Source: Candidatus Poribacteria bacterium
GTDB lineage: Bacteria; Poribacteria; WGA-4E; PCPOR2b
Assembly: GCA_965116925.1 (NCBI GenBank)
Contig: OZ220744.1
Coordinates: forward strand, 2,336,001 to 2,400,000
Reading direction: 5' to 3'
DNA length: 64,000 nt
Of this stretch, positions 1 to 64,000 are shown one piece after another. Position numbers and translations under genes: made by a program. The notes under the pieces were generated by a model. The model did not search any database, was not told where the DNA came from, and saw nothing but the letters and a program-made list of their open reading frames with translations. Within the stretch, counting starts at the first letter, position 1, and every line of letters begins with the position of its first letter.

Positions 1-760
1 ACTGCACGTTATTGAGCTGCACGCGACCATTCAGAAATTGCAGTCAATCAGCGGTGCCTTGACTCCTTACGCGCTATTCCGGGCGGGTAAAATTTATGAG
101 CGTGAGTTGAAGGATTTTGAGCAGGCGATTGCTGTTTACCGCCAATTGATTGAGGCACATCCCCAATCCCTGTGGGCAGCTGAAGCTGTGTGTCGAACTG
201 GGGTTATCTATGCCGAACATCTTAATGATACGGAAAAGGCAATTGAATCTTATCAAACCCTTATCGCGGATTATCCGTCTTCCTCGCAAACGATGATGGC
301 GCATTTCCAACTAGGTGAAATGTATCGTACCCTCGATCAATATGATGAGGCTGTAAAAGCCTATCAGACCACCATTGCTTACCCGAAACAGGCGCAATAC
401 CTTGCCCAGGGTTATAAGGACAGCTTCGCAGATCAGGCGCGATTCCGGATTGGTCGTGTCCATTATGAAAACCAACGCTATGACGCTGCTTTCGTTACCT
501 TCCAAGAGTTTATTGTAAACCAACCGTACTCACCGCGGCTTGCAGCTGCCTACGCCTTTCTGGGAGACATTAGCCACAAACGCGGCGATTCCAAAAACGC
601 GCTGAATGCCTACGATAACGCAATGCGCTTGCTTGAGGGGAGCCCCATCCAATCAACAATGATGCTTGATGAGGCACATGAACTTGGCTTTCAGGAATCA
701 GATCCCACGGCTGTCCTCCAGCACCTAAATGAACTCCGCAAACGGGTGCAGGCAAAATAG
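1..760 (+). CDS. Tetratricopeptide-repeat protein (BamD/CpoB-like), 5' end outside window
   Basis: Repeated TPR helices (ALFRAGKIY...AIAVYRQLIEAHPQS, AHFQLGEMY...); frame is open back to the window start. Confidence 0.8.
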   Translation, partial: LHVIELHATIQKLQSISGALTPYALFRAGKIYERELKDFEQAIAVYRQLIEAHPQSLWAAEAVCRTGVIYAEHLNDTEKAIESYQTLIADYPSSSQTMMAHFQLGEMYRTLDQYDEAVKAYQTTIAYPKQAQYLAQGYKDSFADQARFRIGRVHYENQRYDAAFVTFQEFIVNQPYSPRLAAAYAFLGDISHKRGDSKNALNAYDNAMRLLEGSPIQSTMMLDEAHELGFQESDPTAVLQHLNELRKRVQAK

Positions 761-944
761 GCGTAACGAATTGGCGAGCACCCCTTCCCCGATTCTCCCC
801 TGCCCTTCTTTTATGGATGGATTGAAACCAATCTGACCATACTATCCATCGGATGATAATTTTGTTTCTCCTGTTGTTGGTGGGATGATATAATCAGCGT
901 TATCCATTATCAACTAGCAAGTTTAAGGGAGGAGGGTTTCATCA

Positions 945-2354
945 ATGGCACATCAAAGCCCAACCATATCTAATCGCCTTCACGCTGGCGCAGCCCAAAT
1001 CGACATAACCCCACAGACCGATATCCATCTCGCTGGAGCCGTTGGATCATTTCGGCCCGCTCAGTATGTTTACGATCCGCTTTATGCCAGAGCTCTGGTG
1101 TTGGAAAACGGCGGGAAGAAAATCTGTTTTGTAAGCTTGGATCTCACCATCATTACGGAGGAGTGGACGGCAAAAATCCGTCGAGCGGTTGCAGATGAAT
1201 GCGGACTTGCTCCGGAGGCGGTCATGGTACATGTGACGCAGACACACTCGGCACCGTCACTGGGACATTTCATGTTCGACGAGAGCTTTCAGAGAACACC
1301 ACCGGATATGGAATGGCTGCGTGGGGGTGATCCGCGGTACTTCGATTTTGCATTTGAACGGATCGTCGAGGCAATCAAACAGGCAGATAGTGCCTTGCAG
1401 CCGGTTCAACTCCGGGTCGGTAGCGGGGTAGAAGGACGGGTTGCCTTTAACCGAAGGGCAATCATGAATGACAACAAGGTGCGTATGCCGGGCTCCAAGT
1501 GGGAGGATCCGTTGGGACCTTCTTATATTCGTTATATGGAGGGACCGATTGATCCGGAGGTTGGGGTGATGTGCTTTCAAACGGATTCGGTGGAGATGCT
1601 TGCCATGTTGCTGCACCACACCTGCCATCCGGTGAACATCTTTCCGCGACCGATTGTTTCCGCGGACTGGCCTGGGGCGTGGTCGGACGCAATGTGTGAA
1701 ACCTTCGGCGGCAGTTGCGTGCCCCTCGTTCTCAACGGTTGTTGTGGCAACATCAATCCGTGGGATCCGTTCAATCCGGACTACGTTCCCGATCACCAAC
1801 GTATGGGCAGCCTTCTCGCTAAAACGACTCAGGCGGTGATTGAAAATTTGCCCTATGAGGAGGATTTGTCCCTAGATTGGAAGGGGCGCCGCGTGAAGCT
1901 ACCCATTCGCGATGTTGAACCTGAGTTGCTTGCACAGTCGCGGAAGGTTTTGGCGGAAAATCCAGAGCCGAGATGGTCGCCGGAGAATCCGAAGCAGATT
2001 GATCCAGAGTGGATAAGGGCGGGTTCTATCCTGAGTGTGCATCTCCGAAAAGAGCGAGCACCGGAACTGGATTACGAGATTCAGGTGCTGCGAGTAGGGA
2101 AAACGGCGTTTGTCGGTCTGCCGGGCGAGCCGTTTGTCGAAGGGCAGCTGCAGCTCAAGATGGCTTCTCCGACCTATCCAACGTATATCGCACATTGCAC
2201 GAGCCACTATGTCGGCTACCTGCCTGTCCCCGATGCTTTTCCTCGCGGCGGGCATGAGGTCGAGACGCGGTTTTGGGCAAAGCTGGAGCCGGAGGCGTTG
2301 GAGATGGTGGTTGATGCGGCAACTGAAGTGCTCCGTGAGGTTTTTAGAGATTAA
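945..2354 (+). CDS. Neutral/alkaline ceramidase-like metallo-amidohydrolase
   Basis: AGAAQIDITP, DPLYARALVL, HVTQTHSAP, HTCHP, SADWPG and GLPGEPF motifs; GGAGG RBS upstream. Confidence 0.75.
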   Translation: MAHQSPTISNRLHAGAAQIDITPQTDIHLAGAVGSFRPAQYVYDPLYARALVLENGGKKICFVSLDLTIITEEWTAKIRRAVADECGLAPEAVMVHVTQTHSAPSLGHFMFDESFQRTPPDMEWLRGGDPRYFDFAFERIVEAIKQADSALQPVQLRVGSGVEGRVAFNRRAIMNDNKVRMPGSKWEDPLGPSYIRYMEGPIDPEVGVMCFQTDSVEMLAMLLHHTCHPVNIFPRPIVSADWPGAWSDAMCETFGGSCVPLVLNGCCGNINPWDPFNPDYVPDHQRMGSLLAKTTQAVIENLPYEEDLSLDWKGRRVKLPIRDVEPELLAQSRKVLAENPEPRWSPENPKQIDPEWIRAGSILSVHLRKERAPELDYEIQVLRVGKTAFVGLPGEPFVEGQLQLKMASPTYPTYIAHCTSHYVGYLPVPDAFPRGGHEVETRFWAKLEPEALEMVVDAATEVLREVFRD

Positions 2355-2440
2355 GGTGTTGCCCGATGATAGTTTATGCCTGAGAATCGGAGCGATTGTA
2401 CTGACCAATCTGCAAGGTGGTGTTAAGAGAGGAAAAATCG

Positions 2441-2773
2441 ATGAAAATTGTTGATGAAAAGGAAGCGTGGATTCACACTCATTTTTTCGTTGATAGCGCG
2501 TTAATTACGCTACAGGAACAGAAGTTGATTTCGATGCGCGTTGAGCCTGAGTTGAGACAGATGGGGATTCAATACGGGTTGCGCTACGAGAAGCCGGTCA
2601 ATCCCGAACAATCGCTCATCGTTCTGGAGTGTATCCCGTTTGAAACCACTAGGGAAGTGATTAAAGATCTCATCAATGAAGCGATTAAAGATTTTCCGAG
2701 TCGCAGCGCAAATCCACCGCGGAACGTTGTAACGAATATAACTGTTGAAGGTCCGGAAGCAGCACAACCGTAG
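2441..2773 (+). CDS. Hypothetical protein
   Basis: 110-aa ORF, AGAGGA RBS before ATG at 2441; no recognisable motif. Confidence 0.6.
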   Translation: MKIVDEKEAWIHTHFFVDSALITLQEQKLISMRVEPELRQMGIQYGLRYEKPVNPEQSLIVLECIPFETTREVIKDLINEAIKDFPSRSANPPRNVVTNITVEGPEAAQP

Positions 2774-2935
2774 TAACTGTGTTCTAATCTGTTTTTACAA
2801 AAGCAAAGGTGGAGGATAGAAACTAAAAAAATTAAAAAAGAATCTGACCATCTGCTTACAGCGTGCATCATGAATAGTGAAGGCGTATTACCGTTGTTTG
2901 ACGAACAGGAATAATTGAATCACGGGAGTGCTGCG

Positions 2936-5701
2936 ATGGATCACAGTGACGGGGAGCTAATCAAACGAACACTTGCCGGCGATGAAGCTGCGTTTGGGCC
3001 TCTGGTGGATAGATACAAAGGTGCGGTTCACGCGCTTGTCTACCGCAAAACAGGGGATTTTCACATCGCCGAAGAGTTGACACAAGACGCCTTTCTCCAA
3101 GCCTATCAGAAGCTATCAACGCTCCGAAATCCGGTGCATTTCGCGGGTTGGCTCTACGTCATTGCATCGAGATGTTGCCTGATGTGGTATCGCAAAAAAC
3201 GTCTGCCAACAAGTCCCTGGGCTGAGGTGGAGACTGTTGAGATGGAGACAATTGCTCAACGGGATTACCACGATGAACAGCAGCGACAGGATGTTCATGA
3301 TGCGCTAGACAGTCTGCCTGAAAGTCAGCGTACCGTCTTGACGCTTCACTACCTTGGTGGCTTGAGTTGTAGAGAGATTGGGCGTTTCATCGGTACGTCG
3401 GAAGGTGCAATCAAGGATCGGCTCTATCGCGCACGTCTCCGTTTACGAGAGGAGATAACGAACATGATGCAGGAAACTTTGAGAGGCTTCCAACTACCGC
3501 CGACGTTCACCCGAAAACTGTTAGAGCGAATCAGCAATTTAGAACCTACCCCGGCTATCCCGCGCGGTCAGCCGCTGATTCCGTGGGGTATCGCTGGTGC
3601 CGTAACGATTGTCCTGATTGTCTGTGCAAGTTTCACAAACGGGCTCCGATTTCAGCTGCCGTATAGCTTTCATGCGGATGAGTCGGCAACAGTGGTTGAG
3701 GTTACCAACGCGCCTATTGTGGATCGTGCCCTCCTTCCACCCAATCAACGTGGCGGTCAGGTGGTGTTTCAAGCTGCTGCCCAGAAGGAGCAAGATAATG
3801 CCCAGCTTGGTCTGAGTTATCAAGATTATCAGAGGTGGCATTTACCCGAAAGAGCCAAAGCGCGCATCGGAAAAGGGGCGATTAGTCAGGGCGATAGAGC
3901 GATTGCGTTTTCGCCCGATGGTATACATATCGCAGTCGCAAGCAACATTGGTGTTTGGCTATATGAAGCGGATACAGGTCATGAACTGGTGCTACTCCCC
4001 ACGGTCTCCCATTGGGCACACGCTGTGGCGTTTTCACCGGATGGCACAAAACTCGCCGGGGCAGATGGGCGGACGATCCAACTGTGGGCCGTTTCGACGC
4101 AAACAAGTATTGCCACCCTTGAGGGGCATACGGGATTGGTCTGGTCGGTGGCGTTCTCGCCTGATGGTACGACGCTGGCTTCGGGGTCAGTGGATAAAAC
4201 TATCAAACTGTGGGAAGTCTCCACAGGTAGAAATATCAACACACTCACAGGACATACAGAATTACCGAGATCTGTGGCATTCTCACCTGATGGTACGAAA
4301 CTCGCTTCGGGATCTGTTGATAAAACGATCAAACTGTGGGAGATTGAGACAGGAAAAAATATCAGTACGCTTACAGGACATACGAATAGGGTCAAATCTA
4401 TAGCATTCTCGCCCGAGGGTACGAAGCTCGCTTCGGGATCGGCAGATGCAACGGTCAAGTTGTGGGATGTTTCCACCGGAGAAAATATCAAAACGTTCGG
4501 AGATACAGATGAGTCCTCTACTGCGGTGCGGATGCTTCATCTCTTTGCGCGTCGTTCTTCCGAGTCCGTGCAGCATACGTTTCCAATCACCTCTGTAGCG
4601 TTTTCGCCCGATGGTACGACACTCGCCTCAGGAGATGCGGATGGAATGGTCAAGCTGTGGGATGTTTCGACGGGAAGAGATATCAGAATAGTCCGCGGTC
4701 CCGGAGGATTATATAAATCTGTGGCGTTTTCGCCCGATGGTGCAAAACTCGCCTCGTCCATTTCGGGCGGGTATGGAACGATTGAAATAAGGGAGGTCGC
4801 AACAGGAAAGAATATCAACACAATTACGGGTCATCTAGATGGGGTCCAGTCTATAGTGTTTTCCCCCGATGGCACCAAACTCGCTGCGGGTTTATCTGTG
4901 TCACAAGGTGTCAAATTATGGGAGATAGAAACGGGTCAACAGGTTGCCACTTTCTCGGAAAAAATGGGGACGGTTAAGTCCGTGGCGTTCTCCCCCGATG
5001 GTATGACCCTTGCTTCCACTCCGGGTGCACTTGGAAAGATCAAACTGTGGGAGCTAGAAACAGGCAAAAATATCGCCACACTCACAGGACACAAGGGTTG
5101 GGTTCTCTCTGTGGTATTTTCGCCTGATGGCGCGAGACTCGCATCAGCAGCAGAGGATAAAACGGTCAAACTCTGGGACGTTGAGACAGGCAGAAATATC
5201 GCTACACTCCAAGGGCATACGGATGGGGTTCCCTCTGTGGCGTTCTCCCCTGATGGTGCCAAACTCGCCTCCGGGTCGGCGGACAAAACTGTTAAATTAT
5301 GGGATGTTGAGACAGGCAGAAATATCGCGACACTTGAGGGGCATACAGGTAAGGTTTGGTCTGTGGCATTTTCTCCCGATGGTACAAAGCTCGCCTCGGG
5401 ATCAGCGGGCAAGACCGTTAAATTATGGGATGTTGAGACCGTCAAAAACATCACTACACTTGAGGGGCATAGGGACTGGGTCTGGTCTGTGATGTTTTCA
5501 CCCGATGGTACAAAGCTCGCATCGGGGTCAGATAACACAGTTGAATTGTGGGAGGTCGAGACGGGAAAACATCTCGACACATTTCAAGGAGATGGGCGGG
5601 CATTGATGTCTGTGGCATTTTCGCCCGATGGTACAAAACTCGTTTCCGGGGCATCGACTGGACCGATTCTGCTGTGGGATCTATCAGATTTTACCGACTG
5701 A
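2936..5701 (+). CDS. ECF sigma-70 factor fused to a TM helix and a WD40-repeat beta-propeller
   Basis: N-terminal sigma region 2 (AEELTQDAFLQAY, FAGWLYVIA) and region 4 (LPESQRTVLTLHY...REIGRFIGTSEGAIKDRLYRAR); hydrophobic WGIAGAVTIVLIV; about 14 GH...VAFSPDG.KLASGS.D.TVKLWD repeats. Confidence 0.9.
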   Translation: MDHSDGELIKRTLAGDEAAFGPLVDRYKGAVHALVYRKTGDFHIAEELTQDAFLQAYQKLSTLRNPVHFAGWLYVIASRCCLMWYRKKRLPTSPWAEVETVEMETIAQRDYHDEQQRQDVHDALDSLPESQRTVLTLHYLGGLSCREIGRFIGTSEGAIKDRLYRARLRLREEITNMMQETLRGFQLPPTFTRKLLERISNLEPTPAIPRGQPLIPWGIAGAVTIVLIVCASFTNGLRFQLPYSFHADESATVVEVTNAPIVDRALLPPNQRGGQVVFQAAAQKEQDNAQLGLSYQDYQRWHLPERAKARIGKGAISQGDRAIAFSPDGIHIAVASNIGVWLYEADTGHELVLLPTVSHWAHAVAFSPDGTKLAGADGRTIQLWAVSTQTSIATLEGHTGLVWSVAFSPDGTTLASGSVDKTIKLWEVSTGRNINTLTGHTELPRSVAFSPDGTKLASGSVDKTIKLWEIETGKNISTLTGHTNRVKSIAFSPEGTKLASGSADATVKLWDVSTGENIKTFGDTDESSTAVRMLHLFARRSSESVQHTFPITSVAFSPDGTTLASGDADGMVKLWDVSTGRDIRIVRGPGGLYKSVAFSPDGAKLASSISGGYGTIEIREVATGKNINTITGHLDGVQSIVFSPDGTKLAAGLSVSQGVKLWEIETGQQVATFSEKMGTVKSVAFSPDGMTLASTPGALGKIKLWELETGKNIATLTGHKGWVLSVVFSPDGARLASAAEDKTVKLWDVETGRNIATLQGHTDGVPSVAFSPDGAKLASGSADKTVKLWDVETGRNIATLEGHTGKVWSVAFSPDGTKLASGSAGKTVKLWDVETVKNITTLEGHRDWVWSVMFSPDGTKLASGSDNTVELWEVETGKHLDTFQGDGRALMSVAFSPDGTKLVSGASTGPILLWDLSDFTD

Positions 5702-5724
5702 TAAATTGGCGACTTTCTCACTTA

Positions 5725-6309
5725 TAGTGAATTCTAAAAATAAGTAGACATTAAAAGTAGATAGTTTTTTGTATCGCAATCTGTTAGATTGTGATCTTCT
5801 GCCGCAAACTATAGTAGATGTTAGAATTAATGAGACACTCTCAATACACAGCCAACCCCCTAAATCCCCCTTATCAGGGGGACTTTGAAGATTTCGCGCC
5901 GATTGAAATTATTAGTAAATGTATCCTTATTTCTCATGTTTACTATAAATGAAGATTAATTTTTTAATTCGGTAATTTACCAGCGATGCCCGGTGCGGTT
6001 GAAAACCGCACCTACCGGGCCTGGGAAAAATATAGACAGGACTTACGCGGTCGAACGCTTGAAGCCTTGTAGTTCGGTGATTCATCGCTGCTGGACATCG
6101 TTGCCAACGTCCGATGAATCGGGCAACTACAATCTGAAGTGCGTAAGTCCTGATAAAATTACCGAAGTATTTTCTGAAACTTCATACAATTTGCGCTACA
6201 TTTGGCAGATTGCCCTTTACATCGGAGGCTGGCACCGTGTGCCGTAACCCTGTGAACAAGTTCCTGACATCGCTCGTTCATCGTGTCTAATTAATTCTAA
6301 AACCTACCA
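5725..6309. mobile_element. Nested MITE/REP cluster
   Basis: Outer imperfect inverted ends TAGTGAATTCTAAAAATAAGTAGACA...TGTCTAATTAATTCTAAAACCTACCA flanked by TA; contains a 134-bp MITE (5812-5945), an element with CAGGACTTACGC/GCGTAAGTCCTG ends (6037-6152) and REP palindromes. Confidence 0.6.
5812..5945. mobile_element. 134-bp MITE with TA flanks (IS630/Tc1-like)
   Basis: Homologous, in inverted orientation and with the same length, to 59939-60072; TA on both sides. Confidence 0.7.
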
Positions 6310-6342
6310 TAATTCATTGAAAACAGAAAGGGAGATATTTCC

Positions 6343-7461
6343 ATGGGGCTACGCGCTGGGATTGTTGGCTGCGGTGGCATCAGCCGGAGTCATGCAACCG
6401 CATACGCAAATCTGAAAGAAGTGGAGCTTGTCGCCTTGTGCGATATTCAGCCCGCGGCACTCAATACAAGGGCGGACGAGTATGCTGTGTCCAACCGCTA
6501 TACCGACTTCCAAGAGATGTTTGAGAAGGAAACGTTAGATGTCGTCAGTGTCTGCACCCATGCGCCGCTGCATGCGCCGGTTGTGATTGCTGCTGCGAAG
6601 GCGGGTATAAATGTCCTGAGTGAAAAACCGCTTTCTACTGATCTGGAAAACGCCGATAGGATGGTCGCGGCTTGTAAAGCAGCAGGGGTGCGGCTTGCGG
6701 TGAGTCATCAATATCGATTTACGCCGCTATTTCGTCACGCGAAGGAGTGGATTGAATCGGGGCGGATTGGCGAATTCCGTTCTATCCGTGAGGTGGGCAA
6801 GGGTCGTGAAGCAGGATTTGAGTTGATGGAGATGGGTGTCCACTACTTTGATGAGATGGATTTCTTCATGGATGGTATTGAGTGGGTTCACGCCCAGGCT
6901 ACCTATCGAGGACACGCTGTCGGTGTTGGGGACATTATGCACAGTAGTGAGCTGTGCAAAACAGATCGGCGCGACAACGGCATGGTGGCAGGCGACATAA
7001 TGATGATTCATCTCGGTGGGAAGCGGGGTGCGAGTGGCTTGGTTGAACTCTATTGCCGTGACCCGCTACAAGGCTGGATGATGGGCCCCCACATTTTAGG
7101 GAGTGAGGGGCAACTGATGATTAAGCCGAATCCCCAAACTGGAGTAGATGAGATGTGGCATTGCCCGTTTGATGTTTCGTTTGCTGCACACACGCCCCAA
7201 TGGAAGCGCGTTCTGCTTCCCGAAGAGGTCTTTGTCATTGATGGTCGGTCATGGTCGGGTAGGCATTCGATTTGGAGTGTGCGGGACATGGTAACCGCGA
7301 TCCGCGAAAACCGGCAGCCGGAGCTTGGTGGCTCCCAAGCACTGACCTCTTTGGAGTGCGTCAGTGCCGTCTATGAGTCCCATTTTACTGAGGCGAGAGC
7401 CTATCTGCCGTTGGAGGACCGCCGTCATCCGCTCATCAAGCGATTGAACGGGGGATCTTAG
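6343..7461 (+). CDS. Gfo/Idh/MocA family oxidoreductase
   Basis: GIVGCGGIS Rossmann motif, EKP motif, MGVHYFD. Confidence 0.9.
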   Translation: MGLRAGIVGCGGISRSHATAYANLKEVELVALCDIQPAALNTRADEYAVSNRYTDFQEMFEKETLDVVSVCTHAPLHAPVVIAAAKAGINVLSEKPLSTDLENADRMVAACKAAGVRLAVSHQYRFTPLFRHAKEWIESGRIGEFRSIREVGKGREAGFELMEMGVHYFDEMDFFMDGIEWVHAQATYRGHAVGVGDIMHSSELCKTDRRDNGMVAGDIMMIHLGGKRGASGLVELYCRDPLQGWMMGPHILGSEGQLMIKPNPQTGVDEMWHCPFDVSFAAHTPQWKRVLLPEEVFVIDGRSWSGRHSIWSVRDMVTAIRENRQPELGGSQALTSLECVSAVYESHFTEARAYLPLEDRRHPLIKRLNGGS

Positions 7462-7588
7462 AGTATCGGCTGGGCAGGATGCCCAGCCTACCGGTGTGGA
7501 TTGTTGAGGTCGGACACGATGCCCGACCTACAGGTAGATTTGTACAAGAGTTACGGCATACGGAGTAGCCTACTACTAGAGATTTAGG

Positions 7589-8590
7589 TTATTGTGAACT
7601 CATTGCTGCTTTCTCAACGTCAGCCAACCACACGCGCTCACCATTGTTTGATGCCGACCGATGGACTGCACCCTCGAAAACCAGTTCATTCCATGCGGCT
7701 TCCCCATCTGCTGGGAACGATTCGTCCGCGTGCATCGCTTTGATTACGCCGTCAGCCATGCGGGGGAAGGACGTTTGGTAACTGTCTCCTTCTTCGTTTT
7801 CCCACAGTTCTTCAGCCTCAGAGGTGTTGGCTCCGCGCCAGATATTGGCTTCGCGCCGACGATACCAGCCCTCCAGACCACGGGCTTCGGCGTAACGCTC
7901 ATCGCCGACAATCATGACGCGCAGCGGATGGTCGTCGTCACCCCATAGGTTGCTTCCAGCGAGCGAACCGATCACACCGTTTGCCCACTCCATCTGAATC
8001 ATGCGCTGCCAACCGCCTTCTTCGCTTGGATCGCCCATGACGCTGACCCATTCGGGCAATCCCATGCTCCAGAGTATCTGATCGATGACGTGCGACCAAC
8101 AGTTGAAATGTGCCCGGGCGCGTACCATCCGTATTTCACCCAATCGCCCTTCTACTACATCATCGTGAAGTTTTCGGAAGTGGGTCATGAAGCGGTAGTT
8201 GAAGTCAATGCCAAATTTTAGCCCTGAATCTCGCCACTCAGAGATTGCCGCTGCTGCGATGGGAAGGTCATCCTCTCTGACGCGGAATTGACCCTCTAGG
8301 CCGCAGAGGGGTTTCTCGGTGAACACATTCTGACCTGCTGCGAGCAGCTGCCGCAGCGGTGGGATGCGTCGGGTTTCATTGACGATCAGCAGCATCAGGT
8401 CCACATCGCAGTTCGCGAGCAGCTCTTCGATACTCGAATATCCGGGGGCACCAAACTTTTCTGTGGCTGCGGCGAGCAGTTCGGGATCCATGTCGCAGAC
8501 AGCGACAACTTCGGCGTCGGGATGGCTGTGGAAGTTTCCGCCGTGCATCAATCCCATACCTCTACCGCTGATGAGTGCACATTTTATCAT
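7589..8590 (-). CDS. Gfo/Idh/MocA family oxidoreductase
   Basis: GRGMG, VVAVCD, FTEKP, FNYRF, SHVID. Confidence 0.85.
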   Translation of the reverse strand: MIKCALISGRGMGLMHGGNFHSHPDAEVVAVCDMDPELLAAATEKFGAPGYSSIEELLANCDVDLMLLIVNETRRIPPLRQLLAAGQNVFTEKPLCGLEGQFRVREDDLPIAAAAISEWRDSGLKFGIDFNYRFMTHFRKLHDDVVEGRLGEIRMVRARAHFNCWSHVIDQILWSMGLPEWVSVMGDPSEEGGWQRMIQMEWANGVIGSLAGSNLWGDDDHPLRVMIVGDERYAEARGLEGWYRRREANIWRGANTSEAEELWENEEGDSYQTSFPRMADGVIKAMHADESFPADGEAAWNELVFEGAVHRSASNNGERVWLADVEKAAMSSQ

Positions 8591-8790
8591 GGTTATATTC
8601 CTTTCTATGTCAGACTAAAGATATACAGTGCTTTTTGATAGTGTTCTTCTTATATCTCTTAGATAAGGACTGATCTCCATTGAAGGGTAACGTTGGGGAG
8701 GTGGGAAATCCGCAGACTTGTTGGGTCTGGCGTGAGATAAAATCGGACTGATATGGGGCAGGAGCCCCACAGAACCTCTACGCTACAGTC

Positions 8791-9855
8791 CTATGAATCA
8801 TCAGGCTTTTCGTTGTCTGCGTCAAGCTGCGCTTCCAGTTGAGCGACACGCTCTTGGAGCCGCGAAAACGCTTGCAACATTTCTGGCATTCGACGCAGGG
8901 AGGCTTGGATACGCAGTTGCTGCGCGTGATTTTCTGCCGGGAAACCGGATACGTAGCTCCCTGCAGGAAGGTCTTTGGTCACCGCAGATTTGGCAAAAAC
9001 GGTGCTATCTGCCCCAATGGTGATATGCCCAACGGCTCCAGAGTGCCCCGCCATTGTCACACGATCTTGCAATTCGGCACTTCCAGCGATGCCGGTCTGG
9101 GCGGCGATGCAGCAATCTTCGCCAATTACCACATTATGCGCGATCTGTATGAGGTTATCAAGTTTTGTACCTCGTTTGATGATTGTTGCTCCGTTGGTCA
9201 TCGTGGCGCGATCAACCGTTGTGTTAGCACCGATTTCGACATCATCCTCGATAATTACCGTGCCGATTTGCGGGATTTTATGGTGACGGTCGCTGACTGA
9301 AGCGAAGCCGAAGCCGTCGCTGCCGATGACGACCCCGCAGTGCAGGATAACCCGATTGCCAATCTCGACATCCTCACGAATCGTTACATTGGGATAAATG
9401 AGGGTTTCGTTACCAATTTTCGTGTCATCGCCGATATAGACAAAGGGACTGATAATTGTTCCATCACCGATTTGGACATTATCGCCAATATAGGTGTACG
9501 CCTGAATGGAGACCATCTCGCCGATCTGAACATTCTCGCCAATAATCGCGGTTTCATGGATACCGTAGGTTGTTTTCCGTTTACGCCATGCAAACAGTTC
9601 TAGGACTTTGACAAAGGCGAAGTACGGATTGTCAACGCGAATAAGCGGTTTACCGTTGTAGGGGATATCCTGACCAACGATAATCGCAGCAGCCTGTGTG
9701 CGTTCTATTTCGCGCAGGTACTTTGAGTTGGCGACAAACGTGAGATCATGCGCTCTCGCCTCTTTGATGCCGGAGACGCCGATAATCTCAATCTCCCCGT
9801 CTCCTAGTAACTCCCCATCGATTAATTCACTAATTTCTTTCAGTGTTTTTACCAT
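8791..9855 (-). CDS. lpxD: UDP-3-O-(3-hydroxyacyl)glucosamine N-acyltransferase
   Basis: Hexapeptide repeats, IGSDGFGF, KIPQIG, KLDNLIQIAHNV; follows skp and bamA. Confidence 0.95.
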   Translation of the reverse strand: MVKTLKEISELIDGELLGDGEIEIIGVSGIKEARAHDLTFVANSKYLREIERTQAAAIIVGQDIPYNGKPLIRVDNPYFAFVKVLELFAWRKRKTTYGIHETAIIGENVQIGEMVSIQAYTYIGDNVQIGDGTIISPFVYIGDDTKIGNETLIYPNVTIREDVEIGNRVILHCGVVIGSDGFGFASVSDRHHKIPQIGTVIIEDDVEIGANTTVDRATMTNGATIIKRGTKLDNLIQIAHNVVIGEDCCIAAQTGIAGSAELQDRVTMAGHSGAVGHITIGADSTVFAKSAVTKDLPAGSYVSGFPAENHAQQLRIQASLRRMPEMLQAFSRLQERVAQLEAQLDADNEKPDDS

Positions 9856-9925
9856 AATTGCTTGAGGGTAGATTGCCCTCTGGTATCAGCCGTTTTTCTC
9901 CGGCATTGGAGCCAGCGGACAATCA

Positions 9926-10537
9926 TTAGTTACTCTTTTCCCCTTCCTTTCCTGTCTCGGTTTCGGGGGGAGTCGCCGGTTGTGGAGCGTCCTTCGATTT
10001 TTCTTTTTCGTATGCATCGTTTAGTAGCTTGAGGACCCTCTCCGTCAAATCATACTTTGGATCGACATAAAGTGTCACCAAACGTTTTTCAAGGATAAGG
10101 CTATATCCTTCACTCTCACCGACTCGTTGAAGCAGCCCCTCTATTTCCTGTGTCAGCGGTGCCAGCAGTTCTTCGCGTTTTGCCAAAATTGATTCTTGAC
10201 CAATCTCCAATTCGCGTTGGAGTTCTTGCCTTTTGAGACGAATATCAGCTTCCAGCGTCTGAGTTTCGGGGGCGTCAAGGAACAACCTCTGCTTCGTCAG
10301 GCGGTCCTCCATCGTGTCGATTTCTTGCTGCATGCCTTTGAGTTGATCTGTCAACCGATCTTGAGCAGTTTTCAAAATCTCATTGGCTTCTTGGGCTTTT
10401 GTAAAATTCTCAAATACCCTTTGTGTGTCAACAACACCTAGCTTAAAGTTGTTTTCTGCCGCGGCACCAAAACCCAGACAAAATGATCCAAATAAGATAG
10501 CACTGAGTCCTAGGTAAAACTTCAAAATTCGAGTCAT
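9926..10537 (-). CDS. skp: OmpH/Skp periplasmic chaperone
   Basis: Signal peptide, KLGVVD, coiled coil, GYSLIL, DLTERVL; bamA-skp-lpxD synteny. Confidence 0.9.
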   Translation of the reverse strand: MTRILKFYLGLSAILFGSFCLGFGAAAENNFKLGVVDTQRVFENFTKAQEANEILKTAQDRLTDQLKGMQQEIDTMEDRLTKQRLFLDAPETQTLEADIRLKRQELQRELEIGQESILAKREELLAPLTQEIEGLLQRVGESEGYSLILEKRLVTLYVDPKYDLTERVLKLLNDAYEKEKSKDAPQPATPPETETGKEGEKSN

Positions 10538-10608
10538 AAAACCTCCGTGTGGTGGAGTCCCCGATGTGGGGTCTCCGCTATTTTAGGTATCTTAATACGT
10601 TACATTTA

Positions 10609-12951
10609 CTAAAAACCTGGTCCGATTGTGAAGTGGAATTTCCCTCTACCGCTTTCAATTTCTCGATCAAACCCGTAGCCCCATTCAAGGCGTGCCAACA
10701 TGCCCATCAGATCAAAGCGAACTCCGACGCCCGCGCCTTTCTTGAGTGTAAAATCACTGAAGACGTTCGGAATGCTTTCGTCCCATACCTGTCCTACATC
10801 AAAGAACGCAACGGCGGTCAACTGATTTGCAAGTGGAATGCGATATTCCAGATTCGCGTAGAGGACTTTGTTACCGCCATTAAAGTTAATTTCGCCGTTC
10901 TTGTTTCTGGGAAAGATTTCAAAGTCCTCATAACCGCGGACGGTGTCGATGCCGCCGAGCCGGTAGCGCTCATAGTATAGGAATCTCCAATCGCTACTTT
11001 GACTATTGAGGTATGATGCCCGCACATGGCCGGCGAGGACATGGTTAAACCAACTTCTAAAGAACCAACTTGAATCCGCGGAATATCTCTGAAACCTATT
11101 GTCCGCCCCGAAGAATCCACCTGCGTATTCATAAGAGAGGCTGTTGTGTGAGCCGGATACAGGTTCATGGAGACTTCGTTGATAGTCGCGTGTGTCTCTG
11201 GCGAGGCTGAAAGTTATACTGCGGGTGAGGCGACCATTGATCTCTTCCACCCCCGATCCGTATGCATCGACAGATTCATTTTTGAGACGAATTGATAGGT
11301 CTGTGTTTTTGGATAGGGGACGCCCGAACGTCAGAGACCCCCCGACCCGTTTATAGGTATATCGATCGTATCCCCGATCGCGAAAGATTGAGCCATAATA
11401 TCGATGCGTGCGCTGGGTGTTGTACAGGCTAGTACTGAAACGGGTTGGTGTTCCCAAGATCCAGGGGGTACTGAAGCGGAGTTCGCCGGTATGCCGATCG
11501 CGCGCCCCGAGTTCACCTTTCAGGTGTATCCGAAAAGCGCGTCCCCAGAGGTTGTTTTCACCAATCTGTGCTACCCCAAAGATGCCGCCTTCTGTGCCGT
11601 AGCCTCCACCAAGGCTGAGTAGTCCGGTGCGCGGTGATTCTGTGATGGTGACAATTAGATCTCGGATAGCACCTTCGGAATTGCTTGGAACGAACTCTAC
11701 GTTACGAATAAACGATCCCATCCGAAAGATTCGCTGTCGTGCTTTCCGTAGTGCCTGCACGTCGTAAAATTCTCCGGGTTTGATATCCAGTTGGTCCAAT
11801 TCGCGTCGGATAACGTAGTCTTTTGTTTTTTCTAAACCGTTGATGTGAACGTCGCCAATGATGATGACATCGCCTTCGGTGATGTTTAGCGTCAGGTCCA
11901 CAATACCGTTGATTTCATCAAAATCGGGGGATGCGTCCACTCGTGACAGGAGGTATCCTTTGTTTTGGTATTCTTCCTCAATCTTGGCAAGTGTTTCCTC
12001 GAACTCTCCGCGATTAAAAATTTCTCCTTCAGTCGGGCTCAACATATCGCGAATCTTTTCTTCGGAAAATGCGGGTTTTTCGGAGTGCGTGAGATTAACC
12101 GTATACGTCCCAACGATAAATTGTGGACCTTCATCAATAGCGATGTCGAGCATTAGTTCTGTTTTATCATCGGAAAATCGTTTGTCATGTTTAGTAATTC
12201 TTGCTTGATTGAATCCCCCGTCTTGGTAGTATCGCACTAAAGTGGTCAGATCTTCCTCGAAGAAATTCTCATCAAAATGCTTACCTGTTCGGGTTTTCAT
12301 CTGCTTGCTCAGTGATTTTGGTGCAAGATTATCGTTACCGATGAAGTTGATTTCTTGGACTTTAATCCGTTGCCCTTCCGTGATCTCAAATGTTACGGCT
12401 ATTGTGTTGGTGTCGGAATCAATATCCTTATGCGTTTGGACCTCTGCCAGAAAGTAACCTGCTTCTTTGTACATTTTCAGGATATTCTGTTTGCTTTTCC
12501 AGAGCCGTTGCTCATTGAAAAGTTCTCCCGGTTTCAGATTGATTGCTTCTTTTATTTTTTTATATTTCAACTGCTCGTTGCCGATAATGTTGATGTTGCC
12601 CTCGATTTTAGGGTTTGGGATGAGTCGATAGATAACCTTCAATCCGCTCCCTTGAGCGGGTTCGACATCAACGAGAATGTCCTCAAAAAAGCCGGTATCC
12701 TTATAGAGGTTTTTGCTATCCTGTGATAACTGGTAAGGAGAGATTTCCTCGCCAACACGGGTTTGTATGATACTTTTAATTAAACCCTCTGATTCCTCCA
12801 TTATCCCTTCAAACTCGATCTCTTTTATCTGTAATGTCTCGTCAACTGTTTTCGTGGGCTTCGGTTCTTCCTCATCGGCAGCAAGGACTGTCGATAGCAT
12901 AACGCACATCAACCCCACTAATAAACCGATTCGCCAGCATATCACTTTCAT
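10609..12951 (-). CDS. bamA: Outer membrane protein assembly factor BamA
   Basis: POTRA domains, VRGY motif, C-terminal FHFTIGPGF. Confidence 0.95.
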   Translation of the reverse strand: MKVICWRIGLLVGLMCVMLSTVLAADEEEPKPTKTVDETLQIKEIEFEGIMEESEGLIKSIIQTRVGEEISPYQLSQDSKNLYKDTGFFEDILVDVEPAQGSGLKVIYRLIPNPKIEGNINIIGNEQLKYKKIKEAINLKPGELFNEQRLWKSKQNILKMYKEAGYFLAEVQTHKDIDSDTNTIAVTFEITEGQRIKVQEINFIGNDNLAPKSLSKQMKTRTGKHFDENFFEEDLTTLVRYYQDGGFNQARITKHDKRFSDDKTELMLDIAIDEGPQFIVGTYTVNLTHSEKPAFSEEKIRDMLSPTEGEIFNRGEFEETLAKIEEEYQNKGYLLSRVDASPDFDEINGIVDLTLNITEGDVIIIGDVHINGLEKTKDYVIRRELDQLDIKPGEFYDVQALRKARQRIFRMGSFIRNVEFVPSNSEGAIRDLIVTITESPRTGLLSLGGGYGTEGGIFGVAQIGENNLWGRAFRIHLKGELGARDRHTGELRFSTPWILGTPTRFSTSLYNTQRTHRYYGSIFRDRGYDRYTYKRVGGSLTFGRPLSKNTDLSIRLKNESVDAYGSGVEEINGRLTRSITFSLARDTRDYQRSLHEPVSGSHNSLSYEYAGGFFGADNRFQRYSADSSWFFRSWFNHVLAGHVRASYLNSQSSDWRFLYYERYRLGGIDTVRGYEDFEIFPRNKNGEINFNGGNKVLYANLEYRIPLANQLTAVAFFDVGQVWDESIPNVFSDFTLKKGAGVGVRFDLMGMLARLEWGYGFDREIESGRGKFHFTIGPGF

Positions 12952-13007
12952 TGCTTTCCTCCTCCATTTTCTCGGTGGTACAAATTATCTGACGTTCACG
13001 ATGGACC

Positions 13008-13883
13008 TCATTCGGGATAAATACGGGTTCCCAATGCATCCGTAACGTGATGAAATTCTTCAATCAGCTTTTGCGTAACGGTGCCCGGAGAGCCATTGCC
13101 AACGATGCGTTGATCTATTTTAACAACAGGAATAACTTCTGCAGCGGTTCCCGTTAGAAAGCATTCTTCGGCGGTATAGAGGTCGTGTCGGGTAAACACC
13201 TTTTCTTCAACAGTGATGCCCAATTCGCGCGCCAAGTCAATGACAGTATTACGGGTGACTCCCTCCAAGATGCCGAGATGGGTGGGCGGTGTGACAATCA
13301 CATTATCTTTAAGAAAAAAGATGTTGTCGCCGCTGCATTCGACAACATATCCCTCCGCATTCAGCATGAGCACTTCTTCGACACCAGCCTGTTTGCCTTC
13401 TATCTTTGCCAAGATATTGTTGAGATAATTCAATGACTTGATGCGAGGACTGACGGCTTCAGCATAATTTCGGCGCACAGAAACAGTAACGATTTCTAAA
13501 CCATCTTCGTAAAAATTCGGGGGGTAGAGTGTAATTTTATCCGTGATGATGATAATGGTCGGTAGGGGACACTTATCCGGATCCAAACCGAGATCGCCGA
13601 CACCGCGAGTTACCACCAGACGGATATAAGCATCGTGCAGCTGATTTCGGCGGAGCGTCTCCAATACCGCTTCTTCCATGCTCTCAATGGAGATGGGGAT
13701 TTCGAGCATAATGGCTTTTGCCGAATCGTAGAGACGTTGTAGGTGCTCATCGAGCTTGAAGACACGCCCCTTGTAAGATCGGATGCCCTCAAAGACCCCG
13801 TCTCCGTAGAGTAGCCCGTGATCAAAAACAGAAATCTTTGCTTCTTCTTGCGGAAGGTATTCCCCATCAATATAAACTAACAT
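13008..13883 (-). CDS. ilvE: Branched-chain amino acid aminotransferase
   Basis: DHGLLYGDGVFEGIR, KSLNYLNN, LEGVTR, FLTGTAAEVIPV; start taken at MLVYIDG. Confidence 0.95.
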   Translation of the reverse strand: MLVYIDGEYLPQEEAKISVFDHGLLYGDGVFEGIRSYKGRVFKLDEHLQRLYDSAKAIMLEIPISIESMEEAVLETLRRNQLHDAYIRLVVTRGVGDLGLDPDKCPLPTIIIITDKITLYPPNFYEDGLEIVTVSVRRNYAEAVSPRIKSLNYLNNILAKIEGKQAGVEEVLMLNAEGYVVECSGDNIFFLKDNVIVTPPTHLGILEGVTRNTVIDLARELGITVEEKVFTRHDLYTAEECFLTGTAAEVIPVVKIDQRIVGNGSPGTVTQKLIEEFHHVTDALGTRIYPE

Positions 13884-13947
13884 AGCGTTTTCCTCAAATC
13901 TACGACTCGCCGAATCTGCGAATCGTGCATTACAGATCACATATTTA

Positions 13948-14024
13948 TAGTGGATCTTAGAATTAATGAGACACTCCAAACCGGTGCAGTTGAAAACCGC
14001 ACCTGCCGGGGGAAGGTGTCTATT
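13948..14024. repeat. Partial TA-MITE carrying a REP palindrome
   Basis: TAGTGGATCTTAGAATTAATGAGACACT end shared with 5812, 16207 and 19448; contains CCGGTGCAGTTGAAAACCGCACC. Confidence 0.55.
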
Positions 14025-14029
14025 AACAG

Positions 14030-14710
14030 TTACACCGGGTCAAATACTTGACCGTCCACGAGCTGAATCAACCGATCGGCGCGTTGGGCGAGCGTCTGGT
14101 TATGTGTCACGATGATAAACGTTTGGTTGAATTGGTCATTAAGCGTCCAGAGTAAGTCGTGCACCGCTTCACTCGTTTTTTGGTCAAGATTGCCCGTTGG
14201 CTCATCTGCCAACACAACCTTTGGTTGATTGACTAAAGCGCGGGCTATGGCGACGCGCTGTCGTTCACCACCGGAAAGCTCCGATGGACGATGTTCGAGT
14301 CGTTCCCCCAAACCGACATATTCTAGCAACTCTTTGGCTCGATCCTGTGCAACATCGGCTTCTTGCCGAGCAATCAGCCCCGGCATCGCCACGTTTTCAA
14401 GCGCAGTGAACTCCGGTAAAAGATGATGGAACTGAAAAACAAAACCGATCTCTTCGTTGCGGAATCGATCCAGTTCATGGTCATTCAATGCGAAGATGTC
14501 CTCTTTTTCATAGAAGATTGTTCCGTCTGTTGGACGGTCTAACCCGCCAAGTAGATGAAGCAGCGTACTTTTTCCGACCCCGGAGGCACCGACAATTGCT
14601 ACAATCTCTGCCTTCTTGACCCTCAAATCAACTCCTTTGAGTACCGGAAGTTCTATTAAGCCGTCGTAGTAAGACTTATATAGATCAACAATGCGGATGA
14701 GGTTATTCAT
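14030..14710 (-). CDS. lolD: Lipoprotein-releasing ABC transporter ATP-binding protein
   Basis: GASGVGKST, FVFQFHHLLPEF, LSGGERQRVAIARAL, ADEPTGNLD. Confidence 0.9.
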   Translation of the reverse strand: MNNLIRIVDLYKSYYDGLIELPVLKGVDLRVKKAEIVAIVGASGVGKSTLLHLLGGLDRPTDGTIFYEKEDIFALNDHELDRFRNEEIGFVFQFHHLLPEFTALENVAMPGLIARQEADVAQDRAKELLEYVGLGERLEHRPSELSGGERQRVAIARALVNQPKVVLADEPTGNLDQKTSEAVHDLLWTLNDQFNQTFIIVTHNQTLAQRADRLIQLVDGQVFDPV

Positions 14711-16169
14711 GGCGGAGTGCCTCAACGGGGTTTAGAGCAGCTGCTTTATGTGCCGGATACAACGCGGCAAGCCAGCAGGTTCCAATTGACAAGAGGTTCA
14801 TAAGAATAACGAATATCCAACTAATTCTGACCGGCAATCGGTTAAGTTGATACACACCGCTCAAATTTTTTCCGAGAATGTCATTAAGGTAAATGGGCTG
14901 CGCGATAAAAAAGAGAGACAGTGCGGCTGCGATACACCAGATTAAAAGGAATCCTGTTGCGTTAATGGGCAACGGTTCGATATACCGGCACACATGCAGC
15001 ACAATTGGCAGCAGCAGGAACAGCAGACCGTACAAGCGTGAGACATTGCCGATTTGAAACTCAAGCCGCCAGCAGACATACACGCCGAGTGCTGTCCCTA
15101 AGATAGATCCCAAGATGCCAATAATCCCGCCTTGGAAGATGAAAAGTTTTCTGATTCCTTTTTTCGATGCTCCCATTGCCCTGAGAATACCGATGTCCTG
15201 TGTTTTTTCCATCACCATCATAATGAGGGTGCTTGCGATATTGAACACTGCGACGAGGATGATGAGTGCGACGACAACCATTGTCACAACTTTTTCAAGT
15301 TGGAGTGCTTCAAAAAACTCCGCGCGCGATTCCATCCATGTCATTGTTATCGGTACCGCACCTAAGCCTGGGGCAAGACGGATCTCTTGTTTAATACGAT
15401 TGCTGACCTTCGGTGCCATATCTGCATGAACGAGGCGAACCTCAATAAGGTTGATCTGATCCGGCTTTTGGTAGAGCGTCTGCGCGGTTTGTAGGTCAAT
15501 AAAGCCGTAAACATTGTCGTGGAGATAAAGCCCGGATTGGTAAAGCCCGACGACCACAAAATTCCTCATCAACGGCAGAAAAGCACCAGGATTGGCGGGA
15601 TTTTTCACCATCTTAGAGATAAGGCGCAACACATCTCCCGGAACGACACCGATTCTCCGAGCGACGTGGTAGCCCAGAACAATACCGCCGGCGATCGTCT
15701 CCTTTCCTGCCAAGCGCATTTGCGCTTCATCTATGAACTGCGATTGATTAAAGGACTCAAAATCCTTTACGTAACTTGAAAACCCTGTGACGTGATCTTC
15801 TTGTTGCAGATCAATCCCTTTTACGGGAATCACGGTTTCAAGTGCCTCGCTGCCTTGGGGTTGAAGGGCAAGTGGTCTAAGGATTACAGGGGCAGCGGCA
15901 ACGACTCCTTCGATTTTTTCGATCTGATCAATCTTTTCCTGATAATTCGGAAAATGACCGTGTACCGATCGGACGATTATGTGGGCTTCATTAACAAGGA
16001 ATTTCTCTTTAATCTCATGCCCGAAACCTTCCAAGGTAGAAACCACGATAATGACAGCGGCAATGCCGAGGGTAACCCCGCTCACGGAAATAATACTAAT
16101 AATCGAGATAAAGGCTTGTTTTCGTCGTGATTTCAGATAGCGGGATGCTATAAGCCATTCATATTTCAT
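14703..16169 (-). CDS. lolE: Lipoprotein-releasing ABC transporter permease (LolC/E)
   Basis: MKYEWLIASRYLKS, MMVMEKTQDIGILRAMGAS, LYPAHKAAALNPVEALRHE. Confidence 0.88.
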   Translation of the reverse strand: MKYEWLIASRYLKSRRKQAFISIISIISVSGVTLGIAAVIIVVSTLEGFGHEIKEKFLVNEAHIIVRSVHGHFPNYQEKIDQIEKIEGVVAAAPVILRPLALQPQGSEALETVIPVKGIDLQQEDHVTGFSSYVKDFESFNQSQFIDEAQMRLAGKETIAGGIVLGYHVARRIGVVPGDVLRLISKMVKNPANPGAFLPLMRNFVVVGLYQSGLYLHDNVYGFIDLQTAQTLYQKPDQINLIEVRLVHADMAPKVSNRIKQEIRLAPGLGAVPITMTWMESRAEFFEALQLEKVVTMVVVALIILVAVFNIASTLIMMVMEKTQDIGILRAMGASKKGIRKLFIFQGGIIGILGSILGTALGVYVCWRLEFQIGNVSRLYGLLFLLLPIVLHVCRYIEPLPINATGFLLIWCIAAALSLFFIAQPIYLNDILGKNLSGVYQLNRLPVRISWIFVILMNLLSIGTCWLAALYPAHKAAALNPVEALRHE

Positions 16170-16206
16170 AGAGCATAAAACTTACGTTAATGCCAAGGCA
16201 AATTTA

Positions 16207-16374
16207 TAGTAGATTTTAGAATTAATTGGACACTATGAACGAGCACGTCAGAAACTTGTTGGCAGGGTTACGACATACGGTGCACGCCTCCGGTGTAAAG
16301 GTCAATCTGCCATAAGTAGCGCGAACTGTTAGTTTGCGGTTTGGGATCATAATCTAACAGATTGTGGTACAAAA
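16207..16374. repeat. MITE end plus REP repeats
   Basis: 16204-16313 is an inverted copy of 6203-6312; 16316-16374 is homologous to 56257-56314 and (inverted) to 5768-5811. Confidence 0.65.
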
Positions 16375-16375
16375 T

Positions 16376-16642
16376 TTACCATTTCTCCTTTGGTAAAATT
16401 TCTCCGGCTAAGGTCGCCGCTGTTTCTGCCCACTGCAATTCTTCAGGCTGTTGCATCTGCTGTTCACAATAAATGTTTTCGAGTTCCTGCGGATTGATCT
16501 GTCCAATGAATTGTTGACAAGCCATCTCAATAAACTCCTCGCGATTATAGCGAAGTTGCTCCGCACACTCATCTATTACCCTGAGCAGGGTGGAGTTCAA
16601 CGAAACGGAAACCTCTATTTTTTTTAAGATTTGTTTGTCCAT
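16376..16642 (-). CDS. Ribbon-helix-helix/CopG-like antitoxin (orphan)
   Basis: VSVSLNSTLLRVIDECAEQLRYNREEFIEMAC RHH-like pattern, acidic C-terminus ending in W; no toxin ORF follows. Confidence 0.6.
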   Translation of the reverse strand: MDKQILKKIEVSVSLNSTLLRVIDECAEQLRYNREEFIEMACQQFIGQINPQELENIYCEQQMQQPEELQWAETAATLAGEILPKEKW

Positions 16643-16724
16643 ACCTTCTATCTCTCTTGCCGCGTAGGGTAAGAGGTCCGATGCAGCTGCGCTATCTCCA
16701 TCAGAAGATTTTATTCTTCACGTA

Positions 16725-18203
16725 TCAGTCTGATCGTTCCGGACGCATCTGTGGGAATAGAATCACATCACGGATTGAGGTCTGATCTGTGAGCAACATG
16801 GCGAGTCGGTCGATGCCGAAGCCAAGCCCGCCTGTCGGCGGCATGCCGTACTCTAATGCTCGCAGATAGTCCTCATCGATCATCAACGCATCTTCAGCCC
16901 CATCTTCCCCCTTCTTGGCCCCCTCAATAAATCGCTCACGCTGATCTATTGGATCGTTCAGTTCACTGAAGGCGTTGCCCATCTCCATGCGAGCGATGAA
17001 GAACTCAAACCGTTCAACGAAGCGATCGCTTCCACGTTTCTTTTTGGCAAACGGCGAAATTTCGATGGGATAATCGTAAATGAATGTCGGTTGAACGAGG
17101 TTTGGTTCGACGTACGCCTCAAAGAGTTCGGCAATAAGTTTTCCTCTAGGGGCTGCACCTTCTAAATCAACGCCAGCGTCCAATACCGCATCGCGCAATT
17201 CTCCGTCGGTCAACTCATCAACATCAATGCCAGCTTCTTCCTTTATCGATTCAATCATCGTCAATCTGCGCCAAGGCGGATCGAGTGAGATAGAATCGCC
17301 TTTATAGGTGATCTGCGTTGTGCCGAGAACCGTTTGGGCAGCGTGTGCGAGTAGGTTTTCGGTTAAACACATCATATCTTGGTAGTCCGCGTATGCTTGA
17401 TAAAGCTCAATCATCGTGAATTCGGGACTGTGATCGTGGTCTATCCCTTCATTCCGAAAATCCCTCGAAAATTCATAGACCCGATCGAACCCACCGACAA
17501 TGAGTCGTTTGAGATATAACTCGTTCGCGATGCGGAGGTAGAGCGGCATATCCAAGGCGTTGTGATGTGTGGTGAACGGACGCGCTGTAGCACCTCCATA
17601 GATTGGTTGAAGGATTGGTGTTTCAACTTCAATAAAACCGTCCTGATTGAGGTATTCGCGGATGGCTTGAACCATCCGTGTGCGGTTGATGAAAACCTGC
17701 ATGACTTCGGGATTCATCATCAAATCCGCATATCGTTGACGATACCGTGTCTCCTTATTCTGTAAGCCGTGCCACTTTTCTGGGGGAGGCCGGAGGGATT
17801 TGGCAAGGAGTTCAACTTCGTTCACCAACACCGTAATTTCGCCGGTTCGGGTACGAAAAACGGCTCCATCGACACCGATAACGTCGCCAACATCAAGCTT
17901 TCTATAGACTTGATAGGCTTCTTCTCCGACTGCATTTTGACGGACATAGATCTGGAGACGACCGGTCGCATCTTGCAGGTGTGCAAATCCACTTTTGCCG
18001 TGGTCACGCTTGGTCATAATCCGTCCGGCAAGGCGAACCGATTTTGTTTCGTCCGGCTGATCTCCGACCTCCGCAAATTGTTCACGGATTTCTTGGGTTG
18101 TATGGGTCGGTGAATATTTGTAAGCGTATGGGTCTACACCGAGCTGCCGAATTTCTTCCAGCTTTTCTCGGCGTTGGTCCATCAATGCACTTGAATCTTC
18201 CAA
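16725..18203 (-). CDS. lysS: Lysine--tRNA ligase (class II)
   Basis: PEKWHGL, RYRQRY, YLRIANELYLKRL, FRNEG, YGMPPTGGLGFGIDRL. Confidence 0.97.
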   Translation of the reverse strand: MEDSSALMDQRREKLEEIRQLGVDPYAYKYSPTHTTQEIREQFAEVGDQPDETKSVRLAGRIMTKRDHGKSGFAHLQDATGRLQIYVRQNAVGEEAYQVYRKLDVGDVIGVDGAVFRTRTGEITVLVNEVELLAKSLRPPPEKWHGLQNKETRYRQRYADLMMNPEVMQVFINRTRMVQAIREYLNQDGFIEVETPILQPIYGGATARPFTTHHNALDMPLYLRIANELYLKRLIVGGFDRVYEFSRDFRNEGIDHDHSPEFTMIELYQAYADYQDMMCLTENLLAHAAQTVLGTTQITYKGDSISLDPPWRRLTMIESIKEEAGIDVDELTDGELRDAVLDAGVDLEGAAPRGKLIAELFEAYVEPNLVQPTFIYDYPIEISPFAKKKRGSDRFVERFEFFIARMEMGNAFSELNDPIDQRERFIEGAKKGEDGAEDALMIDEDYLRALEYGMPPTGGLGFGIDRLAMLLTDQTSIRDVILFPQMRPERSD

Positions 18204-18300
18204 TTGTACGTTCCTTTACAGAGATTGCTAACAAGCTAGTATAGCATTTCTATAGTCTTTCGGCAATAAAAAACTAACTATCGCGCAGGCTGCACTCCCC

Positions 18301-19408
18301 TCATTTCTTGTCGGCTTTCGCGTCTTTTAGGTAGCTTTCAATAAACTGATCTAGTTCGCCATCCATAACGGCGTCGATATTTCCAGTTTCAACGCCCGTT
18401 CGCAGATCCTTCACGAGACGGTATGGGTGAAACACGTAGGAGCGGATCTGGCTGCCGAAATTGATATCGAGCCGATCGCCTTGCAGCTTTGAGATTTCTT
18501 CGTTTCGTTGCGCTTGAAAGTATTCATAGACCCGTGACCGTAAAACCTTCATCGCCATCTCACGATTCTTGTGTTGCGATCTTTCGTTTTGGCATTGTGC
18601 GACGATTCCGGTGGGTAGATGGGTCATTCGGACTGCTGAGTCGGTGCGGTTGACATGCTGCCCACCGGCGCCGCCTGATCTATAGGTTTCGACACGCAGA
18701 TCCGCCGGATCGATTTCAACGTCAATGTTATCACTAATTTCGGGGGAGACAGCGACAGCTGCAAATGAGGTGTGACGGCGATTATTAAAATCGAAGGGAG
18801 AGAGACGCACGAGACGATGGATGCCTGCTTCTGCACGAAGATAGCCGTAGGCATACTCACCTGTGACCAAGATGGTCGCGCTCTTGATACCGGCTTCCTC
18901 GCCGGGCAGTAGTTCGATGGTTTCGGTTTTGTAGTTACGCGCCTCGCACCAGCGGAGATGCATCCGCATCAACATGGCTGCCCAGTCTTGGGATTCGGTG
19001 CCACCTGCGCCGGGATGGATGCTCAAGATTGCATTGTTCAGATCGTGCTCGCCACTGAGCATCAGTTTAAATTCAATCTCTTCAACCTCTGCCGTGATTC
19101 CTTTCAGATCCGCTTGAATTTCGTTGCTTACGGTCTGGTCATCTTCCTCAATTGCAAGTCCGAGCAGCAGTTGCAGATCTTCGAGTTGGGCGTGGAGTTT
19201 CCGATATCTCTCTACATCTTCTCGCAGGTTGGAGACCCGTTGTGTAATTTTTTGGGCATTCTGGGGATCATTCCAAAATTCGGGCTTTGCTGTTTCCTCT
19301 TGAAGGGTTTCGAGTTCTTTTTCCTTATTCGTTAAGTCAAAGATGCCCCCTAAGTTCAAGGAGTCGAGCGGTCATTCCTTCAACTTCAGATTTTAAGTCT
19401 GCGAGCAT
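18301..19408 (-). CDS. prfB: Peptide chain release factor 2, programmed +1 frameshift
   Basis: SPF and GGQ motifs; first frame MLADLKSEVEGMTARLLELRGHL (ATG 19408) ends at CTT-TGA-C (19342-19336) with internal SD AGGGGG (19351-19346). Confidence 0.97.
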
Positions 19409-19447
19409 TGTGTATGTCCTTTCTGGTCTTGAGTAGAGATATATTTA

Positions 19448-19637
19448 TAGTGGATCTTAGAATTAATTGGACACTGTAAATCGGCGAGGTTAGGCCCCCT
19501 CGCCTACCGGGGAGGGAAAAACCCGGGCAATGACCCCGGTAGGTGCGGTTTGTAACCGCACCGCATCGGCGCAGTTGGAAACAGCGCCTACCAAACACAG
19601 GTGGCGAAAGTGTCTATTTATTTTTAGAATTCACCAT
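19448..19637. mobile_element. About 190-bp TA-flanked MITE containing REP palindromes
   Basis: Ends TAGTGGATCTTAGAATTAATTGGACACT...AGTGTCTATTTATTTTTAGAATTCACCA, TA on both sides; internal GTAGGTGCGGTTTGTAACCGCACC. Confidence 0.65.
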
Positions 19638-19717
19638 AGTATTGTGTGGCGTTCTGTTTTGAATTTCCTGCTTTATTGGTCGCGCTGCCTTCCGAATCTG
19701 TGTTCATCGACTGGTGA

Positions 19718-21292
19718 TTATGCGTTTCGTCTGAGCTTGGAAGCGATCCAAGCTCGGTGGTGGTAGAGGATTAGGAGAACGCTCACAAGGAAACATAGGA
19801 TTGGGAACCAATCGCCGTAGCGCGTATAAACGGTTCCCCCGTGATTGCTCAATGGGATCCTCGCTACTAGGAAATTTTCTGTATCATTAGCTTGAATCGG
19901 CGGCGTGGTTATCCTGCCGAGCGCATCAATTATACACGATATGCCTCCGTTGGCGCAACGGAAAACGGCTACACGGTTTTCGACTGCGCGGAAGGGTGCC
20001 ATAGCAAGATGCTGTTCTGGGGCTGCTGTTCCGTCGAACCACGCATCGTTGGTAAGGATTCCCATGACGGACGCCCCTTTTTTGACAAATTTGCGGAAGA
20101 GGTTCGGGAACACGGACTCAAAGCAGATTACGACTCCCATTTGGCTGTTTTCCGTGCGAGGAATGGGAAAGAGATCGATTGATTTTCCCGGCTCAAATCC
20201 GGAGGAGAGTTGGATAAAGTTGGGGAGGTGACGGGTGATCGGGACGTATTCGCCAAAGGGGACAAGGTGCATCTTGGAGTAGCTGCCAAGTTTTTCGCTG
20301 GTCGGGGATAGCAGGAACACGGTGTTATACATTTTTCCGTCGAGGGCCGTATGCGTTCCTGTGAGCAGGTGTATCTGCCTTTCATTTAGTATCTGCTTCA
20401 ATTTTGCGAGGTAGACGTTCCCTTCAAAGATGAATATTCTGCCGTGCAGAGCGGTTTCAGGCAGCACGATGAGGTCGGGTTCTTCGGCGTCTGCTGCTTT
20501 TACTAGATTCATATATCTCTCAAAGATTTGGGGCAAGTATGTGGGATCCCACTTTTCGATCTGTGGCACATTGCCGGGGACAAGGGCAATTTTGACATCT
20601 GAGGCGGTCTTAATGGGCTTGGACAACACTTGTGCGCCGTAGATAAGGCAGGCGATGACAATCACGATGGGAATGATGCGTGAAACGTGAAACGTGAAAC
20701 GTGAAGAGGTCTTAGGGGCAGTCGGTTGGTTTTTGGATATGAAATGAGTGTGGACTATATCTGCGATTGTAGTGTTGAGGAGGACGACGATGAAACTGAT
20801 ACCGTGTACGCCTGTGAATGATGCGATCTGGATTGCTGGTAGGTTATTCCACTGCGTATAGCCCATGCTGCCCCACGGGAAACCTGTCAGAAACCAGCTT
20901 CGCACCCATTCTAACCCTATCCATATCGTAGGCACGATGAAGATGAAGGGCAGCCCGGATTTCCATGGGAGTCCATGTAGCAGCGCAGAAAAAATGCCGA
21001 AGTATACCGCGAGATAGCCTGCGAGCAGCAGGCAGGCGAATGTGGTCAGGAAGATGTTTGCAAAGGGATAGAGTAGGGCGATCCAGTAGATCAGTCCGAG
21101 GAAGAAGATTGCGCCGGTGAGGTAGCCGTGTAGAAAAGCGGACTTCCAAGTGGACGTGGATTGTAGGGCAATCAGTAGGGGGATAAGGCTGATCCATGCC
21201 AGTGGGTAGAGGTTGAAACTTGGGAAGCTGAGGATGAGTAGGATGCCGGATATACAGGCGAGGATCCAGGTTTGGTAGCGTTTTATGTGCAT
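19718..21292 (-). CDS. lnt: Apolipoprotein N-acyltransferase
   Basis: GFPW, LPETA, KMHLVPFGEYVP, ICFES, TNDAWF, RAVEN, ANGGIS. Confidence 0.95.
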   Translation of the reverse strand: MHIKRYQTWILACISGILLILSFPSFNLYPLAWISLIPLLIALQSTSTWKSAFLHGYLTGAIFFLGLIYWIALLYPFANIFLTTFACLLLAGYLAVYFGIFSALLHGLPWKSGLPFIFIVPTIWIGLEWVRSWFLTGFPWGSMGYTQWNNLPAIQIASFTGVHGISFIVVLLNTTIADIVHTHFISKNQPTAPKTSSRFTFHVSRIIPIVIVIACLIYGAQVLSKPIKTASDVKIALVPGNVPQIEKWDPTYLPQIFERYMNLVKAADAEEPDLIVLPETALHGRIFIFEGNVYLAKLKQILNERQIHLLTGTHTALDGKMYNTVFLLSPTSEKLGSYSKMHLVPFGEYVPITRHLPNFIQLSSGFEPGKSIDLFPIPRTENSQMGVVICFESVFPNLFRKFVKKGASVMGILTNDAWFDGTAAPEQHLAMAPFRAVENRVAVFRCANGGISCIIDALGRITTPPIQANDTENFLVARIPLSNHGGTVYTRYGDWFPILCFLVSVLLILYHHRAWIASKLRRNA

Positions 21293-21433
21293 ATTAGCTT
21301 AATGGAGTATTTTGAATGTATCCTTTTTTCGCTTCGAGAGCTTCGGCAATTCAGCGCACAACATTAATTTACTGAATTCGTTTTAATCAATAATTCTTTT
21401 ACTTGCTGCCTTACTTACTTCCTGTGCACAGAA

Positions 21434-21796
21434 TTATTCGTATTCGATAATTGCGGCGATTGCCGCGGTAATCTCTTGCATAAGTATTGCGCTGAGTCTG
21501 CCTCGTCTGCTAATAAAGCGTGTCACATCCACTCCCCGAATTTGCAGCGTGTCAACGGCTGAAACTTTTGTCAGGCCGTTCATACCACTGGGTTCAATAT
21601 AAACATGCCAGATGTTTCTTGAAAACCGGTTTTGCCAACCGGTGATTGGGGATACCAACTTAATCGGCAAATGTCCCACGCCGTCGGAACTAATAACTAC
21701 AGCGGGACGGATTTTCTGAATCTCTGCGCCAATCGTCGGATCGAAGTTTAGATCCCAAACCTCTCCCCGACGCGGATTAGGTGGATTTGTATTCAA
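21434..21796 (-). CDS. PemK/MazF family toxin (endoribonuclease)
   Basis: PRRGEVWDLNFDPTIGAEIQKIRPAVVIS, NGLTKVS, DTLQIRGVD; overlaps the end of the upstream gene; exact start uncertain (TTG 21796 or 21814). Confidence 0.9.
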   Translation of the reverse strand: MNTNPPNPRRGEVWDLNFDPTIGAEIQKIRPAVVISSDGVGHLPIKLVSPITGWQNRFSRNIWHVYIEPSGMNGLTKVSAVDTLQIRGVDVTRFISRRGRLSAILMQEITAAIAAIIEYE

Positions 21797-23309
21797 CGAG
21801 GTCTCCCCCTTCAAGTTCGCGCCATTCGGGATCGTTTTGGTAGTATTCGACCATCCGCTTTGCTTGTTCCCTCAGTAGGCTGCGCCTCGAATCTGTTGGT
21901 AGTTCTAAAAAAGCACGACGTTCAAGAAGCGATTGAGGTGAAGGAATTTCTAGGGTAGTATTAAGCAATTGGTCAGCTTCTCGCGCTTCTATTACTCCTT
22001 CGGAAAGCGCACGAAACACCTGCTGATGAAATCGCTCTGGTTTTTCGGAAGGTATCTCAATCGGTTCCCGTTTTTTCCAACCCAATTTGTTAATGTCCAT
22101 CCACCACCGCTTATAATGAGAGGTATTAATAATTCGCAAATCCTTCAACCGATAAAGAATTGCTTGAATACTCATTCCGTAACGCCGCTTGAGGTACAAA
22201 AGTTCCTCTAGTTGAATATGGCTTCGCTTCTCACCAACTTCCCGGCGCAAGTGCTCGGCCGGCGCGAGGAAAGCAGCACCGAATCGGAAAGCAGCTTTTT
22301 CTTCATTAATACTTTCACTCAATTTTAGGATCAGATGTCCAAGTTCGTGTACCATGTTGAGTCGATGCCGGTCTCCCGGGGTGTCTCGGCGCGTTGCGAC
22401 TGCTGCCGCCAGCACATTTTTGTCGTTATCTCGCACCACAGCAGAGATGCCATCAAAAGTTTCACTGGCATCAACCTCAATGATGTGGATGAAGTGATCT
22501 TCAAGCACACTCACAAGGTTTGCAATTGGATCAATGCCAAGGTTCCATTGCTGGCGAAGCGCGAGGGCTGCACCTTCGGCGTCTCCCAGTTTGTGGACAG
22601 GGAAACCTTGAATCGGGAGTTCAAGGCTGCTCCGTTCACCCATTCGCTCCAGTAGGGAGATCCGTTTCTCTAACACCTCAGCGACAAAACTCTGTAGCTG
22701 TTCCTGTTCTTTCTTACGCATGCGAGCTCGCTTCCGATAGGCAACCCATTCCACCTGATAAGTTGATTCGCCCCACAATTGAGCAGATTTAATTCCCAAT
22801 GCAGCAGCGATTCGATTGAGTGTCATCACCTTGGGTTGCATCTTTCCGCGTTCATATTTTGAAAGTGCTTGCTTGCTAACCAGTCCATCAATAGCAGCCT
22901 CTAGGTCGTCAAGCGACATGCCACGGGCAAGTCTAAATCGCTTCAGCCGTTCACCCACCATGATTGCAGTATCTCTTTGTTCAGTTGTAGGATCTTCTTT
23001 TCTGATGTCCATTGAAGACGATTTCTTGCGTGTCGAGGATTTCAGGATTTTACCGGAAGCCTCCATCACTCCAATTGTTGTGTCTTTGTAGTGCTCCAAA
23101 GCCGCCTCAGTGGCTTTGGCGTCCACCCCAACCACGTAAACAGGACCTCTGTATCCTCTAAGCTGCTGGGCGGCATTTGTAACAGTGTCGGCTGTCTCTA
23201 CCTCAATGATTTGATGAGGCGTTTTAATATCTGGACCTGGGCCCTGATTATAAGAAACGCCTTCCCGAGCCGCGATAAGTTTGGCAGTTTTGTCATGTTT
23301 GGTTGGCAT
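21777..23309 (-). CDS. XRE-HTH / ImmA-IrrE metallopeptidase fusion with extra N-terminal domain and antitoxin-like C-terminal tail
   Basis: HTH: GERLKRFRLARGMSLDDL...VSKQALSKYERG; zinc motif HELGH (HExxH), FGAAFLAP; about 95-aa N-terminal domain; tail RRSLLREQAKRMVEYYQNDPEWRELEGGD. Confidence 0.85.
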   Translation of the reverse strand: MPTKHDKTAKLIAAREGVSYNQGPGPDIKTPHQIIEVETADTVTNAAQQLRGYRGPVYVVGVDAKATEAALEHYKDTTIGVMEASGKILKSSTRKKSSSMDIRKEDPTTEQRDTAIMVGERLKRFRLARGMSLDDLEAAIDGLVSKQALSKYERGKMQPKVMTLNRIAAALGIKSAQLWGESTYQVEWVAYRKRARMRKKEQEQLQSFVAEVLEKRISLLERMGERSSLELPIQGFPVHKLGDAEGAALALRQQWNLGIDPIANLVSVLEDHFIHIIEVDASETFDGISAVVRDNDKNVLAAAVATRRDTPGDRHRLNMVHELGHLILKLSESINEEKAAFRFGAAFLAPAEHLRREVGEKRSHIQLEELLYLKRRYGMSIQAILYRLKDLRIINTSHYKRWWMDINKLGWKKREPIEIPSEKPERFHQQVFRALSEGVIEAREADQLLNTTLEIPSPQSLLERRAFLELPTDSRRSLLREQAKRMVEYYQNDPEWRELEGGDLVEYKST

Positions 23310-23373
23310 TATTTTGTCCTCACATGGTATTCAATGAAGAATTGAGTTTACAAACAGCCCTCAAATCTGCCTA

Positions 23374-23402
23374 ATTATGAATCAAACGGATTAATTTTTC
23401 AA
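23374..23402 (-). promoter_or_regulatory. Sigma70 promoter of the XRE-peptidase/MazF operon
   Basis: TTGAAA-17 nt-CATAAT on the minus strand; region homologous to the pAgo promoter. Confidence 0.7.
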
Positions 23403-23592
23403 GGGAAAAAAAACTAAGGAGAAGAGGGATTTCTTGCACAGTCAAAGTGGGGCAAGGAGGAGGATGCTAGAGAGGCAGTAGGTAACTATTGAATTGAGTT
23501 CAAAAATCAACCGTCGTCATTAGTGTCACATAGATTATCTTTGATATGAGACTTCTGTGGGAGTTGGAAAAGATTTTTCATCAATAGGATCT

Positions 23593-24504
23593 TTATCTTA
23601 GCCGGTCTAATCTTTTTTTTAATTCTGACCGATTAAAGCCTTTTATTCTAAACACCCAATCGACGATCTTCTCTTTAAACAGATTAAGGATTTTTATTTT
23701 ATCTAGCATAATCCCCATCAATCCAACAATTAGGATTCCTATTAGAGGAACAAAAATCTGAATAACACCAATAATTGGTTCTGCTTCAGTCCATTTTCTG
23801 ATGATTAAGGGGACCAACCAATAAGATATAGAACCGAAAAGAAGAACGCTCACCACCATTATGGTGATTTTGACACGGCGTTCAGTTCTTTCTATGAAAC
23901 GAACAAAAGCATCTCTTATATAACCGATGGCTTCCACTTGATGAACAATCGGATAATCCACCAATGCTTTTGAGTACGCTTGTTCGATTACATAAAAATC
24001 CCTCAAATCTGATGTTTCTAGCAAGGCGTGCAGTAAAAGAGGTTGCCATTCTTCCTGTGGAAATTCGCCCTTGTAAAGATCTAACGCGACTTTGTCAATG
24101 GATCTCTGGGGTTGCGGTGGATTAGAAGAGATATCTGGAAACAAGCGGTTGAGAATATAAAAATCCCTTGTTGAATGATTCTGGCAATATGATTTTAGAT
24201 TTCCCCTTTCTAGTTCAACATTATCTATCGCCATTGCGGATAGGTCAATTAAATTCTTCGTGTAGTGCATCCCGCTTATTGGTCGCTTTCTCCTTTGTGC
24301 TTCTATCAAGTTTGTTAAGTCTTCTTTCGACGGAATACCAGTGCAGAAAATTGAAAGGCAAATTTTTTCAATCTCAGCCAAATCGCCTTCTGTTGGATAA
24401 TTCAAAGGTTTCCTCACTAAAAATCCATAAAACGCTCGTTCCTTTAAGCTGGACTTATCAAGAAGAATCTGCTGTTGTTTTCTTAATTCATCAGTGATGG
24501 GCAT
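23593..24504 (-). CDS. Argonaute-associated membrane protein (putative effector), 303 aa
   Basis: ATG 1 nt after the pAgo stop; soluble N-terminal domain, two C-terminal hydrophobic helices (ITIMVVSVLLFGSISYWLVPLII; IIGVIQIFVPLIGILIVGLMGIML), basic tail; AT-rich like pAgo. Confidence 0.75.
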   Translation of the reverse strand: MPITDELRKQQQILLDKSSLKERAFYGFLVRKPLNYPTEGDLAEIEKICLSIFCTGIPSKEDLTNLIEAQRRKRPISGMHYTKNLIDLSAMAIDNVELERGNLKSYCQNHSTRDFYILNRLFPDISSNPPQPQRSIDKVALDLYKGEFPQEEWQPLLLHALLETSDLRDFYVIEQAYSKALVDYPIVHQVEAIGYIRDAFVRFIERTERRVKITIMVVSVLLFGSISYWLVPLIIRKWTEAEPIIGVIQIFVPLIGILIVGLMGIMLDKIKILNLFKEKIVDWVFRIKGFNRSELKKRLDRLR

Positions 24505-24505
24505 C

Positions 24506-26533
24506 TTATATGAACCAAAGTTTATCATTTAATTTATCCAGAATCGCATAGTCCCAATCGGGTACTTTTTTAAGTTCATATACCATTTTCGCCATGAGGT
24601 TTGGATATTTTATGGTAACAGGTTTACTAGCAGGAATAAATGAACGGTAAGAAAGGTGAGTAAAATAAAGTACTTGTCTCGTGATTTCGTAAATGTCCCT
24701 GTATTCTGACCTTTTATCCAATCGTACCTGTATTGGAACAACAGAACGACCTCCCAAGTGAAGCAGTGCTTGTCGATATGACAACTGAATAAACGTTCCG
24801 CGAGCCGGTGCGTGGCGTCCTTGATTCGCGAAAATTCTGAAGTTGTGATTGTAGCTGAGATGCACCAGACTATATTGAATATCATACGCCTTAAAATGTT
24901 TGAGGGCATTACTAACAGCTTCCAATTCATACTCCCTGCCCGCCTCCTTAAATAAGTGAAATATAAGTCGAACCCTATCTCCTTCTGATAAACCTTGCTT
25001 ATCGAAAGCTTGCACCAGAGTATCTATAAGATACCTTTCAAGATTTTTTGCATATTCGCCCATTGTGCTTAATTGGCTACAATCTCCAACAAGATACGTA
25101 CCATTATAATCAAAAACGTTGGCAAAACCGATAATCCATTCTCCACTATCGTCAGTCGTGGACCCGACTCCTATAATGAGCTCAGAGATATCTTTTTGAG
25201 ATTTCTCTATTGTCCACGCTGTACCCCCGAGTTTAGAATAGACATTGAGAGCAAAATCATTGTTTATAATATCATCATTTTTTCTAAGAACCTCTATTGT
25301 TAGATCTTGAGTTGGTAGTCGTTGGTTCAATAACTTCGCTTTTGTCAAATAATAGGGGGACCGAAGCGTATCAATTTCCTTGTCCTGCTGAGAGAGAAGG
25401 ATGATAGCCAAATTATAATCATTGGCATCTATCTTATCTAAAACGTCAAGGTAAGTTTCTTGCGATTTCACTGTTTTCAGATGAAATTTAACATTCTTTA
25501 AATGGAACAAATCTCGCAATTTATTACCCAATGTCACGATATATTCTTCGATGCTTCCTTCATATTCATCAGGAGAGACAACAAGAATATTCAACCTTTC
25601 ATTGCTAAAAAGATCGAGTGAATACGGACCCAATTCGGATACAACCTCGTTGTAATATCCCGGTCTACTCCTTTCATTGTAATAAAAGTACTTGGGTTTC
25701 CGGATACATGTTGAATTAAAAGAGGCACTTGGCAGGTTAACAAGTATGAAGTTTGAGATTTCCAGTCCGTTTGGAATATAAAGCTTTGATGCAACTTTGT
25801 TGAAGTTCTCAGCACACTTTTTAAGATATTCAAATTCATTACTTGACGATTCTATTCGGTCAAGGTATTTTTCGTAATCTTGCTGCAGTCCTGTCGATTC
25901 TAAGTATCTATAGAGATTATGAGCTGAAGCGACAATTTCTCCTTTATCATTTCGCGTCAACCCACGGGTATCTGTTAAATGACTCGTTATTACTTCTTCA
26001 CTACCAGTAAAAATTGGTTTCATGCGTCTTCTAACAGTTAAAGCAATAACTTGTCTTTTTTCCAGTTTGGAGTAAAGGTTCCTAAGAGAAAATACTAAAG
26101 TTGGCTGCAGAGATAAAGCTCCAAATTGCCTCCGTTTCTCGCTCTTTGATTCGACTTCCCAAGTCGAAGAGTGTTTTTGCCAAAAAACTCGATAATCATT
26201 GCTTCTGAAAAACGTCACAATAGCAAACTCTACGATTTTTGTGAAAATCGGAGCATGTTCTTTAATAGTTATTGTGGCTTCCTCAAAAATGCCAGGCAAT
26301 GATTCGCTAGTTGGCTGAATTTTCCAGATGTATAAGTCACCAGCAGATCTGTAGATGAAGAAATCCGGGTGCTTCTTATACTTAGTGTACAGATCATCTG
26401 AATACGCTGCCTTTAGCAAAGACAGCTTATCTTTATTGAAAACCGTCTCTAAAAAATTGAGCGTCAATCCCTGTCCTATTGGCATAGATTCTTGGGGAAT
26501 ACGGCGGGCAGCTGTGTTATATTTCGTTGACAT
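24506..26533 (-). CDS. Prokaryotic Argonaute, long-B (RsAgo-like), catalytically inactive PIWI
   Basis: MID 5'-phosphate pocket Y-K-Q-K (YYLTKAKLLNQRLPTQ...NVYSKLGG); PIWI motifs PARGT, QVLYFTHLSYRS, PVTIKY, terminal LWFI; catalytic Asp positions replaced (IIGVGS, IFHLFK). Confidence 0.92.
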   Translation of the reverse strand: MSTKYNTAARRIPQESMPIGQGLTLNFLETVFNKDKLSLLKAAYSDDLYTKYKKHPDFFIYRSAGDLYIWKIQPTSESLPGIFEEATITIKEHAPIFTKIVEFAIVTFFRSNDYRVFWQKHSSTWEVESKSEKRRQFGALSLQPTLVFSLRNLYSKLEKRQVIALTVRRRMKPIFTGSEEVITSHLTDTRGLTRNDKGEIVASAHNLYRYLESTGLQQDYEKYLDRIESSSNEFEYLKKCAENFNKVASKLYIPNGLEISNFILVNLPSASFNSTCIRKPKYFYYNERSRPGYYNEVVSELGPYSLDLFSNERLNILVVSPDEYEGSIEEYIVTLGNKLRDLFHLKNVKFHLKTVKSQETYLDVLDKIDANDYNLAIILLSQQDKEIDTLRSPYYLTKAKLLNQRLPTQDLTIEVLRKNDDIINNDFALNVYSKLGGTAWTIEKSQKDISELIIGVGSTTDDSGEWIIGFANVFDYNGTYLVGDCSQLSTMGEYAKNLERYLIDTLVQAFDKQGLSEGDRVRLIFHLFKEAGREYELEAVSNALKHFKAYDIQYSLVHLSYNHNFRIFANQGRHAPARGTFIQLSYRQALLHLGGRSVVPIQVRLDKRSEYRDIYEITRQVLYFTHLSYRSFIPASKPVTIKYPNLMAKMVYELKKVPDWDYAILDKLNDKLWFI

Positions 26534-26589
26534 TTTCCTACTCCTTAATAATATGAATTTGGTTTACAAAAATTTGAGAAAATCGCCAT

Positions 26590-26618
26590 ATTATAAACCA
26601 AACAAATTAATTTAGCAA
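26590..26618 (-). promoter_or_regulatory. Sigma70 promoter of the pAgo operon
   Basis: TTGCTA-17 nt-TATAAT on the minus strand; AGGAG upstream of the pAgo ATG. Confidence 0.75.
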
Positions 26619-26926
26619 GGAAAAAAGGATCTGCTGCAAAATTAAAGTAGGAATAGGAGGGATACTACTGGAGTTCAGGCTGAATTCTGCGTAACGATTT
26701 ACAAATCAGTTACTACAAAGAAGGGGCTGCGTTTCCACGGAATAGGTTTTTCTATCTTGAGAGGAGGTATCAGTAAGGTATTTGACGGGCGGGAAACCCC
26801 GCCCCTACAGGAAGGATAACCGATGGATTTTCAATAAGTAGCAACTCGGGTTTGCATAACAATCTTGATTTAGACACTGGTTTAAATATCCAATGGCATT
26901 ACACTTCTTCCCTTCAATCCGGCGAT

Positions 26927-29146
26927 TTAGGAAGCATCGCCATAAAATGACTGATTTAACGTCTTATCTTCCTCACTGACACCAAAATCCCCGTCCTCTA
27001 TCTCAGAAAGGTTTACATACAATTGGTTCTTATCCAATAGTTTCGCTAGACATTTCTTCTGTTTGTCTATCCCGTTTTCATCTTGACCGATTTCGATGAA
27101 ATCCTCCACCGCATCTTCCGGGACTTCCGGATTCACGTACCAGTTTAGGAATGAGTTTTCAGCGATGTCCCACCAGATTGCGACAAGTTCTTCAGAGGAT
27201 TGAGCGACTTTGATTTTGTCCATAAAGGCTTGATTGTATGGCATCAGTTCGCAATAGATGAAATCGCCGCCGCCCTGATAGTTGACGGATTTGGAGATCC
27301 CGCCGGTGTCGTAGTCAATTTCTTCGATTGGCTTTCCCTCTGCCTTAACTTTTTTGCCGACAGCTTTTTTGAGCCTCCCCATTGTGATGGTTTCCGTGTA
27401 ATCCATCTGTTCAATCGTAATCCATTGTCGGTTCATCTTGTGGGCAACCGCGGCGGTGGTAGCAGAACCTGCGAAGAAGTCGATAACAAGGTCTCCCTCA
27501 ATTGTTGACATTTCTATAATGCGCTTAATTGTTTCTTCAGGTTTCGGGTTGTCAAAGGTTTTGCCATCAAACAACCGTTTCAAGTGTAAAGTTCCCCTTT
27601 CGGAGTTAACTTCTTTATCCCACCATACAGAACGAGCCATACGAGAAGTACCTCGATATTTTTCAACTATTTGATAACGATTCTTCTCTTGCATCGCTTT
27701 GCCACAGATATTGGTATTGAGGTTTTGTTGCGATTTCTCCTTACCCCAACGCCAAACGGTTTGTACGCCCTGAGACTTTGCCGGCAATACTTCGACGAAT
27801 CCTTGATTTTTTTCTAAAGCAATTTCAAAAAAACCATTCTTATCCTGATTCTTCGGATTAAGATAAAAAGGATATACGAGATTTGGACGATTTTTATCAT
27901 TGAACTTTATATTTCTGTTCCGAAGTTCTCTTATCTCAAACCCCCCCCCTTCATCTTCATAAGGAAAGGTTTTATCTTTGTCTTCAATTGGATAAATTTT
28001 ATAGCTATTTGACCTTGAAAAAACATTAATGAATTCGTGCATGTTTGCCACTCCACCATAATCCCTGCCACGAGGATTATTGACTACAGTGATTACCTCA
28101 ATAAAATTTTCATTACCGAGTACCTCGTCCATCAAAACTTTGAGGTACGCTTGCTCGTTATCATCACATTGAACAAAAATAACCCCGTCGTCCCGTAACA
28201 ATTCTCTCGCTACTTCTAACCGATTTTTCATAAACGTCAGCCATGAGGAATGATTAAAGCTATCGTTATAGCCGAAACTATCGCTTCCTGTGTTATACGG
28301 TGGGTCAATGTAAATCAGTTTGACCTTTCCGCGAAACTGGGTTTTCAGAGTGTGCAATGCCAGTAGGTTGTTCCCTTTGATAAGCAAGTTTTCCCGAATT
28401 ACGCCGTTACCATCCCGCTTAATCTCTGTCACCTTCCCCTCACCGTCAGTCGTGTAGCGTTTCCAACCAGTCAACACTTTTGGGTCAAAGAGGCGGTCAA
28501 TCTCGTCTTGCGCTAGGATTTCATTAAAAAATATTTCTTGGCGCTTCTCCTCCTCCTTTGTTTGTCCACCTTCTAGTACACAGTCTTTGTAGGGCCAAAC
28601 CAGAGAAACTTCACCCCGTTCAGGCAGAAATTTGTCCTCAACCTTCAAGCCGATTTTGTTGCGGAAGCGGGTGTAGGAATTGGCGAGGAAGTTTTTGTCG
28701 GAGATGTAGTCAATGAAGGTATTGGTGTTGAAGATATAGTGCCCTTCGATCTCGTCAAAGAATTTTGCCTTCATGTCCGCATCACCCAGCAGCAGCCTCA
28801 CGAAGTCATGGTCAATCTTCCACGCCCGATCTATCACCGCCGCCTTGACTAGCTCGCTTTCGTTGTCAATGAAGCGGCGATCAGTTTTGAGGATGTTGGT
28901 TAATTTTTCGTGAAAAGGCTTTGGCGTGTTAGCATGGCTTTTTCCGGAGGTCGCTGAAGGCAGTGTACTGCCATCTTGTTGATATAGTTCGACGGTCTCC
29001 TCAACAATGCGGCATAGCTCTGAGAAAACCTCTTGTTCATTATCCCCGTGACAGCCACCATAAAAGAGTCCGGGACAACTGCCAACATAGCATTGGTCTT
29101 CATCAGACCATTCGACAATTTTGACGTAACGGTTGCTTGTATTCAT
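26927..29146 (-). CDS. mod: Type III R-M adenine methyltransferase (Mod) with N-terminally fused HicB antitoxin domain
   Basis: IYIDPPYNTG and DFFAGSATT motifs, central TRD; residues 1 to about 70 are HicB-like (YVKIVEWSDEDQCYVGSCPGL...CHGDNEQEV), in frame with no stop. Confidence 0.88.
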   Translation of the reverse strand: MNTSNRYVKIVEWSDEDQCYVGSCPGLFYGGCHGDNEQEVFSELCRIVEETVELYQQDGSTLPSATSGKSHANTPKPFHEKLTNILKTDRRFIDNESELVKAAVIDRAWKIDHDFVRLLLGDADMKAKFFDEIEGHYIFNTNTFIDYISDKNFLANSYTRFRNKIGLKVEDKFLPERGEVSLVWPYKDCVLEGGQTKEEEKRQEIFFNEILAQDEIDRLFDPKVLTGWKRYTTDGEGKVTEIKRDGNGVIRENLLIKGNNLLALHTLKTQFRGKVKLIYIDPPYNTGSDSFGYNDSFNHSSWLTFMKNRLEVARELLRDDGVIFVQCDDNEQAYLKVLMDEVLGNENFIEVITVVNNPRGRDYGGVANMHEFINVFSRSNSYKIYPIEDKDKTFPYEDEGGGFEIRELRNRNIKFNDKNRPNLVYPFYLNPKNQDKNGFFEIALEKNQGFVEVLPAKSQGVQTVWRWGKEKSQQNLNTNICGKAMQEKNRYQIVEKYRGTSRMARSVWWDKEVNSERGTLHLKRLFDGKTFDNPKPEETIKRIIEMSTIEGDLVIDFFAGSATTAAVAHKMNRQWITIEQMDYTETITMGRLKKAVGKKVKAEGKPIEEIDYDTGGISKSVNYQGGGDFIYCELMPYNQAFMDKIKVAQSSEELVAIWWDIAENSFLNWYVNPEVPEDAVEDFIEIGQDENGIDKQKKCLAKLLDKNQLYVNLSEIEDGDFGVSEEDKTLNQSFYGDAS
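27941..27949 (-). repeat. G9 homopolymer inside mod
   Basis: Nine C on the + strand, encoding GGG of EDEGGGF. Confidence 0.7.
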
Positions 29147-29340
29147 TTTTTCGATTCCTCAATAGCGGCTTTGACAGCTTTTTCCTGATAGTGCTTTGCG
29201 TCAGCACGGAGTTGGCCTGAGAGTATCACAGATTTAGGAACTTTCGGATGGACAAATTTCCGATGACTCCCTTTTCCGCCACGGTTTACAAATCCAGCAG
29301 TTTCAAGGTCTTTGGTGAGCTCTCTTATCTTACGTGGCAT
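29143..29340 (-). CDS. hicA: HicA family toxin
   Basis: GFVNRGGKGSHRKFVHP signature; ATGA overlap with the HicB-Mod fusion. Confidence 0.9.
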   Translation of the reverse strand: MPRKIRELTKDLETAGFVNRGGKGSHRKFVHPKVPKSVILSGQLRADAKHYQEKAVKAAIEESKK

Positions 29341-29522
29341 CTGCTATCTGTGCTTGTCTGTAAGTTCATTGGTTTGTTAGTGAGCGTTGGGTTTCACTCT
29401 GGTTATCTGTAAGCGATGTTGTTGAAAAGTAAAAACTTTACTGTTCTTGATAGCGAGACACTTTCAACCGTTCAACCTAACCTACAATACTTGAGGTTAC
29501 GGCATACAGAGTATGCCTACTA

Positions 29523-32075
29523 CTATAACACGGACTCAAGACTTTCCCTGAATTGTCTTTCATCTTGGTTGTCATAGAATGGCACACCAATCAGTCGGTA
29601 TTTTTGCATCCCGCGTTGCGTATTAAACTCCAGAACCTCCCCTGCAAATTTTTCTTTAATTTGTTCTAAGAAGTCCGCTTTCCATTTTTCGTGTTTTTGC
29701 AGATACTTTCCCTTGGGTTCAATAAATATCTGACGGATGAGGGTGTTTCCGTTTTTCTCATGCAGAAACAGAACAAAATCGGGCTCAAACCCCTCTCCGT
29801 CGTCAAAGTTGTAAATTTTGAAATGCCTTTCGTTACGGATCAGATATATCCCGTCGTATTCCCTCTTTAACTCGTCCATTTGGGCGTCAAGCATTCGGAC
29901 AAATGCCTTTTCTTCACTGGTGCCGTAATTGGCATTGAATACATACCACTCTCTATCGGAGACCAACTGTTCGTCGCCATCCGCCCTTTCGTTGCCTTCA
30001 ACCAATTTAAGGATTTTGTCGGTGAAGATTGAATTGATATTGCTTGGCTCAAACGTTTCTGTGCCTTTGTATTCGGTTCTGTTTTGACGCAATTCAGATG
30101 CAATTTGATTAAGCAATCCTGTCATCGCATCAAGGTAAGTTTCATTAGACAACAGGTATCGTTCATCGCCCTGAAGGGTGATTGACAACCCACCCAAGTA
30201 TTCATCCGCCTTAATGAACTGGCGGACGGATTGAATATGTGGGAAATAGGTTTTCAGAGACTTGAAAGCAAAAAAAGGATTTCGTGCAATAGCAGCTCTG
30301 ACGATATGGAACGGTATATCTCCTACCGGAATATTTCTCCGACCTGATTCTACAATCTGTTGAACCTCACCGCTGTCCTCCAGAACCGCCTCAGAAACAC
30401 CCCTACCGGTGGCGAGTGAATAGCGGTAATTCTTCAAGGAAACGTCGAGATCGGCAAATGAACGGACAGATTCATTCCTGTTCTTAACCCGTTCATTGAT
30501 GTAGATAATCCCGCGCTTGTAAAAATCGGTCTCCTTAAACTCACTTTTTAGCTTAAGGGGTTTTTCAACCGTCCGCTCGTCAAGTATCCCTTCGTCAATT
30601 AGGGCGGTACGGATTTCAGAGATATAGCGGGAATCGTTGACACTGTGATAGTGGAGCTCTTCCAACACCCGTAGTTCCGTCGTAAGATTTTTGTCGAATT
30701 TCCGTCGGTATTGATCCGGATAGTCATCGGTAGCAAAGGGGAAGTACCGCGCTCCGCGTCCGATTAGTTGCGCTTCTGCAATTGTTGTTTTGCCCGGTTT
30801 TCCTGCCCTTGCGTCGCGGGTGGTGTAGCACCGAACAATATCAAACAGATTTAAGACATCCCAACCTTCATCCAGTTTACGCACGGCAAAGATAGCGCGG
30901 ATGCGGTTGTTGGGGTCCTCAAGCGTGTTGATCCGAATCTGATAGTTCTTTTCGTCTTGTTCCTTGTTGACTGAGAGGCAGTATGCTCTCTGAAATTCCT
31001 GTTTTAGACGTCCGACCAGATTGATGTTATTCTCGTCAAAAAATTGAAATGCCCGTTGAACCAGTGGAATATTCGATTGACGGATATTGGCAATGTGCGC
31101 TGCTGTGAGACCATCAATGAGTCTGTGAAACTTCTCCTTGTTCGCTTCTGATTCGTCAATTTTGCGCTGTGCCTTAAACAGAATCACCGGCTTGAGGTTA
31201 ATCTGATGTTTTGCCGCTACCTCCTGTTTATACTGATTGAGAATCAGTGCCTGTATGATGCGATCTCTTTCCTCAAAATCTGCCTGAACGATAAAGACAT
31301 CTTTGGAATAGCCGTCATTGCGGAACTGCCGTAGATCATACTTATATAATACCTTGTTGCGGTATTTATCGGCAAGGCTGCGATGGTTATAATCGAGGGT
31401 GGCAGTAAATTCTAGCAGCAAGTTGTCTGGATTTTGACTAAAGATACGCTCTACCGTATTTTCCCAGCTTTCTATCAACTCCTGTCCGGCTTTCGTACTG
31501 GTGTTGATATGGTGTGCCTCATCAGCTAAGAGCACAATCTTTTTGTCCTTGAAATCCTCGAACGTTAAAGCATTTTCTTTCTGTGTATTCAGATCGATAT
31601 GCAGCTGTTGGATGGTGGTGAAGCAGATATTGATGTCGTTTTCGTTGACACCCTCAAAATTGGGGACCGGTGTCACGGGGACACGCATCGATCCGAAATG
31701 GAGGGTTTCATTGAACAGGTATTTAGAGGACAGAGGATTGAGGAAATTGTCCTTTGTCTTTTCGATGATATTGGTGGAGTTGACGAAGAAGATAAAATTT
31801 CGATAGCCTTTTTCATAGAGATAGAGGATCAAGCCCGCCATGATGAGCGTTTTACCGCTGCCGGTCGCCATATTGAACAGAAGATGCAGGGGCTTTTCTT
31901 TGCCCGGAAAGTGATTGTCAAGGCAATAAAAGAAACGTGCAAAGGCTTCTTCCTGATACGGGCGGAGGTCAAACTTGGGATTCAGATTGTCTTTGAGATA
32001 GTTGGGAATTTCCTTTTCCAAAAATCCCATTTCGGATACATTATCAAGTCTTTGGTACAAAAACTGTTCAGCCAT
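29523..32075 (-). CDS. res: Type III restriction enzyme Res subunit (SF2 helicase plus PD-(D/E)xK nuclease)
   Basis: MATGSGKT, DEAH, EFTAT, LDEGWDVLNLFDIVR, QLIGRGAR, EPDF...IEPKG. Confidence 0.92.
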   Translation of the reverse strand: MAEQFLYQRLDNVSEMGFLEKEIPNYLKDNLNPKFDLRPYQEEAFARFFYCLDNHFPGKEKPLHLLFNMATGSGKTLIMAGLILYLYEKGYRNFIFFVNSTNIIEKTKDNFLNPLSSKYLFNETLHFGSMRVPVTPVPNFEGVNENDINICFTTIQQLHIDLNTQKENALTFEDFKDKKIVLLADEAHHINTSTKAGQELIESWENTVERIFSQNPDNLLLEFTATLDYNHRSLADKYRNKVLYKYDLRQFRNDGYSKDVFIVQADFEERDRIIQALILNQYKQEVAAKHQINLKPVILFKAQRKIDESEANKEKFHRLIDGLTAAHIANIRQSNIPLVQRAFQFFDENNINLVGRLKQEFQRAYCLSVNKEQDEKNYQIRINTLEDPNNRIRAIFAVRKLDEGWDVLNLFDIVRCYTTRDARAGKPGKTTIAEAQLIGRGARYFPFATDDYPDQYRRKFDKNLTTELRVLEELHYHSVNDSRYISEIRTALIDEGILDERTVEKPLKLKSEFKETDFYKRGIIYINERVKNRNESVRSFADLDVSLKNYRYSLATGRGVSEAVLEDSGEVQQIVESGRRNIPVGDIPFHIVRAAIARNPFFAFKSLKTYFPHIQSVRQFIKADEYLGGLSITLQGDERYLLSNETYLDAMTGLLNQIASELRQNRTEYKGTETFEPSNINSIFTDKILKLVEGNERADGDEQLVSDREWYVFNANYGTSEEKAFVRMLDAQMDELKREYDGIYLIRNERHFKIYNFDDGEGFEPDFVLFLHEKNGNTLIRQIFIEPKGKYLQKHEKWKADFLEQIKEKFAGEVLEFNTQRGMQKYRLIGVPFYDNQDERQFRESLESVL

Positions 32076-32136
32076 TATAAATTCCCTTTAACTAGGATAG
32101 CTCAAGTTGCGACGTACCCTATAATTCTGTACATTG

Positions 32137-32201
32137 CGCTCCGCTGGAGCGCGGAGATTAAACATATCGCCCATCTATAGACATATCGCTCCGCTGGAGC
32201 G
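32137..32201. repeat. Pair of short palindromic repeats CGCTCCGCTGGAGCG
   Basis: Identical 15-mers at 32137-32151 and 32187-32201. Confidence 0.6.
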
Positions 32202-32574
32202 AATAAGAGAATCTCAACTCTCTTGTTGGTCCATCTGGATAAATGCTAGGCACGGTTGCCGCCGTAGTGGGAGAAGCTTCTAGCCTTGATATGCGTTCTC
32301 AAGTGCTGCACCGCTGTGATTCAGCCAATAATCCGTGCAATCTGTGCCATCAGTTTAATCCGCGATTCAGACAAGGGATACATGTCGCCCCTCTGGGGCT
32401 AAATGCACCAATGCACCATCTCCCGTCTCCCGTTCCGTTTTCTATCCTGTAAATCCTTCAATCCCCGATGAAGCATCGGGACTAAGAAGCCTGAAGATCC
32501 TGATTCAGACAATAATGCGGAGTTACGGCACACGGAGTGTGCCTACTACTATAAAAAGAAAAAATCCTCCGGTG

Positions 32575-32790
32575 TCAAATGCAACAGCTTTTTAGGCAAT
32601 TTTCAACGATACGACACAGCTCTGAGAACACTTCTTGTTCATTATCTCCGTGACAGCCACCATAAAAGAGTCCCGGACAACTGCCAACATAGCATTGGTC
32701 TTCATCAGACCATTCGACAATCTTGACGTAACGGCTGCTTGTATTCATTTTTTTGATTCCTCAATAGCGGCTTTGACAGCCCTTTCTTGT
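32575..32790 (-). pseudogene. Truncated duplicate of hicA 3' end plus hicB 5' part
   Basis: About 190-bp direct repeat of 29001-29188 (offset 3602); hicB copy 32748-32575 stops after 57 aa; only the last ~14 hicA codons remain. Confidence 0.85.
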
Positions 32791-32795
32791 AGACA

Positions 32796-33968
32796 CTAGG
32801 CACGATTGCCGCCGTAGGTGGAGGACAGATGTGTGTCTTCTGTGAAACGCCCTCCACGTAATGGCGTGATGTCCACCGTGCTGGCAGCACCGTCTGCGAT
32901 GAGTTCTGCCATACATAGTCCAATGGCTGGCGAGATCTTGAAGGAGTGACCACTGCCGCCTACGGCAAGGTAGAGCCCCTCGACATCGGGGCTTTTGTCC
33001 AAGATCATGTTCCAGTCGGGGGTGACGGTGTATAGACCGCTCCATCCTTTAACGAACATTGCATCTTCCATTACTGGGAGCCGGTGGCTCAGGCGACGAG
33101 CGACGTCCTCGACAAAATCGCGGGAAACATCGCGTGAATATTGGTCGGGATCTGTCAGTTCGTTCTCTTTGGGGTGACCGACACCGATGAGGAGCCTCCC
33201 ACGCTGCTCAGGACGCCAATAGGTTCGATCTACCATGTTGGAAACGGAGTGACGCATGGGCGGTATATCCGCGGGTATTCGAGCGACGACTTCTGATTCG
33301 CGTGTAACTTTGAGAGGGAGGTCTAGCCCCACCCAACCCCCCACCGCTTTCGCCCAAGGTCCGGCGGCATTGACGACAACGGGTGTACTAATCTCGCCGT
33401 AATCCGTGACGACGGCAGAAACGCGCCCATTACTCAGTTTAATATCGCGGGCAGGGGTCTGGAGGTAGACTTGTGCGCCGTTGCTTTTGGCTTTGGCGGC
33501 GAAGGCACTCACCATGCCGTGGGGGTCTACATAACCGGAGTCCGGCTCGTGAGCCACGCAGCCGATCCCTTCCATATTTAAGCCCGGTAGTGCTTCGGCA
33601 GCATCTTCCAATGAAACCTCCCAAGTCCGTACACCCAACCGCTTCAGTTGTGCCATATTGTCATGGAAAATATCGGCAGCCTCCGGTGGGACCAAAAAAT
33701 ACCAACCGACGTTGTGAAGGACTTCTGCTCCATCAAACATTTCGGGAAAGCGCTGGAAAATTTCGAGGCTCTTCTTGACAAGACGGATACTGACTTCGTT
33801 GGAGTAGTGCTGACGCATAATTGCCGCTGAATCGCCTGTGGAACCGGCGCAGAGTAAGCCCTTCTCTAAGAGTACGACATTTCGCACGCCTTTAGCGGTT
33901 AGATGATACAGAAGGCTTGTGCCGATGGCACCTCCTCCGATGATGACTACATCGGCTGTCTTAACCAT
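32796..33968 (-). CDS. FAD-dependent oxidoreductase (DAO / sarcosine oxidase beta-like)
   Basis: VVIIGGGAIG, VVNAAGPWA, WSGLYTVTPD, GGSGHSFKISPAIG. Confidence 0.9.
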   Translation of the reverse strand: MVKTADVVIIGGGAIGTSLLYHLTAKGVRNVVLLEKGLLCAGSTGDSAAIMRQHYSNEVSIRLVKKSLEIFQRFPEMFDGAEVLHNVGWYFLVPPEAADIFHDNMAQLKRLGVRTWEVSLEDAAEALPGLNMEGIGCVAHEPDSGYVDPHGMVSAFAAKAKSNGAQVYLQTPARDIKLSNGRVSAVVTDYGEISTPVVVNAAGPWAKAVGGWVGLDLPLKVTRESEVVARIPADIPPMRHSVSNMVDRTYWRPEQRGRLLIGVGHPKENELTDPDQYSRDVSRDFVEDVARRLSHRLPVMEDAMFVKGWSGLYTVTPDWNMILDKSPDVEGLYLAVGGSGHSFKISPAIGLCMAELIADGAASTVDITPLRGGRFTEDTHLSSTYGGNRA

Positions 33969-33993
33969 TGATATTTCTCCTTTACCGATATTT

Positions 33994-34203
33994 CTATTTC
34001 CATACTTCATCCTCCGAATCATCCAACCATTCTTCAATCAAATTGGCACTATGATTTGAAAATAGCAATGTTTCGGTTTCATCATGCTGTGTCTGTCGCG
34101 CCCGTTGTTCATAGCGTTGTTTTATAAACAGGAAAAAGTCATAAATTTCCTGTTGTGCTTGCTCGGGCAAAGATTGCCACTCTTGATTATCAATTGCTTG
34201 CAT
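33994..34203 (-). CDS. DUF2281-like small antitoxin (orphan)
   Basis: LPEQAQQEIYDFFLFIKQRY and W...EDEVW pattern; GGAG RBS. Confidence 0.6.
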   Translation of the reverse strand: MQAIDNQEWQSLPEQAQQEIYDFFLFIKQRYEQRARQTQHDETETLLFSNHSANLIEEWLDDSEDEVWK

Positions 34204-34272
34204 TGCGATTCTCCATAGATTGGTTGTACTCCTTTAACTCGTAGCAACTGGCAACTTCATACTTATCGTATT

Positions 34273-34387
34273 GGCTCATGTAAAAACGGAGTGCAATTGC
34301 GGTGAACGCGTTGAGGGCGGGGCAAGATGCCCCGCCTACGGTTTTCGAGGTAAGTCGATGCTGTTGCACTAATTCTTAACATGAGCG
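34273..34387. mobile_element. GGCTCATG-ended MITE (degenerate)
   Basis: Inverted ends GGCTCATGTAAAAACGGAGTGCAA / TTGCACTAATTCTTAACATGAGCG; flanks ATCGTATT vs ATAGCGTT. Confidence 0.6.
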
Positions 34388-34395
34388 ATAGCGTT

Positions 34396-35160
34396 TTACG
34401 CCTCCGGGGTCGGGTTGATGCCGTGAACCATTAATCCGTGTCCGGGGGAAACGTGGACATCTTTGAGCCGTTGATCGGTGGCGGAGCAGTATTGGAATAG
34501 GACAATGCGTCTTGGGTGATCAGATCTATTTAGGTATGAACCGTGTGGGGTCAGGTAGCTAAAGAGCAGCACATCGCCTGCGTTCCCTTCGCAGGGGGTC
34601 GCATCTTCAATGGGGTATTTCTGTGGTGAGAGGTAAAGTCCATCGGGTTCGTGTGGTAAGACTCCTTGTTTATGGACGCCCGGCATGACACACAGGCAGC
34701 CACTTTCTACGGTTGCATCTTCAAGATAAATGACCGCAGCAATCATCGAGTCATTTTCGTAGGGGAAATAGTGATAGTCTTGGTGCATCGGAAACGGGGA
34801 GCCTTTTTCGGGCGGCTTGACGTGTAGTTTTGTGTGATGCAGTTGAACATTGGGCCCAATCAAATCAGCGACAATCTGCGCTAACTTTGGATTGACCAAC
34901 ATCCGGGTGAAAACTGCGGAATGGTATTGCATGTTATGGATACCGAGCATTGATGTCTTGCCAAGTTCTTCTTTGGGAATTTGGGTTTCTTGCCATTTGC
35001 CTCGCCATGTGCCTTCAAGTCGGCGTCCACTCTGCTGGACGCGGTCAAACATCGCATCGGTTTCGCGGACGCATTCCTCAATCTCTTCAGGTGTGAAGAC
35101 CCCTTCGGCGAGGAGGTAGCCGTTATCTTTGTAAAATTGAATTTGTTTGGGTGTCAGCAT
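34396..35160 (-). CDS. Phytanoyl-CoA dioxygenase family (Fe/2OG) protein
   Basis: MLTPKQIQFYKDNGYL, HQD, GCLCVMPGVHK, GDVLLF...HGS.N.S..R. Confidence 0.9.
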   Translation of the reverse strand: MLTPKQIQFYKDNGYLLAEGVFTPEEIEECVRETDAMFDRVQQSGRRLEGTWRGKWQETQIPKEELGKTSMLGIHNMQYHSAVFTRMLVNPKLAQIVADLIGPNVQLHHTKLHVKPPEKGSPFPMHQDYHYFPYENDSMIAAVIYLEDATVESGCLCVMPGVHKQGVLPHEPDGLYLSPQKYPIEDATPCEGNAGDVLLFSYLTPHGSYLNRSDHPRRIVLFQYCSATDQRLKDVHVSPGHGLMVHGINPTPEA

Positions 35161-35194
35161 GGGTTCACTCCGTGTTAGTTCATTGGTTCATTAG

Positions 35195-37063
35195 TTATCG
35201 TCGCTTAAACCGGCTCTCTAGTTCATTTCGGTGCATTTCTACAATGATGGGGCGTGCGTGTGGACAGTTAAACGGCAGCTTTGCTTGAGAGAGATCTTTG
35301 ATTAGGTTGACCATCTCCTCCATCGTCAGTACATCCCCGGCTTTCACGGCGGACTTGCAGGCGAGCATGATGAGTGCCTTGTCTTGTGCTTCGAGATGTT
35401 CTACGGTTGGTGTTGTGGCATTCCCGATCCCATCTAGCAGATCTGTGACTGTCGCGCTGACAAGCCCTGTGGGTAGCGTTGCGGGGATAGATCTGACAAG
35501 GATTGTTTTTCCGCCGAATCGCTCTACATCGAAACCGAGTTTTTTGAACATTTCGCTGTGGGTGTCAAGTGTTGTCAATTGTTGGGGTGTTGCTTCAATG
35601 GTGACAGGCAGCAACAGTCCCTGCACAGGAATGCTGTCTGTTTTTAGTTGTTCGACAAAACGTTCGTACAACACGCGCTCGGCTGCAACGTGTTGGTCAA
35701 TCAGGAAGACCCGATCTCCGCCTTCTGCGACGATGTAGGTATTAAACAGATTGGTTTTTAGTTGGACACCTTCAAAGTCGAGGAGCTGAAGCTCTGTCCC
35801 GTCGGGGATTGGGTGTTGTGGTAGCTGCACCGATTCGACCTGAAGGGGTTCACCCTGTGGATCAGGTGCTTCGGGTTGTAACGGTGTAGTGATCGGATCG
35901 GAGGTTGGCACCGGTTGTATAGATTCGCTCTGTTCCGTAGGGAAGATGGAGGTGCGTGTATCCCCTTCTATTCGCGGTCGTTGCGGTGGAAAGTTTTTGG
36001 GGACATCTTTGCCTTCAACCGTTGGATCTTGCGCCGATTCAATTTTTCCCTCTTGGGTTTCTATTTTGGGGATATATTTGTTCTTGTAGATGCTGCTATG
36101 TAGCAGACGCACCACTCCGCTGTAAAGGCTGCGCTCGTTCTGGAATCGCACCTCGATCTTGGCTGGGTGGACATTGACATCAACGTGCTGTCCATTCATT
36201 GTGAGGAACAGAAACGCGACGACATACCGATCCTTCGGGACCATAGATCGCATCGCCTCGTTGAGGGCTGCGCCAAGCACTTTGCTCCGGATAGGGCGCC
36301 GGTTCAAGAAAAAGAGTTGATAGTTACGGTTTGCCTTCGTAAAATCGGGTTTGCCGATAAAGCAGTGGAGATGAAGGTTCGGGAGATCGGCATCGAACTC
36401 GATCAAATTTTCGGCGAACTCTTTTCCATATAGGAGACGGATGCGTTCTATATAAGATTCACACGCTCGGACATCAATGAGAGAGCGATTGTTGTGCGAG
36501 AGGGAAAACTGGGTTTGCGGGTTAGCAAGCGCTGCCCACATCACCTGATTTGTGATGTGATTCAACTCTGTCGCATCAGTTTTGAGGAATTTCAGCCGTG
36601 CTGGTACGTTGAAAAAGAGGTTATTGACCGTGATGTGTGTCCCCGGCGAGCAACCGCTTGCCTGTACAGGACGAATCACACCACCTTCGACGGGGATCTT
36701 TGTGCCTTCGACTGCGTCGAGGGTTCGTGTCAGCAGTTCAAACTGGGATACTGACGCTATACTCGGAAGTGCTTCCCCACGAAATCCGAACGTTTGGATA
36801 GTTTCTAAATCTTCAACGGTGTTGATTTTACTGGTTGCGTGGCGTTCTATAGCGATGAGCGCGTCCTCACGGCTCATGCCTGCGCCGTTATCTGAGACTG
36901 AGATGATTCGCTTGCCACCCGCCCGGATTTCGACATTGATTTTCGTGCTCTCGGCGTCGATTGCATTTTCGACTAACTCCTTAACCACGGATGCCGGACG
37001 TTCAACGACCTCGCCGGCGGCAATTTTGTTCGATATGTCAGGGGGTAAGATCCTGATTGGCAT
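35195..37063 (-). CDS. mutL: DNA mismatch repair endonuclease MutL
   Basis: KIAAGEVVERPASVVKELVEN, GFRGEAL, DVNVHPAK, DQHVAAER, ACK, CPHARP. Confidence 0.97.
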   Translation of the reverse strand: MPIRILPPDISNKIAAGEVVERPASVVKELVENAIDAESTKINVEIRAGGKRIISVSDNGAGMSREDALIAIERHATSKINTVEDLETIQTFGFRGEALPSIASVSQFELLTRTLDAVEGTKIPVEGGVIRPVQASGCSPGTHITVNNLFFNVPARLKFLKTDATELNHITNQVMWAALANPQTQFSLSHNNRSLIDVRACESYIERIRLLYGKEFAENLIEFDADLPNLHLHCFIGKPDFTKANRNYQLFFLNRRPIRSKVLGAALNEAMRSMVPKDRYVVAFLFLTMNGQHVDVNVHPAKIEVRFQNERSLYSGVVRLLHSSIYKNKYIPKIETQEGKIESAQDPTVEGKDVPKNFPPQRPRIEGDTRTSIFPTEQSESIQPVPTSDPITTPLQPEAPDPQGEPLQVESVQLPQHPIPDGTELQLLDFEGVQLKTNLFNTYIVAEGGDRVFLIDQHVAAERVLYERFVEQLKTDSIPVQGLLLPVTIEATPQQLTTLDTHSEMFKKLGFDVERFGGKTILVRSIPATLPTGLVSATVTDLLDGIGNATTPTVEHLEAQDKALIMLACKSAVKAGDVLTMEEMVNLIKDLSQAKLPFNCPHARPIIVEMHRNELESRFKRR

Positions 37064-37104
37064 GGTCAACTCCTAATACGTGAAACGTGAAACGTAAAAA
37101 GTAT

Positions 37105-37236
37105 GGCTCATGTTAAGAAAGCGTGCAACAGCAACCGAGTTTTCGTAGGGGTTGGGTCACCCAACCCTTACTACGGGCGGGGAAACCCCGCCCCTACGAT
37201 TTCGTTCATATTTTGCACTTTCTTTTTACATGAACC
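37105..37236. mobile_element. 132-bp MITE with 8-bp target-site duplication
   Basis: Inverted ends GGCTCATGTTAAGAAAGCGTGCAA / TTGCACTTTCTTTTTACATGAACC; AAAAGTAT on both sides (37097-37104, 37237-37244). Confidence 0.85.
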
Positions 37237-37304
37237 AAAAGTATATTAACGCAAGTTACCACATGTGCTCCGCTGGGGTTTTGATAGTTCTTCAGTAATC
37301 AATA

Positions 37305-37667
37305 TCAATCTTCTTGTGATTCGATATAGATACGTAACACTGCGTTCATTTTTACTAGGTACTGGTCATCCGTTTTCTCGAACCATTCCAAGACTTCCCT
37401 ATCCACAGGAATCAAGGCATACTTTCCACCATTTGCTAACAACTCACCAATTGTCTGCTCATCCTCCCACAGCATCTCTCCATTGGCATAGATAGCCCGT
37501 TTGAAACGGTTCAATTCTGTCTCGGTTAGTGGTTGAGCATCAGGGTCAGACTGAGCCGTTTTGTATAGGTCTTCGTCCGTCATCTTGTCAACCCGCTCCC
37601 AATCGGTCTCATCAATCTGCCCTTCAATTTCGTCAAGGGTATATGAGGAGATATTTTCGTCTTTCAT
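37305..37667 (-). CDS. BrnA antitoxin family protein
   Basis: TDWERVDKMTDED, C-terminal VDREVLEWF...YLVKMNAVLRIY. Confidence 0.8.
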   Translation of the reverse strand: MKDENISSYTLDEIEGQIDETDWERVDKMTDEDLYKTAQSDPDAQPLTETELNRFKRAIYANGEMLWEDEQTIGELLANGGKYALIPVDREVLEWFEKTDDQYLVKMNAVLRIYIESQED

Positions 37668-37911
37668 CTTTCGTTGCCTTTCTCGCTGAAATGATTCGGA
37701 TGTTCCGGTTACGCAGGGTATAAACTACCTGTAAAATTCTGGATTCTATTCGTCCAATCGCAATCCGTCGTTCCTCACCATAGTCGTTTCGATTATCTTC
37801 CCACTGTAGCACTTGACCGTTGAAAATCGTTGCAGCTTTCCGAAAGCTGATACCATGTTTTTGAATATTTTGTCGGTTTTTTCGTTCGTCCCATTCAAAG
37901 GTGATTGGCAT
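37633..37911 (-). CDS. BrnT family toxin
   Basis: FEWDERKNRQNIQKHGISF, YGEERRIAIG, IRIISARKAT. Confidence 0.9.
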   Translation of the reverse strand: MPITFEWDERKNRQNIQKHGISFRKAATIFNGQVLQWEDNRNDYGEERRIAIGRIESRILQVVYTLRNRNIRIISARKATKDERRKYLLIYP

Positions 37912-37928
37912 AATGAGATGAAGCAGTG

Positions 37929-38022
37929 TGGCGGGAGAGGGTGGGAGTCGAACCCACCTACCCACTTGCATGGGCAAGCTGGTTTTGAAGACCAGTAGAG
38001 CCACCGGACCCTATCCCCTCCC
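37929..38022 (-). tRNA. selC: tRNA-Sec (anticodon UCA)
   Basis: 94 nt; 8-bp acceptor GGGAGGGG/CCTCTCCC; CTGGT-CTTCAAA-ACCAG anticodon arm; long variable arm; 5-bp T stem with GTTCGAC; encoded CCA; follows selAB. Confidence 0.95.
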
Positions 38023-38116
38023 AGATAGAAATTTAGACAAAATTTGTTTAATTCACCTGAATTTTCCCATTTTTCCCGTGAAATTGTAGGTTTTCCCGAT
38101 TGAAAGAAGATGCTTG

Positions 38117-40039
38117 CTACGCTCGACGTTGAGATTTTCGTAGCCGTCGGTGGTTTCCTTCGCGGATTGTCAATCCTTGCCCGTCGCAGTATTCGAGAAA
38201 CGGCACAGCGTATTTCCTGCTGGTTTGTGCGAGCTCTCGGAATTCGGCAACGGTTATTATATCATTTTTCTGGAGGTAATCGGTAAGCGAATTCACAATT
38301 TCTTCAAACATTTGGGTATGAATAAATAGGTCATCTGCAATTCTAATGAATCGTCCGAGGTTCATCAGCGCGTAAAAGGTCTGCTGCACTGACTGCGGCG
38401 GATATTCAGACAGTTGGGCAGTCAATTCAGTCATGGCTGGGGTATTTATGCCAGCGTCGAAGAAGATTTTTTCGATTTTTTCCTTGATATCTTCCTCCTC
38501 TCCTGAGAATTGGATTTGATGCGACGATAGGCGTAGTAGATTCCCATCGGTGATAATCTCTTGCTGGCGAACTAGTTGATCGACAATTTTCTCAAAGCCG
38601 ATTTCGTCGAGTTTGAGTTGGAGACGGAGTTGCGAGGTGTTTTGACCGGGGGCGAGCGGTTGATCTTCATGGAAATTTGCTAGCGCGTTAATCAGACTGG
38701 CTTGTGCTTGTTCTGTCCGATCCATCGCAGAAACGAGTGGCGTGGCTCCCGGCCAACGTACAATTTCTTGATGGTCCTCAAGATCTTTTAGTAACCCTCT
38801 GAAATCTGCATCGGTATAAGGGAGGTAGTAGCGGAGAAATTCTTCTGGCACGCAGAGTTCACGGTTTTGTGCCAATACCAATCTCACAACTTCGGCATCA
38901 TCTGCGTCTTCCCACACTGTGAGGGTTTCCAGTGTCTCTTCCGTGAATCGTTTGTGGCGTGGAGCGAATGGGTTAATCACTCGTCCGCCGCCGACCGTAT
39001 GTTGGGCGGAGAAATCGCGCACGATAAACCGATCTCCCTTGAAGGTCAAAATCGGTTTCTCAAGGCGTAGCTGGAGCTGCGTCGAATCCCCCGGCAGAAC
39101 CCCTTCGTCCATCAGTAGGATTGCGCGGCAAAATGTCTCGCTTGTTCCGAGATAAAACCGTAGGCGCGTCCAGTGTTCAAGCATTCTTGGGAAGGATGAC
39201 AGGAGGTTAAGTGACACGTCAATATTGTCTGTGACCTCTGAAAATCCGCTTGGACAGAGTACATTCCCCCGTTCAATTTGGTCTTTGGTGATGCCTGACA
39301 GATTCAACGCTGTCCGTTGTCCTGACTGTGCGTTTTCCGCTTGTTCATTGTGAACTTGGACGCCGCGGACACGTACCTCTTGTCCTTGGGGTAGCATGAC
39401 GAGCCGTTGTTCGCGTTGGATTGTGCCGCCCATCAGCGTGCCTGTCACTACCCCGCCGAACCCTGTCATCGAAAAGACGCGGTCCACATATAGGCGTGGG
39501 ATTCCATTATGCCGCTCTGCTTGCGCCTCCGTATTGACACACGCCACGATTGTACTCTTGAGTTTATCTAAGCCGTCGCCTGTTATCGCTGAGACATGGA
39601 CGGTGGGTGAGCCTTCGAGGGTTGTTCCGACCAACATCTCTTGGGACATTTCGGCGGATTCCGCCAGCTGGTCGGGCGTCACCAGATCCACCTTCGTCAT
39701 GACGAGGATGCCGGTCGAAATGCCGAGTAGATCGAGGATCTCCAGATGTTCCAGCGTCTGTTCCTGTACACCTTCTTTTGCATCAACGACAAGCAGCACC
39801 ATGTCCATCCCGTACGCGCCTGAGAGCATGTTTCGGATAAACCGCTCATGTCCGGGGACATCAACGATTCCGGCACGCGAACCGTCCGGCAGATCGAAGT
39901 AGGCGAAACCCAACTCGATTGACAGACCGCGTTCTTTCTCCTCTTTGAGCCGATCGGTTTCGATGCCGGTGAGGGCGTGTATCAGAGCGGATTTCCCGTG
40001 GTCAACGTGTCCGGCGGTGCCGATGATGATATGTCGCAT
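38117..40039 (-). CDS. selB: Selenocysteine-specific elongation factor
   Basis: [20 protein letters not shown]-terminal winged helix [12 protein letters not shown]. Confidence 0.97.
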
Positions 40040-40054
40040 GGTATCCTATTCTTT

Positions 40055-41500
40055 CTAAGTCGAATGGTTCAATCCCCCTTGAAGTTGTTCCATCACACCC
40101 TTTGCTGCTTTGACGATCCGCTCCAGTTCTCCTTCAAACACTGTCCGAACATCGAACCGGAGTCGCTCGTCCTGTACGCGGCCAATTATGGGTTTCGGTT
40201 GCGCTCGGAAGTGTGCCGCGAGGGTTTCGGTGGAGATTTGCGGCGCGTGTAGGCTGACAGCTAGACTCGGTAATGTATCGACGGGTAGCGAACCGCTACC
40301 AATCTGTGCGGTGCTTTCTTCAACCGTAACTTGGATTACGTCATCGAAGATTTGCCGGAGATGATTGGCGAGTTTTTCAGCGACCTCACGGATCTCGGCT
40401 ATTGGTCGCGTGTAACGCTGAAGCATTGGTAGTTTTTCGGTCAGTTCCTTTTCGTTAAGGTAGAGCCGTAGGGTGGCTTCGAGTGCAGCGATGGTGAGTT
40501 TTCCGACGCGCAACGCTCGCATCAATGGATTCTTGCGAATTTGCTCGATTGCGTCCAACCGACCCACAATAATCCCCGCCTGCGATCCGCCGAGCAGCTT
40601 GTCACCGCTGAATGTGACGACATCGACACCGGCATCTACCCGCTCGCGTACCACCGGCTCATGGGGCAAACCGTAACGGGTCAGATCAATCAACGAACCG
40701 CTTCCGAGGTCCTCCATCGTTGGTATGCTGTGTTGACGTCCAAGTTCGGTGATTTCTTCCATTGTGGGGGTTGAAGCGAATCCGACGACCTTGTAGTTGC
40801 TCGGATGTACCTTCAGCATCAATGCCGTGTTTTCGTTGATTGCGTTCTCGTAATCTCGAAGATGTGTTCGGTTTGTCGTCCCTACCTCGCGCAAAATGGC
40901 TCCGCTCGCCTCCATCACATCGGGGATGCGGAACGCCCCACCGATTTCAATGAGTTCGCCGCGGGATACGATGACCTCTTTATCGCGTGCTAAGGTATTC
41001 AACGCCAGTAGTACAGCTGCTGCGTTATTGTTCACGATTGTTGAGGCTTCGCATCCCGTCAATCGCTTCAACAGGGGTTCCGTCAGTCGGTCTCGGTGCC
41101 CACGCCCACCGGTATCCAGATCGTACTCCAGATTCACATAGTTAGCAGCGGCTTGCGCGAGGCTTTCAGCTGCCGAAGCACTGAGCAGTGATCTGCCAAG
41201 GTTGGTGTGTGTGATTGTGCCGGTGGCGTTGACAATTGAACGGAGTGCGGGAGCGGTTAGGGTTCCAAGTTCCGCTCGGACGAGTGCTGCATACACCGAT
41301 TCATCGGGAGGTTCCGCGATTTTTTCGTTAAGGATTTGCCCCCGAATTTCCGCAGTGACGGTGCGTAAAGCCTCCGTTATGAGATCTCGCGAATAGTTTT
41401 CCTGCATTCGGAGAAACGGTTCGCGGGAGAGCAACTGTTCAATGGCGGGGATGCGGCGTAAAGCCTCACCCTGTTCTGGGGTTAATTTTTTTGCCGGCAT
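40055..41500 (-). CDS. selA: L-seryl-tRNA(Sec) selenium transferase
   Basis: NATGTITHTNLGRS, VNNNAAA, EVGTTNRTH, FSGDKLLGG. Confidence 0.97.
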   Translation of the reverse strand: MPAKKLTPEQGEALRRIPAIEQLLSREPFLRMQENYSRDLITEALRTVTAEIRGQILNEKIAEPPDESVYAALVRAELGTLTAPALRSIVNATGTITHTNLGRSLLSASAAESLAQAAANYVNLEYDLDTGGRGHRDRLTEPLLKRLTGCEASTIVNNNAAAVLLALNTLARDKEVIVSRGELIEIGGAFRIPDVMEASGAILREVGTTNRTHLRDYENAINENTALMLKVHPSNYKVVGFASTPTMEEITELGRQHSIPTMEDLGSGSLIDLTRYGLPHEPVVRERVDAGVDVVTFSGDKLLGGSQAGIIVGRLDAIEQIRKNPLMRALRVGKLTIAALEATLRLYLNEKELTEKLPMLQRYTRPIAEIREVAEKLANHLRQIFDDVIQVTVEESTAQIGSGSLPVDTLPSLAVSLHAPQISTETLAAHFRAQPKPIIGRVQDERLRFDVRTVFEGELERIVKAAKGVMEQLQGGLNHST

Positions 41501-41595
41501 GTTTTTTTAATCCATGTTAAATTCACCGCAGAGGCGCAGAGTGCACAGAGTTTTTCTTGTTTTTCTCCGTGTTTGCTTTGGTAAAATTGTTGTCC

Positions 41596-42591
41596 TCAGA
41601 CATCAAACAGGTTGATAACTTTTACTGGCTTCCCTGTTTCTGCGGACTCCACGCCTGCGACCAAGGCTGAAACGGTTTTTGCGCCTTCGCGGACATCAAT
41701 CAGTGGTTGTGTTCCATTAATCACGCAGTCAACGAAATGGGAAACTGTTTCCTGAATTGCATCTCCATCGTCTGCGACAATCTCTTCTGTGTGACCATCG
41801 GGATGGTGGATACGGTTTTTCCAGATCGTTCCTTCTGTGCCGTAGATAGAAAGAAACCCCTCACCCATCCCGCGACCTTTGCAGCCGCTGGTAACAAGCA
41901 CTTTACCGACGCAGCCATTCTCAAACTGAAAGGTGAAGATGTAACAGTCATCGAGCGGAAAATCTTGTGCGGCGTACCCGTTGGAATAGGCGTGGACCTC
42001 TGTAACGTCGGCACCGACCGTCCACCGGAGTAGATCGAAGGGATGGCAGCCTCCTCCAATCAGGATGTTCTGTGCGGTCTGCGGATGAGATCGCCAAGTT
42101 ACCGGATTGTAGAGGGAACGCATGTCGTGGATGTAGCTGCCTTCAACGAAAAAGGCATGTCCGATCCCTTCGGCGTCGTAGATCCCCTTAATCCGCTTGT
42201 AGATAGGTTCAAATCGCATGAACTGGCTCGCCATAAAGATGAGGCCAGTTTCGTCGACAGTTCGTACCAATTTTTGGCAGCTTTCTATATCGACCCCCAT
42301 CGGTTTCTCGCATAGGACGTGCTTTCCTGCTCGAAGTGCTGCGATAGCGTGTTCAGCGTGAAAGAAATCTGGGGTACAAACCAAGATAATCTGGATGTCT
42401 GCATCGTCCAATAGTTGCTGATAGTCGGTCGTGGCGTACTTCATTTGACCTTGACGACACAAATCTTGCGCTGTTTCTTCGTTATCATCGGCAACGCCGA
42501 TTAATTCGGCATCAGGGCAAGCTGTAAATGCTTTGATATAATCAGATACGTGGACATCGCTGCCAATCAGTCCGACGCCTAGCGTGTTCAT
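41596..42591 (-). CDS. Gfo/Idh/MocA family oxidoreductase
   Basis: GKHVLCEKP, GGCHPFDL. Confidence 0.9.
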   Translation of the reverse strand: MNTLGVGLIGSDVHVSDYIKAFTACPDAELIGVADDNEETAQDLCRQGQMKYATTDYQQLLDDADIQIILVCTPDFFHAEHAIAALRAGKHVLCEKPMGVDIESCQKLVRTVDETGLIFMASQFMRFEPIYKRIKGIYDAEGIGHAFFVEGSYIHDMRSLYNPVTWRSHPQTAQNILIGGGCHPFDLLRWTVGADVTEVHAYSNGYAAQDFPLDDCYIFTFQFENGCVGKVLVTSGCKGRGMGEGFLSIYGTEGTIWKNRIHHPDGHTEEIVADDGDAIQETVSHFVDCVINGTQPLIDVREGAKTVSALVAGVESAETGKPVKVINLFDV

Positions 42592-42603
42592 CTGCGTATC
42601 CTT

Positions 42604-43566
42604 TTAGAATCCGGCACTCTTATCAACCTGGTTCCGCAACGGTAATTCTCCGCGCACGAAGCGTCCGATATTTTCGCCGAAGATTTCGAGGACGTGCTGT
42701 CCCTCAAACTGTGTGCCGCCGGAAACGTGGGGTGCGATCAATACATTTTCCATCTCCCACAGTTCGCTATCTTCGGGCAGCGGTTCCGTTGCGAAGACGT
42801 CCATTGCCGCTGCGGCTAACCGTCCCTCACGCAACGCCGTTGCCATCGCTGTTTCGTCAACGATGCCGCCCCGTGACATAGGCACTAGCATCGCTGTGGG
42901 TTTCATCAGTGCTATCTGTTCCGCACCGATCATGCCGCACGTCTCCGGTGTGCGGGGAACGGCGATTAGCAGATAGTCGGATTGGCGCAACAGGTCGTCG
43001 AGTCGATCAAATCCCCACACGGCACTGACATAGTCCGGCTTGTCGCCCGGATAGAGGTCTACGGCGATGATTCGCATATCGAAGGCACTTCCCCGTTTGG
43101 CGATCTCACGTCCGATGTTTCCAAATCCGACGATCCCCATGGTGCTGTTGGTCAACTCTAGCATCTTGGGGCGAATTTTACCGATTGCCCATTGTTTATG
43201 TTGCTGTGCAAGGATAGAATCTCTGATGCCGCGGGTAAAGGCGAGAATCATGGCGATCGCGCTTTCTGCGACGCACGCGGCGTGGGTGCCGCTAGCACTC
43301 GTGAGCAGGACATCGCTCTCCACCAGTTCGGGGATGGAGACAAAATAGTCTACCCCGGAGCTGGGGGACTGAATCCATTTGATGTTTTTAGCCGCTAGGA
43401 AGAGATCGCGATTGAGCCAGCCGATGTAGACATCGGCGTCGGCGATAAGCCTTGGCGCATCTTCTGGTTTGGCACAGTGCACAAATTCTACGTCAGGATA
43501 TGCTTTCTCGAATTCGGGGATTCCGTCTTCGAGTTTCATGTGGTTGGGTCCGACCAAAATCTTCAT
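42604..43566 (-). CDS. D-2-hydroxyacid dehydrogenase
   Basis: GIVGFGNIG, MSRG, DVFATEPLP, APHVSG. Confidence 0.9.
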   Translation of the reverse strand: MKILVGPNHMKLEDGIPEFEKAYPDVEFVHCAKPEDAPRLIADADVYIGWLNRDLFLAAKNIKWIQSPSSGVDYFVSIPELVESDVLLTSASGTHAACVAESAIAMILAFTRGIRDSILAQQHKQWAIGKIRPKMLELTNSTMGIVGFGNIGREIAKRGSAFDMRIIAVDLYPGDKPDYVSAVWGFDRLDDLLRQSDYLLIAVPRTPETCGMIGAEQIALMKPTAMLVPMSRGGIVDETAMATALREGRLAAAAMDVFATEPLPEDSELWEMENVLIAPHVSGGTQFEGQHVLEIFGENIGRFVRGELPLRNQVDKSAGF

Positions 43567-43760
43567 CTACAGTATGTTCTCCTTCGTATATGTGAGCAAT
43601 TTTCTTTGAAAGCGTGGTTTCTGAGAATCGTAACATGGTATACTTACGGTGAACTCTATAATTACTTGGCTCATCTCAAAAGAAAGTGAAACGTGAAAAT
43701 AATTTGTTCATTGGTTCAGTTGAGCTATGAAGTCCCAATTCTATTGCACGATTCCCAACG

Positions 43761-43830
43761 CCCGATAAATCGGGCAACTACAATACGCTCGATAAATCGG
43801 GCAACTACAATCTGAAGTGCGTAACTCCTA
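43761..43830. repeat. Tandem REP repeat (GATAAATCGGGCAACTACAAT x2) with MITE-end remnant
   Basis: Copies at 43764 and 43791; second copy continues as in 6113-6152. Confidence 0.65.
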
Positions 43831-43949
43831 AGAAGATTTATCCGCCACAAAATTCAATTTATAGTCGCAGGCAGTATACCATATCTATCGTTAATCTGAA
43901 ACCTATTTTTTCCAAAGTGAGTTCCCGTTGCAGTGAAGAGGAGATGAAA

Positions 43950-44780
43950 ATGACTAAAGAATTGAGTCAGCGATTAGAAGAATATAAGGCAAATGGTTTC
44001 ACCGTTTTTGAGGGTTTATTCACCGAGACGCAGATGCGGAGTTGGCGTGAGAGGCATCAGGAGTTAATGGAAGATTATGATGGACAAACTTGGTTCGGTA
44101 ATATGCTCGAATATGCGCCAAAGTTGATGTGGCCCGCGGTAAAGCATCCAACGATACTCGATTTTTTGGAGATAGTGATGGGACCGTTTGTCCAACTCGA
44201 TAACCTTACCCTTGCTGCGTTTCCGAGTGTTCCGAAGAATCAGGCTGAGGGGCGGGCGTCCGGTTGGCATCGAGATCGGTGGGCAAGGGTGCCGCAAAAG
44301 GATATCTATGAACGGCCACTCGCCTCGAATGCGATCAGTTATTTGCAGGATTTAACAGATGAGTACGGTCCGTTGCGGGTGATTGTGGGGTCGCATCGGC
44401 AGCCAATTACGATAGAGATAGAAGATCGGAATAAGCCGCATCCGGACGAGACTTTGCTCTATATGAAGGCGGGTGATGTCGTTGTAACACACAACCATCT
44501 CATTCATTCAGGAACGCCGAACAGTGCCGATGGTTTACGCTATTTCTTCAGCATTTATTACAATACGACGTGGCTCAAGCATACCGATAACCACAGTGGA
44601 CCTCTGACGCAACGGCTTCTTGAGGAAGCGCGGGAGCGGGACGACCACCGACTGATGCGACTTTTGGGGGTTGATACTCAGTTGCAGCCGCGCTGCAATT
44701 CGGGGTTTCTGGCTCCGGATGAGGATCGGTGGGAGGAATGGATTGCTGCGGATCGTGCTGCGATTAAAGCGGAAGAGTAA
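43950..44780 (+). CDS. Phytanoyl-CoA dioxygenase family protein
   Basis: GWHRD, GPLRVIVGSH, AGDVVV...HSGTPN; GAGGAG RBS. Confidence 0.88.
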   Translation: MTKELSQRLEEYKANGFTVFEGLFTETQMRSWRERHQELMEDYDGQTWFGNMLEYAPKLMWPAVKHPTILDFLEIVMGPFVQLDNLTLAAFPSVPKNQAEGRASGWHRDRWARVPQKDIYERPLASNAISYLQDLTDEYGPLRVIVGSHRQPITIEIEDRNKPHPDETLLYMKAGDVVVTHNHLIHSGTPNSADGLRYFFSIYYNTTWLKHTDNHSGPLTQRLLEEARERDDHRLMRLLGVDTQLQPRCNSGFLAPDEDRWEEWIAADRAAIKAEE

Positions 44781-45013
44781 TACGTAATGCGTGATACGTA
44801 AGAAAAAGCGGAATTGGCATCTGCGTTCCCTGCGAATAAACCTTGCCGTACTAAATCGTTGGAGTTTTGGGGGTTGGGTTTCACGGTGTCCGTTCAACCC
44901 AACCTACGGTGATGATGGAGTGCAGTAGGTCGATTTTCCAAAATCGACGTTTGGTTGTCGATATGTGAATCTCTACCTACGGATTACTTAGGAGGTTAGG
45001 TTAGCGTTCGGTG

Positions 45014-46063
45014 TTAGAAGCCGAGGGAGTCTGCGATGTTGTACTCCTCCGCCAGAGATTTGAGGGTATTCCATGTCGCATCTTCGATGAAAATGCCTTC
45101 CTGCAACTTCTGCTGAGTCCGCAGATGTTCTAATTCGCCAGGATAGAAGACCTCTGTGAAACCGGTTGCCGGTGGACAACTCTTCAGATAGGCGGCGAAT
45201 TCTGCGACCTCTTTCTTGAATTCAGCGAGGGAACGGAAGGCGTCTACATTGAACGCTGCCATGAAACATCCATCGTTGTGCTTGCCCGCCGGGTCATGTC
45301 CAAAACCGAGCCCGGTGAGGATACCTGAGAAGATTTCAACCATCACCGAGAGTCCGTATCCCTTGTGTCCCTCTGGTCCCCCTAGTGGGAGTTGAACGCC
45401 GCCACGCCCCAAGTCTTCAGGGTCTGTGGTTGGGTTGCCATCCTTATCAAGAATCCAACCCTCTGGAATTTCAGTCCCGCGCGTACGCGCCACATTGATT
45501 TTACCTCCCGCAACAGCACTGGTTGCCATATCTATGAACAGGGTGCCCTCCAGATCGCTGGGCATCGCCATACAGATGGGATTTGTGCCGAGCCGTGCTT
45601 CTCTGCCGCCGAATGGTGCGACCGATTTGCTGGTGCGCCCAGAATCGGCGGTCATCATGCCGATGAGATCTGCTTGGGCTGCCATGATGGGGTAGTCTGC
45701 CACCCGTCCGACGTGGCTCTGCTGGTAGACAGTGGTGGCTGCGACGCCATGTTGCTTTGCCTTGTCGATAGTGATTTGCATTGCTCGCTCGGAGACCACG
45801 TATCCGAATCCCCAGTTGCCGTTGATGACTGTGGTGGCACCGGTTTCTTGGACGATCTCAAAGGGCGCGCCCGGTACAATATGTCCCCGTTTAATCCGAT
45901 CGATGTAACCGGGAATCGCAATAATCCCGTGTGAGTCGTGGCCCGCCAGATTGGCACCCATGGAGTGTCGAGAGATGATTGACGCTTCCTCCGCGCTGGC
46001 ACCGGCTCCCTGAAGGAGTTGGGAAGCAATTTCTCGTAATCGTTCAGCTGAAATAGTCGGCAT
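45014..46063 (-). CDS. Ldh_2 (malate/L-lactate/ureidoglycolate dehydrogenase family) oxidoreductase
   Basis: GHDSHG, SHVGR, LGTNP, DMATS, GHKGYGL, YPGE. Confidence 0.9.
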   Translation of the reverse strand: MPTISAERLREIASQLLQGAGASAEEASIISRHSMGANLAGHDSHGIIAIPGYIDRIKRGHIVPGAPFEIVQETGATTVINGNWGFGYVVSERAMQITIDKAKQHGVAATTVYQQSHVGRVADYPIMAAQADLIGMMTADSGRTSKSVAPFGGREARLGTNPICMAMPSDLEGTLFIDMATSAVAGGKINVARTRGTEIPEGWILDKDGNPTTDPEDLGRGGVQLPLGGPEGHKGYGLSVMVEIFSGILTGLGFGHDPAGKHNDGCFMAAFNVDAFRSLAEFKKEVAEFAAYLKSCPPATGFTEVFYPGELEHLRTQQKLQEGIFIEDATWNTLKSLAEEYNIADSLGF

Positions 46064-46288
46064 GATATTCTCCTGATGTTGAGTTATGTTTCTAATCTAG
46101 CAGAATCGGGATACTTTGTCAAGTTGAAATTGGGCGTGAAACGTGAAACGTGATGCGTAAATGACGCAAATTGTATCCACTTTTCGAGCATGGCGCACTG
46201 AACGAAAGATTACAGAAAATTAAGCCATTTTTCGTTTCTACTTGCCTTATACGGGTTTTCATGCTATAAAAATCCCTAAGATAATCTT

Positions 46289-46303
46289 TGGCATCTTTTT
46301 TGC
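46289..46303 (+). promoter_or_regulatory. Sigma54 (-24/-12) promoter
   Basis: TGGCATC-TTTT-TTGC (GG-N10-GC), 90 bp upstream of the porin gene. Confidence 0.75.
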
Positions 46304-46392
46304 CAATTTATCGTTGTTGAGATTTATAGCTGAACGTGGAAAAATACGCCATTCGCTCGATTGGAAAACGAGCATTGTAAAGGAGATCACAG

Positions 46393-47139
46393 ATGAAACA
46401 CAAGATGTACATCGCATGGTATTGGTATGTTATAGCTATTTTCGTATTAGCCTCTGTTACAGGAACTATGACCGTAGTGGCGGAGGAAGAGGGTTCCTCA
46501 TTACCCGTTGACATCGCAATTGATGCCACGTATGCAAGTGCCTATTATTGGCGCGGTGCGAGTGCAGGTGCTGGGACAAGTTTTATGCAACCTTCTCTTG
46601 ATATCTCGTACGCTGCTGGACCTATCAGTGTTGGTGCCAATGTTTGGTATTCGCAGGGTATTGATGGTGGCGATGCGGACAACAGCGAGATTGATTACAC
46701 GGTATACCTCGGCACTAGCCTTGGAGCGGTTGATATCAGCGCAGGTGTTATTGACTACGTGATTCCAGGCAGTTTTCCGTTCGCAGAAGACCATGTGCTT
46801 GAAGCGAACCTAGGTGTCGGTATCAGTGCATTGCCGTTTGACAACAGTATCACCTTTTATACGAATCTTGCCGGTGATGATGATAGTTCGATGTATCTTG
46901 CTCCGAGCCTTGGAACCAGCTATAAAAACTTGGGGATTGGATTGACGGCCGGTCTTGCCCTCGGTGAAAGTGAGCTTTATGGTACTGATGGTGCTGCGCT
47001 AGTTGACATCACACCGAGCATTTCCTACTCCATTGCCGGTGATCCAGAAACATCTGTTAGCTTCAATATCGGTTATAACCCTAATTCGGGTCTGAAGATG
47101 TCGTATGTCACCCTTGGTACTTCGTTCAGTATTGATTAA
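46393..47139 (+). CDS. Putative outer-membrane beta-barrel porin (TorF-like)
   Basis: Signal peptide, SAYYWRG, QPSLD, EIDY, alternating beta strands. Confidence 0.7.
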   Translation: MKHKMYIAWYWYVIAIFVLASVTGTMTVVAEEEGSSLPVDIAIDATYASAYYWRGASAGAGTSFMQPSLDISYAAGPISVGANVWYSQGIDGGDADNSEIDYTVYLGTSLGAVDISAGVIDYVIPGSFPFAEDHVLEANLGVGISALPFDNSITFYTNLAGDDDSSMYLAPSLGTSYKNLGIGLTAGLALGESELYGTDGAALVDITPSISYSIAGDPETSVSFNIGYNPNSGLKMSYVTLGTSFSID

Positions 47140-47205
47140 AGCACCGGGATATCTGGTGCCTGTCAACATTTATGTGAGACACCTCCGGCATTCCCGGATA
47201 AGTAC

Positions 47206-47248
47206 CCAATCGTAGAGCGAGTTCCCTTCGTCTCTACGATTGGTTTTT
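47206..47248 (+). terminator. Rho-independent terminator
   Basis: CCAATCGTAGAG...CTCTACGATTGG hairpin followed by TTTTT. Confidence 0.6.
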
Positions 47249-47433
47249 CAACTAGCAATTTGAGTTAAAATTTAGGCAATGCGCTGCTTGAATTTTCAGC
47301 AGATTAGTGAAAACCGTGTCAACTTCCCATCAATAATCCCGAAGAAATAATCACCTCAAAGATTAAGCCCACCTACTGTTTCCGCCCACTTCGCACAGAT
47401 TTTCATAAAATAAAAAATACGCCGGTCAATCTT

Positions 47434-47448
47434 TGGCATCTTTTTTGC
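47434..47448 (+). promoter_or_regulatory. Sigma54 (-24/-12) promoter
   Basis: Same TGGCATCTTTTTTGC as at 46289; precedes the porin-urt-ure genes. Confidence 0.75.
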
Positions 47449-47601
47449 CCATGTCTATCATCGTATCCTATTCAGGTTGTTGATGAAAACGCTCATTATC
47501 AAGAATAGCGTGTCTGATTCGGCAATAGACCGGTTGAAAGCAAGCGTGGACGAAGTCCGCAGCGATGCTTTCAACATTATTCCAAAAATGGAGGGTAGTT
47601 G

Positions 47602-48567
47602 ATGATTTTAGCAAAGTTAAACAGCAGAGGTGTGCGGTCATATTTATGTGCTTTTGCTATGTTGGCACTGACTTTGACGCTCGGTTCCGCTTCTGCGGAG
47701 ATTAAACTGAACGATAACCTGGCGATCTCGGGCTTTCTTGATATGTCGACCGTAACGACTATGGGTGATGAGACTGAAACAAGCCTGTCTTTCGATCAGT
47801 TCGAGATGGACTTTCACCTGAACTACGGTTCAGTTACTGGGCAGGTTGATATTGATAGCACAGATCCGGACCAAGGCATCAAGTTGGAGCAGGGATTTGT
47901 GACGTACACGGCTCCTAAAGATATGCTACCCGGTGTGAGTATTACTGCGGGGCGTTTCCTCAGTTCCTTAGGATTTGAAGCGGCGGAGCCGACAGGTCTC
48001 TATCAATACTCTTTTTCAGAAGGTATTCCCTATCCCGGTTATCAGAACGGTGTTGCAGTTAATGTAAAACCTATGAAAGAAGCAGGACTTTACGTTGCGT
48101 TTCTATCGAGTGTTTGGGATGCCAACGAGACGGATGCAGGGACCCCTGGCATTGAAGCCCAGCTTGTGTTGACCCCAATTGAGCAGATTACTGCGAAGGT
48201 TGGTTATGCGTTAGACGCGATGGACGACTATACACAGACTGAACTCAATGCGTGGGTGTCATTTGCACAGGGACCGCTGACTCTTGCTGGAGAGATTGAT
48301 TTGCTGGGGAACTGGGGTGCTGACGGTAATAGCGGTATGCACTTTTTGGGCATGGCGAATGTTTCACTGGCGGATATAATTTCCGCGCCGGTTGGTGTAA
48401 CGTTCCGTTTTAGTGGTATCGACACAGATCTTGGAGGCACCTCCACGGAGTTCACGTTTAGTCCCTCTTATAGTGCTACGGATAACTGGTTACTTCTTGC
48501 TGAATTCAAACAGCGGCTTGACGCTGAAGAGACAATTATTGCTTTTGAATCACTTTTTACATATTAA
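47602..48567 (+). CDS. Putative outer-membrane porin of the urea uptake locus
   Basis: Signal peptide, ISGFLD, LEQGFVTY, GRFLSSLGFEAAEP, aromatic C-terminus. Confidence 0.75.
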   Translation: MILAKLNSRGVRSYLCAFAMLALTLTLGSASAEIKLNDNLAISGFLDMSTVTTMGDETETSLSFDQFEMDFHLNYGSVTGQVDIDSTDPDQGIKLEQGFVTYTAPKDMLPGVSITAGRFLSSLGFEAAEPTGLYQYSFSEGIPYPGYQNGVAVNVKPMKEAGLYVAFLSSVWDANETDAGTPGIEAQLVLTPIEQITAKVGYALDAMDDYTQTELNAWVSFAQGPLTLAGEIDLLGNWGADGNSGMHFLGMANVSLADIISAPVGVTFRFSGIDTDLGGTSTEFTFSPSYSATDNWLLLAEFKQRLDAEETIIAFESLFTY

Positions 48568-48608
48568 TTTAAGATCCGATAACCATAAATTTTTAAGGAG
48601 ATTATCAA

Positions 48609-49883
48609 ATGTTTCGATTGTACAGTATTTTTGCGATAGGTTTGTTAATTTTGGCTGTAGGAATGCTCGGCGTTGAAGAGGTAAACGCTGGGCCTCATGA
48701 AGTGAGAATTGGTGTGCTACATTCTTTGAGTGGAACGATGGCGATCTCTGAGACCTCCCTCAAGGACGTTGTTGAAATGGCGGTTGAAGAGATTAACGCC
48801 GCCGGTGGGGTGATGGGGAAGCAGATTAAGCCGGTCGTTGTTGATCCTGCCAGTGACTGGGATCTTTTCGCAGAAAAGGCGAAAGATTTGATCGTTAAGG
48901 AAGAGGTTGCTGTGGTCTTTGGGTGTTGGACCTCCGTGAGCCGGAAGTCTGTTCTGCCTGTTTTTGAGGAACATAACTCCCTGCTTTTCTACCCGGTGCA
49001 GTACGAAGGTGAGGAGCAGTCGCTCAACGTATTCTACACCGCCGCGACCCCGAATCAGCAGTTGATTCCTGCAGCTGAGTATATGATGGAAGAGGTCGGT
49101 GCCAAGAAGTTTTATCTATTGGGAACAGACTATGTTTTCCCGCGCACGGCGAACAAGGTGCTGAAGGCTTATTTGAAGACGAAGGGTGTGCCGGATGAGA
49201 ATATCGTCGAAGAATACACGCAGTTCCACCACCAAGATTATCAGACTATTGTCGGCAAAATTAAGAAATTTGCTGCCGGTGGCGACGCTTGTGTGCTATC
49301 CACGATTAATGGCGACAGCAATGTGCCTTTCTACAAAGAGTTTGCGAATCAGGGCTTGACCTCCGATGACTGCCCGATTATGGCGTTCTCTGTTGCGGAA
49401 GATGAGTTGCGTGCGATGGACGTGCCTCCCCTCGTTGGACACCTCGCCGCTTGGAACTATTTCCAGAGCATCAATACACCAGAGAATAAAAAGTTTGTGA
49501 AGAATTTCAAGGCGTTCTGTGAGCGAGAAGGTTTGCCCGGCGGCTCAAAGCGTGTTACGGATGATCCAATTGAAGCCGCATACTTTGGCGTTTATGTTTG
49601 GAAGGCAGCCGTTGAGAAAGCGGGTTCCTTCGATGTCGATAAGGTGCGGGAAGCGGTCTACGGGTTGGAGTTTGACGCACCCGGTGGCAAGAAGATGATG
49701 CACGCAAGCAACCAGCATACGCTGAAACCGGTTTATATCGGCGAAATTAAGAAGAATGGTCAGTTCAAGATTATTTACAAGTCAGATGGGCTGGTTTCGC
49801 CCGATTCGTTTAGCAGGTATCTCCACCCGGATGGCAACTATCCTGCGCCGACCGGCGGTCCAAAGGAGAAAGTTGGGATGTAG
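48609..49883 (+). CDS. urtA: Urea ABC transporter substrate-binding protein
   Basis: GVLHSLSGTMAISE, FGCWTSVSRK, YPVQYEG, GTDYVFPRT. Confidence 0.95.
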   Translation: MFRLYSIFAIGLLILAVGMLGVEEVNAGPHEVRIGVLHSLSGTMAISETSLKDVVEMAVEEINAAGGVMGKQIKPVVVDPASDWDLFAEKAKDLIVKEEVAVVFGCWTSVSRKSVLPVFEEHNSLLFYPVQYEGEEQSLNVFYTAATPNQQLIPAAEYMMEEVGAKKFYLLGTDYVFPRTANKVLKAYLKTKGVPDENIVEEYTQFHHQDYQTIVGKIKKFAAGGDACVLSTINGDSNVPFYKEFANQGLTSDDCPIMAFSVAEDELRAMDVPPLVGHLAAWNYFQSINTPENKKFVKNFKAFCEREGLPGGSKRVTDDPIEAAYFGVYVWKAAVEKAGSFDVDKVREAVYGLEFDAPGGKKMMHASNQHTLKPVYIGEIKKNGQFKIIYKSDGLVSPDSFSRYLHPDGNYPAPTGGPKEKVGM

Positions 49884-50066
49884 TTGACAGCGGAGAAAAC
49901 GGGAAAACGAGAGAAAGAGCAGACGTGGAAGCGAGGGAGCAGGTGAGCGAGGGGATTAAAAAAACACACGCTTCCACGCCCCCTCACACACTCGCATATA
50001 CTTTCTCCCGTTTCCTCACCCGCTGCATTTTTCTGTTTCACACTTCACGTTTCACACAATGAACTA

Positions 50067-51860
50067 ATGAACCTTCCCTATAGTCCCATGCCAAGAATCT
50101 GCATAATCATTTCCCTTATTCTTTTACAAATAATTGGTATTCTGTATCCCTGCTTTGCTGAAGGCGATGACATATTCATCCGATCTGAAATCCACAAACT
50201 TGCTAGTGAAGATACTGAGGGTCGCAAGGCTGCAATCATGACGTTGGCACAGGCCGGGGACCTGCGCGTAGAAGCGATTCTTGAGTCGTATAAATTGGGC
50301 GAATTTTATCTCTGGAATGGCGAGGTGGTGCTTTGCAAAGAAACCGTTGAGGATGAGGATTTCAACGAATTTTGCCTCCTTTCAGACTTACTGACTGGTG
50401 AGGCGATTTTGGATACGGACGGAAAACAGGCTCAAATTCCGTTGGAAGAGTTGGAAGAAATTGCTCCATCGCGGGCAGAACGCAAACTCGCAAATAGCGC
50501 GAAGTTTCTTGTAAGGCTTTCGTCGCCGGATCCTGAGATTCGGAGGTCAGGTGTTAAGAAGTGCGGTGACCCGCCGGGAATTATCGAGGCTGTTCCTCAA
50601 CTTGAGGAGATGGCACAGAACGACCCTATTAAGAAAATTCGGTATATTGCCAAAGAGAGCCTACTCCTCATTCGCCTGAGCCGGACACCTTTAGAGAAGG
50701 ACTCTGACGCACATCTTGAAATTGTTCGTGAGTTGGGGAGCATGAAAAGCCTGCGTGGACTTCCCCGGTTGGAGGAGATGTTTGATGAGCTGATGGTAGA
50801 GGTCGAAGCCTTGCCGGACTTTGAGGAAGGGACAGACATCGAGGACCTTGAACCGGCTGATGCGGAGGCACTGGGTATCTATAAATATGCGATTGCGTAT
50901 AAATACGCGATGAACCAGATTGACAATTATCAAGGTTTTGTGGGGGGGATCGGCAATATATTCCGCGGGCTTTCGCTTGGATCGGTGCTTATATTGATGG
51001 CGTTGGGGCTTGCGATTACTTTCGGTCTGATGGGTGTTATCAATATGGCGCACGGTGAACTGATGATGATCGGTGCTTATGCGACCTTTGAGATGCAGAG
51101 GTTGTTTGGTCATACGCCAGATAATCCGTCCGACTGGTATTATGTTGCAGCACTGCCTGTATCATTTATAGCGGCGGCTTTTGTTGGTTATCTCATTGAG
51201 GTTTCCGTTGTCCGCCACCTGTATCGCCGTCCTTTAGAATCATTGTTAGCGACATGGGGAGTTGGGCTGGTCCTGATTCAGTTAGTACGCATTCGCTACG
51301 GCGATAACATCGGGGTGAACGCACCGACTTGGGCGCGTGGTGGGCTTGAAGTGGTGCAGGATCTCATCGTTCCCTACAGTCGCTGCTTTATTATTCTCTT
51401 GTGCGCTTTGTGTGTGCTGCTGATCTATTACTTGATGAACTACACCAAGCTCGGCTTGCGGATGCGAGCGACCATGCAGAATCGGAATATGGCGAACAGC
51501 ATGGGCGTGAACACACAGCGGGTTGATCGCTATACCTTTGCTTTCGGTTCTGGGATTGCTGGAATCGCGGGGTGTGCGTGGACACTTATCGGCGGTGTTA
51601 CACCTGACATGGGACAAAACAACTTCATCATTGATTCATTTTTGGTTGTTGTCACAGGGGGCGTGGGCGAATTGATTGGTGTTATCTGTGCGGGGTTGGG
51701 GATTGGCGTATTGATGAAGGTTATTGAGCCGTTGGGAATTGGTTCTATGGTGGTTGGGGCAATTTGGGCGAAAATCTTACTCCTGATTATTATTGTTGGG
51801 TTCATCCAGTTTAAGCCTGCGGGCTTGTTCGCACCGAAAGGCAGACTCAGTGATGTTTAG
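50067..51860 (+). CDS. urtB: Urea ABC transporter permease with N-terminal HEAT-like domain
   Basis: GLAITFGLMGVINMAHGE, RPLESLLATWG, IDSFLVVV. Confidence 0.92.
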   Translation: MNLPYSPMPRICIIISLILLQIIGILYPCFAEGDDIFIRSEIHKLASEDTEGRKAAIMTLAQAGDLRVEAILESYKLGEFYLWNGEVVLCKETVEDEDFNEFCLLSDLLTGEAILDTDGKQAQIPLEELEEIAPSRAERKLANSAKFLVRLSSPDPEIRRSGVKKCGDPPGIIEAVPQLEEMAQNDPIKKIRYIAKESLLLIRLSRTPLEKDSDAHLEIVRELGSMKSLRGLPRLEEMFDELMVEVEALPDFEEGTDIEDLEPADAEALGIYKYAIAYKYAMNQIDNYQGFVGGIGNIFRGLSLGSVLILMALGLAITFGLMGVINMAHGELMMIGAYATFEMQRLFGHTPDNPSDWYYVAALPVSFIAAAFVGYLIEVSVVRHLYRRPLESLLATWGVGLVLIQLVRIRYGDNIGVNAPTWARGGLEVVQDLIVPYSRCFIILLCALCVLLIYYLMNYTKLGLRMRATMQNRNMANSMGVNTQRVDRYTFAFGSGIAGIAGCAWTLIGGVTPDMGQNNFIIDSFLVVVTGGVGELIGVICAGLGIGVLMKVIEPLGIGSMVVGAIWAKILLLIIIVGFIQFKPAGLFAPKGRLSDV

Positions 51861-53103
51861 AAAAGCTGGAATTACACAAATGAGTGATCAAGGGTCGAGC
51901 GAAGGGAGTTCCCAATCTATCGAGAGAAATGAACAGGAGTTATGGCAGGATAGAAAAATCGAATCGGAGAGAGGTCTAGTCAACGACCAATTGTCAATTT
52001 TTCTCCGTCGCTATGTACCGTGGGGGCTGTTTTTCATTGGCTTGGTTGTCATCCCTGCCTTGTACTACATGGAGCTGATTACCCTCGGAACGGTAAATAT
52101 GCTCGGTCGGTACATGGCGTTTGCGATTGTTGCGGTGGGGCTTGATCTTATCTGGGGCTACACCGGTATCTTGAGCTTGTGCCAAGCCTTCTTTTTCGCG
52201 TTGGGCGGTTATGCGATGGGGATGTATTTGGCGCACCATGGCGGGCCGGAGGGGATTATAGATATGAATAACTGGAAAATCCCTGCCTGCCTGTATGTGG
52301 TTTATCCGTATAAAGTTGGTGAAGTGCCGGGAGATGCCCTCGTTCCATGGTTCTGGAAGCCGTTCTATACGCTTCCGGTCACAGTGATTTTGGGATTGCT
52401 GATTCCGGGTGTAGCAGCTTTGGCGATTGGCTATTTCGGCTTTAAGAGTCGAGTTCGTGGGGTCTACTTTGCCATTCTGACGCAAGCGATTACGGTCGCT
52501 GGGTGGCTGGTGTTCTGTATGAATAACATGAAGCTGTGTGGTACAAATGGCTTGACACGCTTTGACCGAATCGCGGGGTTTAAGCTGACAAATCCTCATG
52601 TCAAAGTGAGCCTGTATATCATCACGCTTCTGGCACTTGTTGGGGTTTACGCGTTATGCAAGCAGATGGTCAGATCTCGTCTGGGGCGTATCCTCATCGC
52701 CATCCGAGATGACGAAACCACCTTACGATTTTCAGGCTATAAGCCGTACATCTATAAGCTCTTCGCTTTTAGCCTTGCGGGAATGATTGCTGGACTCGGT
52801 GGAATGCTGTACGCGCCGCAGATGGGTATTTTTACACCGACGAACATGGAAGCAGGCGCTTCTATCTTGGTGGTTGTCTGGGTCGCGGTTGGCGGGCGTG
52901 GTGCGTTGTCCGGGGCGATTCTCGGTACATTGGCTGTGAATCTGCTTTATAATTATTTTACTTCTGAGAAGAACTTATTGCTGTTTACTTGGCGGGCGGA
53001 ATATTGGCAGTTTATTTTGGGTGGGTTGTTTATTGGAGTAGTTTTGCTGTTCCCTGGAGGGTTAGTCGATCTATGGCATCGCTTGGTGGGTAAGGCGAAA
53101 TGA
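51853..53103 (+). CDS. urtC: Urea ABC transporter permease
   Basis: DLIWGYTGILSL, SRVRGVYFAILTQA, AIRDDE, WVAVGGRG. Confidence 0.92.
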   Translation: MFRKAGITQMSDQGSSEGSSQSIERNEQELWQDRKIESERGLVNDQLSIFLRRYVPWGLFFIGLVVIPALYYMELITLGTVNMLGRYMAFAIVAVGLDLIWGYTGILSLCQAFFFALGGYAMGMYLAHHGGPEGIIDMNNWKIPACLYVVYPYKVGEVPGDALVPWFWKPFYTLPVTVILGLLIPGVAALAIGYFGFKSRVRGVYFAILTQAITVAGWLVFCMNNMKLCGTNGLTRFDRIAGFKLTNPHVKVSLYIITLLALVGVYALCKQMVRSRLGRILIAIRDDETTLRFSGYKPYIYKLFAFSLAGMIAGLGGMLYAPQMGIFTPTNMEAGASILVVVWVAVGGRGALSGAILGTLAVNLLYNYFTSEKNLLLFTWRAEYWQFILGGLFIGVVLLFPGGLVDLWHRLVGKAK

Positions 53104-53133
53104 GGATAATCATTGAGGAGGAGCACTGTTAAT

Positions 53134-53934
53134 ATGAACCAAGCCCAACGGATTGCTGCATACAAAGAATATAGCCCACGCGACAGTCGATTTACCGAGG
53201 AGCGGTATCTGCTCTTTTTGGAGGATATTACCGCTGTCTTTGATGGGTTCAAGGCGTTGGATATAGAGGCATTGGGGATTGAATATAACGAACTCCGTGT
53301 AATTATTGGTCCTAATGGCGCGGGCAAAACGACGCTCTGCGATGTTGTGAGCGGGAAAACTCGACCGACGACCGGATCTGTCTTTTATGATGGTGCCGAT
53401 ATTACCCAACAGACAGAAGCGGAAATTGCCCTGCGGGGAATTGGCAGAAAATTTCAGACACCCACCGTTTTTGATAGCCTCACAACCTATGAGAATATGG
53501 AGATTGCTTTGCCCGGCCACTTCCGCCTGTGGTCGAACCTGTTTGGTTCCACGACGAAAGCCCAGCGTGAGCGGATTATGGAGATTTTGAAGCGTGTTGG
53601 ACTTGCCGATGAGCTACACCGCGAAGCGAAATATCTGAGTCATGGGCAGCGTCAGTGGCTGGCGATTAGCACGCTGATCCTCTCGGACCCTAAGCTGCTT
53701 CTTGTTGATGAACCTGCTGCGGGTTTGACAGACGCAGAAACGGCGTTGACTGCCGAACTTCTCCTCGAATTAAAGGCGGACCACACGCTCATTGTCATCG
53801 AACACGATATGGATTTTGTGCGTCAACTCGATTCTTTTGTGACCGTACTGAATGAGGGAGTTATCATGGCGGAAGGAATGATGCACGAGGTTCAGCAGAA
53901 CGAGGAGGTTATTGAGGCGTACCTCGGACGGTAG
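53134..53934 (+). CDS. urtD: Urea ABC transporter ATP-binding protein
   Basis: GPNGAGKTT, GIGRKFQ, LSHGQRQWL, EHDMDFV. Confidence 0.92.
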   Translation: MNQAQRIAAYKEYSPRDSRFTEERYLLFLEDITAVFDGFKALDIEALGIEYNELRVIIGPNGAGKTTLCDVVSGKTRPTTGSVFYDGADITQQTEAEIALRGIGRKFQTPTVFDSLTTYENMEIALPGHFRLWSNLFGSTTKAQRERIMEILKRVGLADELHREAKYLSHGQRQWLAISTLILSDPKLLLVDEPAAGLTDAETALTAELLLELKADHTLIVIEHDMDFVRQLDSFVTVLNEGVIMAEGMMHEVQQNEEVIEAYLGR

Positions 53935-53947
53935 CGACCAAAATACT

Positions 53948-54643
53948 ATGCTTACAGTGTCAAATCTTTCATTTTCATACGGGGAAGTTCAGGTGTTGCG
54001 TGGAGTTGACGTTCATGTGCCTGCGGAGACCATTGTCTCTATGATGGGTCGCAATGGCGTTGGCAAAACGACGTTGATGAACAACATCGTCGGATTGCTC
54101 AAACCATCGTCCGGTTCAATTCAGATCGAAGAACAGGAGCTTGTAGGGGTCGCAGCACATCGTCGGATTCGTGCGGGGTTGGCTTATGTGCCGCAAGGAC
54201 GGATGATCTTTCCGCGGTTGACTGTTGAGGAGAATTTAAGGGTTGGACTCTCGGCGCGGGCGGACAAGCAGACGCAGATTCCTGACGAGATATATGAACT
54301 TTTCCCGATTCTCAGGGAGATGGGGAGCCGGATGGGGGGCGATCTCTCCGGTGGTCAACAGCAGCAGCTCGCTATTGGACGGGCCCTTGTCACCGATCCA
54401 AAAGTGCTGATCCTTGACGAACCGACAGAAGGGATTCAACCGAACATCATACAACAGATTGGGACGGTGCTGCGCCAGTTGGTTGAAACCAAGCGGATGA
54501 CAATCCTCATCGTTGAGCAGTATCTCGATTTTGTTCGGGAGTTCTGTCAGCAATTTTACATTATGAACCGCGGTGAGATTGTCGCAGACGGTGAGACCAG
54601 CGCGCTCAACGAAAACATGATCCGGGAGTACCTTAGCGTTTAG
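53948..54643 (+). CDS. urtE: Urea ABC transporter ATP-binding protein
   Basis: GRNGVGKTT, YVPQGR, GDLSGGQQQQLAIGRAL, DEPTEGIQP. Confidence 0.92.
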   Translation: MLTVSNLSFSYGEVQVLRGVDVHVPAETIVSMMGRNGVGKTTLMNNIVGLLKPSSGSIQIEEQELVGVAAHRRIRAGLAYVPQGRMIFPRLTVEENLRVGLSARADKQTQIPDEIYELFPILREMGSRMGGDLSGGQQQQLAIGRALVTDPKVLILDEPTEGIQPNIIQQIGTVLRQLVETKRMTILIVEQYLDFVREFCQQFYIMNRGEIVADGETSALNENMIREYLSV

Positions 54644-54644
54644 T

Positions 54645-55493
54645 ATGTCACGCATTGACTCTAGCGCCGGGCGTCACGGCGAACTTAAACTCTCTTTTGT
54701 ACAACAGGACGATCGAACTGTGATGGCGGAGAGTTTCTTTCGGGTGCCGTTACAGGTGATGAAGCCCCGTTACGACGCGTCGGGTTGTGTTTGTGTGTAC
54801 CTGTTGAGTCCGACGGGCGGCGTGGTTCAGGGGGACGACTACCAGATTGAGGTGACACTTGCGCCCAACACTCACGCGACGCTGACGACGCAAGCGGCGA
54901 CAAAGGTTTATGCCATGCCGCTTCAGGGGGCTACGCAATCAATGCGGGTGCGGGTTGGGAAAGATGCGATCTTTGAATACCTGCCTGATTCGACAATTCT
55001 GTTTCGAGATGCGAACTATAGTCAGGGCATCTCCCTCTTTTTGGAGCGTGGGGCAAAGGTTGCTTTGCAGGAGATTGTCATGCCGGGGCGATTGGCGCGG
55101 GGCGAGACGTTGGTATTTACACAGTACCAGAGTCGCATTGAGGCATCCGATTCGGAGGGGTTGGTGCTCTATGATACCTGCTGTATTGAACCGAAGTGTC
55201 AGCCTTACCTCACTGGTCCCGGTGTATTGGAAGGATATCCGTGTTGGGGCAGTTGGTATCTGATTGGCGATTTTGAGATGGCTTGGTGGGAGATGCTCTG
55301 TGATTTTGCGGAGCCAGTCCTCAATCAACCACCGAAATCGATTGGTGGATTGTCCCAACTACATCGGGGTGGTATTGCTATCCGGTTACTTGCTCATAAC
55401 GCAGAGGTGATTCAATCTGCCTTTCAAACGATCTGGAATTGGTTGAAAACGGAGCACTTGGGACTCGAAACAGTTGATTTGAGAAAGTATTAG
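54645..55493 (+). CDS. ureD: Urease accessory protein UreD
   Basis: GGVVQGD, TTQAATKVY, EYLPD, PGRLARGE, LRKY end. Confidence 0.92.
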   Translation: MSRIDSSAGRHGELKLSFVQQDDRTVMAESFFRVPLQVMKPRYDASGCVCVYLLSPTGGVVQGDDYQIEVTLAPNTHATLTTQAATKVYAMPLQGATQSMRVRVGKDAIFEYLPDSTILFRDANYSQGISLFLERGAKVALQEIVMPGRLARGETLVFTQYQSRIEASDSEGLVLYDTCCIEPKCQPYLTGPGVLEGYPCWGSWYLIGDFEMAWWEMLCDFAEPVLNQPPKSIGGLSQLHRGGIAIRLLAHNAEVIQSAFQTIWNWLKTEHLGLETVDLRKY

Positions 55494-55511
55494 ACTTGGA
55501 GGAGATGACCT

Positions 55512-55814
55512 ATGAACCTGACACCGCGTGAACAAGAGAAATTGATGATTTATGTTGCTGCGCAGCTTGCCAAGGATCGGCGAGCTCGCGGTTTAACGCT
55601 GAACTATCCTGAAGCGGTTGCTATCATCACCGCCGAAATCTTGGAGGGCATCCGCGACGGGAAATCGGTTGCAGACTTGATGCAGTACGGTACAACACTG
55701 TTGAGCCGTGATGATGTGATGGAGGGTGTACCGGAGATGCTGCATGAGGTGCAGGTCGAAGGGACGTTCCCTGATGGCACGAAGCTTGTTACTGTTCACA
55801 ACCCAATTCGGTAG
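55512..55814 (+). CDS. ureA: Urease gamma subunit
   Basis: [32 protein letters not shown]. Confidence 0.97.
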
Positions 55815-55822
55815 GAGTAAAA

Positions 55823-56137
55823 ATGATTCCCGGAGAATATATACTTGCGGAAGAGAGTATCACCGCCAATGATGGGCGTGAAACTGTCGAGTTGACCGTT
55901 GCTAACACGGGTGATAGACCGATACAGGTCGGCTCGCACTTCCACTTTTTTGAGGTGAACACCGCGCTCCAATTTGAGCGGGAGAAGGCGTTTGGGATGC
56001 GGTTGAATATCCCCTCCGGTGTGGCTGTCCGCTTTGAGCCGGGGGACGAAAAAACGGTGACGCTTACGGAATTAAAGGGCAGACGAATTGTGCACGGATT
56101 GAACAATCGAACCGACGGACCGCTTGATAAAGGGTAG
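55823..56137 (+). CDS. ureB: Urease beta subunit
   Basis: [29 protein letters not shown]. Confidence 0.97.
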
Positions 56138-56381
56138 GAAATCTGCCTTCGATTGGTACTTTTCTGATTTATATATAACGCAAGTTGCTAGGGCGTGTTG
56201 ACATCTTGAAGCTGCTCATTCGGCAAATGCTGTAATCATCAAGTAATCTGTCAAATGTAGCGCGAACTGTTAGTTTGCAGGTTAGGATCACAATCTAACA
56301 GATCGTGGTACAAAAGTAGATTGTAGGTCGAGTTGCACTTTACTTTATTATATGAACCAGTAGGGGATATAACGAAAAAAA

Positions 56382-58100
56382 ATGGCACTCAATATTCCAC
56401 GACGAACATATACAGACATCTACGGACCGACCGTCGGCGATAAGGTGCGCCTTGCGGACACTGAGCTATTTATTGAGGTCGAGAAAGATCATACAGTTTA
56501 CGGCGATGAGTCGAAATTTGGGGGCGGTAAGACGCTGCGCGACGGGATGGGACAGATGCCCGGTGCCACAAGCACGGAAGGGGTCCTTGATCTCGTCCTG
56601 ACCAACGCTCTGATTCTGGACTATTGGGGAATTGTTAAGGCGGATATCGGCGTGCGTGACGGAAAGATTGTCGGGATTGGGAAGTCCGGGAATCCGAACA
56701 TCATGGATGGTGTCAGCGATGGTATGGTTGTCGGCGCGGGGACGGAAGTCATTGCCGCCGAGGGGATGATTGTGACGCCGGGGGGACTTGATGTCCATAT
56801 CCACTTCATCTGTCCACAGCAGATTGATGAGGCGCTTTCGTCAGGAGTCACAACGATGATTGGTGGCGGAACCGGACCCGCAACCGGCACAAACGCCACC
56901 ACCTGCACCCCCGGTGTGTGGAATATCGAGCGGATGTTGGAAGCCGCTGAGGGGTTCCCAATTAACCTCGGCTTTCTGGGTAAGGGGAACTCATCGCTGC
57001 CGGAGTCGCTCAACGAACAGATTGAGGCAGGTGCGCTAGGGCTAAAACTTCATGAGGATTGGGGAACAACGCCTGCTGCGATTGATTGTTGTCTATCTGT
57101 CGCTGATCAGTACGATGTGCAGGTTGCCATCCACACCGACACACTCAACGAGGCGGGTTTTGTCGAAGATTCGATCGCTGCGTTCAAAGGGCGAACGATT
57201 CACACGTACCACACAGAAGGCGCAGGCGGTGGCCATGCGCCGGACATCATCAAAGTCTGTGGTCACAACAATGTTCTGCCTTCCTCGACCAACCCGACAC
57301 GACCGTTCACGGTCAACACGATTGATGAGCACCTCGACATGCTGATGGTTTGTCACCATCTCGATGCCTCTATTCCGGAAGATCTCGCCTTCGCTGAGTC
57401 GCGGATTCGACCGGAGACCATCGCTGCTGAAGATGTCCTGCACGATCTCGGTGCCTTTAGCATGATGGCATCGGATTCGCAGGCGATGGGGCGTGTTGGT
57501 GAAGTCATTCTCCGCACATGGCAGACCGCACACAAGATGCGGGAGCAACGTGGTCGTCTGCCTGAAGAGAGGGGTGCCAACGATAACGTCCGTGCAAAAC
57601 GGTACGTCGCTAAGTACGCGATCAATCCGGCAATCACCCACGGTATCAGTGACTATGTTGGGTCGATTGAGGTGGGTAAATTAGCGGATCTTGTTATCTG
57701 GGATCCGGCGTTTTTCGGTGTCAAACCGCAATTGGTGTTAAAGGGTGGATTCCTTGTCTGGGCGGCGATGGGGGATGCTAACGCCTCGATTCCGACGCCG
57801 CAGCCCGTTTTGGGCCGCCCGATGTTCGGTGCGTTTGGGCGTGTTCCCTATTCTACCTCGTATACTTTTGTCTCGCAGGCGGGTGCTGAAAGAGAGATGG
57901 GGAATCGTCTCGGTCTGCAAAAGCCGACTGTCCCTGTGAAAAACTGCCGTGAAGTGGACAAATCGTCGATGATAAACAATACCTACCTACCGAAAATTGA
58001 GGTAAACCCCGAAACCTACGAAGTCCGCGCTGACGGTGAACTCCTCACCTGTGAACCCGCCGAAGTCCTTCCGATGGCACAGCGTTACTTTCTATTTTGA
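56382..58100 (+). CDS. ureC: Urease alpha subunit
   Basis: [49 protein letters not shown]. Confidence 0.98.
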
Positions 58101-58326
58101 AAGATTCGATAGTTGCCTCCATTGGCGTGCGTGTGCACCCTCTACAATCTTATCAAGAAATTTCCTCGAATTTTTGATTCCCAGTCCATCTCCAACTATA
58201 TGCTTGACCGAAATCCTGCTATAATACTATAATTATCAGTAGAGTCATTTTACTCGTAGATGGGTAAACATAATACCTTTTTCGATAGGAACTTGCGTCA
58301 AAATATAGACTTAGGAGGACGCTACG

Positions 58327-58707
58327 CTGAATTGTCCATTCTGCCCCCCAAGGGTCAACGACGAATCGGTTCGACTTGAGAATGAGTTGAGTCTCTTTAT
58401 AGATCTAAAACACTCGGTGCTGCAAGGGTCGGGAATTATTGTGCCAAAAGCTCATCGCGAATCAACGTTTGATCTCACTACAGAAGAATTTAGCTCCACA
58501 TTTTCACTCCTTACCGAAGTCAAAGCACTGATTGATGCTGAATACAATCCGCAGGGCTACAATTTGGGTTGGAATTGCGGTGGGATAGCTGGGCAAACGG
58601 TATTCCATGCCCATTTGCATGTTATTCCACGTTATGCGTCCGAACCTTATGCAGGTAGAGGAATTCGTTACTGGCTCAAGCAGGAATCCAATCGGCGTAG
58701 CACCTAA
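58327..58707 (+). CDS. HIT family hydrolase, probable CTG start
   Basis: N-terminal CPFC, IVPKAH, AGQTVFHAHLHVIPR; AGGAGG 8 nt before CTG; in-frame TAG at 58312. Confidence 0.85.
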   Translation: MNCPFCPPRVNDESVRLENELSLFIDLKHSVLQGSGIIVPKAHRESTFDLTTEEFSSTFSLLTEVKALIDAEYNPQGYNLGWNCGGIAGQTVFHAHLHVIPRYASEPYAGRGIRYWLKQESNRRST

Positions 58708-58892
58708 CAAATCGTTAGCTTGGTTGTGGGCAAAGTTCCGCTTCCACTGAATTTAGTTGTTTAGGTAGCAAAACATTGGCTGGTGCTGCTATGAATTGCG
58801 TTGAATCTAAAAGACTACAGGACCTGCTTTCATCACTATCGAGTCTACACGCCTAAAGCGGAAAACATGATTAATAATGGTCAGAGACTTTA

Positions 58893-59120
58893 ATGCGATA
58901 TAGCCACTCAAATAAACATATTCGTGATGCAATTCGTTACGCTGAAAACAAAGGTTGGAACGTTACAAAAGCGGGAGCTCGAGCACACATCTGGGGGACA
59001 CTATGGTGTCAGCAGCGTACCCGCGAGGGCTGTTTCATTCGAGTCATGTCAACGCCGCGAAATCCTGAACGACATGCCCGTGACATCCGCCGCTATGTTG
59101 ACCGTTGCCCTCATTCTTAA
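58893..59120 (+). CDS. Small basic HicA-like putative toxin
   Basis: 75 aa, basic, AIRYAENKGW...AHIWG...STPRNPE; paired with a downstream acidic ORF. Confidence 0.55.
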   Translation: MRYSHSNKHIRDAIRYAENKGWNVTKAGARAHIWGTLWCQQRTREGCFIRVMSTPRNPERHARDIRRYVDRCPHS

Positions 59121-59162
59121 CAAAGGGAGCAGATGAGATAATCAATGAGAGAGGTATTTACC

Positions 59163-59495
59163 ATGAAAGCACATGAATTCACACTGATTTTAACAGCTGA
59201 TCCAAATGAAGAAGAATCGGATCGACTCTATAGCATCTTTGATGATGGTACGCTTGCCACTGTTGCCGGGGTGCCGCAGATTCACTTTCATCGCGAAGCG
59301 CGGTTATTGGAGGAAGCCATCGATTCTGCGCTGATGGCTGTCAAAAGAGCCGGTTTTGATGTTGTCCGTGTGGAAATCGAACCGGAGGTGATGCAAGAGA
59401 CACAGGTATCTCAAGCAGAACATCAACTGCATGATATTACCACCCAACAAACCGATGTCCTTGAAAGTAGGCTGTGGGTCGGCTATATATGGTAA
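59163..59495 (+). CDS. Acidic HicB-like putative antitoxin
   Basis: HEFTLIL...FHREA..LEEAIDSAL..V..AGF.V.RVE; follows the putative toxin. Confidence 0.55.
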   Translation: MKAHEFTLILTADPNEEESDRLYSIFDDGTLATVAGVPQIHFHREARLLEEAIDSALMAVKRAGFDVVRVEIEPEVMQETQVSQAEHQLHDITTQQTDVLESRLWVGYIW

Positions 59496-59560
59496 ATCGA
59501 CGGTATCTTGATCTCGTGTAGCGGCTTATTCAACCGTTTCATTGAGAGAGGTGTGCAGCA

Positions 59561-60169
59561 ATGAGGACGATTGTCATACTATGAGTGGTATTCTTCGTTA
59601 TTATTGGCTGCGATGATGATGAATTTCACAATAGTTTACCTATCATTGACCGTTTAATTCTGCCTGAGGAGGTGAGTCCGGGGGCTAGCGTGGAGTTGCG
59701 AGTGGTTGCGCGCGACAGGGACGGCGATGTGTTGATCTATGTCTGGGAAGTGGACAAGGGCAAACTGGATTCAAGGACGGGACAAATCGTGAAATGGACG
59801 GTCCCTATAAAGCCAAAGCGGTGGGTGGAGTTGGTCTCGGAAGTACGCTCAAGCGTGTGACGGAAGAACTTGGGATTGCAGAGAAGGTTGAAGAGGGCGG
59901 AGAGGTACATTGGTATTGGAAAAAGGGCATTGAGTTTATGGTGCATTAGAGAAATAAGTAAACATTTACCAATAACCTTGACCTTCGCAGAGTGGTCAAA
60001 GTCCCCCTGATAAGGGGGATTTAGGGGGTTGGCTGTGCATTGGGAGTGTCTAAGTAATTCTAAAATTTACCATAGTTACGATGCTGATGCCAAGGTTAGG
60101 AACATTTCGATCTTTAAGCCTGTCGGTGCGGCTCCTGTAGGATTCGACGGAACTTTACTAGCTGAGTAG
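59561..60169 (+). pseudogene. Degraded paralog of the 60471-61550 lipoprotein
   Basis: TGG>TGA stop at codon 8, internal deletion of about 550 bp, MITE insertion; C-terminal remnant WYWKKGI...YDAD...FKPVGAAP aligns with the paralog. Confidence 0.85.
59939..60072. mobile_element. 134-bp MITE with TA target-site duplication
   Basis: TA at 59937-38 and 60073-74; removing the element and one TA restores the pseudogene's reading frame. Confidence 0.85.
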
Positions 60170-60350
60170 GTGTGGGACTTAAAGCTAGTAGTACAAAAGA
60201 CACAGGTATTTCAAGTAGAATGGTAACTGCGGGGTATTATTGCCTATCAAACCTTACCCTTGAAGGGAGATCCAAGTAGGTTTGACAGCCTCCGATAAAC
60301 CCGCGTTATCTTGGTTTCGTCTAGTCTGACGTTGTAGCTTATTTCATTTT

Positions 60351-60441
60351 GGCTCATGTTAAGAAAGAGTGCAACAGAAATCGTAGGGGCGGGGTCTCCC
60401 CGCCCGCGCTTCGCATTTTGCACTTTCTTTTTATATGAGCC
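60351..60441. mobile_element. 91-bp MITE with 8-bp target-site duplication
   Basis: GGCTCATGTTAAGAAAGAGTGCAA / TTGCACTTTCTTTTTATATGAGCC; TTCATTTT on both sides; one REP inside. Confidence 0.85.
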
Positions 60442-60470
60442 TTCATTTTTTATCAATAGGAGCCATACTA

Positions 60471-61550
60471 ATGAGAGTGATTGTTATACTGTGGGTAATA
60501 TTATTTGCCATTACTGGCTGCGGTGATGAAAGTCCCAATGATAGCGACAATAGTCCACCTGTTGTTGATCATTTGATTGTTCCGGAGGAGGTTAACCCGG
60601 GCGACAGTGTCGAATTGCAAGTGGTTGCCCATGACGGGGACGGCGATGCGCTGACCTATGTCTGGAACGTAGAAAAAGGGGAATTGGATTCAGAAACGGG
60701 GCAGATTGTAAAGTGGACGGTCCCTTCAGATCTGAAAGCGGCGACTGTGACTGTTTCCGTGAATGATGGTGTAAACGAATCGGTTACCGAGATAAAAAGG
60801 GTTCCGATTAATCTCCAAAATGCTGCGCCTGTTATTCAGAAGATTGTTGTTACAGAGCGGGTTCATGCAGTCAGCCGTGTGGAACTTCAAGCGATAGTTG
60901 AGGATGCGGACGGTGATACCTTGACTTATAGCTGGGACGTGCAGAAGGGACTGCTCGATTCAGAGGCGATTTCCACACCGACATGGACTGCCCCCATTGC
61001 GATGGGTGTCGTGAATGTACGGTTGACAGTGGATGATGGGATAAACGAGCCGACTACCAAATCGGTATCTGTCCTTGTTATTCACGGGTTGGTTGCGCCG
61101 GGGGCAGAGGCGGCTGGCATCAAATTGGGGGACACATTTGATAGAGTGAAAGCGATCTACGGAAACCCGAGTAGACATCAGGGTGAAAGGTTTGAGTATT
61201 GGGACCCAGACTTCGGGTTATCTGGTATTCTTGATAGCATCAACCGCGTTGATGGCCTATTTTTAACTAGGCCCAATAAAGCCAAAACGACAGGCGGGGT
61301 TGGTATTGGAAGCACACTCAAGCATGTGGAGGGAGAATTGGGGGCGGCTGAGGAGATCGACCAAGTGGAAAGAGTATATTGGTATTGGAAAAAGGGCATT
61401 GCATATGGTTACGATGCTGATAACAAAGTCATAAGCCTTTTCGTGTTTAAGCCGATTGGTGCTGCCCCCGCAGGATTCGATGATGCGCTACCACATGAAC
61501 AGTTGCTAGAACATAGAGCTGCCTTAGACAGATCTTATTCGACGGAGTAG
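60471..61550 (+). CDS. Lipoprotein with two PKD/Ig-like repeats
   Basis: Lipobox ITGC; two N.PP...DGD.LTY.W....G.L...WT.P...V.DG repeats; AGGAG RBS. Confidence 0.75.
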   Translation: MRVIVILWVILFAITGCGDESPNDSDNSPPVVDHLIVPEEVNPGDSVELQVVAHDGDGDALTYVWNVEKGELDSETGQIVKWTVPSDLKAATVTVSVNDGVNESVTEIKRVPINLQNAAPVIQKIVVTERVHAVSRVELQAIVEDADGDTLTYSWDVQKGLLDSEAISTPTWTAPIAMGVVNVRLTVDDGINEPTTKSVSVLVIHGLVAPGAEAAGIKLGDTFDRVKAIYGNPSRHQGERFEYWDPDFGLSGILDSINRVDGLFLTRPNKAKTTGGVGIGSTLKHVEGELGAAEEIDQVERVYWYWKKGIAYGYDADNKVISLFVFKPIGAAPAGFDDALPHEQLLEHRAALDRSYSTE

Positions 61551-61791
61551 ATTTCAGAGATGATGAGAGGTTGTTATGTGTAGCCGGAAAGTTCTGTTGA
61601 CCGGCTGCCGCAACAGAAAATATCCGAAGGACAAGATCAGGAAACTGAGTGAGTTGGTGTCGCGCTCCATGCTCCTGTCTGGAACAACCAAAAGAGATTG
61701 GACAAATGGGAGCCGATTATGCTATTATTATGGGCAAATAGTAGATTGTTCCCACAAGATGGGATTCAATCAGGAATGGAGGTGATGTAAG

Positions 61792-62061
61792 TTGCCCACT
61801 AGAAGCTCTGGTATGAAGCATGTCCGCGCGGATCAGAAGAAACGAGATCGGAACCTGCGGCGCAAGTCTGCGTTAAAAACGATGCTTAAACAGACCGAAG
61901 CTGCGATTGCAGATGGAGAGATGGAACAAGCCCAGGAATTGTATCGTCAGGCGGCGAGCCAATTGGATAAAGCTGCGGGGAAAGGGATTATTAAGAAGGG
62001 CATGGCAAATCGGAAGAAATCCCGTCTAGCGCATGACATTAATAAAATAGCGACTGCGTGA
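61792..62061 (+). CDS. rpsT: 30S ribosomal protein S20
   Basis: RNLRRKSALKT, LDKAAGKGII, ANRKKSRL; GGAGG before TTG. Confidence 0.95.
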   Translation: MPTRSSGMKHVRADQKKRDRNLRRKSALKTMLKQTEAAIADGEMEQAQELYRQAASQLDKAAGKGIIKKGMANRKKSRLAHDINKIATA

Positions 62062-62213
62062 TATGGGAATGAGTTAATGTGTGAAGCGTAAAACGTAAAA
62101 AAATTGAGATTTTTTCCCTTACGTTTTACGCATTATGTTACTACTTTTTGCAGGGGATTTTCCCTTTTATTCTCCTGTTTCCGCCGCTAATGGTGCTAAT
62201 TTGAAAAAGAGTC

Positions 62214-63116
62214 ATGAAGTGGTCCCCCCGTGTAAAGCCTACCAAAATCCGCCGTCTCTACCGCGCCGCTCGGCTGGGTCTCTACGATGACGATCTGTTA
62301 CAGACTGTCGGTTGGGAGCTCTATGGTCGTTGTGCTGACATCGCAGCGGTCGCCGATGTTTACCGAGACGGACTGGTTCCCTGCCCCCAATGCAGCACAA
62401 AGATAAAGCGTCGAATTGATCCACTATTTCGCTCTAGCGACGGTGGTACGCACGAAAACTGGTTTCATTGCCCGCCCTGTACGCAACGACTGCTCTGGCG
62501 CGACTGTCGTGAATCCCTCCGTGAAAGTCCGCGCTGTTTCGATTGTTATGCCCTACTGGAGGGCGCAGAGGAGTTGCAGTGCCGTTGCGGTAGAGTGTGG
62601 GATCGAAAAGCCTACCATCGGTCGGTGAGAACCCGCGTCCGCCTGCCTTGCCCCCACTGCGGCCTGATGATACGCAAACCATCTTTTGAAGTGACCGAGC
62701 GAGTCGTCAGACACCGACGGTCTCGCCCTGAAATAGAATGCCCTAAATGCCAAGCAGTCGCGTTGCATGTGCGCGGCAATATCGAGTGTACCGCCTGCGG
62801 CTACAAACGGCGATGGCGGGATTACCGCAAAAGCCTGAAAAAGCGAGATGAAAGACTTGAGTGTGCAAGCTGTGGGCACAGCTTTAGATGGCAGGCATGG
62901 CGTAAAAGTGCCAGGTCCTTGAGAACCGGTAATCCGAGTCCGGCGCGTGAATTCGTTGAACGATGGCCCAAATGCCGCACCCCAAAAGCCCGCATGATCC
63001 AGATTGATCGCTTGCTGCAAGCACTGCACGGCCGGGGGGCGTTAGCACCCCTGTTCATTGTTGGCAATGCGCGCAATATCCGCCAAATGCTCGATGAGTT
63101 CGCCTCACAGGTTTGA
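62214..63116 (+). CDS. Cysteine/arginine-rich multi-zinc-ribbon protein
   Basis: CPQC, CPPC, CFDC, CRC, CPHC, CPKC, CTAC, CASC. Confidence 0.7.
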   Translation: MKWSPRVKPTKIRRLYRAARLGLYDDDLLQTVGWELYGRCADIAAVADVYRDGLVPCPQCSTKIKRRIDPLFRSSDGGTHENWFHCPPCTQRLLWRDCRESLRESPRCFDCYALLEGAEELQCRCGRVWDRKAYHRSVRTRVRLPCPHCGLMIRKPSFEVTERVVRHRRSRPEIECPKCQAVALHVRGNIECTACGYKRRWRDYRKSLKKRDERLECASCGHSFRWQAWRKSARSLRTGNPSPAREFVERWPKCRTPKARMIQIDRLLQALHGRGALAPLFIVGNARNIRQMLDEFASQV

Positions 63117-64000
63117 GTTGAGGGAAGTGATAGTTGGTTCCGCCCGGATAAACTCGCCTTCCAACGCCGTCAACTCCATTGGCAAAATCTGATTCACCGC
63201 CGAATCAGGCGCATCCATCAACACCCGCAGATAATTCTCCGTAAACCCCGCTAGATGCCCGTCCGCACCTTCGCGGCTCTCCTCAACCAATACGTTCATC
63301 GTCTTGCCTAACATGCGTTCCCGAAATTCAACACCGAGTCGCTTTCCCAACGCGATCATCGCTTTGCTGCGTTCGGCGGAGACGTGGGGTGGTACGTGAT
63401 CCGCGTAATCCGCTGCGGGGGTGCCACGTCGGGGGGAGTAGCGGAAAACGTGTAACTGACTGAAACCGATTTCTTCGACAAATTGTAGCGAGTCCTCAAA
63501 ATCGGAATCGGTTTCGCCCGGAAAGCCGACCATGATATCGGTAGTGATTCCAACATCCGTGAACGAGATGCGGAGTTTTTCGACAAGGCGCGAAAATTCT
63601 GTTCTTGTATAGCGACGGCGCATTTGACGCAAAGTCTTATCGCTGCCTGCCTGTAACGGTAGATGGAAGTGGGGCATACACTTGGGCAGTGCTGCCATCC
63701 GATCGACCAGATCGGGTGGAAAATTCATCGCCTCAATCGAACTGAAGCGGATGCGCTCCACTCCCTCAATGGGGTGAATGTGTTCTAGAATGTCTGCAAT
63801 AGTTATCTGACGACCGCTATCCAGTCCATAAGCCCCCAGATGGACGCCGGTGATAACGATTTCCTTGTATCCGTTTGCGACGATCTGTTCCGCTTCTTGC
63901 ACGATGTGGGGTAGAGGACGGCTCGTCATGCGTCCACGGACGTAGGGGATAATGCAGTAGGTACAGAAGGCACTGCATCCGTCCTGCACCTTAATGAGCG
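63105..64000 (-). CDS. mtaB: tRNA methylthiotransferase (MtaB-like radical SAM), 5' end outside window
   Basis: QDGCSAFCTYCIIP (CX3CX2C), HFHLPLQAG, TDIMVGFPGET, HVFRYSPR.GT, C-terminal G.TENY. Confidence 0.88.
   Translation of the reverse strand, partial: LIKVQDGCSAFCTYCIIPYVRGRMTSRPLPHIVQEAEQIVANGYKEIVITGVHLGAYGLDSGRQITIADILEHIHPIEGVERIRFSSIEAMNFPPDLVDRMAALPKCMPHFHLPLQAGSDKTLRQMRRRYTRTEFSRLVEKLRISFTDVGITTDIMVGFPGETDSDFEDSLQFVEEIGFSQLHVFRYSPRRGTPAADYADHVPPHVSAERSKAMIALGKRLGVEFRERMLGKTMNVLVEESREGADGHLAGFTENYLRVLMDAPDSAVNQILPMELTALEGEFIRAEPTITSLNSNL

Follow-up and report, generated by a model that had tools for sequence, protein, structure and literature searches.

Abortive-infection systems endanger the host that carries them, and how they are silenced is an open question; systems built on a prokaryotic Argonaute (pAgo) have so far been treated as constitutively present sensors. 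In the IrrE(PprI)/DdrO pair of Deinococcus and the ImmA/ImmR pair of ICEBs1, DNA damage causes an XRE repressor to be eliminated by a metalloprotease. Defence islands often contain toxin-antitoxin (TA) modules, and in type II TA systems it is established that the unneutralised toxin is harmful.

Several described systems come close to parts of the locus reported here. BPAM combines a long-B pAgo with a trans-membrane (TM) effector, bAgaM; in the passages of the preprint that deal with it, one such effector, EabAgaM, has a 106-aa C-terminal TM region, and an unnamed HTH neighbour appears in a figure legend only (Song et al., 10.1101/2023.03.09.531850). CapH and CapP form a DNA-damage-responsive pair of repressor and peptidase that belongs to immune operons, CBASS among them (Lau et al., Calloji et al.; 10.1101/2022.04.27.489752, 10.64898/2026.05.16.725639), and passages of the CapH/CapP preprint describe CapH-CapP fusions, one of which, in a DISARM locus, has a VapC-like gene as its neighbour. 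On the TA side, ImmA-type hub antitoxins have been described (Ernits 2023, PMC10440598), and COG2856-Xre fusions occur in toxin operons, the partners tabulated in the relevant passages being PIN, RelE and xre, not MazF (Makarova 2009, PMC2701414). In VapKSC, control of a VapC toxin has been taken over by regulators similar to CapK/CapS (EMBO J 2026, PMC13373217). The passages of the CapH/CapP and VapKSC literature that treat these regulators do not mention Argonaute, while the preprint supplementary tables might list cases; a full-text literature search found no paper on the combination described below.

Organization of the island

The window analyzed is a 64,000-nt stretch from the 6.47-Mb genome of a sponge-symbiont Candidatus Poribacteria bacterium. 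A sequence-only reading of it had proposed an Argonaute defence module of four genes in two operons, each preceded by a homologous promoter region. All four ORFs were found where that reading placed them, on the minus strand, and their identities were borne out by Pfam, PADLOC and hydropathy; so was the arrangement in which a pAgo gene is followed by a gene for a 2-TM protein and a gene for an XRE-HTH/M78-peptidase fusion (XRE-M78) by a MazF gene, each pair with a promoter region of its own (Table 1). Together they make up the right half of a defence island that measures 11 kb (about 21393-32790) and in which a type III restriction-modification (RM) system is followed by the P_cargo promoter region with the cargo genes and then by P_XRE, XRE-M78 and MazF. 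The island contains no HTH gene other than XRE-M78 (ORF list, Pfam), and no Rfam family was found within 20000-33000. The N-terminal extension of the Mod protein may be HicB-like, a likeness for which Pfam gave no support.

Table 1. Features of the defence island; positions are those of the window.
Feature	Position	Strand	Basis
Conserved left part of island, type III RM + HicA	26927-32075	-	Pfam, PADLOC
Type III Res	29523-32075	-	
HicA	29143-29340	-	
Type III Mod, about 70-aa N-terminal extension	26927-29146	-	
P_cargo regulatory region	26534-26761	-	homology to P_XRE, promoter-profile match
P_cargo -35	26613-26618		
P_cargo -10	26590-26595		
P_cargo box	26555-26570		
P_cargo repeat arm over -10, TTTGGTTTA	about 26594-26602		
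P_cargo second repeat arm, TAAACCAAA	about 26558-26566		
pAgo, cargo gene 1, 675 aa	24506-26533	-	Pfam Piwi + PADLOC pAgo
2-TM protein, cargo gene 2, 311 aa	23593-24528	-	position, two C-terminal hydrophobic segments
P_XRE regulatory region	23310-23524	-	homology to P_cargo, promoter-profile match
P_XRE -35	23397-23402		
P_XRE -10	23374-23379		
P_XRE proximal box	23339-23354		
P_XRE second, distal box copy	23491-23506		
XRE-HTH/M78-peptidase fusion regulator, 510 aa	21777-23309	-	HTH_3 + Peptidase_M78
Regulator N-domain, aa 1-100	23010-23309		
MazF/PemK toxin	21434-21814	-	PemK_toxin

The Argonaute and its partner

The Argonaute matched Piwi in Pfam (E 8.7e-15) and, over residues 21-675, the PADLOC pAgo model PDLC02395 (E 5.9e-220). 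The nearest solved structures were EcAgo (EcBPAN; 23wq, 2.4e-40) and RsAgo (5awh/6d8a, about 1e-29), and by these nearest solved sequences the protein is long-B-like. In an alignment that includes no active pAgo, its segments IGVGST and IFHLFKE stand opposite IGIGSA and IFHVQVK of EcAgo and opposite VGMGLA and VFHAHRP of RsAgo. In active Argonautes these two strands would carry Asp residues 1 and 3 of the catalytic DEDX tetrad, within GxD and RDG. Judged by its long-B similarity and by these presumed catalytic positions, the Argonaute is putatively inactive.

The start of the 2-TM gene overlaps the pAgo stop by 23 nt. In its product a soluble N-terminal part is predicted to precede two TM helices at the C-terminal end, the hydrophobic segments lying at residues about 221-243 and 249-275 (Kyte-Doolittle), both within 219-285. 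Pfam, PADLOC, PDB-sequence and Atlas searches gave no match to it, and the family looks narrow (72 clusters, every one at least 47% identical). A homologue with 48-57% identity is encoded directly 3′ of pAgo in five of the five pAgo loci outside the genus, and a remnant stands beside pAgo in L035; the pAgo gene and the adjoining TM gene are conserved together in all seven loci. The pair thus resembles BPAM in a pAgo that is nearest to long-B pAgos and in an overlapping 3′ gene with a TM region confined to the C-terminal ~90 aa of its product. The 311-aa protein is likened to bAgaM/og_100 by architecture and position, and on these grounds we consider it bAgaM-like. It is a difference from BPAM that the pair here stands behind a regulator-type promoter.

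Contigs of three metatranscriptome runs from two studies (X18-X20) contain parts of the pAgo-TM pair at 90-98% identity, with carried-over DNA as a possible source; because of this identity they are attributed to related strains. One metatranscriptome contig crosses the promoter, in a contig form from which start sites and expression levels are unreadable.

The regulator and the toxin

The regulator matched HTH_3 (4e-12) and Peptidase_M78 (6e-9) in Pfam. Its N-domain is followed by the XRE HTH (aa about 118-180), by a HELGH motif at residues 321-325, in which H321, E322 and H325 are invariant in 38 sequences, and by a helical C-terminal part ending in an acidic, Trp-containing tail (aa about 480-510) that is kept across the same 38 sequences. 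Fourteen PADLOC RmrA models matched it, the best at 1.1e-43 over residues 118-449 and the weakest at 3e-23; matches to capP (2.7e-9) and capH (1.4e-7) were far weaker. When its AF2 model (mean pLDDT 78.3) was searched with Foldseek, IrrE 3dti came out best (E 3.8e-4, 168 columns) and CapP 7t5t was found at 3.4e-3, both with probability 1.00; the nearest profile to the HTH was that of DdrO (9e-5). For the N-domain, modelled with a pLDDT of 93.7, Foldseek returned nothing at E ≤ 0.001; the top VIA match was 3dnx with Z 8.6, and many PD-(D/E)xK nucleases followed at Z 5-6.7. The model suggests a restriction-endonuclease (REase)-like fold, VIA Z values of at most 8.6 falling short of proof.

The toxin matched PemK_toxin (PF02452, E 5.3e-22) over model positions 1-108 of 109. 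Its gene overlaps the XRE-M78 stop, and its true start is likely to be the second in-frame TTG, at 21796, behind the sequence GGGGGAG. None of the PADLOC families matched it, RmrT included. No MazE-, AbrB- or RHH-type ORF was found in or beside the module on either strand of 21300-23600 (ORF list, Pfam), where the sole gene neighbouring MazF is XRE-M78.

Comparison of this pair with known regulators gave a mixed picture. As in RosmerTA (RmrT/RmrA), an HTH and an ImmA-type peptidase occur in a two-gene toxin operon (Ernits 2023, PMC10440598), but the toxin here is MazF/PemK, outside the catalogued RmrT families, and, unlike in RosmerTA and the COG2856-Xre fusions, the promoter is duplicated before a neighbouring defence operon. 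The toxin is that of MazEF, whereas an adjacent MazE gene is absent. With CapH/CapP the regulator shares an XRE HTH joined to an M78 Zn-peptidase with HExxH, the capP and capH matches and the fold match to 7t5t, and in this genus it accompanies type II CBASS (L002, L033, L034 and L036). However, CapH/CapP systems are upstream and divergent in the passages describing them, while the regulator here is downstream, co-oriented and behind its own promoter; it has in addition the REase-like N-domain and a C-terminal part that is long and helical, its gene shares a transcript with that of MazF, and its best family, RmrA (1e-43), scores far above capP (3e-9). The best fold match and the nearest HTH profile place it close to IrrE/DdrO and ImmA/ImmR, with the differences that protease and repressor are here one polypeptide and that the putative targets are a toxin together with defence cargo that is mobile, in place of the repair genes or ICE controlled by those pairs. 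VapKSC offers a parallel in that a DNA-damage-responsive family of immune-operon regulators also serves as TA controller, with a kinase/STAS sensor there and a peptidase/HTH here; what may set the present locus apart from VapKSC is that a single protein encoded there both gates the operon and controls the toxin.

Duplicated promoter and inverted repeat

The proposed homology of the two upstream regions was confirmed: 23339-23410 and 26555-26626 align without gaps over 72 nt at 71% identity and form the top direct repeat within 21200-27000. The local alignment score of the pair (30) was reached by none of 1000 shuffles (mean 10.8, max 17), nor by any of 2000 genomic windows with low GC content (max 20). 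Both copies also contain the 17-nt-spaced promoter-like site read there earlier (TTGAAA-17-CATAAT and TTGCTA-17-TATAAT). Since 15 promoter-like sites were observed in the region against 11.8 expected, the hexamers alone carry little weight and it is the homology that counts. It covers about 170 nt plus 12 regulator codons and extends into the pAgo ORF; the first 36 nt of the pAgo and regulator genes are identical at 25 positions, a value reached by none of 200000 random genome windows (max 21). By this homology P_cargo arose through duplication of P_XRE together with the initial 12 codons of the regulator gene.

A promoter profile was built from 11 such promoters, including four genome sequences that it then matched; P_cargo scored E 4e-13 and P_XRE E 5.5e-15. 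Against the whole 6.47-Mb genome the profile gave four matches at E ≤ 6e-13 and the next at E 0.78; the four had been members of the profile, and therefore the informative part is the absence of other matches. Islands L033-L036, outside the profile set, have two matches each. The P_cargo pattern with at most two mismatches was found nine times, in 8 of 176 genomes, always before a cargo or XRE gene, and its reversed control gave no match in the 176 genomes. In metagenome contigs the pattern had no match, and no additional cargo types were obtained.

An inverted repeat of 8-10 nt with at most one mismatch is present in all six P_cargo copies and in seven of nine P_XRE copies of other genera; P_XRE of this genus has a degenerate first arm only (7 nt with two mismatches in 7/7 copies). 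Compensatory changes in both arms were observed between TTTGGTTTA/TAAACCAAA and GATTGGTT/AACCAATC and, in a second case, between AGTTTACAA/TTGTAAACT and GGTTTACAA/TTGTAAACC. The repeat is an operator-like symmetry kept through compensatory changes.

Exchange of cargo on the same scaffold

A blastn search of the whole genome with both upstream regions led to a second locus (L002), which consists of a Mod remnant, a P_cargo homologue, genes for a Cap4-like SAVED nuclease, CD-NTase, Cap2 and Cap3, a P_XRE homologue, XRE-M78 and MazF. Its XRE-M78 and MazF are 84% and 88% identical to those of the window. P_cargo shares 77% identity over 209 nt with the region before the CBASS genes of L002, and P_XRE lies in a 2134-nt block that is 87% identical; the homology blocks end at the slot borders (window/L002 positions 26559/5940 and 23524/11204). 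Four sister species have orthologous islands between recO and glyQS (L033-L036), with the same Res-Mod upstream of the cargo slot; three carry CBASS (L033, L034 and L036) and one a degraded pAgo-TM pair (L035). L002 and the sister islands have the same flanks, twin promoters and XRE-M78/MazF, with type II CBASS in the place of pAgo-TM in four of the five. This second island, together with the sister islands in which CBASS replaces pAgo-TM on the same scaffold, is the new result of our analysis.

By these comparisons regulator and toxin form a scaffold on which the cargo can be exchanged. The earlier proposal of an XRE-peptidase acting at both promoters is strongly supported by comparison, as the same regulator/MazF pair with the same duplicated promoter flanks CBASS; the cargo-swap loci are not independent replicates, all of them belonging to a single genus and tracing back to a single ancestral island. 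A 3495-nt DNA contig (run X2) covers exactly the slot and P_cargo.

Proposed regulation

The best overall explanation, to which we give about even credence, is that interchangeable cargo of the abortive-infection kind is gated by the repressor-peptidase, which probably also neutralises MazF. The cargo here would be a BPAM-type abortive-infection pair, in which the putatively inactive, long-B-like Argonaute, on detecting nucleic acid of an invader, would activate its 2-TM partner, with a defence phenotype as the expected outcome. The regulator, a putative autorepressor similar to a CapH-CapP fusion and to RmrA, would bind the inverted repeat, arm 1 over the -10 and arm 2 about 30-36 bp downstream; because the same repeat stands at its own and at the duplicated cargo promoter, the cargo would be expressed only weakly. 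The peptidase would be switched on by a stress cue, which the parallels with CapP, IrrE and ImmA suggest to be DNA damage or single-stranded DNA; once active, it would inactivate the HTH part and so derepress both operons. MazF, without MazE and translationally coupled to the regulator, would probably be neutralised by it, the neutralising element being most likely the conserved acidic, Trp-rich tail, and loss of the regulator would free MazF too. Binding to an immune-operon promoter and cleavage triggered by single-stranded DNA, as in CapH/CapP, are what we infer indirectly from the duplicated promoter and the inverted repeat. Against this mechanism are the position of the regulator, downstream of the cargo and co-oriented with it, the degenerate first arm in P_XRE of this genus, a toxin that matches neither RmrT nor the COG2856 partners tabulated in 2009, and the half-site spacing of 30-39 bp, which is unusual for a single XRE dimer. 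A stricter version, in which one polypeptide (REase-like sensor, XRE, M78 and antitoxin tail) would be a master switch and a single proteolysis would both derepress the slot cargo, be it pAgo-TM or CBASS, by way of the duplicated operator and release MazF, is tentative and somewhat doubtful.

Distribution and alternative explanations

Among 176 Poribacteria genomes, pAgo with the TM gene was found in seven. The sequence-only reading would be refuted by absence of the four-gene linkage from other genomes, and this absence was in part observed: XRE-M78/MazF adjoins the pAgo-TM pair in two of these seven loci, and the remaining five lack XRE-M78, MazF and a promoter of this kind over about 8 kb. 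The many unrelated contexts in which XRE-M78/MazF occurs likewise speak against four genes dedicated to one Argonaute system. A MazF-homologous sequence lies directly 3′ of XRE-M78 in 28 of 37 loci, in varied contexts, and XRE-M78 occurs without MazF in the other nine; in at least four loci (L040, L052, L065 and L066) XRE-M78 is intact though MazF is broken. Housekeeping neighbourhoods (aspS, Pup ligase/proteasome, mutS) also harbour XRE-M78. Because of these and of the five pAgo-TM loci without the regulator, the XRE-M78/MazF pair is regarded as autonomous. Pfam annotation covered 78 of the 156 neighbour-gene representatives. A pAgo search of the genome contigs returned one locus only (L001). 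PAPS-reductase and HNH_2 genes, which flank the five extra-genus pAgo-TM loci, were considered as parts of the pAgo system and rejected, as they yet occur without pAgo-TM and are absent here.

These distributions could be explained by two independent neighbours, a self-sufficient BPAM-type pAgo-TM pair and an autonomous RosmerTA-like TA module serving defence or acting as an island-stabilising addiction module, with the promoter likeness a relic of island-building duplication or recombination and no meaningful cross-regulation. This is the alternative that survives best, and we consider it unlikely but serious. It fits the five of seven pAgo-TM loci that lack the pair, the presence of the pair between housekeeping genes without defence cargo, the frequency of TA modules in defence islands and the role of RmrA-type proteins as antitoxins of stand-alone TA defence systems (PMC10440598, in the passages on these proteins). 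A relic promoter, however, would be unlikely to keep an inverted repeat downstream of the -10 through both-sided changes in two cargo lineages, or to remain the sole other match in 6.47 Mb, and a repressor that binds its own operator would also bind the near-identical site in P_cargo.

XRE-M78 might instead be purely a transcriptional gate of the CapH/CapP type, and MazF a further gated effector restrained by low expression or an unrecognised factor. The predicted CapP- and IrrE-like fold agrees with this, as does an intact XRE-M78 where MazF has been lost (9/37) or broken (at least four loci). We nevertheless judge it improbable: MazF is on the regulator transcript and overlaps the regulator stop, so that the cell could not produce the repressor without MazF; left unneutralised, MazF would be toxic, and no alternative antitoxin candidate is present. 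The least probable explanation is that the conserved flanks are mainly recombination handles for cassette exchange, with P_cargo read by another factor such as a type III RM/HicA controller; homology blocks ending exactly at the slot borders, differing cargo at the orthologous recO-glyQS site and the X2 contig of slot plus P_cargo are in line with it, but P_cargo copies the regulator's own promoter and first codons, the island has no other HTH gene, and the roles of handle and operator are compatible.

Biological significance

On the preferred reading of a repressor-peptidase that gates exchangeable cargo, the locus is a concrete case of an Argonaute pair that appears wired to a damage-responsive repressor-peptidase. 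The wiring is modular, as the same scaffold of promoters, regulator and toxin bears CBASS in sister genomes. This suggests how suicidal defences stay off until needed, and how regulated slots may originate, namely by duplication of a regulator's promoter and first codons before incoming cargo. There is also a hint that RmrA-type antitoxins and CapH/CapP-type regulators are two faces of one family. If the stricter version with a single master switch is true, no prokaryotic Argonaute system gated at the level of transcription would precede this one, and one regulator would serve at once as gate of an immune operon and as antitoxin of type II.

Two islands with one scaffold and different cargo

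A blastn search of the two regulatory regions of the window, P_cargo (before pAgo) and P_XRE (before the regulator gene), against the whole 6.47-Mb genome revealed a second island, L002. Its left part consists of remnants of the type III modification and restriction genes (Mod and Res) and a P_cargo homologue. A type II CBASS follows as cargo (Cap4-like SAVED-nuclease, CD-NTase, Cap2 E1-E2 and Cap3 JAB), and after it a P_XRE homologue, the XRE-M78 regulator gene (84% identity) and MazF (88% identity). Three blocks of homology link the islands. As they end at the cargo edges, they define a slot holding pAgo and the adjoining two-TM protein in the window and CBASS in L002 (Table).

The recO-glyQS site carries the same island in four sister species of the genus. 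Three of these (L033, L034, L036) have Res-Mod-CBASS. The fourth (L035 of G046, ~11090-12875 of the oriented locus) has Res-Mod and a pAgo cut after residue 319, with an adjoining IS4/5-type transposase fragment (DUF4096) and a TM gene reduced to its last 35 residues; P_cargo, XRE-M78 and MazF are all intact. The window's island is at a different site, flanked by lnt and a gene for a DAO-family oxidoreductase. The G+C content is 0.492 for the whole genome, 0.484 for XRE-M78/MazF, 0.434 for CBASS and 0.379 for pAgo-TM; by this measure the cargo seems foreign, the regulator pair resident. All cargo-swap loci belong to one genus and share ancestry, and thus represent one evolutionary experiment in several states.

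Further toxin-antitoxin-like features were seen in the window. The stop of a HicA toxin gene overlaps the start of Mod, which has an N-terminal extension of ~70 aa that Pfam does not match; the first 53 residues of the extension recur upstream of Res at 91% identity. The extension resembles a HicB-type antitoxin and may be one fused to Mod. Elsewhere, tRNA-Sec adjoins selB, in a minus-strand region that also contains a weakly BrnA-antitoxin-like frame.

Positions of features in window coordinates, unless a locus is named
Feature	Position	Strand	Remarks
P_cargo	26534-26761
P_XRE	23310-23524
pAgo, 675 aa	24506-26533	-	Piwi 8.7e-15; PADLOC pAgo model covered end to end, 5.9e-220
TM protein, 311 aa	23593-24528	-	23-nt overlap with pAgo stop; two hydrophobic segments
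Regulator (XRE-M78), 510 aa	21777-23309	-	HTH_3 4e-12; Peptidase_M78 6e-9; HELGH at residues 321-325
N-domain, regulator residues 1-100 (96-100 aa)	23010-23309	-	invariant H5, D27, E36, E38
MazF/PemK, full length	21434-21814	-	PemK 5e-22
L002	G000:C1:5146001-5166000		~2.8 Mb from the window; between recO and glyQS
Homology block	27270-26909		L002 4645-5006, 85% identity
Homology block	26761-26559		L002 5734-5940, 77% identity
Homology block	23524-21393		L002 11204-13336, 87% over 2134 nt
Slot, pAgo-TM	26558-23525
Slot, CBASS	L002 5941-11203
PAPS-reductase/HNH_2 flank	L001 6142-7917; L068 ~6170-7900; L069 ~6170-7915
HicA and Mod genes	26927-29340	-
Copy of Mod extension	~32590-32748
tRNA-Sec/selB region	37305-40039	-	tRNA-Sec 37929-38022; selB 38117-40039
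BrnA-antitoxin-like ORF	37305-37667	-	E 0.0016, below Pfam cut-off

The twin regulatory regions

The sequence-only reading had proposed homologous upstream regions, each with a promoter of 17-nt spacing, and both points were confirmed: 23339-23410 aligns with 26555-26626 over 72 ungapped nt at 71% identity, and the -35/-10 pair is present in either copy. The local alignment score is 30; the highest value among 1000 shuffles was 17, and among 2000 low-GC windows taken from this genome it was 20. Across 13 aligned promoters of the genus (7 P_XRE, 6 P_cargo) about 170 nt are homologous; this stretch starts with a distal box, takes in the -35 and -10 and reaches a proximal box, TTTGTAAAC. Its elements are arranged as TTGACA-17-(GG)TTTAYAAT, ~24 nt and TTTGTAAACC.

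At pAgo loci this homology extends beyond the start codon. Over their first 36 nt the pAgo frame and the regulator gene share 25 positions, a value reached by none of 200000 random genome windows (maximum 21), and the likeness stops after codon 12. Since the start MPTKHD belongs natively to the gene for the N-domain, itself widely conserved, the cargo promoter is a copy of the regulator's promoter and not the reverse.

A profile built from 11 such promoters gave four matches in the 6.47-Mb genome at E <= 6e-13, the next having E 0.78; as those four were profile members, the informative part is the absence of any other genome match. The sister-species loci L033-L036, outside the profile, had two matches apiece, and the remaining loci with any match had one apiece, except L038 with two. 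In L038 (G034) the module is duplicated in tandem: its XRE-M78 genes (72% and 66% identical to the window's) each have their own promoter copy and are followed by a MazF homologue. Searched with up to 2 mismatches, the P_cargo pattern occurred nine times in 8 of the 176 Poribacteria genomes, always before a cargo or XRE gene, and the reversed control pattern not once in the 176.

The sequence covering the -10 forms an inverted repeat with the downstream box. Repeats of 8-10 nt with at most one mismatch were found in 6/6 P_cargo copies and in 7/9 P_XRE copies of other genera; the first arm is degenerate in all seven P_XRE copies of this genus. Two-sided changes keep the symmetry: TTTGGTTTA/TAAACCAAA before pAgo corresponds to GATTGGTT/AACCAATC before CBASS, and AGTTTACAA/TTGTAAACT to GGTTTACAA/TTGTAAACC. 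An RNA hairpin is unlikely because the first arm overlaps the -10, and the simplest reading is a putative symmetric protein-binding site. Just upstream of P_cargo (26776-26860) there is a separate repeat element that includes a G+C-rich hairpin, GTAGGGGCGGGG...CCCGCCCGTC; pieces of the element recur at many genome sites, and it is probably a GTAG-type REP.

Products of the four genes

The four reading frames of the proposed module are real, with unchanged coordinates, and all lie on the minus strand. The nearest solved relatives of pAgo are long-B pAgos, EcAgo of EcBPAN (2.4e-40) and RsAgo (~1e-29), and it resembles these inactive proteins in reading IGVGST and IFHLFKE on two strands, which are presumably the site of the catalytic aspartates in active Argonautes. 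The TM protein has its hydrophobic segments near the C-terminus (residues ~221-243 and ~249-275) and belongs to a narrow, nameless family of 72 clusters, each at least 47% identical; it had no match in Pfam, PADLOC, PDB sequences or Atlas. The MazF gene overlaps the regulator gene, with GGGGGAG six bases 5' of an in-frame TTG at 21796. No MazE-type antitoxin gene was found in or beside the module.

Among PADLOC models the regulator matched RmrA (up to 1.1e-43) and, weakly, capP and capH. Its AF2 model (mean pLDDT 78.3) matched IrrE (3dti, E 3.8e-4) and CapP (7t5t, E 3.4e-3), with probability 1.00 each, and the HTH profile was closest to DdrO. In an alignment of 38 sequences the acidic C-terminal tail, which contains Trp (...EWRE(L/W)EGG..VEY), is conserved, and Cys184, directly behind the HTH, is nearly invariant; speculatively, this residue could serve in a cysteine switch or at a cleavage site.

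Fusion of the extra N-domain to the regulator is restricted to this genus. In most of the phylum the domain is a separate, nameless 96-aa protein (60 clusters), whose gene either lies just upstream or stands alone. The family has no Pfam match. The best structural match of its model (pLDDT 93.7) was 3dnx (Z 8.6), followed at Z 5-6.7 by PaqCI, Can1/Can2, NucS, YaeQ and others; short of proof, these matches suggest a restriction-endonuclease-like fold.

Stand-alone XRE proteins of 110-155 aa, 65-79% identical to the HTH part, are encoded in G044 (C1:2854395-2854702) and in several genomes of genus g18. Upstream of the G044 gene is a promoter that differs from the P_cargo pattern at 2 positions. 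These proteins may be HTH-only paralogues using the same operator.

Distribution in the phylum

Regulator matches at E <= 1e-20 were found in 72/176 genomes, a count that takes in N-domain-only or HTH-only matches; near full-length regulators occupy 39 places in 37 genomes. With a 2.4-kb contig of G008 excluded, 37 loci with 38 copies were analyzed. MazF-homologous sequence lies directly 3' of XRE-M78 in 28 of the 37 loci and is absent in 9; in at least four of the 28 (L040, L052, L065, L066) it is split or partial. Among the neighbour representatives scanned (78 of 156), surroundings spanned housekeeping genes (aspS, spermine synthase, Pup ligase/proteasome, mutS) and defence-like ones (PLD-SNF2 helicase with Eco57I-type methylase and AAA_15, DndB, TGT/DpdA-like, TIR-TPR, Schlafen AlbA_2).

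A pAgo homologue is present in 7/176 genomes, each time with a TM-protein homologue or remnant 3' of it. Linkage of all four genes did not hold across these genomes: XRE-M78/MazF or the promoter occurs at only two of the seven loci, both in this genus. The two distributions indicate that the four-gene set was assembled in one lineage from two mobile units. The five loci outside the genus (L001, L068, L069, L070, L071) have a PAPS-reductase-like and/or HNH_2 endonuclease gene upstream, 55-77% identical among the five. This pair also occurs, without pAgo, beside DndB- or TGT-containing clusters (L038, L041-L045), and seems to be either the conserved border of a defence hotspot or a two-gene system of its own.

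Relation to known systems and possible mechanism

The cargo of the window resembles BPAM, and its TM protein is a candidate bAgaM member. The regulator is an RmrA-type protein by sequence and is akin to CapH/CapP, from which it differs in position: that family lies upstream and divergent, an arrangement not found here. The regulator-MazF pair falls outside RosmerTA by its toxin, as no PADLOC model recognises MazF, and outside classical MazEF by its antitoxin. Fused CapH-CapP forms, one of them in a DISARM locus with a neighbouring VapC-like gene, appear in passages of 10.1101/2022.04.27.489752 and 10.64898/2026.05.16.725639, and PMC2701414 predicted in 2009 three-component systems made of COG2856-Xre fusions and toxins. 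VapKSC, as presented in passages of PMC13373217, is a parallel for a family of immune-operon regulators also controlling a toxin. The word 'Argonaute' is absent from the passages on CapH/CapP and VapKSC regulators in 10.1101/2022.04.27.489752, 10.64898/2026.05.16.725639 and PMC13373217. Full-text searches brought up no Argonaute system controlled by a regulator of the CapH/CapP or RmrA type, with preprint supplementary tables being a place that could hold cases.

In the proposed mechanism the regulator would repress both promoters. A signal of damage or infection would activate its peptidase, by analogy with CapP, which passages of 10.1101/2022.04.27.489752 and 10.64898/2026.05.16.725639 describe as activated by single-stranded DNA. 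The HTH would thereby be removed and the cargo induced; MazF would go free through loss of the partner that neutralises it, and pAgo-TM might act as portrayed for BPAM in part of 10.1101/2023.03.09.531850. Shared regulation of both promoters is somewhat favoured, a role of the regulator as MazF antitoxin is an even call, and the whole chain of repression, activation, cargo induction and MazF release is tentative and rather doubtful. The sequence-only reading was right in part: what it observed is real, and its four-gene unit is confined to one genus. The locus is of clear interest for the gating and exchange of abortive-infection systems.

Follow-up and report, generated by a model that had tools for sequence, protein, structure and literature searches.

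A putative BPAM-type gene pair of a Candidatus Poribacteria bacterium, combining an apparently inactive long-B Argonaute with a membrane effector that remotely resembles the MCU pore module

The closest described counterparts of the gene pair studied here belong to the BPAM class, which was defined by Song 2023, in the part of that report that was accessible, as a long-B prokaryotic Argonaute (pAgo) encoded upstream of a protein of ~300 aa with a C-terminal transmembrane (TM) region (PMC10620215). With EaBPAM from Elizabethkingia anophelis, viability was reduced by ~10^3-fold, an effect for which EaAgo was needed as well as the EabAgaM TM region, and killing occurred even in cells without an invader plasmid (accessible part of PMC10620215). 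The account given in the same part of the report is confined to cell death that depends on the two proteins and on the TM region, and a stable EaAgo-EabAgaM complex was not seen there (PMC10620215). The BPAM effector orthogroup, og_100, comprises 20 accessions, WP_078690883.1 among them (Ryazansky 2018, PMC6299218). In EcBPAN (EcAgo and EcbAgaN; PDB 23wq) the effector is a PD-(D/E)XK nuclease, unlike the TM effector described below, and the accessible part of its description states that the pAgo-binding N-domain of EcbAgaN is absent from TM effectors (PMC13535254). In the literature searched, BPAM is the least understood of the long-B Argonaute systems: killing of cells was demonstrated for a single example, and no structure, effector fold or mechanism has been reported.

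The SiAgo-Aga1-Aga2 system of Sulfolobus islandicus, which Zeng et al. reportedly described in 2022, is said to use an Argonaute to activate a membrane effector, with abortive infection as the outcome. It resembles the present pair in combining an Argonaute with a membrane effector, and is said to differ from it in that SiAgo is a short pAgo and in that the adaptor Aga1 is needed.

The window, a 64,000-nucleotide stretch of DNA from a Candidatus Poribacteria bacterium, harbours two minus-strand ORFs (taken from the ORF list) that are both of full length and lack internal stops. The upstream ORF (24506..26533) encodes a 675-aa protein that was identified as a pAgo by Pfam Piwi and PADLOC pAgo matches. 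The downstream ORF (23593..24504) encodes the 303-aa effector, with its ATG at 24504 and its stop at 23593-23595. An alternative effector reading of 311 aa starts from an ATG at 24528; the methionine at 24504 was taken as the start because the relatives align from there, M1 being nearly invariant. The junction (24502..24508, minus strand) reads TAA-g-ATG within the sequence TGG TTC ATA TAA g ATG, with one base between stop and start, exactly as the original prediction had it. Gaps of 0-1 nt between pAgo and effector were also present in three related loci (L002, L023 and L021; ORF and tblastn coordinates), and the gene order and spacing make translational coupling of pAgo and effector likely.

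In the region upstream of the pAgo gene (26534..26660, minus strand), a promoter-like TTGCTA-17-TATAAT was recognised by eye in an alignment, at 26618-26590. This region is ~75% identical to positions 23310-23440, which lie upstream of the neighbouring HTH-peptidase gene, and a shared operator for the two upstream regions is possible. A promoter scan returned 14 sites versus 10.5 +/- 3.3 in shuffles, and the scan alone is therefore weak evidence.

The pAgo was matched by Pfam Piwi with an E-value of 8.7e-15 and, across residues 21-675, by the PADLOC pAgo model PDLC02395 (E 5.9e-220), and it scored under the cut-off of the NCBIfam argonaute model (140/700 bits). The closest solved structures were those of the inactive long-B pAgos EcAgo (23wq, E 2.4e-40) and RsAgo (E ~1e-29), in alignments that run over pAgo residues 151-674. 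Residues Y394, K398, Q409 and K434 align with identical residues in RsAgo, which agrees with the Y-K-Q-K set predicted for this 675-aa pAgo; they are taken here to form the 5'-phosphate pocket of the MID domain. The PIWI motifs of the protein, LIIGVGS (452-458) and RLIFHLFK (522-529), have as their counterparts ELVIGIGS and RLIFHVQVK in EcAgo, and ELVVGMG and VRVVFHAHR in RsAgo. Since the EcBPAN Argonaute and RsAgo, the two known-inactive proteins that made up the comparison set for the catalytic positions, have the same motifs, the pAgo appears to have no catalytic aspartate and to have lost the DEDX tetrad, as had been proposed from IIGVGS and IFHLFK. The protein also has the features expected of the long-B type; the catalogue entry for a pAgo located beside another member of the effector family, WP_093920437.1, gives longB and a small PAZ.

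The effector begins with an all-helical domain (aa 1-185; 23950..24504, minus strand, as are all effector segments given here), in which ten helices were present in an AF2 model with pLDDT mostly 82-96. Conserved columns of the family alignment define two motifs within this domain, S19-x-K21-E22-x2-F-Y26 and H80-Y81. No match to the N-domain was obtained in Pfam, PADLOC, NCBIfam, PHROGs or PDB sequences. The ESM Atlas gave no usable match. Fold matches found with VIA-align were weak and alpha/alpha-toroid-like, with Z values of 5.7-6.9 over ~175-180 residues, which is under the stated VIA-align noise level for helical proteins. A cytoplasmic location and a role as sensor or gate are proposed for the domain.

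A long helix follows (aa 186-237; 23794..23949; DSSP helix 186-236), the basic juxtamembrane part of which runs into TM1. Hydropathy peaks were located at 217-235 (TM1) and 244-262 (TM2), and TM2 (aa 244-266; 23707..23775; helix 242-262) is proposed to be the pore-lining helix. The motif between the two helices is W238-T-E-A-E242-P243 (23776..23793), which takes the form W-[D/N/T/A/E]-x-x-E-P in the family. The C-terminal helices (aa 267-303; 23596..23706; from the alignment and DSSP) are basic, with a net charge of +7, and contain the conserved K288-G289-F-N, and the segment 196-216 has a net charge of +3. These basic segments before TM1 and after TM2, together with the short loop, indicate that both termini are probably cytoplasmic. 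The original prediction of a 303-aa protein with a soluble N-domain, two TM helices and a basic tail was in agreement with the ORF, the hydropathy and the charge, and most family representatives of full length likewise show a hydrophobic peak in their C-terminal part. VIA-align matches of the C-terminal part of the effector were weak and corresponded to generic coiled coils, and were rejected.

Among 50 close relatives, the W and the E of W-x-x-x-E-P were present in all sequences and the P in 48. The second motif position was occupied by D in 26 relatives, N in 11, T in five, and A and E in four each, and the WTEAEP variant was present in five of the 50, at 74-100% identity. For a panel of 69 diverse family members, the looser pattern [W/Y]-x3or5-E-[P/A] was kept in 55 by our own count, and 12 members, including the pAgo-linked G122 protein, were without the motif altogether.

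A pAgo sequence was present directly upstream of the effector homologue in all seven independent loci inspected, and an effector without adjacent pAgo sequence was found in none of them. A TM protein occurring mostly without pAgo had been set beforehand as part of what would speak against the interpretation, and the reverse was observed. Intact pairs were present in four of the seven loci: L002, L003 (the same place as L006/L022), L023 and L021, the last of which belongs to a Bacteroidota-group genome and has an effector 22% and a pAgo 40% identical to those of the window. Locus L004 (the same place as L009) lies where its contig ends and retains the final 28 residues of the pAgo. The pAgo of L001 is interrupted by two IS3-type transposase genes, and in L024, the syntenic island of a same-genus genome, both genes are truncated by a deletion, which removes residues ~320-675 of the pAgo and 1-268 of the effector. 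Bacteroidota-group genomes also gave ten weak TM-only matches, with E-values between 2.5e-5 and 9e-4; these were discarded as noise, as they had no W-x-x-x-E-P-type loop; the only regex match among these proteins, L017, was unconvincing.

As pAgo lies directly upstream in all of these related loci, four of them intact, the pair fits the BPAM class, and the BPAM-type architecture suggested earlier is concordant with the Song 2023 definition in the upstream pAgo, the 1-nt spacing and the C-terminal TM region. Within the accessible part of the EaBPAM report, the resemblance extends to a two-gene operon with an inactive long-B pAgo first and then a protein of similar length (301 aa for EabAgaM, 303 aa here), and to an unannotated helical N-part followed by a C-terminal two-TM region of ~100 aa. 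The inter-TM loop of EabAgaM, inspected by eye, is without W-x-x-x-E-P. EabAgaM was absent among 94 representatives from the family profile, as judged by two 8-residue motifs, and homologue searches with the diverse alignment A2 or with P0076 returned near relatives only and did not reach it. Judged by those two motifs and by the loop, the effector is apparently not a close homologue of EabAgaM. The family member WP_093920438.1, which adjoins the catalogued long-B pAgo WP_093920437.1, is listed in Ryazansky 2018 without an orthogroup ('-' and not 100; PMC6299218), and it is therefore not in og_100. Thirty representatives were looked up; four clusters gave protein accessions, none of which was among the 20 of og_100.

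The commonest Pfam match among the 69 diverse family members was PF04678 (MCU), which was found in 12 of them at E <= 1, the runner-up family being found in seven (best E 0.028). Ten of 78 proteins matched PF04678 at E <= 0.05 in a collinear manner, with protein residues ~180-295 aligned to profile positions ~60-177 of 177. The PF04678 cut-off was passed by P0095 (38.1 vs 30.8 bits, E 2.2e-9), and E-values of 2.7e-6, 1.8e-5, 2.1e-5 and 2.2e-5 were obtained for P0146, P0118, P0135 and P0063, respectively. The profile of the window's subfamily also matches P0095 (E 1.6e-29) and P0063 (E 1.5e-62), in each case along almost the entire protein. When the family profile was compared with PDB sequences, the best match was the fungal MCU 6d7w_A (E 1.2e-4), and MCU entries accounted for 13 of the best 30 matches. 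Without P0146 and all weaker members, 6d7w_A was still first (E 3.6e-4), and 13 of the 28 matches at E <= 1 were to MCU. In the alignment with 6d7w_A, WDklEP falls on WDTMEP and 'kklyrklgid' on 'kklyqmkgid'. In the family-profile alignments, TM1 and TM2 of the effector correspond to TM1 and TM2 of MCU, and the K288-G289-F-N tail to the post-TM2 helix and the KGID of fungal MCU.

MCU (PF04678; PDB 6d7w, 6dnf, 6o58) and the effector family thus share the long helix, TM1, W-D-x-x-E-P, TM2 and the KG[IF]D helix, and they differ in their unrelated N-terminal domains and in that the window's protein has WTEAEP as its motif and is bacterial, pAgo-linked and ~300 aa long. On this sequence comparison, the C-terminal ~120 residues of the family appear to be a remote homologue of the MCU pore module. 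In mitochondria, the termini of MCU lie on the negative side of the membrane, and the predicted topology of the effector would likewise place both termini on the electrically negative side. The earlier description of the effector as an unrecognised protein consequently stands for the N-domain, which has no family match, and gives way at the C-terminal module. Its proposal as a new effector class is partly supported by the position of WP_093920438.1 outside og_100. This suggests that the MCU-like pore module and a family member outside og_100 are what is new here, the BPAM class itself being known. The literature searched yielded no report that connects MCU with Argonaute or with anti-phage defence.

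The preferred interpretation, to which a probability of about 0.55 was assigned, is that the pair is a horizontally acquired BPAM-type abortive-infection module with an MCU-like cation channel as its effector. The dead long-B pAgo, by analogy with RsAgo and EcBPAN, would load small guides via the 5'-phosphate pocket and recognise plasmid or phage nucleic acid, and this recognition event would be signalled to the 303-aa effector that is co-translated with the pAgo. The proposed place of the effector is the inner membrane, its two ends lying in the cytoplasm and its short W-T-E-A-E-P loop directed toward the periplasm. Its C-terminal ~120 residues, as the putative remote homologue of the MCU pore module, might oligomerise to form an MCU-like cation channel; E242 residues would ring the channel mouth, and the N-terminal helical domain would keep the channel shut. 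Opening of the channel would allow cations (Ca2+ or others) to enter down the membrane potential, the potential would collapse, and the infected cell would be stopped or killed. The membrane depolarisation upon target binding that had been envisaged originally would be accounted for in this way.

The MCU likeness may alternatively be a convergent or compositional similarity of two-TM hairpins, with the effector of a BPAM-type abortive-infection system being a generic membrane disrupter (cf. SiAga2, holin-like) that oligomerises or inserts and so renders the membrane leaky. For the window's own protein, there was no PF04678 match in Pfam at E <= 0.01 and none at E <= 1, and a six-frame search of the whole source genome with PF04678 gave no match at E <= 10. 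The profile of the window's subfamily (A1) found no MCU chain among PDB sequences at E <= 10, so that the link to MCU is transitive, via more distant members. Sub-threshold PF04678 matches, none above the cut-off, were obtained in 11 of 14 control genomes, and weak matches to this family are unspecific. In the PDB searches with the family profile, unrelated membrane proteins (odorant receptors, PsbZ and designed TM bundles; E 0.015-0.07) scored like most MCU rows, only 6d7w_A standing clear of them, and the curated Pfam cut-off for MCU was passed by only one of the 78 members. The Foldseek comparison of the effector AF2 model with the PDB, which had been put forward as a check, returned nothing at E <= 0.001, and there was no MCU chain among the VIA-align matches listed (50 per run, two runs), for which a monomeric hairpin is a poor probe. 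A selective filter is also not universal in the family, as 12 of the 69 diverse members are without the motif and WTEAEP has T239 at the first acidic position of MCU, with W238, E242 and P243 present. A generic disrupter would, however, need no W and E that are invariant in all close relatives, and it leaves unexplained why P0095 passes the curated MCU cut-off, why the ten matches are collinear over ~110 residues with non-membrane helices included, and why MCU is the reciprocal best PDB match with WDxxEP and KG[IF]D in register. This explanation was accordingly considered unlikely.

A non-suicide system was given a much lower probability. The pair would then act in RsAgo-like plasmid interference, with the membrane protein as an anchor that places the pAgo at the inner membrane, the entry site of foreign DNA, and with no killing role for the N-domain. 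RsAgo-type long-B pAgos lower plasmid expression without a described effector, and the N-domain has no toxin-like family match. The lack of a stable pAgo-bAgaM complex in the accessible part of Song et al. is also compatible with an anchor, but the same source reports that EaBPAM kills only with the TM region (PMC10620215). A conserved W-x-x-x-E-P loop would moreover be superfluous for a mere anchor, and a costly toxic module would be in keeping with the decay of the pair that was seen in two of the seven loci, once through IS insertion and once through deletion. That decay, seen as the IS-disrupted pAgo of L001 and as the losses in the syntenic island of the same-genus genome, might extend to the window, in which case the locus would be a decaying, non-functional remnant in the source genome; the T at the first acidic filter position of the window's protein and its four closest relatives could be read in the same manner. 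Both ORFs are nevertheless complete and all remaining conserved positions are kept, and the occurrence of WTEAEP in five of the 50 relatives points to a variant that has been maintained and not to a lesion. A remnant was therefore regarded as the least probable of the explanations.

Under the preferred interpretation of an MCU-like cation channel, the hypothesis can be addressed by mutation, as it invokes an E242 ring, an influx of cations that the membrane potential would drive and possibly sensitivity to uniporter blockers. Such a pore would also provide a function for bacterial MCU-like proteins and bear on the origin of the mitochondrial uniporter pore. More tentatively, and with the balance of probability against it, bacterial relatives of the MCU pore might be executioner channels of Argonaute immunity, gated in the inner membrane by a dead long-B pAgo, and the eukaryotic uniporter pore might have evolved from a prokaryotic abortive-infection effector or have an ancestor in common with one. 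If true, this would add MCU to the eukaryotic machines that are rooted in bacterial immune systems. An ion channel of ~300 aa that is triggered by nucleic acid could also be of use as the output module of a biosensor.

The pair is located in an AT-rich defence island. Its neighbours, as identified with Pfam and PADLOC, are a Type III R-M system, HicA, and an RmrA-like HTH-peptidase with MazF; a HicB-like reading of the Mod N-terminus was not confirmed by Pfam. The pair was matched in four of 61 related genomes, in one of them only as a 39-aa remnant. The GC content was 0.367-0.395 across positions 23500-26499, compared with 0.471-0.514 across 17000-22999, and the low GC content of both genes relative to the host that had been noted from the sequence was evident here (~0.37-0.39 versus ~0.48-0.51 in the flanks). 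Horizontal acquisition of the pair would account for this contrast and for the sparse presence of the pair among related genomes.

The 675-aa long-B-type Argonaute (pAgo; 24506-26533) and the 303-aa effector (start ATG at 24504, end at 23593) were co-directional open reading frames on the minus strand, and the sequence between them read TAA-g-ATG. An alternative in-frame ATG at 24528 would give an effector of 311 aa; the alignments of 50 relatives started at the methionine at 24504. The pAgo carried the Pfam Piwi domain and was spanned end to end by the PADLOC pAgo model (E 5.9e-220). Its closest solved relatives were EcAgo, which is paired with a nuclease effector in EcBPAN (23wq, E 2.4e-40), and RsAgo (E ~1e-29), both catalytically inactive long-B pAgos, followed by AfPiwi. 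Residues Y394, K398, Q409 and K434, which we take to be functional residues of the MID pocket, were identical in the aligned RsAgo, and the segments LIIGVGS (452-458) and RLIFHLFK (522-529) aligned with non-catalytic counterparts in EcAgo and RsAgo. Judged by sequence against these two inactive proteins, the original prediction of an Argonaute with intact Y-K-Q-K MID residues and no catalytic motif appears to hold, and its observation of a dead long-B pAgo coupled to a two-TM protein was confirmed by the open reading frames, the junction and the hydropathy profile.

The effector had no family match in Pfam, PADLOC, NCBIfam or PHROGs. Hydropathy placed its TM segments at residues 217-235 and 244-262, with a short loop between them and basic flanks (+3 ahead of TM1, +7 past TM2). 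In the AF2 model (mean pLDDT 81.4), residues 1-183 formed ten helices, followed by one unbroken helix (186-236), a loop, and further helices at 242-262, 271-287 and 292-302. Fold matches of the N-domain were weak and repeatedly alpha/alpha-toroid-like; its conserved residues were S19, K21, E22, Y26, H80, Y81, D166 and D169. A word-indexed search returned 53 relatives (42-100% identity), none of which had a name or a Pfam domain, and a family profile searched against 1.84 billion representatives recovered 94 clusters at E <= 0.001, with 32 at E <= 1e-30. Family members were mostly about 290-330 aa long, and the C-terminal hydrophobic peak was present in most full-length representatives. The sources included Sunxiuqinia elliptica, Xanthocytophaga, a Flavobacteriales MAG and Saccharophagus degradans, together with Rhodothermaceae and Poribacteria MAGs.

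From profile comparisons, this family appears to carry a previously unremarked pore module resembling the one in the mitochondrial calcium uniporter (MCU, PF04678). MCU was the commonest Pfam family among 69 diverse members scanned at E <= 1 (12 members, best E 2.2e-9), the runner-up matching seven (best E 0.028). At E <= 0.05, 10 of 78 members matched MCU, all ten in one register (protein ~180-295 on profile ~60-177 of 177), and one member, P0095, scored 38.1 bits to PF04678, over the curated cut-off of 30.8. Both P0095 (E 1.6e-29) and another family protein, P0063 (E 1.5e-62), are related to the window's subfamily over nearly their full length. When the 69-member profile was compared with all PDB sequences, the best match was the fungal MCU 6d7w_A (E 1.2e-4), in which the consensus WDklEP fell on WDTMEP and 'kklyrklgid' on 'kklyqmkgid', and MCU entries made up 13 of the best 30 rows. 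Because this alignment contained P0146, which matched the family profile marginally (E 7.8e-4, confined to the C-terminal region) and has a precomputed PF04678 annotation, the alignment was rebuilt without the weaker members (55 members at E <= about 1e-20); 6d7w_A was again the best match (E 3.6e-4), and MCU accounted for 13 of 28 rows at E <= 1. All of 50 close relatives had W238 and E242, and 48 had P243; at the second position of the motif, 26 had D, 11 had N, 5 had T (the window among them), 4 had A and 4 had E. By our count, the pattern [W/Y]-x3or5-E-[P/A] was kept in 55 of the 69 diverse members, many with a two-residue insertion giving WDxxxxEP, and the loop motif was missing in 12, including the pAgo-linked protein of the Bacteroidota-group genome G122.

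The window effector itself never matched PF04678, in Pfam scans or in a search of its genome, and a profile of its close relatives had no match among PDB sequences, MCU chains included. Weak PF04678 matches turned up in 11 of 14 control genomes, most MCU rows in the PDB profile searches scored no better than unrelated membrane proteins, and no MCU was among the matches listed in structure searches with the effector model. We consider it probable (roughly 0.75) that the C-terminal module is homologous to the MCU pore. Within the openly accessible text searched, no description of a pAgo-associated effector as MCU-like was found, nor was anything found on a calcium uniporter or bacterial MCU in anti-phage or bacterial defence. 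The BPAM and Argonaute literature found comprised Song et al. (2023), its preprint and a 2026 NAR paper (PMC13535254), the available text of which treats BPAM in passing.

P0146/P0175 (325 aa, metagenomic, bacterial) scored a sub-threshold 28 bits to PF04678 and had a WNQLEP loop; the N-terminal region had no match to the window effector family. MCU homologues in some bacteria have been noted in the uniporter literature. In bacteria, sensor domains of other kinds may be joined to MCU-like pore modules.

pAgo sequence lay directly upstream of the effector homologue in seven of seven independent loci, the window not counted; a TM protein occurring mostly without pAgo, which would have spoken against the original prediction, was thus not seen in the loci inspected. 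The pair was intact in four of the seven (L002; L003, the same place as L006/L022; L023; and L021). At a contig end, L004 (the same place as L009) retained only the last 28 pAgo residues ahead of the effector. In L001, from a Poribacteria MAG, the effector gene was intact and the pAgo was split, with residues 15-177 and 631-675 left and ~2.9 kb containing two IS3-family (rve) transposase genes between the pieces (L001 2434-6000). In a same-genus genome, L024 (G001:C1:4920000-4933000) was a syntenic island with MazF, HTH-M78 and Type III R-M at 81-87% DNA identity, from which the counterpart of window 23694-25593 was absent, a deletion that took out residues ~320-675 of pAgo and 1-268 of the effector. 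The genome with L021 belongs to the same phylum as the Rhodothermaceae genome; its effector was 22% and its pAgo 40% identical to those of the window, with gene order and spacing unchanged. The family was sporadic: of the 61 genomes related to that of the window, four gave matches (one a remnant), and there were two full-length matches among 401 genomes of the Rhodothermaceae genome's phylum.

Directly ahead of pAgo, L002 (2152-3907) and L023 (2241-4030) carried genes for a PAPS_reduct-domain protein and an HNH_2 endonuclease, the block overlapping the pAgo start in L023, and, judged by ORF size, the same two genes were upstream in L022 (7839-9614) and L001 (1464-2372). The loci of the Poribacteria relatives may therefore be four-gene operons. 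Neither gene was present in the window. In L021 (869-9900), the genes for a 644-aa DNA methylase (N6_N4_Mtase) and a DUF1828/DUF1829 protein bordered the pair at one end, and the gene for an 889-aa ResIII + RE_endonuc protein did so at the opposite end, so that Type III-like R-M adjoins the pair in both L021 and the window.

In the available text of Song et al. (2023, PMC10620215), the term BPAM denotes a long-B pAgo followed by a trans-membrane protein that belongs to orthogroup og_100; in architecture, the window pair agrees with this. EaBPAM of Elizabethkingia anophelis has the same architecture; the same text reports that it lowers viability ~10^3-fold, that killing requires EaAgo together with the TM region formed by the last 106 aa of the 301-aa effector EabAgaM, that it kills without an invader plasmid as well, and that no stable EaAgo-EabAgaM complex was detectable. 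By analogy, the window system is functionally of the known BPAM kind. In the set of 94 representatives of the window effector family, EabAgaM could not be recognised, and by eye it lacked the family's inter-TM W-x-x-x-E-P loop motif; also by eye, K-x-x-x-F-x-x-x-L near the N-terminus and P-x-K-G ahead of a hydrophobic helix were common to both, which is a lead only. The available part of Ryazansky et al. (2018, PMC6299218) gives og 100 as a list of 20 accessions; there, WP_093920438.1 (Sunxiuqinia elliptica) adjoins the catalogued long-B pAgo WP_093920437.1 and has no orthogroup. This protein shares a 90% cluster with P0073, which matches the window subfamily profile (E 8.8e-38). At least for this one traceable member, the effector family appears to be distinct from og_100 as catalogued in that part, and the family-profile search, the comparison by eye and the catalogue listing indirectly suggest that EabAgaM and the window effector are remote relatives at most. 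The pAgo-binding N-domain of the EcBPAN nuclease effector is, in the available text of PMC13535254, described as absent from TM effectors.

Both termini of the effector would be cytoplasmic and its acidic loop periplasmic. With respect to the membrane potential, the termini and acidic loop of MCU are oriented likewise. If an MCU-like pore opened, cations would accordingly flow into the cell and dissipate the potential, which would explain a TM-dependent abortive-infection phenotype. The N-domain, a natural candidate for the sensor of activated pAgo, would be the sensing part. We lean slightly towards such a channel mechanism.

GC content was 0.367-0.395 across the pair vs 0.471-0.514 in the housekeeping genes on its left side, which their translations identified as lysS, prfB and lnt, and all genes around the pair were defence or toxin-antitoxin genes by Pfam, PADLOC and NCBIfam. 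Beside the pair were a Type III methylase (Mod; 26930-29146), a HicA toxin (29146-29340) and a Type III restriction enzyme (29526-32075). Downstream, on the minus strand, were a 510-aa HTH_3 + Peptidase_M78 protein (21780-23309) and a MazF/PemK toxin (21437-21814), with overlapping genes. Fourteen PADLOC RmrA models matched the HTH-M78 protein (best E 1e-43), as did, at a score below its cut-off, the NCBIfam model 'spr1629 family repressor/antitoxin'; from these matches, the two genes (21434-23309) resemble a pair of Rosmer-like or toxin-antitoxin type in which MazF is the toxin.

Two stretches of ~130 nt on the minus strand, one upstream of pAgo (26534-26660) and one upstream of the HTH-M78 gene (23310-23440), were ~75% identical, with promoter-like hexamers TTGCTA/TTGAAA-17-TATAAT/CATAAT and TTTGTAAAC common to both; the HTH-M78 protein may therefore control both operons. 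The Type III restriction gene was flanked by direct repeats of 187 nt (93%; 29001-29187 vs 32603-32789) and 33 nt (91%; 29496-29528 vs 32522-32554). A Pfam search of Mod residues 1-110 gave no match. The right-hand repeat copy held a 57-aa ORF (32575-32748) near-identical to Mod residues 1 to ~48, the Mod start overlapped the HicA gene, and a captured HicB-like segment may make up the N-terminus of Mod.
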